Assembly: GCA_030704615.1 (NCBI GenBank)
Contig: CM060734.1
Span: 58,776,001 to 58,840,000, forward strand
Length of the DNA: 64,000 bases
Source of the DNA: Takakia lepidozioides
Lineage: Eukaryota > Plantae > Bryophyta
Direction of reading: 5' to 3'
This document shows, piece after piece, positions 1 to 64,000 of the stretch. A program made the position numbers and the translations under genes. Each line of letters opens with the position of its first letter. Within the stretch, counting starts at the first letter, position 1. The notes under the pieces are model-generated. The model ran no database searches and had not been told where the DNA came from. It saw only the letters and a list, made by a program, of their open reading frames with translations.

Positions 1-463
1 TGACTATACTCACTGCTGTACAAACACCACTTCATGATGACATTCAATGGGACTGTTTGCCATTCTCTGGGCACAGAGGGTTCTCTCTTCTCTTTCTCTG
101 GACGAGGGGACAGATGAATGAGTGGACTTTGCTGACTGCAGCAACGGGTGAATGCTGGCATCTGGGATGACGTGGAAAATCTAGACGTACAGGTGCTGGT
201 ACACCTTTTGGTTGTCTGGATTCGTCTTTTGCAGGTGGCTTTTTGACCCATCCCTTCTGTTGTTGTCAAAATCTGTTTTGCAGTGACAATGTTCCCGAAA
301 CAATAGATCTGGGTCCATACAGTGCTGAATTGCACCTATAAACGTCAGAAATTTTCGTGTGAATTCCTGAGATGGCTAGTAGAGTACAATTTGGGAAGTG
401 CATATTGCTTTAGACATGAACATCTAACATTCTCAGAAATGGGGGTTCCCCAACTTTCCTCAG

Positions 464-1293
464 CAATGGCAGACAAGTGCGAAAAGTGGATATGTAGAAG
501 GCTTTAAGCACATGGAGAGTACTGAGGCAAAGAAGTTAAAAGTGTTGAATGTGGTGATGGGATTACAGAAGCCAATACTACCTGACGGCGTATTGTCATT
601 GGCGCTCGGTCGCGGAGAAATAGAGGGAGCCATTAGGGAGCTTAATAATTGTGACAAAAGTTCTCTTGCCACCATTCAAATCCTGGCCTGCTGGATGTTT
701 GAGGTATGTCCCTCTCTCTTCTTACAACCATAATCTATCTAAACTATTGAAGCTTCAAGTAATCCATGAAAATTTGGAGATCTCCATGGTAAGTGACACA
801 TGATTGCCCTCAAATCTGACTTGGCTAATTCTCATGTGAACCGCAGATAGTACCAGTGAAGCCAAGCTTAATCCGCTGTCTCTACAGTGGATTGGCGCAT
901 GTATTGCTGCACCGTTCAAGTCTTGAGGATGTGAAAGAGAAGGCCTTTTCCAACCCCGGGTTCTTGAAACCAGGAAGTTCAACCCCCCATGACTCCCAAA
1001 ACGAATCACCATCTTTCAAGAGGCGGTCAATGGTAAGGGGGACGGAAAGCCCTTACTCAAAGTATCGGCCTTCTCATCTAGAAAACGAGTTTGGGTTGTT
1101 GTTGGAGGCTGCAGCACGCTATTGGGTAAAGGAGAGTAAGGCTGCCAGGGCCCGAGTACATGAGAGCATTTTACATAACAGTACAGAGGCTCCGTTAGAT
1201 TATGTTACCAAGGAGAAAAAGCTAAGAGGGCCCTTGACTGAAATTCTTGCCGAGGAACCCTGGATGCAAGAACGTGCAAGCTTGCAGTTTTGA
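464..1293 (+). CDS. Probable last two exons (~464-703, ~848-1293) of an uncharacterised protein gene starting upstream of the window
   Basis: Acceptor ttcctcAG opens QWQTSAKSG...ACWMFE up to donor GTATGT. Acceptor ccgcAG continues in frame into ORF 856-1293 and a TGA. No recognisable domain. Confidence 0.4.
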
Positions 1294-2038
1294 TGGACCT
1301 TTCGTGAGGTTGGCAAACAGTGCTTCTTGACCCTTACAGCAGTGACCTGCATACTGTAATACTATAACCACAAGCTGTTGGAATAGCAACTGTCAGAAAG
1401 GTTCAACTTTCAGAAGCCTCAGTTACTTGATGGTCTTGGTTAGCAAGACAGCAAGAGAGATTGCATTATTTATCCAACTCTTTCTTCTCTGCCACCAAGA
1501 ACATCTACCTCTCTTCTTTGCAAGGCAAGGAAACTGATTGGTTCCTTGCTTGTCGGCCATTGCTGTGAGAGTACTCCCCGACCATCACATAACCCATTTA
1601 GGTGTTACTAGAATCTTTCAAATGTTCAGAAGTTCAATTAAGATGTTCAATAGCTTTGTATGAAATGTCCGAAGAGTATTTTCAGGAACATCGAGAGAAA
1701 GGGATTACTCATGAGACTTTGCTTTCCATAGCCTAGCAGCCATGGCCGCCTTAATCATTCCTGAAGTCAAGGGCTTACGCACCTTGAAGAAGGAGCACAC
1801 TAGAGCTCAGAGAAAGAATGAAGAGTAAATGACTGATCTTAAGTGCAGAAACCATGGGCAGAGGTCACTGTTGGATGTCATGTAGATAAAGTGCCCCTGT
1901 ATGGGCAATCAGCATCTCCAACTGCGAGGCTTAGCATTCCCCTGGACTGATTGTGTACAATGAAGAGATCAGTGTTCACCTTAACCTGATAAACAAGCTT
2001 AGCACGCCTCCATGAGGCTTTCACTAACTTGATATTCA

Positions 2039-4407
2039 TCAGTTGATTGTTGAGCCATGCTTCCCCCCTGCAACCACCCCAGAACCTCTAAAAAGGTTGT
2101 CGATTATGATATCGAATGCATCTTTCATTTGCATGGGGCTGCGCCCAGGCTTGGCGTATACAATGCCTGGAATAATCCCAATGATCTTCTCTTGCATAGC
2201 CTTCACCTTCGCTGCAGGGATGGCTGCCAGTGCCTCTACTACCTTCATTCCTTTACGAAGAACCTGAACAAGAAAACACCACTTCTTAGGCCAGGTCACT
2301 CCACTTTGAAAGGTGAGGGTTGAAGTGTGGGGCAGTGTTTCCAAGAGCCCAATCAAATATCATTTATCATGTCAACTGGCACTGGTAAGTTCTAAGTTCA
2401 CATGTGGTGATCCTAAGCATCGAGAAAATGAAGTTAGATTCTCCAGAAACTACATGCAGCACCCTCCGAGGTCACGATGGACTTACCTCTTCCTCATCGA
2501 AGTAGACCGAGTAATCTCTCCCGTCAGGTGGAAGGTGCCACAGATACTGAGTGTACGCAGAATGCTCATTGAAAAACACTGGAATGCATCCTGCCACCAG
2601 GCAGTCAAAGATGCCTTTTCGTGTGGGAGTATCACCCGACGGTTGCAGACAGAATACAGAGCGAAGAAACAGGCCAGCTAAATGTTGCGGATTTTCGGGA
2701 CAGTTCAATTTGCTGCAATCTATGAGAGTGCAGTTTTGGGAAATTCTACACTGCCTCAAAAGATTTCCCCTCAACGGCCCACTGTGATCAAGATCCCGAG
2801 GTGCCCCTGCATATGACACGAAGCTGTCCCGCTTCGCACTTCGAACTGTAGCCAGCCAAATCTTCACATCCTCGTCAGAAGAAGGGTGGAAAGAGGTGGG
2901 GTAAGGAATCCCAACCATTTTTTCGTCGGAAGCATATGGATCCCGTTCAATTAAGAGCTTTGTCACGTTCTGAAATGAAGTGAAATGAAGCAGTGAGTTT
3001 CCCCAGTTCGTTGCAGCTTCTTCCCGCAAGAAATCCCACACAGGGCGTCCCAGTATTAGCAGATGATCAGCTCCTTGGCGACGAACCCACTCAGGTTGCC
3101 CCATCAACCAGCCAGCAAACCGATGGCTTAGTCTGTCCCGCAATTGCACTATGGGGGAAAACAAATGACGAGTGAGGTCTAATCCCGCGTAGTATGGCAG
3201 ATAAAAAGCCGAGGCAAGTTTTGGAACCTTAGTAAGACAAGCATACAGTTTCATCCGCTCGTGCATTAGCACTTCCAGAGCAAACTGGTCAGTGTGATAC
3301 CAGGCATCTGGCGAGAAAAGATTTTCCTGGCTGCTGTTTAAAGGTCCAGCGGTTTCCTGTATGGACACGGGAAGCAAATCAGTTTGAAGGTCTAAAGTTG
3401 TGGAAGGAAGGTGGGGCGATTTGTTTCCAAACATCCCGAGGAACTGGTCCATTGTATAGGAGAAGGGAGAGATTCACAAATTCCTTGCTCAGGTTAATCT
3501 CTCTGTATGATAGGGAAATTGTGAACGTTCGATTGCAGGTATAGAGTAAGAATGGAATATCGGAAAGTATTGAAGAGTCTTTCTGAGTTGAAAAGCAAGA
3601 GAAACTCATATCCCTTTCCAGGCTTTCGGTGAACCAGGGGAAACAATCTCAAACCACTAGCTTGACCCCAAGCTCTACAACTTACATATTCAAAATAGGT
3701 ACCTCACATGTCTGTACTTACAGAATGAGCTGATGAATTCAAACCTAACCATGTAAAGACCTGACAGCATTCTCTTTATGATGCATCGATCGAGCTTGGG
3801 GAAGAGTTGAAGAAGAAAGAAATTTCTGACACGTTTGCTTGAGAGAGAGTTATCGCTTAGCATCTTACCCTATAGGTCATTTCCCAAACAGTGTCTAGAC
3901 TAGAGGTGAGATCCGTACCGTAGCTGTAATCGGTCCTCCAAGCCCTCTGTCCACAAGACTCCCGCACATGATTGGCTCAATAGGCTGATCCTGACAGTAG
4001 TCTAGAAGGATGTCCTTGTTGAATGCTTCCGGCACATCATACATGTAAATATATCTGCCTAGACATAAATCTTCCGCCTCCTTACTAGGCGAACGCCACG
4101 ATTCCCCTCCACCTGACTGAATCTTTAATATTTCCTGCCGCGATATTGAGTTTGATGTCAAAGGTATCGAACTTCTACTGCTCTGTAGTATAACAAGTCT
4201 AATTCTATCTTGAAACCCGAAGACGGCCTGCACGCCCACCACAATTGCCAATGAAACGAGGGCTGTGTAAAGAACCCACTTTGCAAGACGGTGCAAACTG
4301 GAACCTTCGGGTTCGGCTGGATTACTAGGCGAGTGGTGAAATCTGAAATACTTTAGAACCACAAGGATCAGAGCCTGGTGTGCAGGCATCGCGTCTTGTA
4401 CTTTCAT
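2039..4407 (-). CDS. Exostosin/GT47 glycosyltransferase (xyloglucan galactosyltransferase MUR3/XLT2-like clade), 3 exons: 4407-3919, 3356-2487, 2263-2039
   Basis: N-terminal TM segment, then GRYIYMYDVP..FN, WYHTDQFALEV, FYLPYYAGLD, GIPYPTSFHP, SVFCLQPSGDTPTRKGIFD..AGCIPVFF..SAYTQYLWHLP and DAFDI. GT-AG phase-0 junctions join the three ORFs. Confidence 0.92.
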
Positions 4408-5080
4408 CTCTCCACGTTTAAGCTGTCCTCAACAGTGCCACCTGGGCTTGTGCTTTACTCTTTGAGTTCCATCCTGCAGCTCACCGTCTCTAAGCTTTCA
4501 GAGACATTTTATGTACATCTCTACAGTTCCAAATCGAAAACCCTGACACATGTGTAGCTCTCTTCCCAAGATCTCAAGCATCCCTACAATATGATGCCTG
4601 CATATGAACGTGTGGCTTTATCAGACGAGGCTGCCGCCACTCTAGCTCGCTGATTTGAAGTGCAAGAGCCACGAAACTACGAGAGTAACACCCTTCTCCT
4701 GTAATCTCACAGCACATTTACGAAGCCTTGCGTCTATTTTCATGAACTCCCCATGAGCTTGCATCCCCAAACGTAACCAGGTTACGTCCGGGTCAAGGAA
4801 TGTTCAAGAGTGAGAAGGGTGGAGTTCATCTAGAAATCTCGTCTGCAGACAGAAAATGTGTACCCTGCAGAGACGGACACACTGTAGATATCCCCAAATT
4901 GTTCGGGAAGTAGAATGTAACATGTTCAGAGATCCGAGTGTTCAACCCCAACCTCAGCAAGGGAGCCAAGATTGCTTGCTCACAAGGACGTGGGCCAGCG
5001 CTAGAAATATGAGAGATGTGTTTGCCTGCATGCGCTGCTGTAGACGTCACACCTCATGTCTTGTGTATCGTCCTCTCTAG

Positions 5081-5082
<2 letters not shown>

Positions 5083-5118
<36 letters not shown>
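5083..5118. repeat. (CT)n microsatellite
   Basis: Run of ctctct visible directly. Confidence 0.9.
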
Positions 5119-5121
<3 letters not shown>

Positions 5122-5144
5122 CACAGTGTCTCCCACTGTTTTTC

Positions 5145-5448
5145 CGTGTGCGTTGTGGCGTTGAAACTGAAGAACACTTCTTCTTCTACTGCCCTCTATA
5201 CTACGAGATCCGTGGGAGATTCCACTGTTTATTCAGTGGAACCCAAACTCTCACTGATGTCTTTCACTATGAGGATCCAAAATGCGTGGCAGCCTACCTA
5301 CACGAGGCCTTCACCCTTAGACAATCGCTAGAACATTAATTGTGGTTTCTGGATTTGTTCCTCTCTCATGTTTTCTTCCATTTTGTCCCATAAGCTCTAC
5401 GAGCTTTCCGCGGACGATATAAAGCACCATTTCATTTCATTTCATTTC
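5145..5448 (+). mobile_element. 5'-truncated non-LTR retrotransposon (LINE) 3' end
   Basis: C-terminal zinc-knuckle-like CGVETEEHFFFYCPLYYEIR, stop at 5339, short 3' UTR and (CATTT)n tail at ~5428-5447. Confidence 0.6.
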
Positions 5449-8400
5449 TCCTTAAACCACCCCTGTCAATTTAGCCTTGTCAATTTCAAAGGCTTGTAAC
5501 TTCTAAAAAACGTACTCTTACACCATGTGAATCAGCATTGTGTAGAGCAGACCCAAGTTCTTTAGAGCTCCCTCTTACTTTAATGTATTTTGAGTGTTTA
5601 ACTTAAAGCAGCAGTCGGTAGCTCAGTTGGATAGTGTATACACTGCCACCCAATTACCTGAACGATGAGTTAGAACTTGCGGTGTCTACTGATGGAGACC
5701 CATGACCCGGTTTACCAGCCACAGTGGTGGTAAGTTAACATGGAGGGAGTCATGTTGGCTATATTTGCACATGCATGCAAGCAGACATGTCTACTACGAG
5801 TGTTGTCCAGCAGCAATTATTAAATGGGATATTCTCAGGGAGCGGCTCAGCTCACGTCCGGGACAGCACATTGCTCTCACTTGCAAAAGCTGCGCTGCAC
5901 CAAAGTAGCTCCAGAATCTCCCACACAGACAGAGAGCGAGCGAGCTACTCTTTGTTGGGTCCCACACGAGTTGTTTGGTTTGCAACCAGGTCTGAAGTTT
6001 GAACAGATCTGAACAACAACAGCAAGCAGGATCCGAGATTCCGAGGTGGGGTCAAGCTCTTTTTCTACTTTGGGTGTCGTTGGGAGGAGACTTAAGAGGA
6101 CCCTGATGTGGGCCCTGGCTGTCAAAGTATATGATGGCACAAAGAATAACACTGCAAGGCATAGGCCCTGGCAGAGCTGAATGAATCACACACAAGCACA
6201 GTCAAACCTGAATTCTCTTTTCGGCCCTGGCTGGGCCAGTGGGCCTGATCTCTGTCTGTCCCATTCCTTCAAGAAAAAAGAAAAACAAGTAGAGTTTAAG
6301 AGATTAGGGCAACCAGCAGTCGGTAGCTTAGTGATAGAGCACTGAGTGGCACCCAGGTGAGTCTGCGCTCAAATCCCTTGTTGGTGTTGTATGATCTTCT
6401 CCCCCTTCCCTTCAGCGTCCCTTGAACCTTGTGCTTGGCGAGGTTGCTATGAAAGAGGTTCTTTTCTCCACTCACTATAATTAACCCCTAATGGACGAGG
6501 CTGATTTTGGTGGGCCCACTCAAAAACAGCACATACCCTCACGGATGAGGGTATATCTCCCAGCTAACAAACATCCACAGGGATGAACCGTATGAAAGGA
6601 AGGCTACCTACCTCATGCACCTGCGTACAAATTCCAGCCCATTTTACTGTGTCATTAGGAAGATTATAACAAAATGGTAAGCCCTGAATATGTAGTGTAC
6701 TCCAATTTTAACAGGAAGAATTTGTTTGACCAGGCTGTTGGTCCGAAAAAAAAAAAATTCCTTGCAAGACCCCAACCACATTCCAATTCACAGGCACCTA
6801 AAGCATCTTGCCTCAAATTTGCAAAGCACAATTCCAAAATCTGCATAGGGTTGCATTATATGGGAAAACAGTGGGGTCAAAAAGCACCATTTATCTCAAT
6901 TGACCTGTAATACAGCCATAGGGGTCCAGATTGGCATTGCAACCACAATTCAAAAAGTGGAATTGTTCCTTGAATGATTTCCTACTACCTCCAAAAAGAA
7001 TTTTTGATTTCTAAGCAAAATGCAGGCAGAGATTTTAATTTCTACTTGAATTCCAGTTCAGGCGAAGTATTGCCTGGGCTGGTAGATAATGCCGGCCAAA
7101 AAAAGGGGCCACGTCGTGAAGACACATGAACACATAGGGGCTATTTTGTGTCTGCTCGCTTTTTGTGGAGCCCGGCTGATACCCCTCGCTGGCAAATGCC
7201 GAGACCCAGCCCCATCTGCTTGCCACGTGGTAAAGTCAACCCCGCTGGAGGGTCCCAAACCAGCGATTTTTTGGTATTACCCCCACCCTTTCCCAAAAAT
7301 CCTGTTGGCTGTCCTGTAGGGTTTTTAGGGTGCCATCAATTCACATGGGGCGTAGAATTAAATTTCCTACATTTTTCATTCAGGGCTCAATTTCATCCGA
7401 GATCATCTCGATGCTTTGCATCCATTCGAAATTTCCCGGCGACCCAATTCAGGTCGCCTTGTCCATTAGGGGTTAAGGGGCCTAGTTTGTGGGCCTGGCT
7501 AGCTTACAGGTATGTTCTTAAAATATTTAAACAAGTGGTTAGTCCTTGACTATGCCAAGATGGCATGGAAAGAGGCTACCAAAACAGCAGATGCTTTCCG
7601 ATGGCTGAACAGGACATCCTCTCTCATTTCGACAAACTATGGGGGTTTCACAACATCTGCTATTTCACAGGGCTGCTAGAGAAGTTATGTGGTCCTACCA
7701 GAGACCTAGAATGGGTCAACTTGTTCATTAGTTTGTCCACGCTCTGGGCTAGTGGTGAAGCCCCTTTGTCTCCTGCCTGGGGTCGCTTTGTACTTACTCT
7801 TCTTCGCAGTGAAGCGAACTTGCCTCACTTGTGCCCCAAGAAAAAAAAAAAAAAAAACTCTTCGCGAATACCGAAATTTCATCCATAATAAACTTGAAAA
7901 TTCATCCATTTATTTTTCAAAAATTGTTCAGTAAGAGAGATGGTACCTGAGGGAGGTGTTATCTGGAGGCCCTTCATCAAGTGGCTTTCAACAAAGGAGA
8001 GGAGGTGACACCCGGGGAAGGCACAAGAGGGGCTTAGCGATTTTGACACTATGCCTAGTCTCTTCTTGAGAATAAAGAAGCTCCAATAATTAAGGTAACC
8101 CAGGTGTGACTGCTCACAATTCACTCCCTTTGAGAAGGGGGAGGAAAATCAACCCCATTTCAGATAAGCCATTGGGCACACAAGATGGAAATGTCACCCC
8201 CCCAGACCGACCCACCCGTCACGTAACAAATACCCTGAGGAGAGAGTAGCAAGATTTGAACCTGGAACCACCAGGGTGACACACAGTGCGGGAAAAAGGA
8301 AACAATCATGGTGTTGTTTATTATATTGCTAATCACATGACAAGATGGATGAAATAACATGGATATATAGATGAAATAGCACATACTTTAGTGAACGAGG

Positions 8401-9803
8401 AGTTAGAAAATTGCGGAAGTAGGAAGAAAGCAAAAGTATCCAAATAATGCGACCAAGCTGGTGTAAGTATAACTGACAATATGAGCCACTTCACCTACTG
8501 CCCCTGGAGGTGGGCCTAGCGTAAAATAAACCTTATACAAGTAACATTTATTCAGGTTTCACTGTCTTGTTTTACCATGTCTCAGTGGACCACCCGACCA
8601 CGCCAAATGGGACAGCAGAAACAAGACTCTGGCTGAAGCGGGCGAGAGGACCGCAGGAGGAAAATAAATAACAAGACGCACCGCGTGCGGCCGACCGCGC
8701 TCCGCGGTGCGGGTGGCCGACCCGGCTTCGGCGCGCGTCCCCCGAACAGACGACCGCGCTGCGCGGTCGCCGTGCGTGGGCCACGCACGGGATTCACTCT
8801 TGCGAATTGAATGGTGTGGAAGTGATGTTGGCAAGTCAGGAGTGGCGTCTCAGAAAGTGAATGGGCGAGAGAGAGAGCTTCCGGTCTCTCAGGTATCCGA
8901 AGAGTAGGTGAGAACAGGAGATACTTAGTTAATTAATGCAGTTTCAAACTCCCGGGCCTTTTCTATTACTTGCCTTCAGACTGCAAGAATGTGAACCGCT
9001 CGAAGGCATCCACTTTCCATACCTCGTTCAGTAGCCTACGAATTACTTTCCAAGTTCCACACCTGGAGACCAAGGGGTCAGGCGCCTTCAGTGCTCAGTT
9101 AGTTGCTGCAGCCCTAATCCTACTCATCTCCAAGCTTTCAGCCTGAAAACCAGTACTATTCTCCCCGGCCTGCTACGGTACAAGTTGCTTCGATCACACA
9201 CCTTCAGGCAGTACTACTCGAGCACTTTCCAGGTTGCAAGCAGAGATGGACAAAGCATGATCTGAGGAAACATTCACTAGGTACTCCAGCATTAGTCCTA
9301 CAAGCATCCTTTGCAACCCGAATTGGAGGTGAGTGGTACTAGCTCCAACGTCTATTCGAGTGCACATCGTGTGACTAAGCGTTGCGCAGCGATCAGAGTA
9401 ACTCCGGAATAAAGATGGCCCATGACTAGTGTACTCTTTGAACATTCTCAGGCAGTGCATGCACAACAGATCAAGCAATGGTTTGTACACAATGCTTCTC
9501 TGCCGAAGGTGCTTGCAAAGCTCATACAGATCCACCCAAATTTGTAAAACAAGCTGCGATTGGGCTCCTCCTTTGTGAATAGACCGATGTACTTTGTACA
9601 TTCAAAAATATTTGGAACATTCTTACACCTAAAATTTTGCTTGCCTTCCATGGCCACTCAGTTATGGGTACAACGGGATGCTATACTGGCTTTGGCACTG
9701 CTGCATAAGCTCCTCCTACAACAAAAACCACCTGTCTGGGAATGTGTACTGTCTACTGTATACGAGTATTATAGAAAAAAAGCTTCGCCGAGAATGGTCA
9801 ATT

Positions 9804-9877
9804 GGCCTTTTAGCTCAGTTGGTTAGAGCGTCGTGCTAATAACGCGAAGGTCACAGGTTCGAAACCTGTATGGGCCA
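9804..9877 (+). tRNA. tRNA-Ile (anticodon AAT)
   Basis: GGCCTTTTAGCTCAGTTGGTTAGAGCGTCGTGCT-AAT-AACGCGAAGGTCACAGGTTCGAAACCTGTATGGGCCA folds as a cloverleaf with A and B boxes. One U-U mismatch in the acceptor stem. T4 run ~18 nt downstream. Confidence 0.93.
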
Positions 9878-10014
9878 TAATAAAGTGGTTGGCATTTTGA
9901 CTCCAGTTCATGTAATTTCCGCGTAGCTGCAAGTAAAGAATAATCGAACCTGGTATCTCAATGTTTATGAAAGAAAATATGGAAGGTGGTTACAAATATA
10001 ATAAACTATTGACA

Positions 10015-10902
10015 GTGTTTTCTCTTTCATTTTTCGAAAATTGCCAGGGAGCCACATGTAGATTCTACCCAGCGCCCATGTGGCGAGAATAACGAGGTGA
10101 CGGGGTTACAAAAGTGGCTTATATAACAGGTGGCATGTTTTAAAGGTCCACGTAGGCAATATCAGGGCTCCAGATATTAACTACTGGCGATTTTAAATTT
10201 TACACATTTGAAAATTGATGTATTTGACAAGATGGTTCGTTTGACTAGTAGGAATAATAGGACTAAATGTAAGAATGCACAAGTGCACCATGGTACACCG
10301 GTTTCCAACATGTCAAATCTTCCTAACCTCTCTTGAGAATGACACAGATTGGGGTGACACCCAAATGGGATGACATCATCTGGAGTGACACGGTATGGGG
10401 TGACATCATTGAGGTGACATCATCTGAAGTGACACCGAGTTGCCCCTGGAAGGAGTGTCACTCCAATCAGTGCAATTCCCACTTGGTGTCATGAAATTAG
10501 ACCAAGTCCAAATTTGATGAAGTATATGAGCTCTGGTGACTCATCACTGCATATGACTCTTGCATTCTGAAATATTTAATAGTGAGTCCCGGTAAGAAGA
10601 GGGGGGGGGGGCGCGCTGGACAGCGTTTTTGTTCGCTAGCGAGCCAAAAGGCTCCCTTTGTTTTTTGGGCTCCTACCTCACCAAAGGAAAATGAAGGCAT
10701 TTTTGCCAAAACAGGAGCGATGAATGAGAGGTTGTTGCCAGAAAATCCCTATGACCGCCATCGTTGACCTGTTAAAACGTGCCACCTGTCAAATAGCAAC
10801 CTTTCTAGAGGTGCCAGCTCGTTTTTTCCGCCACCTGTGGCAGTGGATAGAATATACACAGGTAGCCACTTGCGCTATTTAGGAAAAATGAGAAAAAAAC
10901 GC
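10015..10902. mobile_element. Non-autonomous element with long (~135 bp) diverged terminal inverted repeats (Mutator/foldback-like)
   Basis: 10015-10150 aligns to the reverse complement of 10766-10902 (e.g. acaggtggcatgttttaa vs ttaaaacgtgccacctgt). No TSD established. Confidence 0.5.
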
Positions 10903-11969
10903 TGCCGCAGGAGGGCATTCAATCCGCGGAATCACAGAATGGGGTGACACGCATATCATCCAGAGTGACACCAGGGTGCCACGGAAAGGAGTGTCAATCC
11001 AATCGGTGTAATTCCCACTTGGTGTCACGATGATGAAGCCCGAATATGACTAACTTAAGTATAAAATGTACTAGGATTATCTACAAACTTCCCACTTCCC
11101 AGCCAAGAAACCAATCTTGAAGCCCTTGCAGCTGAGGGGTCTGAAGTTCTGTGGTGTCTGCCATTAACATGGAAACTAGAAGGCTGCAAGTGAGCTGTTG
11201 ACTACATTTGTTGCAAAGAGTCATGGGAGATAATTTATTGCTGGTGAAAAAGATCGAGGATTTGCAGACAGGGCAAAAATGATCGACCAAAGCTTACTTG
11301 TACCATCGGTGAGTGTAGAAATGTAGAGCTCGGTCACTTGAACTGGCATGAAATATTTTAGCATATTTACCCATACTGAATTCAATTGCAGAACAAATGT
11401 TTTTTTGTACCTTGGACTACACCAAACCCTGTTTTTTTTTTTTTTTCTCCTTCGAATCAGTAAAACTCAAAATATCATTTCATTGTTTTCAAGTTTTTAT
11501 GTTATTCATGCCATATCCTCACCTTATGAAGTTCTACAAATATGGTGCCGGTCTAGTCTTTTACCATTGCTTAACCTTATGATGTTCCCCACCAAAATGT
11601 TGAATGCTAACTTGTTCTTTGTGTAATCAAGTTTCTAAGACCTTTACTTTTCTTTTTTCTTAAAAACAGGGTAGGATCTACGCATCAAGTTGGCCAAAGT
11701 GCCCTTAACCTCATATTATAGGTTGTTCCCATGAGACTTAATGGGAACATGAAGTTTTTTAGTTCCCATTTGGGCACATGTTAGGGCCGGGTTCCATGGG
11801 AATGGGGGCACCCCAAAGAAGGAATCGCCCCCAATGGAGGAACATCCCATCCGCCCCCATTGTGCAAGGCAAGCGGCCCGTGACATACTAATGACAAATT
11901 ACCAAAATTTCATCCAAATTTTTCATCTTCAAATATTTCTCTTACACTGGACGTTATCTTTTAACTTAT

Positions 11970-13309
11970 GTGTTTCTGCGAGAGTGTTTGCACGTCGCGA
12001 AAGATTCTTCGCTCTCCTCTTCTTCCCCTCGCATTGTGCTCCCTCACAACCTGATCATGGCCTTGTCAATATCTGTCTTATCAATATGGGTTATTGTGAT
12101 GCAAGCCATGCAGGACATTATCATGCCAATGGAGCTTTACGGTGGTGCTACCAATATCCATGTAGAAGAATTGACATTTGTACAGTTCTTTTCCATTTTC
12201 TCACAAATGTTTACTGCATTACAGCTTTCAAAGCATCACCATATTAGTTGTCCATGGTATATCAAACCACGTTCTGTAAAATGGTTTGCTTGGTATATTG
12301 AAGATATACCCTATTCTGATCCCTTACAATTCAAGCAATTTTTTCGTGTGAGCCCTAGTACATTACAATATATATGTGATCTTGCTAGAGAAGATTTAAG
12401 TGCATGCCCTCCTACTCCATTGGATACTTTGCCAAATAGAAAATTGTCGGTTGAGAGACAGGTGGCTATAGCTCTTAGAAGGTTTGCCACTGGGGACTTA
12501 CTTTTAGGGATCAGTGAATTATTTGGTTTGGCCAAACCGACAGTTATCCACATTATTTGGAGATTTGTGGAATCACTGAATAGAAGAGCCTAACACCACT
12601 TGACATGGCCTATTGGTCAGCGAATGGAGAAGATCAAGAAAGATTTTCAGCAGTTCCGTGGTTTACCAAATTGTTGTGGGGCACTTGATGCAACTCTTTT
12701 TCTTGTTAAATTACCCCCTGGTTGTAATTCAACTATATATAGAGATTACAAGAATGGACAAAGTATTTCAATGCAGGCAGAGATGTCGTTCATCATGGAA
12801 TAAAATTGGATGGCCCAACTGTGACACTAAGTACAGGCGACAATAGTGGGGAGTACATCATTGGTGATGCAGGATATCCAATGCTCCCATGGTTGGTGAC
12901 ACCATTTTTTGGTGCTTCGGGTCGGAAGAGAGAATTCAACTACCTTCATTCATCTACTAGAATGTGTGTAGAACATGCTTTTAAAGGAGTTTGGAGATTA
13001 TTTAATCGAATTATATTTCGCCCAAAATCAGATCGTTTGGGCTCTATGATCTAGTCGGCCTGTTTGTTACACAATATCTTGATTGATATGAAATATGTGG
13101 TTGATCCAACTCTGTATGAGCATATTATAAGAGCATATCCAAGAGGGTATGCCAGTATCCCTCCAGCTAACAGAGCATTCAGTGGAGCACACAGGGTTAG
13201 GAATGCTCTCTTCAACCATTTGCTATCACAAAAGGAGTGGGATCGCACTGCCGAAGCAAGGATTGCGGCCCAAGCTGCAAGAGCAGCTGCTAGGGAAAGG
13301 ACAAATTAG
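11970..13309 (+). pseudogene. Harbinger (DDE_Tnp_4/HARBI1-like) transposase, disrupted
   Basis: FKQFFRVS, LSVERQVAIALRRFATG, GLPNCCGALDAT, YIIGDAGYP, FNYLHSSTRMCVEHAF, LLHNILID. In-frame stops at ~12591, ~12801 and ~13052, plus internal deletions. Confidence 0.88.
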
Positions 13310-13448
13310 TGGCAGAATGTGGTACCACAATAGCATGCCACAAGTCTGGATATTGAGTCTTTGTTAACATGATCATTTTTCATTTAAGAGCTTTCCTTGT
13401 GAAGCCCAATTCATGCTATGCCTCCCATTTCTTGTCAGCTCCATGAAT

Positions 13449-14105
13449 TGTAGTGTGTGATATGTCTTTAGAAAGATAACTTCATTGCCTACCTCTGTGT
13501 TCAAGTTCCATTCAAATCCAAGATGGTGAGAAAAAACTATCTCCAAAAAGTTGAGCCCCTTCCATTTCATGTTGTTTGTATTTGGCTACATGACCTTGCT
13601 GTGCATGTTTTACTCTCATTTCTTGTCAACTCGATCAATTGTAGTGTGTGATATGTCTTAGGAAAGCTAACTTGATTTCCTACCTCTGTTTTGAAGTGTC
13701 ATTCAAATCCAAGATGGTGAGAAAAAGTTATGTCCAAAAAGCTGAGCCCCTTCCATTTCATGTTGTTTGTATTTGGCTGCATGACCTTGTTGTGCATGTT
13801 TTACTCCCATTTCTTGTCAATTCAATCAATTATAGTGTGTGATATGTCTTTGGAAAGCTAACTTCATTTTCTACCTCTATTTTCAAGTTTCATTTAAATC
13901 CAAGATGGTGAGAAAAAATATGTCCAAAAAGCTCAGCCCCTTCCATTTCATCTTTTTGTTGTGTATTTTTTACTCCCATTTCTTGTCAACTCAATCAATT
14001 GTAGTGTGTGATATGTCTTTGGAGAGCTAACTTCATTTCCTATCTCTGTTTTCAAGTTTCATTCAAATCAAAGATGGTGACAAAAAAAGGTATGTCCAAA
14101 AACCT
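13449..14105. repeat. Tandem repeat, ~190-bp unit, ~3.5 copies
   Basis: Units start t(g/a)tagtgtgtgatatgtctt at ~13449, 13640, 13831 and 14000. Confidence 0.88.
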
Positions 14106-15652
14106 GACAGCTTTAGGTGGAGGTCACCCCAAACTAGAGGCATGAACATGATACATAGTGAAGCTGCCATGAAAAAACAAAAGCAAATATAAGAGGCTCA
14201 GATTTTGGGTGATAGAATTTTCATTTCACACTCAATTTCTTTGATTCCATAACCCACAGATGGATACTTTAACTAGCTTTTTGAAGGAATATCCCACACC
14301 CCGATAGGTGGAGGTGACTGCAAACTAGAGGTATGAACATGGCACATAGTCAAGCTGCCATGAAACAAGTTAGGGCATTGAAGGGGCTCTTGTTTTGGGC
14401 CATAACCATTTGACAGCACACTAGAGTAGAATGAAACAATCAAGAGAAGTGTCTGCATGTGAAGTAGCTCTCCACAGCCATATGACATTGCCAGATTAAA
14501 GGTGTTAACAAAGAGAGGCATATGCAAATGTCATACAAGGTCAATCTGGAAAATGATTGCGCTCAAGTTGGGCTACAAGGCTAGAATATCACCTGGAATG
14601 TGAATGAAACAACACCTAAATGGTTGAGAATCACAATGTACCTTCCCAATATCTCTGCTCACGAGCAGCAGAATCCCTGGCTTCACCAACCAACGCCGAC
14701 GCCCCTCACGCTTGGGTTTCTTCCTTCGACGAACATCATTTCTTTTTCTTTCTTTCTCTTCCCTCTTCTAAACATGTCTTCTACTCTTGGATGAAATGCA
14801 GTGGCCTTCTACAGGTTGTGGGCCCCGCTCCGAGGAAACGACGAAGGTGTCAGTGTCAGTTAGGGGCGCTGCGAAAATCGATCGCCCTTTGTGAAGGGAC
14901 GGTTTTTTTGCACCCTTTCGCAAGGGGCAATTCCGTGGGGGCACCCCTTAGGAAAAATGTTATTTCCACCAATAGCGCCTCGTGAATCATGGGGGTGAAT
15001 CATGGGGGTGATTCATGGGGGGACGCTTGCTGCTGCCTGTGGAACCCGACTCACACTCATTTCTTTATTGGTACACTTGTAGAGAGAGACTTAGCAACAT
15101 GTTCAAGTCAATGGAGAAAATGTGGTCAAATGACCTTACAGGCTTAGATTGGTGTGTTGTGATGAATCATGCCTCTCACTCTCACCTTTTTCTTATAGCA
15201 AGAGAGCCCATTGCCCTTTTAGAATTATTTTTTTATTGGCCTTGAGCAGTGACCACTGAGTACATATGCAGCACGAAGTACATTATCCCGTGGGTCCCTC
15301 AGTGCTCGGCACATGCTCTTTATGTTTTTAATGTGTTCTAGTCATGGTTGAATGTCTATATATATCCATCTATTCATAGATCAGATAATATGTGTTTATA
15401 TCCCAAGTGATCGGAGGTTCCTTCCGTTCTTTATGTGTTCTTAGCAGTAGAATCATGAGGATACCAATAGCATGATATCAACCCGTATATCAATGTATCC
15501 GGATCCATTGTTTTGAATCCGGGTTAGATGCATAATTGGCGGCTATGAAAATACGCAAAAACAAATGCTATACCCGGTGTAATACCCGGCAGATATCCGG
15601 CCAATACCCGTCAGTACCTATAGTATTAGAATAATGATAGTATTTTATGATA

Positions 15653-16229
15653 CCGTACTGACCTAGCTTATGGCACTTCCGCGCCTAATAACTAATAAAA
15701 ATGGAATATTGTTAGGCAGATTCGTTTTTATTATTTAGACACCTCACCTAGGTAATTTCCAAACATTAGGCACAGTCGACCCTGGATAATAATGAACGAT
15801 TATTTTTTACCTCCCTCAAAAACTATTGTTGAGGTAATTTTTTCTTAAAAAAACATAATGGTCTTGAAAATAGGTATTACCTCAACAATTGTTTTTGACC
15901 TCCCAGGATGATGATGTTCCTGACCTTAACATTCTCTCAGATTCAAAAAATTCACAAGAGATAGGTGATGAGAATTATGAAGATATAGTTGTGTGGAGAT
16001 GAAAATATAAATTGCAGGCATTTTTGTCATTTTTTGGACTTTAAATAATATAATTTAGGCATTTTTTGCACATACTTGGACATTTTGGTGTTTTTCACAA
16101 TTTTCGAGCAATTAGGCACTTCTCACGAAAATTTCCCAAGTTTTAGGCACATTTTCCAAAAACAAATCTAACTTTAATTAGGCACTTGATTTTGAATTAA
16201 TTATTGTCTAATAAGCTAGATCAGTACGG
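15653..16229. mobile_element. MITE, Tc1/mariner(pogo)-like
   Basis: TIR CCGTACTGACCTAGCTTAT / ATAAGCTAGATCAGTACGG (1 mismatch), flanked by TA on both sides. AT-rich non-coding interior. Confidence 0.75.
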
Positions 16230-17399
16230 TATCATGGATGCCTATTTGCTTTCTACAAGGTTATTTTCTTTGTTTTGTAGTTTGATTAACAAGGTTCTCT
16301 ACCAGTGTTGTACTGGTATCAGGTTGACGACATACCAGACTGGTACTGATACCAGACATGAAACAATACTCTTAACTTATATATATTTAATGGCGGATGT
16401 TTTCTTCCCAAATATTGGTATGAATATGAGTGTCATGATGTCATGACCACAAATATCAGAATGCTGCGGTAATATAGATATCAAGATAACTAACTATAAA
16501 AATAATAAAATACAAATAAAATTAATTTATACAAAATATACGAGTACTTGTGCATGTCATAAATTGATATAATACCCATACCAATGTAGATGAGGAAGAC
16601 TGTAGAGTACTGGTTGTGGCTGGTCGGAATAAACCAATATCAGCCTGGTGTCACGTATTCTCCTAAATGATACGAGACTAATCTGGTATTTGATAGCAGT
16701 GCATATACCATGCACATACGAGTCTTTCACTTATATACCACAACTCTCTATTTTTAAGAACAAAGAATAAATAATCATTAAATAATAAAAATAAAAATAA
16801 AATGCACGGATATTTTAATTGCATATATATCTTCATATTTTATTATGTCCTCAGACTTACCACCTACTTTCATACAGATTCTTTGGCCGTTTTTTAATAT
16901 CCTCCCGTTCCGGGTATTACCAACATGACAAATAGCGGATCCGGGTAGCATGTAATTAGGGCTGAGAACAAGAGGTTGGGTAGCATGTGAACAGGGCCTA
17001 AGTGTCTGTCACGCCTTGTTTAAAAAGGATTGAGATTTAAGTTATTGCTCTCTCGGCGCGAATTCAGGCCATATAACTTATCCTAAGGAGTTTTCAGGAT
17101 CAACCGACAGGGAGAACCGGCAGCCAGTTACATGCTAGCCGACTGAATTCCAGAATTTCCGAATGAAATATGAAACCTCAGGAAATGGATCCGAGGGAAA
17201 AAATGGCCGAAGCGAAAATCAATCGGGTGCATGTCTGCTTGCAGTCGCTGCCTACTATCACAGCTCACCTGTCCACGCAGGTTCATATTCTTGGCCTCTA
17301 TGTGGTTTGAAGGCATTGACAGGTCCACCTTCTATAATTCTTCACTTGTTTGAATTGCTTAAAACTGGTTGTGATTATTATTATTATTATTATTTACTT

Positions 17400-17576
17400 T
17401 GTCGTGTGCATACATATCGCTACACAACTACATCGCTGTCCAAAACCACACAACACATGTGCACGCCACACACTAGTATATCACTAGTCCACCACCAATC
17501 CAGCCACTAGTCCAACCATTAGGCTACAACTAGTCAGTCACTAGGCTGCCCACTATGGCAGTCATTAGTCCACACA
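17400..17576 (-). repeat. Terminal repeat A (outer copy)
   Basis: TGTCGTG...CCACACA; direct repeat of 17907-18082 with small indels. Confidence 0.9.
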
Positions 17577-17577
17577 A

Positions 17578-17904
17578 TGATAAAGAAGAAGAATACAAGC
17601 ACAAGCTCATGCGAGCTCACAAAGCTGAAGCATAAACTCATGCATATATAACCTCATCACTCAAATACAAGTCAAGCCAAGTGCACCCCACGCCATGGGG
17701 AATCCACACTACGGCGCCATAGCTAGGCGCGGTAAGGCTCAACTCGAGAAAGATGAGCCTCCCGCGCTTGTCGTGAAGATAACCACTCCAGGGCCTAAAT
17801 TTGTCTTGACCCCTGGATTGACACTTGGGCCAATCCCAAATGTCAATATGTAAAAGCTAGCTATTTCCTAGCTAGTTTCACACTAGTGATAAAATAACTT
17901 GACA
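17578..17904 (-). repeat. Repeat B (3' copy, 327 bp)
   Basis: TGATAAAG...CTTGACA; about 9 mismatches versus 33117-33443 by eye. Confidence 0.95.
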
Positions 17905-17906
17905 GC

Positions 17907-18082
17907 TATCGTGCGCATACATATCGCTACACAATTACATCGCTGTCTAAAACCACACAACACATGTGCACGCCACACACTAGTATACCACTAGTCCACC
18001 ACTAGTCCAACCACTAGGCTACAACTAGTCAGTCACTAGTCTGCCACTATGTTGCCTACTATGGCAGTCACTAGTCCACACA
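17907..18082 (-). repeat. Repeat A' (inner copy, next to the PPT)
   Basis: Copy of 17400-17576. On the minus strand it follows AGGGGGGGCA-AT. Confidence 0.9.
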
Positions 18083-18343
18083 ATTGCCCCCCCTAACTGG
18101 TGCTTAGGTCCCTCTAAGTCCAGGTAGCCACAAGATGTGATAGTGACCATAGCCTCACTAAGTCCTCCACCATTGTCCCTACCACACTCAAACTCGATAG
18201 ATCAAGAAGCCGGGTGCAAGAGTTGCCCCATCGTTAGTTGCCGTCTTGCAACCTGTGAACTTGAGCCTGGGATCTCGTGTATTGACTCCTATGAGCTTGG
18301 CCTCCTATGTCTTGTTAGCTGCCTCTAGTCATGTCCACTGCCA

Positions 18344-19600
18344 CTATCCCAAGCAGTGTGGACATAACCAATCTCCATCAAGAACCCTCTCAAGAGGTGG
18401 TGTCAAGCATCCCATATGCCAACCTCTTGAGCATCGATCACACACCAGCATGGTGGCTGCCCCTTTGGCAGACCCACAGAGCATGCACCTCAAACCTGCA
18501 GGTACCACTGCCAAGTTTGGGTCAACTCTGCCATCGACATTGGGAAGGTGACATGACGCACAATTACGCACATGGTCTTTCCAAGTCATGCCATCCCGAC
18601 CCTCCAAGATCAGGACTCCTGAGGGCAACACCTCTCAAACCCTCAGAATAACACGCCCTGCAGTGATATCCAGGGTCGTAGGAGCAGTCTGCTGCAAATA
18701 AACATAGTCACCAGGGCTAAACCTCCGAACCCCAGGACGATATCCTCCACCATGTATAGTGGCATACCTCAACGTATCACGGTGTTGTGCAATGGCAAGG
18801 TTCTCAAAAGCCGTGGGCATGACTTTCTTGAACAACTCTGCACGCTCATCGCATGCACGTACCTACACGTCCGGATCGTCAAGGTTAAGGACTTGAGCAG
18901 TGTCCCTACGAATGGCTGCAGGCAAATCTGGCTCTCGGCCAAAGAAAAGGAAATACGGTGAGAAGGAGGCAAGTGATGTTTGTTTGCTGAACTTGTAGCC
19001 CATGGCTAACCAAGGCATCTGAAGATCCCAATCTCCTAGGTGTCCTTTCTGTGAGCCATACTTGCGCAACCCCCTCTTCACCATCTGAACAACTCTCTCT
19101 GCCAAGCCATCGGCCTCAGGATGATCCCGAGAAGTGGTACGGTGGTCTATCAAGGCTTTATCACACAAAGCCTGAAACTCCCCCAAAAACTCTCTCCCTT
19201 GGTCTGTGAGTACCTCAGCTGGAGCACCGAATCGGCTAAGCACACGATCCAAGAATGTATACGCAGCCCCCTCACTAGCCTTGTCAGGCAATGGAACCAA
19301 CTCAATCCACTTGGAGAAGTGCTCCACTATCACCAACACATATCTGTGGTGACGCATAGTCAGTGGCAACGGTCCTGCGAAGTCAAGACTCCACCTGTAG
19401 TCCAATCCCATGATTGGTAAAGGATACAACTGTGGTGTAGGGGCGTTGAATAAAGCACGCACCCTGTCACACACCATGTACCTAGCCACGAACTGTTGCA
19501 CCTCTGTATGCATACCACGCCACCAATACTACCCCTGCAGTAAACTGTGAGTGCGTCGCACTCCAAAGTGCCCCAACTCCTCATGGGCATGCCGCACTAA
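18344..19600 (-). pseudogene. Integrase (HHCC + DDE core) with C-terminal PHD finger
   Basis: HEELGHFG...MVCD, WSLDFAGP, VLTDQGREF, GLAERVV, then CMLC...MLVCDRC..GWHMGC...GDWLCPHC (C4HC3). In-frame stops at ~19529, ~18863 and ~18635. Confidence 0.93.
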
Positions 19601-19909
19601 CCATGCACGCTGTGTGGGTTGAGGCAAAATCCTTACCCAACCATCCTCCCATACTTGGAGCAGGTGTATCCCCTCCCACTTGAACCTCTTGGCTCGTTGC
19701 AGGATCCGATCCCTCTCCTTGGCAGTTGCAATGGCTGCCGTGTCTCCAGTACGGAGGTAGTCCAACACAGCCGAATCCTCATGTATATCTTGGGTACCAC
19801 CTGGCTCATCACTAGCCTCAGGGTCCTCAGACACTCCGTCTACAGTCATCCCTGTTGTAGGTCCAACCTAACTTCCCGATGCCAAGATATACAAAAAAGC
19901 AGATGCATG

Positions 19910-21330
19910 TCATCCCGACACCATCTCCTCGTCCGTCTCACCATGCCACCGAGCTCCAGTGTCATCATGCTGGCTCGTGCATGGATTGCGACTAAATCCA
20001 TCTGCATCCTGATTGATCAAACCCGGTCGATGCACAACCTGAAAGTCATACTCCTGGAGTATGAGTGCCCACCGTGCAAGCTTCCCCGTAAGCTTGTTTG
20101 ACTCCATCAACCACTTGAGTGGCTGGTGATCCGTGACAAGGGTGAAGAGATTGTCGTATAGATAGCACCTGAAGTGTGCCACGGCCCACACTGCAGCTAA
20201 GCAGTCTCCCTCATATGAGCTGTACTTAGCCTCTGCAGTGTTGTTCGAGTGGCTAGCATAAGCCACTACGAACTCTCTTCCCTCATCATCCACCTGTGTG
20301 AGCACCGCTCCAAGCCCCAGCATGCTCCAATCCGTATGCAGCTGAAAGGGACGCCCCCTGATAGGTCGTCTCAGGATTTGCGCCGAGGTCAACCTCGCCT
20401 TGAGCTCTTGAAAAGCTCATTCCTGCTCATCTTCCCACTGCTTGGTCAACTTGGTTAGAGCCTTTGCAATGGCACTAAATCCCTTGACAAACCGTCTATA
20501 ATAGTTTGCCAACCCCATGAAAGCTCGAACTCAGCTCACATCCGTGGGGCGTGGAATTTGTGCAATGGCCTCTACCTTAGTCTACTGTACCCCCAATCCT
20601 CCAGGATATATCATGTGACCCAGATACTCAATCTAGTTGTGGAAAAACTTGCACTTCCCCGGATGCAACTTCAATTTGTACGCCTCAAGCGCTCCAATAC
20701 CACCTGAAGGTGTCTCTCATGCTCATCCACTGTAGCACTAAAAATGATGATGTCATCTATGTAGCACCGAGCAAAGTCCACCCCTGCTAGAATCCTATCC
20801 ATGACTCTCTGAAACTCTGCAGGAGCATTCTTAAGCCCAAATGGTAAGAACCGCCACTGATATAGGCAATCCTTGCCGTGCTCATTGATCCCCCAGAATG
20901 TCGTCTTCTGTTTGTCCGCCTCCTTGATCAACAACTGGTGATATCTGGATCGTAAATCCAAAGTGCTAAAGACCTCAACATGCCCGATGGCATCAAAGAT
21001 CTCATCTGGTGTTGGCATAGCATACTTATCGGACTTGGTCTGACGATTTACAGGCCGGTACTGCACATACGTCTCTCCATCCAATTGCCATAGACATCCT
21101 TCTTGGCTGGCATCACTGTGGCTGAAGCATACTCTCCACCAGAGAGCTCCACCAAACCAGCCTCCTAGAGATCTTGAGTCCTCATCTGAATCAAAGACCT
21201 CTCCATGTCACTGTATCTATAGGGTCTCCGAAAGATTTGCGTGTCAGTGGCCAACTCAATACGAATCTCTTGACCCTTCAGTGCTCCCAAGTCCTTCAAA
21301 CTGAAGGCAAAGCAATTCTGGTAAGCCCTC
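19910..21330 (-). pseudogene. Reverse transcriptase and RNase H (Ty3/Gypsy)
   Basis: FSTLDLRSRYHQ, LPFGLKNAPAEFQR, CYIDDIIIFS; RNase H FQLHTDWS..GLGAVL, FTLVTDHQPL, ADGFSR. Confidence 0.95.
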
Positions 21331-21759
21331 AGGAACCGCCGTATACGTCGTCTCTCTCCTCCGGTGACAATGGGTCCAATGTCAGGCTCCCAATTGTCCT
21401 TCGTAACTGCAACCTTAAGTCCAGTGGGCTTAGAGGTAGAGGATGCGTCCAGTGGTTGCTATGTTGCAACCTCTTGAGCGGTACTTCCTGCCTGCTCAAT
21501 CAATGACAAGGCCTCATCCTGCCCCATCATCTCATCCTCGAGGACTTCCTCAACCCGAGAAAAATCCCCAACCTCATCCATCACCGCCGCCCTGGCTGTT
21601 AACTCCCTCTGAACCTCGAGCACCTCCCACGTGTGCCATGGATGCCTGCACCTAGTGGTCCTCTCATACTCACCCCCACTCACTGCCTGTACCGTCTCAG
21701 TAGGCAGATAGACCATCAAGGGAAGTGTACTCCGCACTCTGCGTTGCTTAGCCATAGCC

Positions 21760-22732
21760 AAGCTGATAATCCAGGTCAAGCAATTGAGATCCATTGCTTG
21801 CCCCAACACCTAACGACGTGATGCCTTAGAAAGAGACGGCACCGCCGTGGTACCAGTGGTAAAACCCATTGCCCGCTCACGCTCGTCAGCATTAGGCTCC
21901 ACTAACTGCTGCAACTGAGCATCCCACAGGAGGCCAAGTCCACTATCCCGGAAAGCATGCGATCCTGGGAAGCTGAGCAGTGTAGGTAATGCTGCTCGTG
22001 GTTGACCCACCTTGTTGACCACTGCCAAAGACGAACGGTCATCGTGTCTCACACGCTGAGACTGCCTCCCTGTGTCCAAAATGCTATCCACTGTGAGGTG
22101 TGCTGGCCGCTGCACCCCATCAAATGTACGCTTGAGCAGTGCGGGTGACATCAAGTTAGTCCACCATAGCCGTGGACGATGAGCCCGTGACCCCACTGTA
22201 CTGCTAACAACACTGCTGATCCAAGCCACGATCGGACTTGATGCACACTGGCCATCACCCTGGCCCGAGAATCGCCCATCAGTGGCACTTTCTCCAAGAT
22301 GTATACTGAAGATACAGCTTGATGAAGCTGCAACTGGCGCAAAACCCGCACCATCTCCCAAAACAGACCCGACCTCGAGTCTCGTAATCCATTGCCATGC
22401 CCGGCTGATGAATGCCCTTGGCAAGGCCAACTTGCCACTACCAGATCAATGGAGCCAACCCGCTCCAATCCTGCGCCCCCAGCAACGAAATGTCTGTTGG
22501 CAAGGCCTGCTGATATCCACGAACTGCAGACACTGGCAACAACTCAGGGTACTGCTGCACCAACTGAGCAACATGGTGAAGTGAAACGCGTCGTGCAGTC
22601 TTATCCCTCTCCACATACAGGTAACGCCAAACTCGTACACCTGCCTGTAACACAGCAGTCAATCCGGTGCTGATCCCGCCAAACAAGTCCAGAAGACAAA
22701 TGCCTTCATCCGGATACTGCCACAAAATAGGT
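21760..22732 (-). pseudogene. C5-cytosine DNA methyltransferase domain (DNMT3-like) within pol
   Basis: Motif I LDLFGGISTG, II VERD, III TDI, IV SWPCQGHS, V RSGLF, VI ILEKV (canonical ENV), VIII AHRPRLWWTN, IX ERERAMGF..GTT, X LGQAMD. Two frameshifts (~22465, ~22200) and a TAG at 21810. Confidence 0.92.
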
Positions 22733-22735
22733 ATG

Positions 22736-25700
22736 CACTACAACAGATTGCGGCTTTTACGACTCCCATGGGTGCGCAGTCATGACAGATATGTGGCAGA
22801 AATACCATTTGCAGTCGTAAAATGCTTTTGAAGTCATAATGCAGGTCTGGGGAAGGCGTATATGCGACTGCATGGCTCCAGACTCTGCGGAACACATATC
22901 AAACATGTTTGACCACGAATATTGGCATGGCAGATATGACTACCAGTCACGGTCATGGCTACACTAGAATGACGTGTGTATATTGCTAGAAAGACATATG
23001 ACTTCATGATTCTCACTCTAATGCATTCTGCCAGATCATCACGTGGATGAATCACTACATGACTGCACATGTCAACACATGCTTTTCTGGTTATATATAT
23101 AATATATGAGTATCTATATTTTGAAAAAACAGAGACTCTGACCACTAGAATCAATTTTTTTTATAAAAAAATGCAATTTAAAAAAAAAAAAAAAAAACAC
23201 ATCGGCTGGTAAGTGCACAGTGTGTGTCCCTGGTGGTTTGGGGTTCAAACCCTGCCTTATCCCGTGTGTGGGATTGTTCGTGACAGTATGTCTGGGCGTT
23301 GATCGTCCTGTACGTCTTATGGCCCATAAATGAAGGCGGGTGAAATTTCCCCCCCTCCTCAAGGACCTGGTTTCCTTTAAGAAAAAAAAAAAAAAGAAAA
23401 AAAATCAAAGAGGGGCTTTTAGGGTTTACAAAAAGGTTAAAAAACTTAAAAAGTTGTCCATCACGGTAGCGTGAACAGACTTAGAGCGAGCGGGAGGGAG
23501 AGAGAGAGAGGGTTGGGACTTAGAGCGAGCGAGCGGGAGAGAGGGCAAACATGCATGGGAGGCCCGCAGTTGGATCAACCTTCGCATTTGGAGCAAGCAA
23601 CCCTAGAAACGCTACGGTATGTGTACGAGGAGGTTTCGGCTGGGAGCCCGCCGTTCTTGGGAGAGTCAGCTTCATCTTAGCAGGCCGTGTTTCAATCTCT
23701 ACCCGCTCGGCCCTGATTTTACAGCACGGAGCAGAGCTGGCATGAGTTTCTAAAAGATCCTTCACGATGGTGGGACAACCGCAATCGCAAGGTGTGGCTT
23801 TTTCTTAATGTACGATGTGAAGAAGTTTGTCCATCCTGCAAATGTGGGTTGTTGGCTCCTGTTAGTACCATGATTTGGTATTCTTCCTGATGTTTACAAG
23901 GTTCTTGGGAGAGTTAGCTTGGTCTTAGCAGGCCGTGTTTCAATCTCTGCCCACTCAGCTACACCGTGGTGGTTCTCACTGACCAATCCGACATTACCTG
24001 ACTACAGAAAACAAGCAGCACACTGAAGAGGTCCTCTTGGGTTCATGGTCAGTCAAATCCTCCATGGGCCATGACACAAGGTCGAGGACAATGTGGTGAG
24101 GGCACCTTCTTCTTCGACCTATTTCAGCCTGTTTTGTCCTCTCATCAACTCGGCCCTTCATTTGCAGCACGGAGCAGAGTTGGCATGAGATTTTTAAAGA
24201 TCCTTCACGATGGTGCGACAACCGCAATGGCAAGGTGTGGCTTTTCCTTAATGTACGATGTGAAGAAGTTTGTCCATCCTGCAAATGTGGGCTGTTGGCT
24301 CCTGTTAGTACCATGATTTGGTATTCTTCCTGATGTTTCAAGGTTCTTGGGAGAGTCAGCTTGGTCTTAGCAGGCCGTGTTTCAATCTCTGCCTGCTCAT
24401 CTGCACCGTGCTGGTTCTCACAGACCAATCCGACATTACCTGACTACAAGACACAAGCAGCACACACAAGAGGTCCTTTTGGGTTGATGGTCGGTCAAAT
24501 CCTCTATGGGTACTTCTTCGACCTATTTCAGCCTGTTTTGCCCTCTCATCAGACTCGGCCTTGAGATGCATATTGAATTATGTAAGTTAGCTCGTTGCTC
24601 ATTGATAAGTAGGGTTGGGGGTGTTTGCTGGAATGATTGTTGTATGCATGATTTGTGCAGAGGCATAGATAGCTGAAGGAGCAGGGATAGAGTGTGGAGA
24701 GGGCCAGATTTCAAGCTCCAGATTATCTATGATTCCCTGTGGAAGGATAGATACAAGAAACCTGCATGGGTAGATGGTCAATTGGAAGCCGCAGCAGCAG
24801 CAGCACAATTGATACAATCAAGCACTGCTAATGAAGGCACCTTCTGAAACACATTTCACCCTATTTTCCCCTCTTATCAGAATCGGCCTAAATTTTCATT
24901 TCAATTCTGCAAGTTAGCTGGTTGAGTGAATCTAGTTGGAGTGACTTTGACATGATACTGCCAATGTGACAAGAGTATGCATTGAACCCATTGGTAGCGG
25001 GATATTGGGATATCTCTTGGCCATGTGCCATCGTCAAAGCTGAAACTGTACTAGTTGTCATTCTGACCACTGCCCTAGTGGACATGTATGCCAAATGTGG
25101 GTGCAGCAAGCCTGATGCAAAGGGAGAGTTCGACAACATGGCTAAATGAGATGTGGGTTGTGGACTGCCATGATTGTAAGGTGTGTGTAGCATAGGTGTG
25201 GGAGTAAGGCTTTGGAAACCTAAGAACAAATGATGTGGGAAATGATGAAGCCAAACCAGGTCATGTTCATTTGTGTTTGTTAATATGCATATGCGAGCCT
25301 AGCAGCCCTGGGAAGGGGCCAAGAGGTTCATGGTGACATCATCAAAGCTGGAATTGTACCTGATGTCATTCTGAACATTCCCCTGGTGTACATGTATGTC
25401 AAATGCGAGCTGGTAGCCCTGGAAAGGACGCAAAGGTCCATTATCAATCTGGAATTGTACCACTAGATGTCACTCTAAACACTGCCTTGGTGGATATGTA
25501 TGTCAATGCACGCCTGGCAGCCCTGAAAAAGGGTACAGAGGTCCACGGTGATATTGTCAAAGCTGGTGGTATTGTATTTGATGTGATTCTGAACGTTGCC
25601 GTAGTGACCATGTATGCCAAGGTTGCAGGGTGCAACTACAAGGATACATGGTTGTTTTGATAATATGGCTAAATGAGATGTGGTACCAGCCTAGCCCATA

Positions 25701-27648
25701 ATTGCACTTACCTAGAGTAGGCAATGAGTGAAGACGGGGTTTGTGATGTTGATCGTCCAAGCTGGAATTAAACAAATGTTGTTCTGAACTATGCCCTTGT
25801 GGACTTGTATGCCAAATTGGGGTGCATGGAGGATGATGATCCCAGGATATGCACAACAGCGGCACGGGATGGAGGCCCTTTGGAGAGGTCTATGAGCAAG
25901 TGGTGTGGGAAGGGATACTGCAGCGCAACCACATCGCGTTTGTTACATTTGCAACATGTGTGCAAGCCTGGCAGCCCTGCAAAATAGCAAAGAGGTTCGT
26001 GGTGGAATTGTACTAGATGTCGATCTGAACTTTGACATGATGCCAATGTGACAACAGGAAAGTATCCAGAAACAGGTCACAGAGACGAGGAGAAGTTGTG
26101 GGAATGGTGGGACAACCGAGGGAAAAAGGTTAATGCCTGTTAGATTATAGAGGGCAGACGCAATTCAGCATAGGAACTAGTGTGATAAGCTGAGTTGGGT
26201 GTTTCCTAGAACAAATGTAGGCTGTCATTATCAGCTGCAAGGCAAGGAAGTATGCATGATTTGTGTAGAAGCAGTGATAGCTGAAAGAGCAGGGATAGAG
26301 TATGGGTCCAGATTCATCCAAGAGGGCCAGATTTCAAGCATGATTACCTATGATTACCTGTGGATTTAGCTATAAGAAACCTGCATGGGTAGATGGTGAA
26401 CTGGAAGCCGCAGGAGTAGCGGCACAATTGATAAAATCAAGCACTGCTAAAAAGGCACCTTCTTCAACACATTTCACCCTGTTTTTCCCTCTTATCAGAA
26501 CCGGCCCTAAATTTCAATGTCTGCAAGTTAGCTGGTTGAGTGAATCTAGTTTGGAGTGACTTTGACATGATATTGCCAATGTGACAACAGGAAAGTATCG
26601 AAAAACAGTTAACGGAGATGAGGGGAAGCTGTGGAATGAATACTTTTCTGACCCCAGTCAATGGTGGGACAACCGAGGCAAAAAGGTAAATGCCTGTTGG
26701 ATTACAGAGAGTAACAGATGCAATTGAGAATAGGAACTTGTGTGGTAAGTTGAGTTGGGTGTTTGTTGGAACAAATGTAGGCTGTCATTGTCAGCTGCTA
26801 ACAGCAATGCAAGGATATATGCATGATCTATGCAGAGGCATGGATAGCTGAAGGAGCAGGGATAGAGTGTGGGTCCAGATCATCCAAGAAAGCCGGATTT
26901 CAAGCTCCAGATTACCGATGATTCCCTGTGGAAGGATAGCTACAAGAAACCTGCATGGGTAGATGGTCATGGGTAGATGGTAGATAGTTTGGAGTGACTT
27001 TGATATGATACTGCCAAAGTGACAATAAAAAAGTATCCATAAACAGGTAACAGTAGCAGATGCAATTCAGCACAGGCACTAAGGCAAACTCTCCTTCCCC
27101 GTAAGGATGTGTTTTGGTATCTGAGCGAATAAATATTTTATCTAAGAATATAATTTCAAAAATTCGTTATTTAATAATGTGCCACTGTCCCATGTTGGTC
27201 AATAATAATAATTATAATAACAAATAATAATTATTATTATTTTAGTAATTATAATAACAATAAAGTAAATCTACAACCCCCAACAGCGACGCGTGTCAAT
27301 TGACATGAGGAACCACGTGTCAAAATCACGATGCGACACATGCTGACGTCTGATTCCCTCCTCTGCAGTCGGATGACGTCGCAGTCTGACACGTGGCGTG
27401 TTCTGTAGAGAGCACGTGTCTCTATTACACAACGGCTGACATGGACCCATTCAGTCATTCAGTAATGCCAGTGTATGACTACCCCCACAGCTGCTAGCGC
27501 CACGTGACAGCCAGCTTGGAGAGTCATATCTGCCATGTCACAACTGACTAGGTCTTTACGTCTGCAGAGTCAGGAAGTCGTAAATGGCTTCCATGACTGC
27601 ATTTGCAGTCATAACACAGAGACGTAAAAGCCGCAATTTGTTGTAGTG
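22736..27648. mobile_element. Non-autonomous CACTA (EnSpm) transposon carrying gene fragments (Pack-CACTA)
   Basis: TIR CACTACAACAGATTGCGGCTTTTACG / CGTAAAAGCCGCAATTTGTTGTAGTG (1 mismatch in 26). 3-bp TSD ATG at 22733-22735 and 27649-27651. Subterminal GCAGTC/GACTGC motifs. No transposase. Confidence 0.95.
25020..26030 (+). pseudogene. Captured, scrambled PLS-class PPR gene fragments
   Basis: Repeated ALVDMYAKCG, GKEVHGDIIKAGIVPDVILN and VTLNTALVDMY segments with stops and frameshifts. Confidence 0.85.
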
Positions 27649-27968
27649 ATGGTATCCAATGGTGACAACTGAGGTGGTTCTGGTGCAATCCCCGCACTCT
27701 CCTCCTCTCTTGATGGTACAAAAGCCTCCACCCAGATTTGTTGTACCCGTCGATCAGCAACCCGCTGCAAATCCTTGCTCGTGCCCCACAATAGAGTCTG
27801 AGCAACCATGACAGGCAACTCCGCCATACCATACATGTCATCCTGCTCTCCTGGAGGTGTGTCATCCTCTGAATGAGCGTTGCCCTCTAGCAACTTTCTA
27901 GGCCAAGTCACTGCAGCTGTGAATGCTGCTAGTGTCGGCATCTTGCCCCGCTGGGCAACCGCAACTCC

Positions 27969-28350
27969 TCATATGAATGTCACAGGGAGCTGCACACGCC
28001 GGTCCTCCCCTGATTGCCATCCAGGCCTATAGGAAGCTGACTCCTCCCAAAAATCTAGGGTGAAGCCCATGGGGTACAATACTGCCCCACCAACCAGGAT
28101 ATCGTACGAGACCGCGTCTGTCACAATGGCCTTGGCTCGCATCGTTGAGCCATCTGTAGGGTGATCCAGCCGTAGTCTGATAGCAAACTCACGCCGTGTC
28201 ATGCCCCGAGCCTGCTCCGATCCTCCCAGAGACGTATGTATCTAGAAAGGATAAGGCTCCATATCCGCCTTCGTGAGGCCCTAGCTTGCAATAGCAGCTC
28301 TGCCCAGCATCAATGGCTGAGCTCCCGAGTCCAACAAGACCTGCAGTGGC
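27969..28350 (-). pseudogene. Retrotransposon aspartic protease
   Basis: VLLDSGAQ active site and downstream YDILVG. Stops at ~28281 and ~28242. Confidence 0.85.
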
Positions 28351-29228
28351 CGGTACCTCTTGCCTGATGATCCACTCAAACAGAAAATGCCATCCTGGTT
28401 GTCTAACATGACAACTCCATGTGTCACCATGGCGCGCTCAATGGCTGGCATAGCTGGCAGCTCCATCAACCTGGCAGCTGCAGCTTGCCATGGTGCCGCC
28501 GTGGCAGTCTTGACCCTCAAATCCGAGGATCCCTCCGGCATTACACCTCTCACTATCTCCGCAGAAAATGAAGTAACCTTCCCACTCTCACAGAGTGTAG
28601 CTGCCAGCCTGAACACCTCAGCTGGTCTTACCCCCGGCGTCGCAATCATGGTAGCCGAGAACAATGGAGCCTGACACACATATGTGGTCGCCCCCAACAG
28701 CACACTAGCTACCGTAGCCTTGGCAGCAGGTAGTAGCTGCCCGTGTGGCTCTCCCTAATGGCATAGTAATCTCCGCCTCAATAGCAATCGGGCGAAAATT
28801 AGGTACCATGGATGGCGTCGACACTGTCTCCGCCAATGTGAATAATTGAGGTAGCCTAGCCTGACGGCATGCCTCCCCACGCTATGGATCCAACTCCACC
28901 TCCGCACCTCATGGCTCAGGAACTCGTGCTGCACCTCGTGGCTCATGAACTCGTGCTGTTCCTCGAGTCACGGCTGCAACAGACTCCACCTGCACTAGTG
29001 GTAGTGTTGCTCCGCACATGAATCCCATGCCTCCCATATCTTCTCCTCAGGAGCAGGAGACCATGGCCCCCCTTACCACCTGAGCTGTAGCCATGGTAGC
29101 GAGCCTCTGCTCTAGCTGCTGAAGCCGGTTGGCCATGCCTTGGTCAACACCCTAACCTCCACGTCCTTGGCCATGTTGAGCTTGCCCTTGGCCTGCACCT
29201 CATGCCTGGCCACCTCGTCCTCTCTGGG

Positions 29229-29879
29229 CTACCCTACCTCGCCCCCAACCACCATTGTTCCCTTGGAACTGGCCTGGGCGCAACTCAGGATGCAAACCAT
29301 AATACTGGGCCTCTCCATGCCCGTGCTTGCCACAATGCCCACACTGCAACTGTGCAGGCTGTGCATATGCCGGCCCTTTGCCTCCCTCTGGGCAATCCTT
29401 CTTGACATGGGGTCCTCACACATGTCCAACACACCACCTCTGCCCGTTGTTGGCCTGCAAATGAAGGAAGAGACCTCTGCATCTGAGGTCCTCTCTGTCC
29501 TTCCCTGGGCTTCACCTGGGGCCCCTTGTTGTCCTTGAGCACGTTGAGGTAGTGGTTGGCTAGGAGCACCACTACCCCGTGGTGTCTCCTTAGCAAATCC
29601 CACCATGACCACTCGTTTCTCCACCATGTTGAGCTCTATCTGCTCTACCAGCAAAAACATATTTGCTAAAGTGGGATGGGCCGCTTGTAGGAGAGTTGCA
29701 TCCCGCACCCTTCTCCTCAGCTCCTTGTCCAATATCCCATACCAAAATTGGACTGCCTGAGCTTCTGTAACCCCTTGGGTTACATTTATCAAGCGCCTCA
29801 TGCGAGTGAAAGCCTCCCTCAAGCTCTCAGTAGGCCTCCGTTGGAACTCTTGCAAGCTCCGCAACTTCTCTGTCCTCAC
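29229..29879 (-). pseudogene. Gag (capsid-like region and frameshifted CCHC knuckles)
   Basis: LQEFQRRPTESLREAFTRMRRL...AVQFWYGILDKELRRRV; degenerate knuckle-like CWTC and HCGKHGH segments in shifted frames at ~29320-29435. Confidence 0.75.
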
Positions 29880-31239
29880 CCTTGGTAGTTCCCTCTCAAC
29901 TCTTTGAAGAACTCACAACAGGGTTGAAGGCAGGCACGGGTACTGGTGCTGGTGCGGTAGTGGCTTGGGTGAATGTCATAGCTACGGTACCACCTGTCCC
30001 ACTGCTGCTTGCTGAAGTTGCCGGTGCAACGACAGGTGTAGCCATTGCCCTCGTGACTCTAGTGCCCCTAGTGATGGAGACATAGTCGGGTGACCAGTAC
30101 ATCCTCCACTCCTCGATCTCAACCTCATGCCCCGCCTAAACTCATGGTAATCATCCATAGGGGGCCCTCAAGGTGCTAAAACAGCCCCTTCCATGCCATG
30201 AAAGGCGTAAATAGTTGTGGATTGCGCATTTGCTGCAAATCACACCAACTATCAAACTCTTGGATAAAATCATCCAACCGATGGTGCCCACCGCCCCAGA
30301 GTACCTTCGTGGCCCCTTGGTAGCTCCATACATCTCCTCCATTGTGTCCCACAACAATGGCAAGGAAACAACTTGCACCGCCGGTGTGAGTCCTCCTGAT
30401 TCACAATCCGAATCAGAACCTTCCGTTAAAGACACAGGAGGTGAAGGTGGCCTAAACCGCACACCTCGTCTCGTGTACCCACTAGTATCACTAGTGCTCG
30501 AACCGGCACTGTTCCTAGCAATTAGTGGCACCTCCGTGTTGACAAACTATCACTCAACCGGTCATGAACATGTCCCTAATCCCCTATCCACAAGGTACCG
30601 GGTAGAGAACCTGTTGCGGCTTATGGTTTGGAATACTAGGTTCCTAACATAGCCTACACCTGCACCTGCATCCACCGCAAGCACTCCTATGGTTGGCTGG
30701 TAATCACCTCCAACCTCACCACAGGAGAAACAATGATGGTCTGACTGGTCATCACCCCAGCCTCACCATCGACAACATGCTCTAGGACTGGCCGGTGATC
30801 AAATCCGGACCAATCACCTATAAAAACAAGCGCCTACACAAAACGAACATAGCGCACAGTCAAACATGCAGGTATGGAGGGGATCCAAACACAAGAAATC
30901 AGAACGACAACTCCCCCACACTAAAAACAACTCCACGGTGTTGCTCCTGCAATGACACCCCAGCCCAAACCCGGACTGACTCTTGCCTCCACCTACGGAA
31001 AGGTCTTGGCCTAATGAGAGGGTGAAAAACTACGATGAAGAGAAACTAAAGCCATGCCTAACCCCAGCATGCCCTCATCCCAACACTCTTCCTCTCCTCT
31101 CTTCTCTCACACTGCATGACCATGGGAATATCATGAAGATACTCCTCAAACCGCCCTCCACGAGCTTCAAAATTTGGCCTTCAAGACCACATGTTAGTCC
31201 TCAAGCAGTCTACCAGTGCCTCCCCGAGTCAGCACATGC

Positions 31240-31575
31240 CGTCCACAGGTCAACACACACCACAAACCAACACAGGCCCACACAGATCACTGGTCACAGC
31301 CGTCACAGCCCCACACAGGCCACAGCCCCACAGCCCATCACAGCCCCAAAGGCCATAGGTCACAACCTGTCACAGCTCTACACAGGTCACAGGGTCACAG
31401 CCACAGGCCACAGCCTGTCACAGCCCCCTCACAGCCCATCACACTGTCACAGCCTACACAAGTCACAGGGGTCACAGCCCCAAAGGCCACAGCCTGTCAC
31501 AGCCCCTCACAGCCCCACAGGCCACAGGGCACAACCCATCATAGCCCGTCACAGCCCCACAAGCCATAGGGCACA
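31240..31575. repeat. Degenerate (CACAGCC/CACAGG)n minisatellite in the retroelement 5' leader
   Basis: Dozens of cacag motifs in irregular tandem. Confidence 0.85.
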
Positions 31576-32059
31576 CTCATGGCCACTCATGGCAGTTTAG
31601 CCATTTCTCCAAGGGGTTTAGCCACGCCAAGCTAGGGTTTGTGTCTCTTGGGCTCTAGGCTTCTTTGCACCGAGCTATGGCGGCTGTGAGGAAATCAACA
31701 AGGTATTCTTGCTCTTTATGGCCCCACACACCACCAATAGTAGCTCTAATTCCAAGGAAGATGTTTGCAACCGAAACTAAGTGCACAAGCTTCCTTTTTT
31801 AACTCACAAAACAGCGTCATTGATCCCTATGGCGACTAACCAAAAATGACTGACTTCCAGCCCTTGTAGGCACTCATTCATCTGCTTTTCTTGACCATAG
31901 CATGCCCTTCGCACCTAATCCAGCCCCTGCACCTGTTGCTTCAAGAGTTGTGCTCCCTTCAATTTTGAAGCTTGAAGTTGAAACCCCAACTCACATAGGC
32001 CCTACAAGTGCTTTTATTTCACCCCAAGTGGAAACCAGCCCTAGCCCTTCCGTTCTAGC

Positions 32060-32440
32060 TCTCTAAAGCTTGAAAATAAGAGCCTCAATGGGCTGAAGGC
32101 ATGCTCCACACATGCCCCACTCTCACCATAAGAGAATCAGCTCCTTTGCTTCATTTCTTACACCCACAAACTTGAAAATACAAGCTTCAGCGGGCTGAAA
32201 GCATGCTCCACACATGCCCTACAGGGAAACCAGCCCCTTTCTTTCTTTCTTGCACTCCCAAACCTGAAAGTACAAGCCTTCAACAGGCTGAAAGCATGCT
32301 CCACACATGCATTGCCCTCACATAAGGGAAGTCAACCTTTCCCTCTTCCTTGCTTGCCCTCCAAGCTTGAAGATGGAAGCTTCAATGAGCTGAATACATG
32401 CTCCACACATGCAACCTCTTCACACAAGAGGTATCAGCCC
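32060..32440. repeat. ~100-bp tandem repeat, 4 copies, in the retroelement 5' leader
   Basis: gctgaa...catgctccacacatgc recurs at ~32093, 32194, 32287 and 32389. Confidence 0.8.
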
Positions 32441-33116
32441 CCTATCTTGGCTCCTTGGCTCTTTGATGCTCTCTAAGACAAGACTAAGCACTCCATAGCC
32501 TTTGAAACCCTAAGGCTTATATTTCCAGCCACAAGACACTCCTCTTGTGGTGCAAGAGCTCTTCTTCCAAGCTCTGAAACCCTAGGTGCACATTCCATGG
32601 CCTTGCCGCACCTCTTAGCTCCTGTTCCAGCCCTGCTCTTGCCATGACAAGAGCCCTCTCAATGCTGAAGCTCGAGATTGAAACCCAATCTCAACATACT
32701 CCACAAAGTGCACTGATTTGCCCCAAGCCAAATCAGTCCTTTCGCTTGGTCTTGCAATCCTTCACACAATGAAAGCTCGCATTCCCAAGTCCAGTTCTCA
32801 GCTTTGCCACCAAAGCCACTATAACCTGCTCTTGACTGGTCCTCTTCCCAATCGTGCTTGCTCATGCATGTACACAATTTGAAACCATCAAGGTGCTCTG
32901 GAATTACCTGCAGCATGGTGCTTTCATCTCTGAAGCTGAAGATCGAATGCCAAGGTCTACCACCTCGTAATCCACATCGCCTCCGCTTCTAACAACCAAG
33001 GGCTCAACGGTACTCCTTGCATAACAACTTGGTTTCTCTCATCCTCAAGCAAAAACCACAAGTGCTACAACTAACTCGTATCTGGCACTCACAGATACGA
33101 GCTCATCTTTCTCGAG

Positions 33117-33443
33117 TGATAAAGAAGAAGAATACAAGCACAAGCTCATGCGAGCTCACAAAGCTGAAGCATAAACTCATGCATATATAATCTCATCACT
33201 CAAATACAAGTCAAGCCAAGTGCACCCCACGCCATGGGGAATCCATACTACGGCGCCATAGCTAGGCGCGGTGAGGCTCAACTCGAGAAAGATGAGCCTC
33301 CCGCGCTTGCCGTGAAGATAACCACTCCAAGGCCTAAATCTGCCTTTACCCCTGGATTGACACTTGGGCCAATCCCAAATGTCAATATGTAAAAGCTAGC
33401 TATTTCCTAGCTAGTTTCACACTAGTGGTAAAATAACTTGACA
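33117..33443 (-). repeat. Repeat B (5' terminal copy, 327 bp)
   Basis: Same length as and ~97% identical to 17578-17904. Confidence 0.95.
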
Positions 33444-34736
33444 ACTTATTGTTGTGCATTTTACACTTGTGTTGTCAACATGTTGATATTTATAAGGGCC
33501 GGATTTATAGCTGAACACAAAATAAATCAATAGGAATATTACCGGTTGTAAAAAAATTATCTCGGAAATTGACCGGGTATAGTTACCACTAAGAGGCAGC
33601 AACCGACTGCCCAACCCACTTAGCCAATTGCTGTTGGGAATGAGCGGGCTACTGGCTGGTTCAACTGAAATTATTTCTCGGACGTTGTTCAGGATTGACG
33701 TGATCCTGTCTTCCGCAGGAGAAGCTGCATCAAGGAAGCATATTGCAATCAAGTTTAATGTCTAAGGCACAAAGATGGGTATATTTTCTCCTTTTCTTTT
33801 TCTTTTTCTTTTTCTTTTTCTAAAGGGAATGTTTATTTATTTAGGAACAGGGGCGAAGGCCCTGGCAGAATTTTATTAAGAGAATGTATATACAAAGGTG
33901 AATAACAACTGCATTCTACAATATTGCTCCCTGCATCCCAGAATTTATGTTCTCATGAAAACTGAAAAATCAGAAAGAAACAAGTTCATCCAACAGCTCA
34001 ATGTTTGTCGCCTTTACCTGTGGACTTGGCCAACAAAATTACATCCATCAATTTGCCATACGGGTGAATGGCTCCGTGAAAAGTTCCGCCTGGGACAAGG
34101 CCAATAAATAGTTAAAAAGTTAAAACTTCATACGTCTCTATGGATGAGTACACTTGTGAATAAACTCAACATGGATGATAACCAACAGGCGCACCACATC
34201 ACGCCACGTGTCGGACGATTTTTCTTACCTTGCGTGTAAGGTAATTTCATGGAAATCGTACAGACTAAAAAAGGGGCAATGACGACGCTGCTTGCCAAAG
34301 TCAAAGACGACGTGAATTGTATTCTCCAGGCCGAGTTGGTGTGGTAAATGGACGGTAATTATTCCGGCTGCGGGCCACCGATTAGCCCCGTAATTTCCCG
34401 TACGACACCGTCCACGCTGTAAATGTACGATGGTTCATTATGCCGCGTGGCTAGATCGAGGCGGTTGGATACTAACCAGGGGCTGGAGTGTAACCGGGGT
34501 TAGGAAGCGCAGTAACCGCCATGGCCTTCGCCGAGCGCAGTATAAAGCCCCACTGCTTCCTAGCTCCCCGTTTTTCTGCTTCCCACATTTCGCTTTTCTC
34601 GCGCACTGTAGTTCACATCTCACGCTCCGTCTTTCAAGCTTCCTCGCGATCTCTTTCTTTAATATTGTTGCCGAGTTTTATAACGATTGCTTAGTTCTGC
34701 AGTGTTGCTTTCTTATTAATCAGCTGGTTTTTCTCT

Positions 34737-37700
34737 ATGCCGTCCCTCGTGGCGGCACCCGTGACTTGGTCTGTCTTGTTTGCTACTTCAGAGAGTACTA
34801 TGGCGATGGGGAGGCCATCCCCGGCAGAGAATCTGCTTGCGGTGCAGAATCTGTCGTCGTCATTCCTCTGCCATCTGAAGGAGGCGCGTTTGCCCTGGAG
34901 AGCGCTCAAAAGCCTGGCGGTGGCGATCAATTCGATCTCCTCTCCCTTCCAGCTGCACTCCCCGAGGGTGTGGATCGCGAAGCTCAAGAGGGAGGGGAAA
35001 CCTGACTTGTCATTCCAATTTCCAGCCCTGTGGTTACCGAGATTTGGTGGTGTCGGTATGAAGGAGATGGATGAAGTAAGCATCAGACGTGATCTTGCGC
35101 TTCAATCGGCTGTCGTGGATTCCGAGTCTGAGAGGCGCGTTGTTCCTTTCGTCAATGCGCGGGGGCAAAGGCTTTTCACGCAATCATGGACCCCCGTATG
35201 TCAGAATATGAAGTAAGTACTTTGAAAGAGAGGGAGAAGTTGTTTTACTCTGTGTAGCAGTACAGTAGAAATACTTTGATTGGCATGAAACAAGAGGGAC
35301 TTGAGAGGGAGAAAGGAGGGGGGTTCAGTAGAGGGTTAAACACATTTTAGTTCAGAAGTTGTTGAGTCTGATCATTGTATGCCCCTTCTGTGAGCGATGA
35401 TGAAGAACTAACAGCATACAGACAAAGGGACTTGCATCTACCATAATCTTATTGTTAGTGTGCATTGGACATGGTGGTAAGCATTAGGCATTTTCGAGCT
35501 CCTAGCAGATAACCCCCTGATTGGCAACCTGACTTCCATTCAGATCCACATAGGTGTGTGTTGGATGTCAATTTATGTAGAATCCAGGTGGATAATGGAG
35601 TAATCTGGTCACCTTGTAACCTTGTGTGCATGAACGATCGGGGGGGGGGGGGGGGGGGCAAGCAACGAGAGGTATATGTGAACAATTGGAAATTAGTACT
35701 ACCTAATAACAATCTAAACTTGAATGTGACGCAGGGGTGCTCTGGCTGTAAACAAACAGACACAGGACTCTTCATGATGTCATTGAGAAACACTGAGGCA
35801 TTCAGAGCTTTGATAGAGGAATATGAGGGGAAGAAATAGATCATTAGGGTTTGGAGGGATCTGCTTGTTTAATTTTGAAGTTAGAAGTGCTTCTGTGCCT
35901 GACTAATGTACTCGCAAAGTCGAAAGGGACGAATGTCATAGATTACTCTGAATGTACCAGAAAGGGGGAGGGAGGGAGGGAGGGAGGGAGTGTACAGGTC
36001 TTTACCTGGGGAAGGATGACTGAAGATGAGAAACAAAAGGATTCACACATCATGCTCTCCCTGTTGTTCCATATCTCCTTTTAAATCACCTCACCTCTCT
36101 CCTCAGATGATAATACGAGACTGCAGGTAGCTTCGCTTAGTATGAGGCTGTATTTGGACTATGCTACTCAGCTGTTGCCAAATGAAGCAAAGTTAACAAG
36201 TCTCACCTCAAAAATGTTGCTGGCTTGTTTGCAGAGGACTTGTCGTTGTTTTGCATGGGCTTAATGAACACAGGTACTCCTATGGCCAGTATTATGATAT
36301 AATCGGCTTCTCAGTGCCTGTTTCATATTGATACGAGAGTTGTGCATGGACATTTCCTAGTGGTTCACTGTGGTTCGATCAAGTGGTCTAAGGCAGCGCC
36401 CCCCTATGGAGGTCGATAGGCACCAACTCCCTCTGCAGAGTTTTAATGTATGTGCCTTGATTTGGGTAGTGTATGTCAACACCAACAATGGATTTTCTCT
36501 TGCAAGCACACCTGCATGCTATCATCTTTTGCCCAAAGTACTCAGATGTGTGTGACGAATCTGTACTATGAGGATGTCTCACCACTGCTGTGCTCCAGTG
36601 GACGGTATGCGCAGTTTGCAAAGCAGCTCAACTCACAAGGCTATGGAGTGTTTGGCATGGATTGGATTGGTAAGCTTCCTCTTGCTCATTACTTCCTTTC
36701 CACATCTCTCTCTATCCTTAAGCAACCAAGAACCTGTTGACATTCTTACTGTAGTAGATAAAGTTGTAGGAGAAGTGCTTGCTGAATTATGATCCCTCGC
36801 CATGTCCGAAATGACGTCAATTGAGGTTTTACCATTAAATCTTGGTTACATCTGAAAATGTGTGCAGGGCATGGTGGGAGCGATGGTTTGCATGGCTATG
36901 TGGAGTCACTGGACCATGTTGTGTCGGATGTGGTATGTCGTAGTTATAAGTATTATGCTAATGGCAGAGGTGGAGTGGCAACTTGATTGCATGGGCACAA
37001 CCCTTGAAAAGTTTTGGGTATGGGACAATGATGAAACTTCTTGAATACGCATCTTACATGGGATTGCTTCCATCAAGGGAATTTTTGGGTTTTGAATTCT
37101 TTTTTGTTCTTGCAGAAAGCATATTTGCAAAGGGTGGCAGCTGATTATCCAGGGTTTCCTTGCTTTATTTTTGGACACTCAACAGGCGGGGCCATTGCTT
37201 TGAAGGTACTACTATCTTACATGCTTTTTCTTGTATCAATCAATTGTGTCAGCCTTAGTCTAGTTTTGTTTCTTGTTTCGTTTCTTGTTTTTTTTTGGAT
37301 TTTGAAAATTGTAACTGGCAGGCTGCATTACAACCTGGTATGGAAAGGGTGCTAGAGGGACTTGTCTTGACATCTCCAGCAGTGCGAGTCAAGCCTGCAC
37401 ACCCTGTTATTGGGGTAAAGCCTTCCTCACTATTCTCTCTAGCTAGTAGGATGTCAATGTTAGACATGAGATATGCCTTCTAGTTACTATGTTGATGCGA
37501 GCCTTGTATTGGCATGTGAGTCTCTGTAAGAGGACTGTATCGCTTAGCTTCGTACCCCTGGTTAAAAACCCATAACCTGCTGTCAGAGGTTCAGTCCTTG
37601 GGGCTACAACGTGACGCATTGTGTGAATCGGATACTGAAATGAAAAATGTTTAATGATTCTCACTCCTTGCCTTTTCTCCTTGTACCGTGCCTATTATGA

Positions 37701-38382
37701 GATCCAAGCTAAATACCTGTGTTTGGTTGGAGCTTCCTTATCCCTGGCAAAGGCATTTAGCTATGGGAAGTCTTAGCAGCTTACCTGCACAAGGTTTGTA
37801 CAACGTATGTAGTCTGATGTAATCCTTGGTTCCCGTGGTTCTGCGATGTGGTTTTTTACTAATTCCCATGGGGCCCTCCAGCCTCCTGCAACTGTAATAG
37901 AGTTTTAAGGAGAGAAATATAGCCATGCTCTTCCTCACCAAGCTGCTTTTGGCTTCTTCCAGGCAGTTGCTCCTCTTTTCTCTGTTCTACTCCCAAGATA
38001 CCAGTTTCGTGGTGCCAACAAGAAGCTGGCTGTGTGCCGCGATCCGGCTGCTCTCATTGCAAAATACACTGACCCATTGGTCTACACCGGCCCCATTCGA
38101 ATTCGGACAGGGACTGAAATCCTTCGACTGAGTGGCTACTTACTGAAAAACTTGAGGAGTATTAGCACTCCACTACTGGTTCTGCATGGCTCCGATGATC
38201 AAGTGACTGACCCTCTTGGATCTCAGGAGCTCTACAACCAAGCTACCTCCGAGCATAAGACAATCAATGTTTATGATGGCCTATTGCATGATTTGTTGTT
38301 TGAGCCTGAGAAGGAGGCCATCACTGAAGACATTGTGCGATGGTTGGATGACCGGCTTGCACAAACACATGGCCACACTTAA
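34737..38382 (+). CDS. Monoacylglycerol lipase / caffeoyl-shikimate-esterase-like alpha/beta hydrolase, 7 exons (34737-35212, 36235-36273, 36599-36669, 36868-36932, 37116-37205, 37322-37414, 37963-38382)
   Basis: LFTQSW, LHGLNEHSGRY, MDWIGHGGSDGLHGYV, GHSTGG nucleophile elbow, VLHGSDDQVTD, GLLHDLLFEPE. GT-AG junctions keep frame. Confidence 0.93.
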
Positions 38383-39058
38383 TCTGTCTTCACTATTTTT
38401 GTCATGCAGGGTTTAGGTAGCTACTGATCTGAGTATTTATCACATTCTTTATTACAGGGACTTTGCATGTTGTACAGTCAGGAAAAAAAGAACAAAAGTT
38501 CTCAGATCATTGGAGTTGAAGGTCACCTGCTTCATCGCATTGGAGAAGAGTGCAGGCTACCTGGTCAATATCAGGGTCCTTATGCATAGGCTTAGTTTTA
38601 CTTGATGTTTGCAGGGGGCAAGCATGGGTTAATAATTTGCAAGGAGTTTCTTGAGAATTCCTTGCTTTGTACTAAGTAATGAGGGAGTTGGTCATGTAGC
38701 TGAGACTGAGCTTCATGTTTGTGTCATGGGGCTTTAGATAAGGGTGAGGGGTGGACTCAATCGCTAGTTGGGCATCTTTCATTTTATTTGAAAGTGTGGA
38801 AGTGGCATCTGAACAAGTTTGGCTTATCTTGTCTGATAGGCTGTGGAGCTTGCCTGGCAGTTGTGGGTTATGCCAGGGATTTCCTAATTTGCAACGGAAC
38901 AGTGGCAGCTTGGGCATGAAGAGCCATTTCCTTCTGCTTCTACGTGTCTGCAGTGCAATCTGAAACTTTATATACATAACTACTGGACCTGCTGGCGCGA
39001 GCCATCCCATCACCCACACAAAGAATGTACTACTTCTACTGCTCACTGCTGCTCACTG

Positions 39059-41409
39059 CTACTTCTGGTCTGGTGGGAGGTTTCCAGATGCCCTCAATCT
39101 CCATTGTGTTTTGCCCCGGACTATTTCTGCACCATCAACCTGAAGGCGCAACAAATGTGTACATTGCGGTGGAGCAACACTGGCATTTGAGTCAGTGTAT
39201 GTCGCAGCCCCCTCCTCTTGGTCTGAGGTAGAGTTTGTGCAACTGCTCATGGACTGTACAACATCACATTGACCACACTCTCTTCTGTACTCCAGCGTCA
39301 TGTTTGTTAATTCATGTCCTTCTAGGATTTCTGTTGGCACACTCTGCACATACAATCACACCCTCCATTGTCACATGAATGCTCAACTAGCTCTGCCCCC
39401 AACTGGTCCTCATCTGCGGAAGACATCACTTTCAGCAGAGCACCTTTTGAGCTCTCAGGCTTTCCAAACATGAAACCTCTATGAGAGAAATTAGCAAGTC
39501 AAAGCCAGTTTGAAAATTTCATGTTGGACCCATGAGTCTTACAAGTAACTAGGTATTTCTCGTAGTAGGTGGTTACCTGGTGTTGTAAGCTCACCTCAAA
39601 CATCCATCCAATGTATTTCACATTGTTGACATGTTGGTTCATATCCAAATCACTGCGCCTTGGCTGCATCAACAGGCAGAGGTAAAGTTACACTCTACGA
39701 AGTTGTAGTTCAGTGTCCAAAAATATGATGTCTGTGAGCCTGCATACTGCATTGAAATTGTCAAAGATAGAAAGCTCAGCTTGTCCATGGATCGGGAGAG
39801 CATAAGACACGTACTGTTAGTCCAGAGCGAACAAATTGGGCAGTGTCGTCAAGCTTTTTTATCTTCTCATGTGTAGCTGTTTTCTCCTCTGTGACGGCAG
39901 ATCTTTCAAGATAGTGAGGAGAAATCTCAGCCCTGACATCCTCAGGCATCTTCGAAAGCCTCCTTGTTTTCTTATTCATCATCACCCACGTACTGCGAGT
40001 GTCCACAGCAATGTTCAAGTTAGTGAAATTTCATTGCGTATAGATAGTATACTAATTTGTGAAGTCTAATTTGTGAAGTCACCTCAATAGCACGCATACA
40101 GCCACGCATGGTTGCATCGATACAAAAGCAGTGAGATGGTGGAGTGTGTGTGGAATTGAGATAAGTTATGCACCTGGTAGCACGGCCAAGGATTTGCCCT
40201 GTGTTGTAATCTCTAACTAGCCAGTCGCGTCTCATTCCATTCTTTCCTGACCCTTGTACCCATGTGTCTATCTCCACAACAGTGCCCCTGTACATAACAG
40301 CGCGGATTCTCTCAACTGAAGGCATACTCGTATTTGGAAACAGAAAATTTGCTGCCAGGTCAAGATTTTGTATTGGCTTCAGTCCCCTAGCCAAGCTTTT
40401 TCGAATCATCTTTCAGGATCATTCTCCAAGTGTAACATTGCACCCGAATTGGACAACTACAATGGAAGACAAAACTTTTCTCAGCTCTCAAGCTGCCCTT
40501 CCCGGAACAGTATTTTGAAGTTATATGCACAGTACAAATATAATTTTGACTCAGTGGACATACCAAGCAGGGTACCCCTCCACTTGAACTTGCATGCATG
40601 TAACTACCCAGATAAGATTGTTCCGGATCATTGCATGCGTTGTTCCAAAGCCATCACCAAGTAACCCAGACATCCACACGTGGTTCAAAGCTGTTTCCTG
40701 TTAACAAAAACAGACAAGACGGATATTATAGATCTCCCCCTGAACTTCAATAATGAAGTGAGGAATTACGTCAAGTCTGCCCCTCGCACTGGATGCCAAC
40801 ATTGATTTTGAATACTAGAGTGATCTAGCATTTTGGTGACATTAATTATGAGTACTCTCGTGAGATTGAAGACACAAATTAGAGATCAAGGAGAAGGTGA
40901 TCACTCACCTGGAACTGATTCATGAAGGTTTCGATGGATGCGGTCTTATCGGCTCCCACCTCATATGAACGTATCACAAATGTCTGTCGGTACACAAGTC
41001 TGCCTTCTACAAGCCTCCCCTGTCTATAGAAGTCCACATCCATCTCAGTTTTCCCAACCATTTGTTCAATCGGCCGCTTCAATGCAACACTAGCAATTGC
41101 GGAAATGACTGCATCAAATGCAGGACATTTGGTGATCGCTCCGCCGTTAATAGGCCTCACTGTGGTAGGTAGAGCTACATTTGTTTCTTGAGACGTAGTC
41201 GCACCTATTCTGGATTCCTCAACCTTAGCAACATGTACCTTACTGCCGTTCACCTTCGAGATCTCCTGCACGCTAGCACAGATTCTCCTGACTAACATGG
41301 TCTGCTTCAAACACTGGGAATGAGTCCCATGGGTCCCGAGCTTGCAGGACGACCGAGAGGAGGTACTTAAACTGGACGTCACTAAACCTGCTCCTGCAAC
41401 TGCTTCCAT
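39059..41409 (-). CDS. FATB: Plastid acyl-ACP thioesterase (FatB-like), 6 coding exons
   Basis: Transit-peptide-like N-terminus, YRQTFVIRSYEVGADKTASIET, ETALNHVWMSGLLGDGFG, SGKNGMRRDWL, STWVMMN..TRRLSKMP, PRRSDLDMNQHVNNVKYIGW, TLEYRREC. Confidence 0.93.
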
Positions 41410-42075
41410 TGCTGCAAGATTATCAAAAGTCGGGGGTACGCCTTGCAAATCAGCTGAGGAGCTGGCTGGGAATAAATAGCCAAAGGTCGATCTTGACGAG
41501 GGGACAAGACTAGACAGCAGGAGAGTGATGACCTGACAAGGGTCCAAAACGTGAGATCAAGCATGGGCTGTTTCTGAGCTCAGGATTGAGAACGTTCCAG
41601 CATGCAACAGTGCTCATAGTTGTCTCTCTCTCCCCCAGGACTGAGGGACCAATCACCACATTACTTAAGTTAACAAAAGGAAGTCTATCACACCCTGCCA
41701 CTGGCTGTGTCTTCTCCCATAAGGTTCATGACTACGCAGTGCACACAGTGAGCACACTCCGATGACTGACTGATGATCTAAAGGTGACATAACAGAATAG
41801 ACAAACGTAGTTAGGCGCATGCCAACTTCAGAAAGTCCTTCGTTTGATCCGTCCGTTATGTGGGCGAGTGGTAGGTGGCCAGTCGAGTACTGTTAAGATT
41901 TCGCTGGACGACTGTCTTTCAACGGCGGCTGAGATATGTAGAGTGGTTGGGCCACCACAAATTGCAGGAGTTGCCTTCAAATCTGAGCTTTGGAATCATC
42001 TGTGATTTTTGTCATACACACACAAACACAAATATGCTCAGAAAAGTTCATTTTGTTGGAAAACCACAGGTGTGT

Positions 42076-42139
42076 GGGTCGGCTAGGGATTGAACCTAGA
42101 ACCTGCCTATGGGCTGCTTCACCATTGAGCTACCCATCC
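42076..42139 (-). mobile_element. tRNA-derived SINE head or tRNA pseudogene
   Basis: Minus strand GGGTAGCTCAATGGT (A box) ... GGTTCAATCCC (B box), without a complete cloverleaf. Confidence 0.5.
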
Positions 42140-44819
42140 TGTTCTGTTCTTAGAGTGCCGTGCAAGGGTTATAGCCTGGACACCTCCAACACATTTGTAC
42201 TTCACAAATAGTTCTCTATTGAATGATTTTGAGTCATTAGGCCAGCATAACACGCAATTGAGAGAGAGAGATGACTCCGGCCGTGGCCTGCGTTACTCAG
42301 AGCCACCAAGAGTGAATACCATATGTTGCACCTGGGTGGGTGCCCAAAATAATTATTTTTTGGCCCGCGAATCGGTTCGGCACTTCATATTTTGTGTTAT
42401 AGGGTTTTGGCAATTTAGGATTAGAATGTTTCGACACCTCCAATACAAGCTCCGCAATGTTAGGCAGTTCACAAGCTCCCAGCTCTCATTCTTTCCTGGC
42501 CATTGAAATTTCCCACCACATGTCAGTTAAGGTCTTTATCAATGGAGCTCTTTAACATATAAGTAGTACTCTTGTCTGTCCAGAATTTTAGTCAATATGT
42601 CATGGAAGTGAGAAGTCTATGTACATATTACTTTGTCTTGTCTTGTGAAGACAATGTTGGGTTATGGAATGGTAGCTTTATATCTACAGTTTATATTGCT
42701 GAAAAACCTAACCTATTAAAAGGAAGTTACATTGTACTTTCTTCTACATATTTAATTCAATTACGTATTATGTATTTTGATGATATGTCCAGATTTTTCT
42801 CAGTTTCAGACAGAATGATTGTATAACATTTCTGAATTTTCAGACATATCAAGAGAATGTTTTCAATTTTAATTAATTTCTGTTTTTCAACGGAAAGTTT
42901 CAAAAGCTTTCAACTGAAAGTTTCTGTTTCTGTTGGTGAAATTCGGACACTGAAGGAAACTTTCTGTTGAAAGTTTTTGAAAACTTTCAACGTAATTTCC
43001 TCTCGTTTGGGTTGTCAAAATACAATAGTATTATCTGTGAAACTATGGTCAAGTACACTATAGCTGGAGTGTGTGGACCAAACCACCAATGGTCTACATG
43101 TGTTTAGGCAAGAACAAGCAGCTAGTTGTGTAATGGCTCCACTCTAGCAAAACTAATTAAATAATATCATTTTTGTGTTCTTTTTCGAAAACACTGATGC
43201 AAGTGACTAATGTGAAGATATAAAACTAAAGCTTGGATAAAGGTTAAAATAACTGAAGAGAAAAATTTGAAATGAATTACTTCACATAAATAAAAGGGTT
43301 GCAATAGATTGATGAAACTCTAAATATATGATTTGTCATCTATGGGTATTAATTTGGAGGGAAGGTAGTGGCCTCAGTCTCTTCTTTAGGGAAGAGCCAA
43401 CAAACATTATTAGTTATTAATAATGTGATATATATAACTGAAAATACAAGGGAATTTGATAAATTTAGTTTTTGGTTTTTATTGACACTATGGGTCATGG
43501 TCTTCTCTTTAGGGGAGAACCAATAAATCTCACTACATACCAATAAAGAGCTATTAATATCATCTGGATTTTTTTTTACATTATTATTTTATCATTATCT
43601 TTTATTGTTCAATCAATAGTTTCTTTTTATCTAAACCGCCAATCGTAAATATGCTCCATTAGTTTCCTCAATCATCAGTAAAGAATTATGGTTCAGTCGC
43701 TCCTTGCAATGGATGATAATCACACATATCCAGATGTACTAATTCTACTGAGATAACTCCTAAAATCCAGCTTGAAATCAGCACTTATGTAATAAAATTT
43801 ATGAAATATGAAAAGCCCTTCATAGAAGCATTTTCCATCTTGGAAGCCTCTCCATGAATTGACTGGACTACGATTGCTCCAAACTTTCCTTAGGACCAAT
43901 TGTTGAAGTTATAATGGTAATTCCTTGACATCCAATAGGTAGCCCAGCGATTGGGGCATTCTACCATTTTTCACTAGCATGATGGGTTCAAAACCATATG
44001 TGTGTTGGATGTCATAAAAGCTCTAAGGCAGTAGCCCTTCAACTGATACCATAAGTTACACTTGTTACGGCAAGAGCCTTGGGGCCCATGACCTGCCTAC
44101 AAACTCTTGTAATGCATATAAAACATTAAATATTTCAAACATTTTTAGAATGTATTGGGTAATGTGATGGTTGAGAGCAAGGAACCTGTTGAATTAAGTT
44201 TGGTGTTCAATTCTTGTCGGGATGTCATGTTTGTTGATAATAAATCATTTTGTAAACTTGTTCTTTCTAAACTTTTCCCAAGTCCTTACTCTTCTACGGT
44301 GGGGGTGGGCGTAGTGGACTCCCCGTCTGGGGACCTCACCGGCCGATGGACAGCCCAGAGTGGAGTCTCCAGAATGGACTCAACTATTCAATGGACCCTC
44401 CAGCGGACTCTGCAGAGTTGGTGGACCCTCCAACAGACTCTCCAGACTGGACTGGATTGTCCAATGGACCCTCTAGCGGGCCGGTGGGTGGGTACTGGGC
44501 TTACGAGGTGACCCCATGGGCTGTACTGCCGGTGAAGATACTACTTCTAGATTTCTAGTGTATTTTTTGACAGAGTATTAAAACTATAACATTTAGAGTG
44601 AAATAACACATAAGCTAGTAACAGAAAAATATGGTTGACTGTAAGTTTCTTTTCTCTTTATTTTTATTTGAGCAGGGACGGAGCCCTGGAGTCGAATTTT
44701 ATTGAGTAGTAATGGCACAAGTTTCAGCAATAATTAGTATACTTTTATAATTTCTTTCATATCTATTGATATTTTAGCTACTGGATTTGTTTCAAATCAT
44801 TTGATAATTCAAAGCAACC

Positions 44820-44853
<34 letters not shown>

Positions 44854-46596
44854 AATCTTCCTCTATCATATTAGCAATGAACACCAAAACAATTAATTGT
44901 TGAGTGTGTTGTTCAGTAGCTTTAAGAACATCATTGAATATATGAGTCATGGGGTGTATAACGAACTCATGTAAGATGTTGCTCCAATGCTCCACAATCT
45001 CCATTATCCGTGTAATTAGTCAATGGTTCGACCGTACTTGTGAAAGATTTTCATGGCTTATATGGACGATGATAATAGTTCAATCATCCAAGCATGGACT
45101 ATACCTCCAATCGAGTCGTTGGGCGGGTATGTGATTTATCCGGATATACCCGGCGGGTATATCCGGGTATACATCCAAATATATAACCTGATGTGGCAGG
45201 TTTTAGGACCCATATGTATATCTTTATGATATACCCTAGATTTGCACTTACCCTGCATCAATGGGGTACAATATACCATGACTAGTCGAAGGTATATCTT
45301 TAGGATCAAGGGTAAATAGCGACCAGGGTATGAATAATTAATGAACCTTCTTGTTTGGCGCAGTCTTCCATAAATTCCGTTGTGTGACGGAGCAGCATCA
45401 GACTGGTAGTCAGCTTCGTGCAAATAAACGCATCTTCTCCTAATTCCTAATGTTTTCATTGCTCCATTGTTTAGGGGTTGGTTTCTGCAGGCCCATCAAT
45501 GTGTAGGGCTCTCTCTTGAGTCCTTGTTTTTTTCTGGTTTTAGCCTTCAAACTGCAGCATTAATGCTGTTGTCCCTGGAAATGCGCGGCGCTGGTCCTCA
45601 TTCCCTCTCATTCCGGCAGCTTGGTCTTAGTCGAGGCCCACGCTCCCTTCAATCTCCCATCTACATTTGGGGGGTTTCATTGCTCTGTTGCTTGGGGCTG
45701 GTTTCTGCGGGGCCTGCAGTGTGTGTCATATGGGGCTTCCTCTGGAATCTTTTTCTGGATTTTAGCCTTGGTGGCATGCGTATTTTTATACTCTTGACTG
45801 CCATGCTTTGGCACTTTTACCTTCTCTGCTCTAATCACTCCTTCATAGCTCCTTTAAATAGATCTGCTAGTTGTTCAGGTTTTCTTTGTTCAGGTCTATG
45901 GATCTGGTTTGTGGGGGCTCCGGCCTTTCATAACGGTTTCGTGAGCTTGCTCTCGCTACTTGCAGCGTGGAAGCCTTTTGGTTTGCCCGGAGGTTTTACT
46001 TTTTTTCCTCCTAATAATCCCAAATAAAGTTCGCAGGGGCATTGCTCCCCTTTCAAAAAATTTAAAAAAAAAATCAATACACCCGGAGCTTAACCCTTTA
46101 TAAACCCGGATCTTCCCCATTTGTATGCAGATGCTCTGAGGAGCGGAGGGCTAACCTTCTCTCAAAATTTGACGCCGAATGGGGACACCTTGGAATTCTT
46201 TGCCAGAGACAGGGTGAACGCACGAGCTGGTCATCCAGACCTGCAATTGGGGATTCCCCCAACCACTGGGCCTCCCCCATTTTTGGTTTGGCTCTTCCTA
46301 TTTTAATGTCTCTTTTGTTTGCCTTGTTCTGTGCTGTTTCAGTTCATGGCAACAGTTAGAGTCCCAGCATGTAGGCCCTTTCCTATCTGTTCGGTTGTTC
46401 TCGAACTGTCAATGTTTTTAGGTAGAAAAAATTGAAAATTGGTTATCTTTCCAGCTTTGGCCTTAGTTTGATCTGGCTCAAAACTGGGCGCTGGTTTCTG
46501 CTGGTCTGTCATTCTCAGCTTTCCTTTCCAGCTCTTAGCAAGGTTAGCAGTACTTCTTAGTCTTTGGCTCATAAGCAATGTGCTGCTTGTTGACAA

Positions 46597-46760
46597 CCAG
46601 CATGTAGCCTAGTGGTAATGGGCACATACCACGTTGGATGTGGTTGTGGGTTCAAACCACGGTCTGGTGTGTCACGAACGTGTCCACCTTTCAGCTGGAA
46701 GGTAGTAGCCCTTGTGGTGAAGAGACACCATAAGTTACGCTCTCTTGGGGAGGTGTCATA
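46597..46760 (+). mobile_element. tRNA-derived SINE-like element (related copy at ~43935-44090)
   Basis: TAGCCTAGTGG A box and GGTTCAAACC B box. Body motif aagg(t/c)agtagccctt...accataagttac is shared with 44026-44060. Confidence 0.45.
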
Positions 46761-47354
46761 TATTTATTTATTTATTTATTTATTTTTATTTTGCTGTTTG
46801 TTTTTTTAGATTTGATTTAGTATAGCTCTTGCTCTACGTTCGTCTTGTGGGCATTTGTGGGTTGCACCCAATCTCCCAAGATGTAAGACTTATGGCCTTC
46901 GTCCTGGTTATTTTTTCCATGACTCATTTTAATATGATTTAAAGGGGTTCCTCCCCCTTTAATTTAAAAAATATTAAAAATAAAAAATAAACACTGAATT
47001 TAACCTTGCATAAATGAAGGGTATGTTTAATTGAACTATAACTTGTTTTTATCTTTATCCACAGGGTAAATTATGGCATTGTCGTGTATTTACATATAAC
47101 CAGAAAACAAATCATGGCACATTAATATACCCGCCCAACATTACTCTTGACCGTTTCAACTTAATTTTTGTCATCAATAGCTTACTAGTTAATCGTAGCA
47201 TTTTGTCTTCAATTATCCAAGGTTAGAAATAAAAGATATCATACTTATGGGAAATATTCATATATTAATTTTTTTATTAATTAGAAATCAGAACAACTAT
47301 GGGCGTAACTTAATTACTGTCCAATTGAATAGCTGGTGTTCATTACACTTGACC

Positions 47355-49625
47355 AATGAAAGATAGCAAATTGGGTTTTCTCTGGAATATAAACGATTTC
47401 ATGCTCAACGACATATCCCACACTAGTATATTAAGTTTGGTATTTTATTACGTTTTGTTTTGTTTTGTTTTGTAGCGTCGTTGAGATCTCCCAAATTGCA
47501 AGGCCTCCGCAATAGACCTTGATACCACTAGAAAGCCTTCAATGAGTAGGGTGCATGGAGGCAGCTTCATAATTTTTGGACCTGCTGTGTGGGAAATATT
47601 ACATTTCAAGTATTTTTTGTCACTAAGAATTCATGAAAATAGCAAATTGGGTTTTTCTTTTATATGTGCAAAACGGCACAGGCCACACTAGTTGGTTTTA
47701 TATATTTTGTACTCTCACTAGTGTGGCCCTGTATTGTTCATTACATATATACATATTACATGTATGACCATGTATATCAAAAAAGAAATGAAGGGCCAAT
47801 ATTCCAAAAAAAAAAATCCAATTTACTATTTTTCGTCGATGGCTTTCCAGCGATATTAAGACGCCAGCAGAGGCCTTATGGTTTGGGAGATCTCAATGAT
47901 GAAACAAAACAAAAAAGTTATCTTGCCTAATATATTGATACTTGTCATTTTTCCCATGTAGGTCTACGGCTAACTATCAATATCTTAACCCTTAAATGCC
48001 CAGTGCCATAGTTTGACTTTCTCCATAAATAGGACCACCGAAGTGAAAAAATGGTGTAGTTTTTAAAATTTTGATTATTTTAAGAAATTGACCGCCCACT
48101 TCTCCCTATATGCACCCGCCAATTTCCAGGGCAACCATCCCCAAATTCAGAAAACACCACCGTTGAATGTGGGACCCATTATTTGGGGCCATTGGAGAAA
48201 CATAGCATTTTTTGGCAATTTATTTAAGATTTGAGTGACAAGATCAACTCCAATTGAGGCCAGATTAATAAGGCTTCAACCCCTTGGAATCCCTCATCCA
48301 ACAAACCAAAAACAATCCAATTTGGCCAACACCTGTGGTGTTGCCACTTGGTCAAACCTTGGCAGATTCCCTAACAATAACTCTCACATGTGAAGAAATC
48401 TTAGCATAAAAAAGAGAGATTACCTTCATCAAAACCTAATCCCCTTACTTGCGTGATGAGACAACTTTGTTTTAACTTAAAATTAGGGCAATCAGTTGCC
48501 CAATCCTGGCAATGCACAACAAGGGCCACTCTATATGACACTAATTTCTTAAATTTGAAGCAAATCTGAAAAAAAAAACAAAATATATTTAAATAGGCCC
48601 CAAAGCCCGTTTTGGGCCTGGTGGACATTGAAAGGTTTGATAGTTTGTTTTGTTTTGTGTGTTTGTAGCGTCGTTGAGATCTCCCAAATCCAAGGACTCA
48701 ACCCTGATTCTTGATAACGCAGAAAAGCCCTCCATGAGTATGGGTACATGAAAACCATTATAAGGGTAACCATTTCACCAACTCTGATAAAATAAAATAA
48801 AAATTGTGTAACACTCAATTCTTCCTCTATCACACATCCACAAAACCACTAACCAATGTTATGGGGATGGAATTAGTCCATATCTTCTGTTCCTCACTGA
48901 TATTCTAAATTCTTTCTGCTTTTCTCTCTTTCATTCCCTATGATCTATAGAGCTGCTGTATGGAACTTGATGATCAAACCATTCAGATGCACCTCATTGT
49001 GATCCATTTCCGATTGGTTGACAACAAACATCATACTGCAGGATGCAACAATGGCTACCTTTCAATAGGTTGGCCCTTCCCCAGACTAAAGCATGCAGGG
49101 TCTTTATCAAGATTTAATAGTCTAAAATTGAGGAATGGGCTTTGGGCCATCATAAATGCCTCAACATGAAGTCTGGCTCCTGTGAAACAATCTTCTCCAT
49201 CAGGCTGACCTTCATCCAAAAGCAACGTTTCATAATTTTTGGACCTACGGATGTGGGAAACATGGAATTTCAAGTCTTTTTCGTCACTGGAAACTCAAGA
49301 AAATAGCAATTGGGTTTTTCTGGAATATTGACGTCTACAGTATTGTTTGTCGCTACGTTGAATTTTCCCAAACCGGAAGCCTGCACCTCGGTTCTTCATA
49401 TCAATGGAAACCTCTCAATGAGTAGGGGTGCATGGAGGCAATTTCATAATTTTTGGATCTACGGCACTGTAGGAGATCTTGAATTTCAATTACTTTTATG
49501 AAAATTAGAAGATTGGGTTTTTTTTTGGAATATTGGTGCGGGAGATACTGAATTTCAAGTATTTTTGGTCACTGTAAATTCATGAAAGTTGAATATGTGT
49601 TCAATGGCACAGACCACACTAGAAA
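47355..49625. repeat. Cluster of dispersed-repeat fragments
   Basis: Recurrent atagcaa(a)ttgggtttt..tggaatat, atgagta(g)gggtgcatgga, ttcataatttttgga(c/t)ct and gtagcgtcgttgagatctcccaaat motifs. Confidence 0.65.
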
Positions 49626-51438
49626 CCAGGAAACAATTCGCTCAATTACAACCCTCTCACAAGTAAACACAAAATGGCAGATCCAGGAAATCAAAGACTA
49701 GATTTGAAACATAAACCAACTCTACATAGTGCGACATAGGCAATTTTAATAACTCATAATTACATCAATCCAACTATGACTTAAAACAAGCATTCAAGAG
49801 ATGGTCTCCATAATTCTGCAACATGTAAAGGACAACGATAATAACAAGGCTAAGGTATAAGTGAGGGTTAGTGTGCTTCTGATCAGCCTACCAGTCACCT
49901 AAAAGAAAACACCAAGAACTGATCTCGCTTCCAACACGGTGCTCCCATTCAAAAACCAGATCTGAATTACAACAAGCAATGAATTTCACAAAACAATCCA
50001 TTGAAAGGTTCCGCTCTAATACACATCAGAGATTTTGTTGGCGGTGCAAGATACCGGATTTCAACAGACCCAACAGACTGGTTTCATAAAGCTTAAAGCG
50101 ATTTGAGCTTCTTTCTTCCGCTCACAATGTTAAGTATATGTGCCACTCAAAAATTTACTGTACATAACAGTCAATGAATTCAAAATCGACCCAAGAGCTA
50201 TGTTAACTCTCTGAAGTTAGCCATCGTATGCTCGGATCTTCAAAAAACTTCGTTTGATTTAATCAAAACCAAGCAAAAATATTCCGTTTGTCACGGTTAT
50301 GCCGCGACTCATTGGGGATAACTGAGCATTGGCCTTGGAATAATAATCACGGTACTCGGTGCAAAGCCGTGCTTATGTCCTCTATAAATTCCATCAAAGT
50401 GCTCCTAAAAATGTCAATTATCTTATTTTTGGGATGTGAACATATTTGCACAACTGCTCCTCACAATTACTGACATTGTGTTGTAGAACGCAGAGAAACC
50501 CAATAACTTGAAAAACAAAACAAGCTAATTAAGTACACGATGTTGTATGCACATATAATACAAGGTTGCAGTACTTATACATAAACAATCATTGACAAGT
50601 TCACAGCTTGAAATTAGGTTACCTCATTGTTGGGTTTTTTCAATACTTCTTCGAGAACAATTAATAACTTATCGGCTCTTTCCTCCGCAGCCAATGTCTT
50701 TTCTGATTTTTTCCTAATGTTTGGTGCCAAGAAATGTTGTGAAGTATCCTGTTAACTGTTGCTTTGCGGCTCATTGTGATAGCATCAACACTATCATTTG
50801 TACTGTAGGCTACATACCATTTTCACAATAAAAACCCTTTGCAGACGGATTCTAAACAGACGCCGAGGTTCATCATCTGTGCAGGGAGTGTGGCAAGGAG
50901 TGCCACGGGATAAATCTGGAGCTCCATGCCAAACCGGAATGACAAGGCAATGTCCACATTTGTAACATAACCCTGGGGCGGTGACCCGATGTCTGAACCC
51001 AATTCCAATCATGTTTGCAATTCAGCATGGATTTCAATGGGCTGACTCTTAACTGATAGATATGAATTATTGTCCCTAAAAACTCGTAACAACAACATCT
51101 AAACGAAACATGTTTATCTCATCACATTGAGAAGAAATTCAAGGCTGATTTGAATGTATTTCAAGTCAATGATCACGAGCAGTCTTACCATGTAAGACTC
51201 AAACAAGTTTCTTCAGCTTCTAATTTTCTTTTCATAAATTTTAATTACTCTTGTGCATTTGTCACGTTTAAAGACCTCGAAGACCCGTGACGATAAGTTG
51301 TATAACAGCAAATGAAGAGATTGACGTACATGTAACAAAACCCATCTTATTAGATTAGCCTTCAGGTTTTTGCACGAATGTTATTTGGCAACCTGAACAA
51401 ATTGTGCTAGACACATGTCATAAATAATATCAAATATC

Positions 51439-54400
51439 TATTACGGACATAGCCGAGAGGAACTTACCAGGAATAAGCACCAGAAGTTACCAAGCTACTA
51501 TGTTATCGAAAGTTACCGTGATCTACTATGATCTACCATGATTTACCATAAATTATCATAAGTTATCAAGTTACCGGGAGTTTACCAAATTATCGAGAGT
51601 AACTTGGGAAACTGCTCATGAAGCTTCTTTTGGAGAAAATTTCTCCATCAAGAAACCTCATTTGGGGAAGCCTCTTAGAGAACCTCCTAGTAGCCAGTAT
51701 ATATAGGAAGCGAGACTGGACATTCTTCAGTCTCGCCAACACAAGTTCAAGCTCCTCTTGTTCCCAGTCCAGTACTCCAGTCCAGCTTCCAATATCTAGT
51801 CAAGTTTCCAGTATCTGATACTCTAGTCCAGTTTCCAGCATTCTAGTATTCGAGTCGAGTTCCAGTATCTTGTACTCTTGTCCATTGTTATAAAGACCAT
51901 CTTTATCCACCATGCATTCGGCCACGCCGACCTTGACTTCTTGTCTAGTCTTGTACCTCTAGTCTGATCTCTTGTTTGTGTTCAGTCATGTTCTCGTCTT
52001 TGACAGTTTGGCGAGACTAAAGTTTATTCCTTAGTTAGTTAAGATGAAAGGCACATTTACGGAAATGGTCGCCACATTGCAGAGTCTTCAGCTCTAGATA
52101 CAAGAACTTCGTATCTCTACCGTCCAATTACAAGCTGATCAGTCTCAAGATCTTGACAACGCTCTCCACAATTTGCAACAACAAATTTTAGAATTAAATG
52201 AGTTGAACAATGGATCTCAACCATACGAGTCTTTATTGCAACAACTCTTACTGCAACGGTTCATCTTCAACAGATTACGAGAGAACCAAAGATCAACATG
52301 CCCGAGAAATTTGATGAGACGATATCAAGATTTCGCGGTTTTGTTCAACAAATACGACTATTCATACGACTACATCCACAACATTACCCCGATGAAGGTA
52401 TTCAAGTGGGATTCGTGGGCACCCTTCTATCAGGCACTGCCCTATCTTGGTTTGCACCGCTATTAGAAAAAAATTCGCATTTACTATACAATTTTGAAGC
52501 ATTCATGTCCGAGTTCACTGCAACGTTTGGAGAAAATGATAGGGAGAGAGTTGCAGAGACAAAGATGCAAAATCTTCGACAAGGAGCACGTCCTGCTTCC
52601 GTTTATGCTGCCAAATTTCGACAACTTGCGTACGATATCGACTGGAATGAGAAGAGCCTCATTAGTCAGTTTCGATGTGGACTAAAAAATGATGTAAAAG
52701 ATTTGATGCTGACAATGCCAAACGTGAGCACATTGAGCGAATTCATCATCCAAGTCATTGCATGCGATAATCGTTTGTTCGAAAGACGTCAAGAGAAGCG
52801 ATCTGGATGGTCGATGACGCATCATACCGCTGCTACTACGACACCAAACACAACGATCTATCAGACATCCGGTAGTGATCATATGCAAATTGATGTTGTC
52901 CGATTCAAGCCATTGACGCCACAAGAAAAACAAAGACGACGCTCGAATGGATTATGCCTCTATTGCGGAGAAGAAGATCACATAGCATTAAACTGCCCCA
53001 ACAAGAGAAGATTCAAAGTTCGGGGCGCAACTCAAGTGTTCGATACGAAGAGGTCGGAAAACGAAGATGTCCAGTTACAGTAGGGACCATGCGGTTGGAC
53101 ACCACAAATTCCTCACAAAAAAAAAATCTATTTCTACCTCCAGACCCTGCACCTTGCTTCATAGTTCCAGTAAAAATCATAGTGCAAAATCAAGATATCT
53201 CTGTAAAAGCACTTTTGAATTCAGGGGCTTCAGCATCTTTTATTGACAAAAACTTTGCGAAGCAACACAATTTAACGCTCGTAATGAAGAAACTCTCGGC
53301 CCCGTTGAAATCATCGATGGACGACCGTTAGCATCAGGAAATATAGACCATGAATCTCGACCACTTGAAGTGAAGCTTGAAGATCAAGCATCACATATTG
53401 TTTTCAACGTCATCCAGTCTCCAACGAATCCTGTGATCCTTGGAGAACCAATCAGTTTCCTTGTCTTGCAAAGAAGTGAGGTAGATGTTCTTGGTGGCAG
53501 AGAAGAAAGAGTTGGATAAATAATGCAATCTCTCTTGCTGTCTTGCTAACCAAGACCATCAAGTAACTGAGGCTTCTGAAAGTTGAACCTTTCGTACTTC
53601 ACAATCCTGACATTGACTAGCGATCGCGAAAAATTTCTACAAGACAAAAATATAGAAATATCAAAGGTATTCAACCCATGTTCCTTGGAGCTAGAGCTTT
53701 CATGAGAGTTACCAAAAATGATGCAGCTTTTGCCCAACAGAAATCCATCATCTTGAAACCAGCAAATCTCCAATTGAATATGTTATCCATGTCCACCTAT
53801 GACGATGCAAAGATCATAAAAGAAATTCAGGAAGCATTGAAGAGCGACCAATTTGCAACGACACTACGAAGTCAACTAAATCGACCTCGAGACAACCCAC
53901 ATGCTACAAACGACTTCGAATTCAAAGATGACTTACTTTATTTCAAGGGACTGCTCTATGTACCTCCAGGACCTACACGACTGCGAATTCTTCAAACATG
54001 TCATGATCTTCTGGCTGCAGGACATTTCGGCTTCAAAAAAACAATGGAATTGATATCCAAGGACTATTGGTGGCCGCAGATGTGGAAATTTTGTGAAAGA
54101 ATTTATAAAATCTTGCGACATGTGTGCTAGAGCGAAGGGACCACGACATCAACCTTACGGCCTTCTTCAACCATTACCCATTCCCAATGGTCCATGGTCG
54201 TCCGTGTCTATGGACTTTATTACGGACCTTCCAATTTCCAAGACCACCGATTCAATCCTTGTTATTGTAGATCGTTTTACAAAGATGACACATTTCATTC
54301 CATGTAATAAGACGGTTACCGGCGAGGAAACTGCAAGACTCTTCCTCAATAATATCTACCGCATTTATGCACTCCCGAAAGACATCGTATCTAATCGAGG

Positions 54401-55998
54401 ACCACAGTTCATATCAAATTTCTAGAGGGGATTATTTCACATATTAGATACTAAGATCAATCTCTCTACAGCTAATCATCCACAGAGTGATGATCAAACC
54501 GAACGCGTAAACCAGATTTTGGAGCAGTATCTTCGATGTATGATAAATTATCACCAAGATAATTGGACGGACCTTCTGTCATTGGCTGAGTTTGGCTACA
54601 ACAACACTATACATTCTTCGACCAAACAAACTCCATTTTTTTCCAATTATGGTCATCATCCTCGAGCAAACCCTTTCCACATGAAGACTGTTGAAAGCCA
54701 TGCTGCAGAAAACCTTGCTACTCATCTTGCTACGATTCACAATGAACTTACATTCCACCTCGCAAAAGCTCAAAAATAATACAAAGAGTATGCAGATCAA
54801 CATGTCAACTCCAACCCCAGTTTAAGGTTGGAGATCGTGTGTGGCTTTTTCGACATGACATACAAACCTCGCGACCATCAAGGAAGTTGGATTATCAACG
54901 CCTGGGACCATTCAAAATTATTCGACAAATAAATCTGGTCAGTTTTCGGCTGGAACTCCCACGAAGTATGCGCATCCATCCAGTCTTTCATGTTTCATTA
55001 TTGGAGTTGTATCATCCATCGAATATTCCAAGGAGAGTTTTCGTACCACCTCCACCAATCGAAGTCGATCAAGAAATCGAGTATGAAGTCGATGAAGTCA
55101 TAGACTCTCGCATCATGTATAAAGGTCTTGAGTATTTCGTACATTGGAAAGGCTATGACATTAGCGAATGAACGTAGGAACCTTCATCCAACCTTGCCAA
55201 TGCATCTGACAAAGTCCAAGAGTTTCATCAACGATATTCAGCTAAGCCCCGAGCTACACGTCAATAAGACGTCACAACGATGATGTCAGCCAAGTTAGCT
55301 TCAAGGTGAAGACTCCACATTCAGTGTATCTGATACACACTAAGGCGGGAGGTTCTCCAACTCTAAGCAAATCCAAGATTTTACCGCTCCTCGATGAACT
55401 CGGCGCTAGAGGAGGGGGTGATGTCACAGACAAAGCCCAAAGGAACTTATCAGGAATAAATACCAGAAGTTACCAAGTTATCATGTTATCGAAAGTTACC
55501 GTGATCAACCATGATCTACCATGATTTACCATAAGTTATCATTAGTTACCAAGTTACCGGGAGTTTACCAAATTACCGAGAGTAACTTGGGAAACTGCTC
55601 AGGAAGCTTCCTTTGGAGGAAACTTCTCCATCAAGAAACCTCATTTGGGGAAGCCTCTTAGGGAACCTCCTAGTAGCCAGTATATATAGGAGGCGAGACT
55701 GGACACTCTTCAATCTCGCCAACACAAGTTCAAGCTACTCTTGTTCCCAGTCCAGTACTCCAGTCCAGCTTCCAATATCTAGTCCAGTTTCCAGGATCTG
55801 GTACTTCAGTCCAGTTTCCAGCATTTCAGTATTCGAGTCGAGTTCCAGTATCTTGTACTCCTGTCCATTGTTATAAAGATCATCTTGATTTATGTTTATC
55901 CACCATGCATTTGGCCACGCCGACCTTGATTTCTTGTCTAGTCTTGTACCTCTAGTCTGATCTCTTGTTTGTGTTCAGTCATGTTCTTGTCCTTGACA
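51439..55998 (+). mobile_element. Tcn1-like chromoviral Ty3/Gypsy LTR retrotransposon with RT/RNase H deleted
   Basis: LTRs 51439-52005 and 55422-55998, TSD ATATC on both sides, PPT AGAGGAGGGGG. Order: gag, PR (LLNSGAS), INT (VSMDFITDLP), chromodomain (EYEVDEVIDSR...YFVHWKGY). Confidence 0.95.
52298..53083 (+). CDS. Gag of Tcn1-like element (open part)
   Basis: MPEKFD...F, LLSGTALSWF, LRQG, CCHC knuckle CLYCGEEDHIALNC. Confidence 0.88.
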   Translation: MPEKFDETISRFRGFVQQIRLFIRLHPQHYPDEGIQVGFVGTLLSGTALSWFAPLLEKNSHLLYNFEAFMSEFTATFGENDRERVAETKMQNLRQGARPASVYAAKFRQLAYDIDWNEKSLISQFRCGLKNDVKDLMLTMPNVSTLSEFIIQVIACDNRLFERRQEKRSGWSMTHHTAATTTPNTTIYQTSGSDHMQIDVVRFKPLTPQEKQRRRSNGLCLYCGEEDHIALNCPNKRRFKVRGATQVFDTKRSENEDVQLQ

Positions 55999-56657
55999 AT
56001 ATCAATGAAGGTGGGTTGCTCCTGAAAACTGTACCTGAGAAGATGAGTACACAAATTCAAATTGCGTATTCTATGCAACAAATGTCTCCCAACAATCGCG
56101 ATTTGACAACCAACTTCATCTCGTGCCTGGAGGAAGAATGAGCGCAGTGGTTCACCGCGCCACTTGTCAGGGACAACAGCCTCAAGGCGTGTTGATCTCC
56201 TATCACTCGCAAGATTGCAACTCTATTCTCATGTACGTACTTCAACCAGCTCTTTCTCTTGTTTTTTTTAATCACGTGATGCGATACTTTAGTACGAGCA
56301 GTTTTCAAGAGCTTGCGCCGGTGGATGCGCATTGTCCTTCGCACAAAGGACAATGCCCTCTTGCCTCTTGCATCTTTTTCCCACTCCTCTTTTTCTCCTT
56401 GCTTCTCTCTTGCGTCATCTCCATCCATTTCTTCTTCTTCTTCATTTTCTTAGGTCATCTAATTTTTTAAGTAACATTTCCGACCGACATTATCTTCCAG
56501 ATATCTGATTTTCTTGGCAAGCTCTGTTTTCCTTTTATTGTTTGCATCTTCTTCCCACAAGCTCTCCACATGGATACTTGTTTGATAAATAATCGTTTTT
56601 CCAGAACAGTTTGGAAAGGCTGCGTAATCTGCTCCAACTTTCAGAGGTGACCATACA

Positions 56658-56911
56658 TGTCAAGGACGAGAACATGACTGAACACAATCAAGAGATCAGA
56701 CTAGAGATACAAGACTAGACAAGAAGTCAAGGTCGGCGTGGCCGTATGCACGATGAGTAAATAGAAATCAAGACGATCTTTATAACAATGAACAAGAGTA
56801 CAAGATATTGGAACACGACTTGAATACTTGAATGCTGGAAACTGGACTGGAGTACCAGATACTGGAAACTGGGCTAGAGTACTGGGAACTGGAAACAAGA
56901 GTAGCTTGAGT
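56658..56911 (-). mobile_element. Partial LTR of a third Tcn1-like copy, into which the minus-strand element inserted
   Basis: Begins TGTCAAGGACGAGAACATGAC, matches the LTR 3' half, and breaks off where the next LTR starts at 56912. Confidence 0.75.
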
Positions 56912-59900
56912 TGTCAAGGACGAGAACATGACTAAAACACAAACAAAAGATCAGATTAGAGGTACAAGGGCAGAAGCATGCTACAATGACTCACTTTACG
57001 AAATTTTTGTCCAGTCTAAACTAGTCTACTTTCGTTTATATCTTTTTTTATAGGAACATTAAATTAGGTGTTGCAATTTATTTTTGTTGTCAACTCAATT
57101 TGAGATCACCCAAAAATTGGTTTCCAGACAAAGTTGTTGTGTTTTGAAGATGAAAAACGAGAGTAAGATTAGAGTAGACTAGACAAAAGTGAGCCACTGT
57201 AACATGCTTCTACCATAAGACTAGACAAGAAGTCAAGGTCGGCATGGCCGAATGCATGGTGGATAAACATGAATCAAGATGATCTTTATAAGAATGGACA
57301 AGAGTACAAGATACTAGAACTCGACTCGAATACTGGAATGCTGGAAACTGGACTAGATACTGGAAGCTGGACTGAAGTACTGGACTGGGAACAAGAGTAG
57401 CTTGAACTTGTGTTGGCGAGACTGAAGAATGTCCAGTCTCGCCTCCTATATATATTGGCTACTAGGAGGTTCCCTAAGAAGCTTCCCCAAATGAGGTTTC
57501 TTGATGGAGAAATTTCCTCCAAATAAAGCTTCCTGAGCAGTTTCCCAAGTTACTCTCGGTAATTTGGTAAACTCCCGGTAACTTGATAACTTGATAACAT
57601 ATTGTAATTTATGGTAAATCATGGTAGATCATGGTAGATCACGGTAACTTTTGGTAACATGATAACTTAGTAACTTGTGGTATTTATTCCCAGTAAGTTC
57701 ATCTGGGCTATGTCCGTGACATCACCCATTCCTTTAGAGCCGAGGAGCGGTAAAATCTTGGACTTACTTAGAGTTGGAGAACCTCCCTCCTTAGTGTGTA
57801 TTAGATAAACTGAATGTGAAATCTTCACCTTGAAGCTAACTTGGCTGACATCATTGGTGTGACGTCTTATTGACGTGTAGCTCGGGGCTTAGCTGAATAT
57901 CGTTGATGAAACTCTTGAACTTTGTTGAATGCATTGGCAAGGTTGGATAAAGGTTCCCACGTTCGTTCGCTGATGTCGTAGCCTTTCCAATGTAAGAAAT
58001 ATTCAAGACATTTATACTTGATGCGAAAGTCTAGGACTTCGCCGACTTCATACTTGATTTCCTGATTGACTTCGATTGGTGGAGGTGGTACGGAGACTCT
58101 CCCTGGAATATTCGATGGATGATACAACTCCAATAATGAAACATGAAAGACTGGATGGATGCGCATATTTCGTGGGAGGTCAAGCCGAAAACTGACCGGA
58201 TTCATTTGTCGAATAATTTTGAATGGTCTCATGCGTTGATAATCCAACTTCTTTGATGGTCGCGAGGTTTGTATGTCCCGTCGAAGAAGCCACACACGAT
58301 CTCCGACCTTGAACTGGGGTTGGAGTTGGCGATGTTGATCTGCATACTCCTTGTATTGTTTTTGAGCTTCTGCGAGGTAGAATATAAGCTCCTTGTGAAT
58401 CGTAGCAAGATGAGTAGCAAGGTTTTCTGCAACAGGGCTTCCAATAGTCTTAATGTGAAAAGGGTTTGCTCGAGGACGATGACCATAATTGGAGAAAAAT
58501 GGAATTTGCTTGGTCGAAGAATGTATAGTGTTGTTGTAGCCAAACTCAGCCAATGACAGAAGGTCCGTCGAATTATCTTAGAGATAATTTATTGTACAGC
58601 GAAGATACTGTTCCAAAATCTGATTTACACGTTCGGTTTGACCACCAGTCTGTGGATGATTAGCTGTAGATAGATTGATCTTAGTATCCAATATGTGAAA
58701 TAATCCCCTCCAAAAATTTGATATGAACTGTGGTCCTCAATCAGATACGATGTCCTTAAGGAGTCCATGAATGCGGTAGATATTATTAAGGAAGACTCTT
58801 GCAGTTTCCTCACCGGTAACCATCTTATTACATGGAATGAAATGTGCCATCTTTGTAAAACGATCTATAATAACAAGTATTGAATCGGTGGTCTTGGAAA
58901 TTGGAAGGTCCGTGATAAAGTCCATAGACACGGACGACCATGGACCATTTGGAATGGGTAATGGTTGAAGAAGGCCATAAGGTCGATGTCGTGGTCCGTT
59001 CGCTCTAGCACATGTGTCGCAAGATTTTATAAATTCTTTCACGAGTTTCCACATTTGCGGCCACCAATAGTCCTTGGATATCAATTCAATTGTTTTATTG
59101 AAGCCGAAATATCCTGCAGCCGGAAGATCATGACATGTTTGAAGAATTCGCAGTCGTGTAAGTCCTGGAGGTACATAGAGAAATCTCTTGAAATAAAGTA
59201 AATCATCTTTGAATTCGAAGTCGTTTATAACATGTGGGTTGTCTCGAGGTCGATTTAGTTGACTTCGTAGTATCGTAGCAAATTGGTCGCTCTTCAGTGC
59301 TTTTTGAATCTCTTTTATGATATCTGCATCGTCATAGGTGGACATGGATAGCATATTCAATTGGAGATTTGTTGGTTTCAAGATGATGGATTTCTGTTGG
59401 TCAAAAGCTGCATCCCCTTCTTTTGGCGCAAGATACGATCGTCGAGAAAGAGCATCTGGTTTTCCTTGAAGATGTCCGGCACAGTAGGTAATAATAAAAT
59501 CAAACATTGCTACTGACATACTCCATCTCGCTTGACGTCGATTCAAAACACGACCACTCATAAAATACTCGAGGTTTTTGTGATCGGTATAGACAGTGAC
59601 TTGATGTGTTGCTCCCTCTAATAGATGACGTCACTCCTCAAAAACATTGATAATCGCTAGAAGTTCTTTGTCGTGAATTTCATAATTGATCTCCGCAGCG
59701 GAAAATTTGCGAGAACGAAAACCAACAAGGTGGAGTCGGCCATCGGTACCATATTAAGAGAGTACCGTGTCAAGTGCAAGATCCGATGCATCTGCTTCCA
59801 AAAAGAATGGTTTAGATGGGTCTGCATGTACCAGTATTGGAGCCGTTGTAAATGTCTGCTTCAGACTTTCAAATGTGTGGTCAGCCTTCTCGTCCCATAC

Positions 59901-61752
59901 AAATTTGTCCTTTCATGTGAGTCGTGTCAATGATGCAGCAATTTTGGAATAGTCTTTGATGAAGATTCTATAGAAATTTGCAAATCCCAAAAAACATTGT
60001 ACATCTCGGACTGAAGTTGGTTTAATCCACTCGATGACGGTTTGTATTTTCTTCTGATCCATAAAGACGCCTTTGTCGGAAATAATATAGCCCAGAAATT
60101 CGACTTCAGATTTAGGAAAAGACATTTTTTCAACTTGGCATATAGTCATCTTTCTCTTAATCTATCAAAGACAAGGCGTACACTGCGGCCATGTTCTTCT
60201 TCATTCTGTGAAAATATCAAAATGTCGTCCAAATAGATGACTACAAAGTTATCTAAAAATTCTCGAAAGATGTCATTCATCATATGTTGGAAAATTGCTG
60301 GAGCATTTGTAAGACCGAAAGGCATAACACTGTATTCAAAATGTCCATATCTTGTTCGAAAAGTTGTTTTCCATTCGTCTCTTTCTTTTATCCGTACAAA
60401 GTTACAGGCTCATCTCAAGTCAATTTTTGTAAAAATCTTCGCTCGTCCCAGTTAGTCGAGAAGCCCAGAAATCGGCGGCAACGGATAACGATTATTAATT
60501 GTGACTTTGTTGAGATCGTGATAGTCCACACACATGCGTAATGATCCGTCCTTCTTTTTCACAAACAAGATAGACGCCCTCGCAGGTGATTTTAAATGTC
60601 GGATGAAGTTCTTTGACAAATTTTCATCAATGTACGCACGTAGTGCAGCCAACTCCGTCTGGGATAAATTATAGATTGGGCCAAATGGTGGTTGGGCTCC
60701 TTCTTGTAACTCAATTGCACAGTCATAAGGTCGATGTTCTGACAATATATCTGCATTTTTATTCTCGAAAACATCCTTGAAATCTTGATATTGATTGGGT
60801 AATGTCGAAGTACCTTTGTCTGTTGTGGTCTTGATCGGAGTCGCATAGAGTGCAAATGTCGCATTGTTTTTGGTAGCTCTCATGAAAGCTCTAGCTCCAA
60901 AGAACAGGGGTTGAATACCTTTGATATTTCTACATTTTTGTCTTGCAGAAATTTTTCGCGATCGTCAGTCGATGTCAGGATTGTGAAGTACGAACCAGGG
61001 AAGTCCAAGGATCATAGGATTCGTTGGAGACTGGATGACGTTGAAAACAATATGTGATGTTTGATCTTCAAGCTTCACTTCAAGTGGTCGAGTTTCATGG
61101 TCAACATTTCCTTATGCTAACGGTCGTCCAATATCGATGACTTCAACGGGGCCCAAGAGTTTCTTCTTTACAAGCGTTAAATTGTGTTGTTTCGCAAAGT
61201 TTTTGTCAATAAAACATGCTGAAGCCCCTGAGTCCAAAAGTGCTTCTACAGAGATATCTCGATTTTGCACTCTGATTTTTACCGGAACTGTGAAGCAAGG
61301 TGCAGGGTCTGGAGGTAGAAATAGACCTTTTTTGGTGAGGAATTTGTGGTGTCCAACCGCATGGTCCCTACTGTAACTGGACATCTTCGTTTTCCGACCT
61401 CCTCGTATCGAACACTTGAGTTGCGCCCCGAGCTTTGAATTTTCATTTGTTGGGGCAGTTTCATGCTATGTGATCTTCTTCTTCGCAATAGAGGCATAAT
61501 CCATTCGAGCGTCGGCTTTGTTTTTCTTGTGGCGTCAATGGCTTGAATCGGACAGCATCAATCTGCATAAGACCACTACCGGATGTCTGATGGATTGTTG
61601 TGTTTGGTGCCATAGTAACAGCGGCATGATGCGTCGTCGACCATCTAGATCGCTTATTTTGACGTCTTTCGAACAAACGATTATCGCATGCAATGACTTG
61701 GGTGATGAATTCGCTCAGTGTACTCACGTTTGGCATTGTCAGCAGCAAATCT
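56912..61752 (-). mobile_element. Second Tcn1-like chromovirus, 5'-truncated within gag
   Basis: 3' LTR 56912-57721. PR LLDSGAS; [22 protein letters not shown]; RNase H; INT; chromodomain. Homology stops at ~61752 against an AT-rich block. Confidence 0.93.
56968..57215. mobile_element. Tourist-like MITE inserted in an LTR
   Basis: ~30-bp imperfect TIRs (ggcagaagcatgctacaatgactcacttt / aaagtgagccactgtaacatgcttctacc), 3-bp CAA/TAA flanks. Absent from the sister LTRs. Confidence 0.8.
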
Positions 61753-62736
61753 TTAAATTTTAAATTTAAATTTAATTTAATTTTAAAAACTAAAAAATTA
61801 AAAACATATGTCGGATGCCGCGTCGCACCGCATTGTGCCACGTGGCATAATGTATTTTTATAATAATGAAAAAACCATGCGGCAGCTCATCTAGGCTACC
61901 ACGTGCTATCCCTAGCTCGCCTACTAACCCTAGGGCCATCTTATCCATTTGATTGTACTTAGAGGAGTTTGAACCTGCAACCTCTTTACTATAAGAGTTA
62001 TAGTTCACTACCTGCTAACCAATACACCCATTAGTCATTCATGTGATCATATGGTGTTTTAATTGTACTAGGGCTTCGCGTTGCTCCGCACTACTAGCGA
62101 CAAATTCTGATAACTATGTTCAATTTTTTACAAAAAAAAGGCTGGGTCATCCCCACGGTGGTTATTGCAGAGATCCCGTGTTTTGTTTTTTTCTGGAAGA
62201 AAAATGGCGGATCTGTATTTCAACATTCAATTTTCACAAGCCGCATCAATCAATAACTACATACCCAAATACCCTTACATTCACTATATGAACTTTCTAA
62301 GCATCCACCATGGGATTGGATCTTGGTGGGTTAAGGCTAGCTTTTGACAATATTCATGCAAGTTCATCAAGGGCTCCATCCAAAGCCACACCACGAGAAA
62401 CAAACACATGTCCAAATTTAAGATGCTGAACAAACTTGTGCACAGGGCTGCCCCTCTCATCAAGCTCATTAAAATTCGTATTCACTTCCAACTTCAAGCT
62501 TTGGAGAAGCTCCACCACCCAAACCCAGAATTAGGTCAGCACTTTGATTTCCATCCACTGTCACCATAATTAGTCAAAAATCACCCCTTCAGTCAAGTGC
62601 AATTATGGGCTGACTTCCCACCTATGTCGGGTAGACCCCACTATCATTTCCTATAGATTTATGGCACAGGAAATGCACTCAACAGTACATCATGGTCAAT
62701 ACTTTCGGGAAATGGTGGATGGTGTGAGTAGTTAAG

Positions 62737-64000
62737 TCACAGATCAATGAATGAAGCAAGCGTCCTTGAGATGAATTTGGTGGAGGTGTGGCAGTCACCA
62801 CACACTCGAGGATTCTTGATGAGACGGAGAGGCGTCCTAGGGGTCATGCTGATCAGCCCAAAACCAATGGCCAGCTTCTTACTGTGGTGGCAAAGAGAAA
62901 ATTCATTTTCCTCCTCCCCACATCATGCAATACAAAGCACATGTTAAGCACATACCCCGCCTCCTTCATCTTCCCAGACAATCTTCTCAGCTCAGCATGG
63001 ATTTCCTTAATTCTGGGATGCAACTTGTCATCTACAACGAAGGTGTGCACCCTGTTGCAAACCTCAATGCAGCAGCGACCTGGCTCATTTTCAACCCGTC
63101 TGACCTTCATCATTCTTCTCACCTTTACAGTATCAATCCACCTGCTAGCTGCAGCATAGATGTTTGATAGCAACATAAGTCACGGCATCCTGTTCATTCC
63201 ACTTGAGGATAGATGTTGCCGCACGTTGAGCCATCTCTACATTGTCATGGATTCTACAGGCACTAAACAAGGCCTTCCACACCACAACATCTGGATTGAT
63301 TGACATTTTATTAATCAGGTCCACTGCCTCATCCAGTTGTCATGCACGTCCAAGAAGGTTCACCATGCAGCCAAAGTGTTATACTGTCGGAGTGACACCA
63401 TGATCTTGAATCAGGGAATCGGAGTAGCATCTATCTTCATTCAGAAGGCCAGTGTAGCTGCATGCAGAGAGAACACATTCTTTCAAGCCGTTCTTTTGCA
63501 TTCCTTCAAATAGTTGCAGGACCTCCCTATGACAACCATGTTGTGCATATCCTGCGATCATTGCATTCCACAACACCACATCTCATTCAGCCATATTGTC
63601 GAACACTCCCTTTGCATCCTCCATGCACCCACATTTGGCATACATGTCCACCAGGGCAGAGTTCAGGATCACATCTGGTACAATTCTAGCTCTGACGATG
63701 TTGCCATGCACCTCTTTGCCCTTTTCCAGGGCTGCCAGGCTTGCACACGCACACAAACGTGATGTGGTCGGACTTCACCCCCGTCGCACATCATTTGCTC
63801 ATAGGTCTCCAAAGCCTCCATCCTACGTCCCTGTTGTGCATACCCTACAAGCACTGCACTCCACGACACCACATGTTGTTCAGCCTGCATACTGTTGAAA
63901 ACTACCTTTCACCCCTTCGTGCATCATTTGCTCATAGGTCTCTAAAGTATTCGTACCACACCCATGCATGGTAAATCCTGCCAACATTACATTCCACGTG
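62737..64000 (-). pseudogene. PLS-class PPR-E-DYW RNA-editing factor pseudogene (continues beyond the window)
   Basis: ALVDMYAKCG, VVLWNAMIAGYAQHG, E motif YVLLSNIYAAA, PG box EPGRCCIEV, HHSKKLAIGFGLI, RVCGDCH. Multiple stops and frameshifts; no terminal DYW. Confidence 0.9.

Follow-up and report, generated by a model that had tools for sequence, protein, structure and literature searches.

Gypsy retrotransposons with a cytosine methyltransferase in Pol are already known from Klebsormidium: De Mendoza et al. (2018) described KnitGypsy-Dnmt3 of Klebsormidium nitens, with DIRS-like repeats (PMC5890265, in the parts of that text that deal with it), and why retrotransposons carry such enzymes has been a question since then, partly for want of a tractable host. 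In the passages that concern such elements, later papers mention streptophyte elements only (PMC12344493; 10.64898/2026.05.21.726589), and Gypsy-7a_cRei of Chlamydomonas, for which an excerpt of PMC9940879 records a PHD and 'LTR subparts', is at most a candidate for the same structure. On the host side, the methylome paper on Marchantia polymorpha lists, in the section on methyltransferases, five enzymes, element-borne ones not among them (PMC5784723). No published account of bryophyte members, of their end structure or of their integration route was found in a literature taken without most subscription journals and Repbase reports.

In this work we analysed 64,000 nucleotides of the moss Takakia lepidozioides (the window). 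One Ty3/Gypsy element in it is a decayed member of a bryophyte family that has a conserved DNMT3-like methyltransferase and a PHD finger in Pol. Our joint account, in which we place reasonable confidence, is that this is a decayed bryophyte Gypsy element whose integrase likely cuts an internal palindrome and not the cDNA ends, and whose methyltransferase likely methylates the new DNA.

Organization and decay of the window element

The element occupies 16.0 kb, or about 11.1 kb without a CACTA insertion, and has the following parts:

17400..33443, minus strand: whole Ty3/Gypsy element, with TG..CA ends; in sister contigs repeat A breaks off at the identical base, and the flanks are mixed
29230..30342, minus strand: gag region, broken (tblastn to Marchantia proteins; Retrotrans_gag only weak, E 0.036)
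27649..28750, minus strand: aspartic protease (motif LLDSGAQ near 28331) plus linker, sharing the frame of the methyltransferase on the far side of the insertion
22736..27648, no strand: CACTA transposon in pol (terminal inverted repeats, 3-bp duplication ATG, PPR-like fragments)
21750..22735, minus strand: DNMT3-like C5 cytosine methyltransferase domain, broken (Pfam, alignment to relatives, PDB and fold matches)
20674..21207, minus strand: reverse transcriptase (RVT_1, E 1.4e-20)
19913..20416, minus strand: RNase H (RT_RNaseH, E 6.7e-35)
18640..19620, minus strand: DDE integrase and zinc-binding domain (rve, E 9e-14; Integrase_H2C2; D, D and E found)
18350..18490, minus strand: C-terminal PHD finger (PF00628, E 3.5e-11)

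The gag-PR-RT-RH-IN order with a DDE integrase, the TG..CA ends, the target duplication, the PBS (primer-binding site) and PPT (polypurine tract) are those of a Ty3/Gypsy element. Two complete terminal LTRs are not present, as the repeats are split (A ... B-j-A-B). No tyrosine recombinase was matched in the ORFs scanned of the window, where an rve integrase is present instead, and the C-terminal chromodomain, a chromovirus/Tcn1 trait, is absent, with the PHD finger in its place. The reverse transcriptase groups apart from the chromovirus of the same window in an RT tree. The aspartic protease of this copy gave no Pfam protease match. The best PDB matches of the PHD finger are CHD4, KDM5B/A, ATXR5, DPF3, PHF12 and PHF21A, and it also resembles the AIRE and UHRF1 fingers; the fingers of CHD4, KDM5, PHF21A, AIRE and UHRF1 we take to be readers of unmodified H3.

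The preliminary description, made from the letters alone, had placed the methyltransferase between protease and reverse transcriptase in a dead copy residing in a land-plant-type genome, and it was right on these three points. The domain does lie there, not adjacent to the protease in this copy, where the 4.9-kb CACTA insertion parts the two and splits the pol frame. Sister copies lack the insertion and their methyltransferase runs straight into the protease side; a 5,009-bp contig of run X14 extends from integrase to DNMT at ~91% identity and then on into the protease side. The copy is dead, with frameshifts near 22466 and near 22190-22205, a TAG at 21810-21812 and EKV (ENV in relatives) in the methyltransferase, and many stops elsewhere in gag and pol. 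The host is attested by a lipase exon in the window, which is 81-83% identical to Sphagnum, its best match, against 74% for Ceratodon, 62-68% for liverworts and 59-67% for vascular plants; judged from this one exon, the host would be a moss near Sphagnum.

The CACTA element itself, in which no transposase match was seen, is a Pack-type gene-capturing element: it holds several PPR-like fragments, 72-84% like an E/E+ PPR fragment at 62.8-64 kb, and repeated WWDNR..PDFK pieces, which presumably resemble organellar ssDNA-binding proteins. Elsewhere in the window are host genes for an exostosin GT47 (2472-4428), an alpha/beta-hydrolase lipase (34.7-38.4 kb) and an acyl-ACP thioesterase (40.0-41.6 kb), a DDE_Tnp_4 remnant, presumably Harbinger-like (11895-13054), followed by a 191-nt tandem repeat (13422-14163), and, at 51.4-61.8 kb, two inverted chromodomain Gypsy copies that are 86-96% complementary over several kb and have a CpG observed/expected ratio of 0.85, far above the rest of the window.

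The methyltransferase domain

The methyltransferase motifs follow one another on the minus strand in three frames, from 22735 to ~21750 (six-frame translation):

22683-22675, minus strand: FGG
22426-22418, minus strand: PCQ
22294-22286, minus strand: E[K]V (motif VI), ENV in relatives
from 22187, minus strand: RAHRPR
21884-21864, minus strand: ERERAMG
21806-21792, minus strand: LGQAM

The motifs of a C5 methyltransferase had been reported in canonical order, free of the DRM permutation, and this linear order is confirmed, all motifs being on one strand. The proposed search with PF00145 was also positive: one of the three frame pieces, the middle one, matches with E 6.5e-10 (39 bits, for a cut-off of 22), and the other two, which have no Pfam match, align with intact relatives at 58-89%. 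The affinity with DNMT3 suggested at the outset is upheld both by the ranking of PDB chains from sequence and by a fold search. Whether the query is an intact relative from Calypogeia or a profile of 25 sequences, DNMT3A, DNMT3B/C and DRM come first, then bacterial enzymes and DNMT2, with DNMT1 absent from the 52 and 54 PDB hits; in the ranking with 54 hits DNMT3A has 3e-20, DRM 1e-12 and bacterial enzymes 3e-6. For an AlphaFold model of another relative (P0007, pTM 0.77) the Foldseek rows listed from ranks 1-48 are DNMT3 in 32 of 32. These rankings by sequence and fold, as distinct from a tree with host plant DNMT3, support the placement of the domain in the DNMT3 family, with DRM, DNMT1/CMT, DNMT2 and bacterial enzymes all more distant.

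The catalytic residues, broken in the window copy, are intact in the family. Eighty metagenome loci were examined, mostly gag-PR-DNMT-RT-RH-IN-PHD as far as each reaches, with a median identity of 82% to a named Sphagnum protein (69 loci). The catalytic cysteine is kept in 70 of the 71 loci that cover it and ENV in 66 of 74, and the C, E, N and both R residues are invariant in 16 divergent members. An analysis of dN/dS, which the preliminary description had called for, indicates purifying selection on the domain. Between the window and the 80 loci, pN is 0.21 for DNMT at a saturated pS of 0.75, compared with 0.15 for RT, 0.12 for RH, 0.13 for IN, 0.23 for gag and 0.30 for PR. Among loci at pS 0.15-0.3, dN/dS is 0.49 for DNMT and 0.34 for RT, so that DNMT is somewhat less constrained; these values come from pairs that are not independent, with columns below 40% local identity dropped and synonymous sites saturated between subfamilies. 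Taken with the sister copies and the named relatives (below), this selection makes the methyltransferase a fixed trait of the family.

On balance, we lean towards an enzyme that would methylate the cDNA or the new insertion. The CpG observed/expected ratio is uninformative in this respect: at 0.44-0.60 the element equals nearby host DNA (0.47), although it is below the neighbouring chromovirus (0.85), and thus bears no specific sign of self-methylation. That CpG loss does not exceed the host level, and that selection is somewhat relaxed relative to RT, would also fit a protein with the same integration route (below) but with a DNMT that is non-catalytic, as a binding or structural module, or that acts on host chromatin, and the Klebsormidium domain, in its only published test, was without activity in yeast, an outcome called inconclusive there (PMC5890265). 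We nevertheless consider this alternative unlikely, if the better of the two that survive, because the Cys, Glu-Asn and both Arg are invariant across divergent members and nearly so in the 80 loci, and because related DNMT3 domains carried by DIRS elements perform de novo CG methylation (PMC5890265, same part).

Terminal repeats and a proposed route of integration

The repeats of the window element follow the order A1 - coding - B1 - j - A2 - B2, and the palindrome GACAGCTGTC (junction j) sits between repeats B and A. The ends and priming signals are, from the 5' side of the element:

33444..33447, no strand: target-site duplication, right copy, ACTT, 4 bp
33117..33443, minus strand: repeat A1, 5' end, with 9 differences from A2 in 327 nt
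33282..33297, minus strand: predicted self-primer (presumed RNA 5' end), 16/16 nt complementary to the PBS
33101..33116, minus strand: predicted PBS, directly after A1; same sequence in sister contigs (loose ends at 17578)
18087..18094, minus strand: PPT, directly before B1
17907..18084, minus strand: repeat B1 (repeat comparison)
17901..17910, no strand: junction j, palindrome GACA-GC-TGTC, one base changed here, full palindrome in sister copies
17578..17904, minus strand: repeat A2 (repeat comparison)
17400..17577, minus strand: repeat B2, 3' end; at the A2/B2 joint the PBS-side end of A abuts the PPT-side start of B
17396..17399, no strand: target-site duplication, left copy, ACTT, 4 bp

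The same split-repeat layout is found in loci L027, L051, L055 and L073, and the 4-bp target duplication is perfect in 7 of the 8 two-ended copies, the window included (3 of 4 positions in the eighth). Repeat j-A follows PPT-B1 in 10 of 14 informative 3' ends; the other four lack j-A-B (A-coding-B form), one of them, L032, having both ends and a duplication, and this form may stem from earlier cutting or from B-B recombination. Of 10 distinct copies, 8 have a precise A/B joint; L027 has a 19-nt insert there and L036/L038 retain 9 nt of the PBS. Such imprecision is expected of a joint made afresh. The reversed form, A-B-j-A-coding-B, was met in none of 17 distinct 5' ends. Junction j is exact in 4 of the 80 loci, each time at the B/A position, and is altered by C-to-T decay in other loci; this decay, with 10 changes spread over 3 of its 4 CHG cytosines among 9 copies, agrees with the CHG background (change rate 0.29), and we set aside a special methylation of j. 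The distant locus L079 (38% identity, other domain order) has the same 10-bp palindrome ~590 bp after the PHD, followed by a 339-nt A-like stretch that ends in a 12-bp complement pair. From its sequence and position, junction j is likely the integrase attachment site.

Repeat A terminates exactly at the PBS and B begins exactly at the PPT. The 16 nt that follow A1 are exactly reverse-complementary to a segment of A lying 181 nt upstream, and the RNA predicted for this region folds with a z of -9.0. The Sphagnum-like subfamily, whose repeat A does not align with that of the window by blastn, carries a different, equally spaced complementary pair: it matches at 16/16, in a sequence unlike that of the window, in L044 and L052/L055, and at 11-16/16 in 11 of 17 distinct loci (not recovered in the other 6). 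In L055 the fold has a less extreme z of -2.7, and in L079 it falls short of significance (z -1.8). This complementary pair is a signature of Tf1-type self-priming, a mechanism the element would presumably use. In the Sphagnum-like subfamily (L055:1830-1860 and related loci) we also observed that the PBS start recurs immediately upstream of the self-primer, which is not the case in the subfamily of the window; this second copy could form a short hairpin with the self-primer.

We propose the following route. The RNA would start inside A and, as its complementarity indicates, prime itself in a Tf1-like manner on the site that immediately follows A. Plus-strand synthesis would begin at the PPT before B, and since the PBS follows A and the PPT precedes B, the LTR would be B-j-A and the product of reverse transcription [B-j-A]-coding-[B-j-A]. 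The integrase would then cut the left j after each CA, and the two processed ends would insert with a 4-bp stagger; the element ends and the 4-bp duplications are the parts of this step that are directly seen. Retroviral integrases can cut palindromic LTR-LTR junctions, as parts of two reports describe (PMC1905944, PMC1180852). Finally, the two RT-made ends would be joined, before or after insertion, to give the observed A-coding-B-j-A/B structure; host end-joining does act on retrotransposon DNA in Drosophila, according to a portion of 10.1101/2022.09.25.509424. Packaged together with Pol, the DNMT would methylate the cytosines of the cDNA or of the newly inserted copy. The PHD finger may recognize histone H3 tails that are unmodified, a role that the ADD domain has in animal DNMT3.

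The lack of reversed forms in 17 distinct 5' ends means that a model of internal cutting needs an added timing argument, and the left j is probably chosen because it is finished, double-stranded, first. Random cutting of a free 2-LTR circle is disfavoured, as it would also yield A-B-j-A-coding-B. The same lack of reversed forms, together with the 8 precise joints out of 10, fits another explanation, in which a full-length RNA serves as template for the entire A-B-A-B set of repeats in a DIRS/PAT-like manner, the B/A junction templating both ends and the integrase processing ordinary ends; this gives only the observed form, and split-direct-repeat DIRS elements have their repeats in the same order (PMC5890265, in the parts on DIRS). 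However, it leaves unexplained why the self-primer and the PPT lie exactly at the end of A and the start of B and are kept there across unalignable repeats, as well as the joint with retained PBS sequence in L036/L038, and we regard it as rather improbable, slightly more so than a non-catalytic or host-acting DNMT. Returning to internal cutting, we favour by a little the broader view of an old and large Ty3/Gypsy lineage, from algae to bryophytes, in which attachment has moved to a palindrome in the LTR, internal cleavage and end-joining have become obligatory, and DNMT3 and PHD form a self-contained methylation kit. A bolder form, in which marking of one palindrome copy by the DNMT confines the integrase to the other, in the way of restriction-modification, is highly speculative.

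Relatives of the element and comparison with known systems

With the C-terminal half as query, 81 proteins were recovered; those with a name, at 48-71% identity, come from Calypogeia fissa, Marchantia polymorpha, Riccia sorocarpa and Sphagnum. Closterium members came from a profile search and from cluster look-ups, which gave a taxon name for 1 of 20 proteins, and an HMM search gave 462 cluster representatives at E<=1e-30. Klebsormidium sequences were not among the protein matches, a profile search aimed at named algal members having given 5 proteins. No relative was found in the viral contigs searched, and the phage-type methyltransferases in them are weak matches (26-51% over short stretches) that we set aside. 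Among 224 proteins, the DNMT lies before RT in 38, after RT or RH in 65, directly before the integrase in 22, and is alone or unplaced in 99. In a quick tree the window element clusters with bryophyte proteins (17 rows, 100%) within the DNMT-before-RT class, to which the Closterium members also belong in the DNMT tree; a second class, in which the DNMT sits between RNase H and integrase (P0062, P0204, L079 and others), makes up one side of a 99% branch in the DNMT and the RT tree alike. These trees are quick searches with SH-aLRT only, with 35 and 22 randomly kept rows of class II and 3 outgroups in the RT tree, and carry no claim on root or donor.

Sister copies, whose content the preliminary description had proposed as a test, do contain the methyltransferase: in the 57,331 contigs of run X1, cover of the DNMT is no less even than that of RT and integrase, the depths serving for evenness of cover only and not as copy number. 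A neutral one-off capture of a host DNMT3 fragment by the window copy or a small clade, with which the broken state of this copy and the presence of a DNMT3 in mosses (PMC6453930, in part) would agree, is refuted by this even cover and by the purifying selection on the domain, and is also at odds with the named relatives in four bryophyte genera and Closterium and with the sorting of the same two architecture classes by DNMT and RT trees.

Two further observations concern the relatives. The element DNMTs of Sphagnum and Marchantia (P0012 and P0017) are 73% identical, compared with 56% for the host lipase between these genera, and the DNMT of the window, from a moss, branches outside the Sphagnum-plus-liverwort group in the tree; this points to either horizontal transfer among bryophytes or paralogous subfamilies of long standing. 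In addition, most Marchantia gene models (P0008, P0009, P0014, P0017, P0022, P0058, P0067) run gag-protease-DNMT and stop before RT, and are either truncated models or a subfamily that expresses DNMT without RT.

Marchantia polymorpha is a genetic model, and relatives with intact catalytic motifs exist there as unnamed gene models. The end structure points to a second way of integration for LTR retrotransposons, which is specific and testable, and it bears on the long debate over junction cleavage by integrase, seen either as a genuine step or as a side reaction. Since the element does not end in an LTR pair, LTR-pair finders would probably miss or mislabel the family, abundant as it is in the host genome of the window.

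The present element is thus a land-plant branch of DNMT-carrying Gypsy elements, with an end structure and a probable integration route that are apparently undescribed. It resembles KnitGypsy-Dnmt3 in being a Gypsy element with an intronless, non-permuted Dnmt3 inside Pol, purifying selection and DIRS-like repeats (PMC5890265, parts 1-5 of 7), and differs in coming from a moss, with relatives in Sphagnum, liverworts and Closterium; the domain order of KnitGypsy stands outside this comparison, and those five parts of its description are without target duplications, priming sites, a junction palindrome or a replication model. With split-direct-repeat DIRS elements, including SymbioDIRS-Dnmt3, it shares the A-coding-B-A-B order and a Dnmt3 in Pol, whereas DIRS elements have a tyrosine recombinase and the present element a DDE integrase, TG..CA ends and 4-bp duplications (PMC5890265, same parts). 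As in Tf1/Sushi and plant Tcn1 elements, the PBS directly follows the 5' repeat and is complementary to a site upstream in the same repeat, with no tRNA site; those elements, however, have two full LTRs, cDNA-end integration and mostly a chromodomain, in place of which the present element has a PHD, a DNMT and probable internal attachment sites (PMC4600332, PMC6317226, in the sections on these elements). Lastly, in foamy virus and in HIV-1 2-LTR circles the integrase cuts a palindromic CA..TG junction to give processed ends (PMC1180852, PMC1905944, in part), but there, according to the same parts, the palindrome arises only upon ligation of the cDNA ends, while in the present element it is hard-coded inside the repeat, away from the ends defined by reverse transcription.
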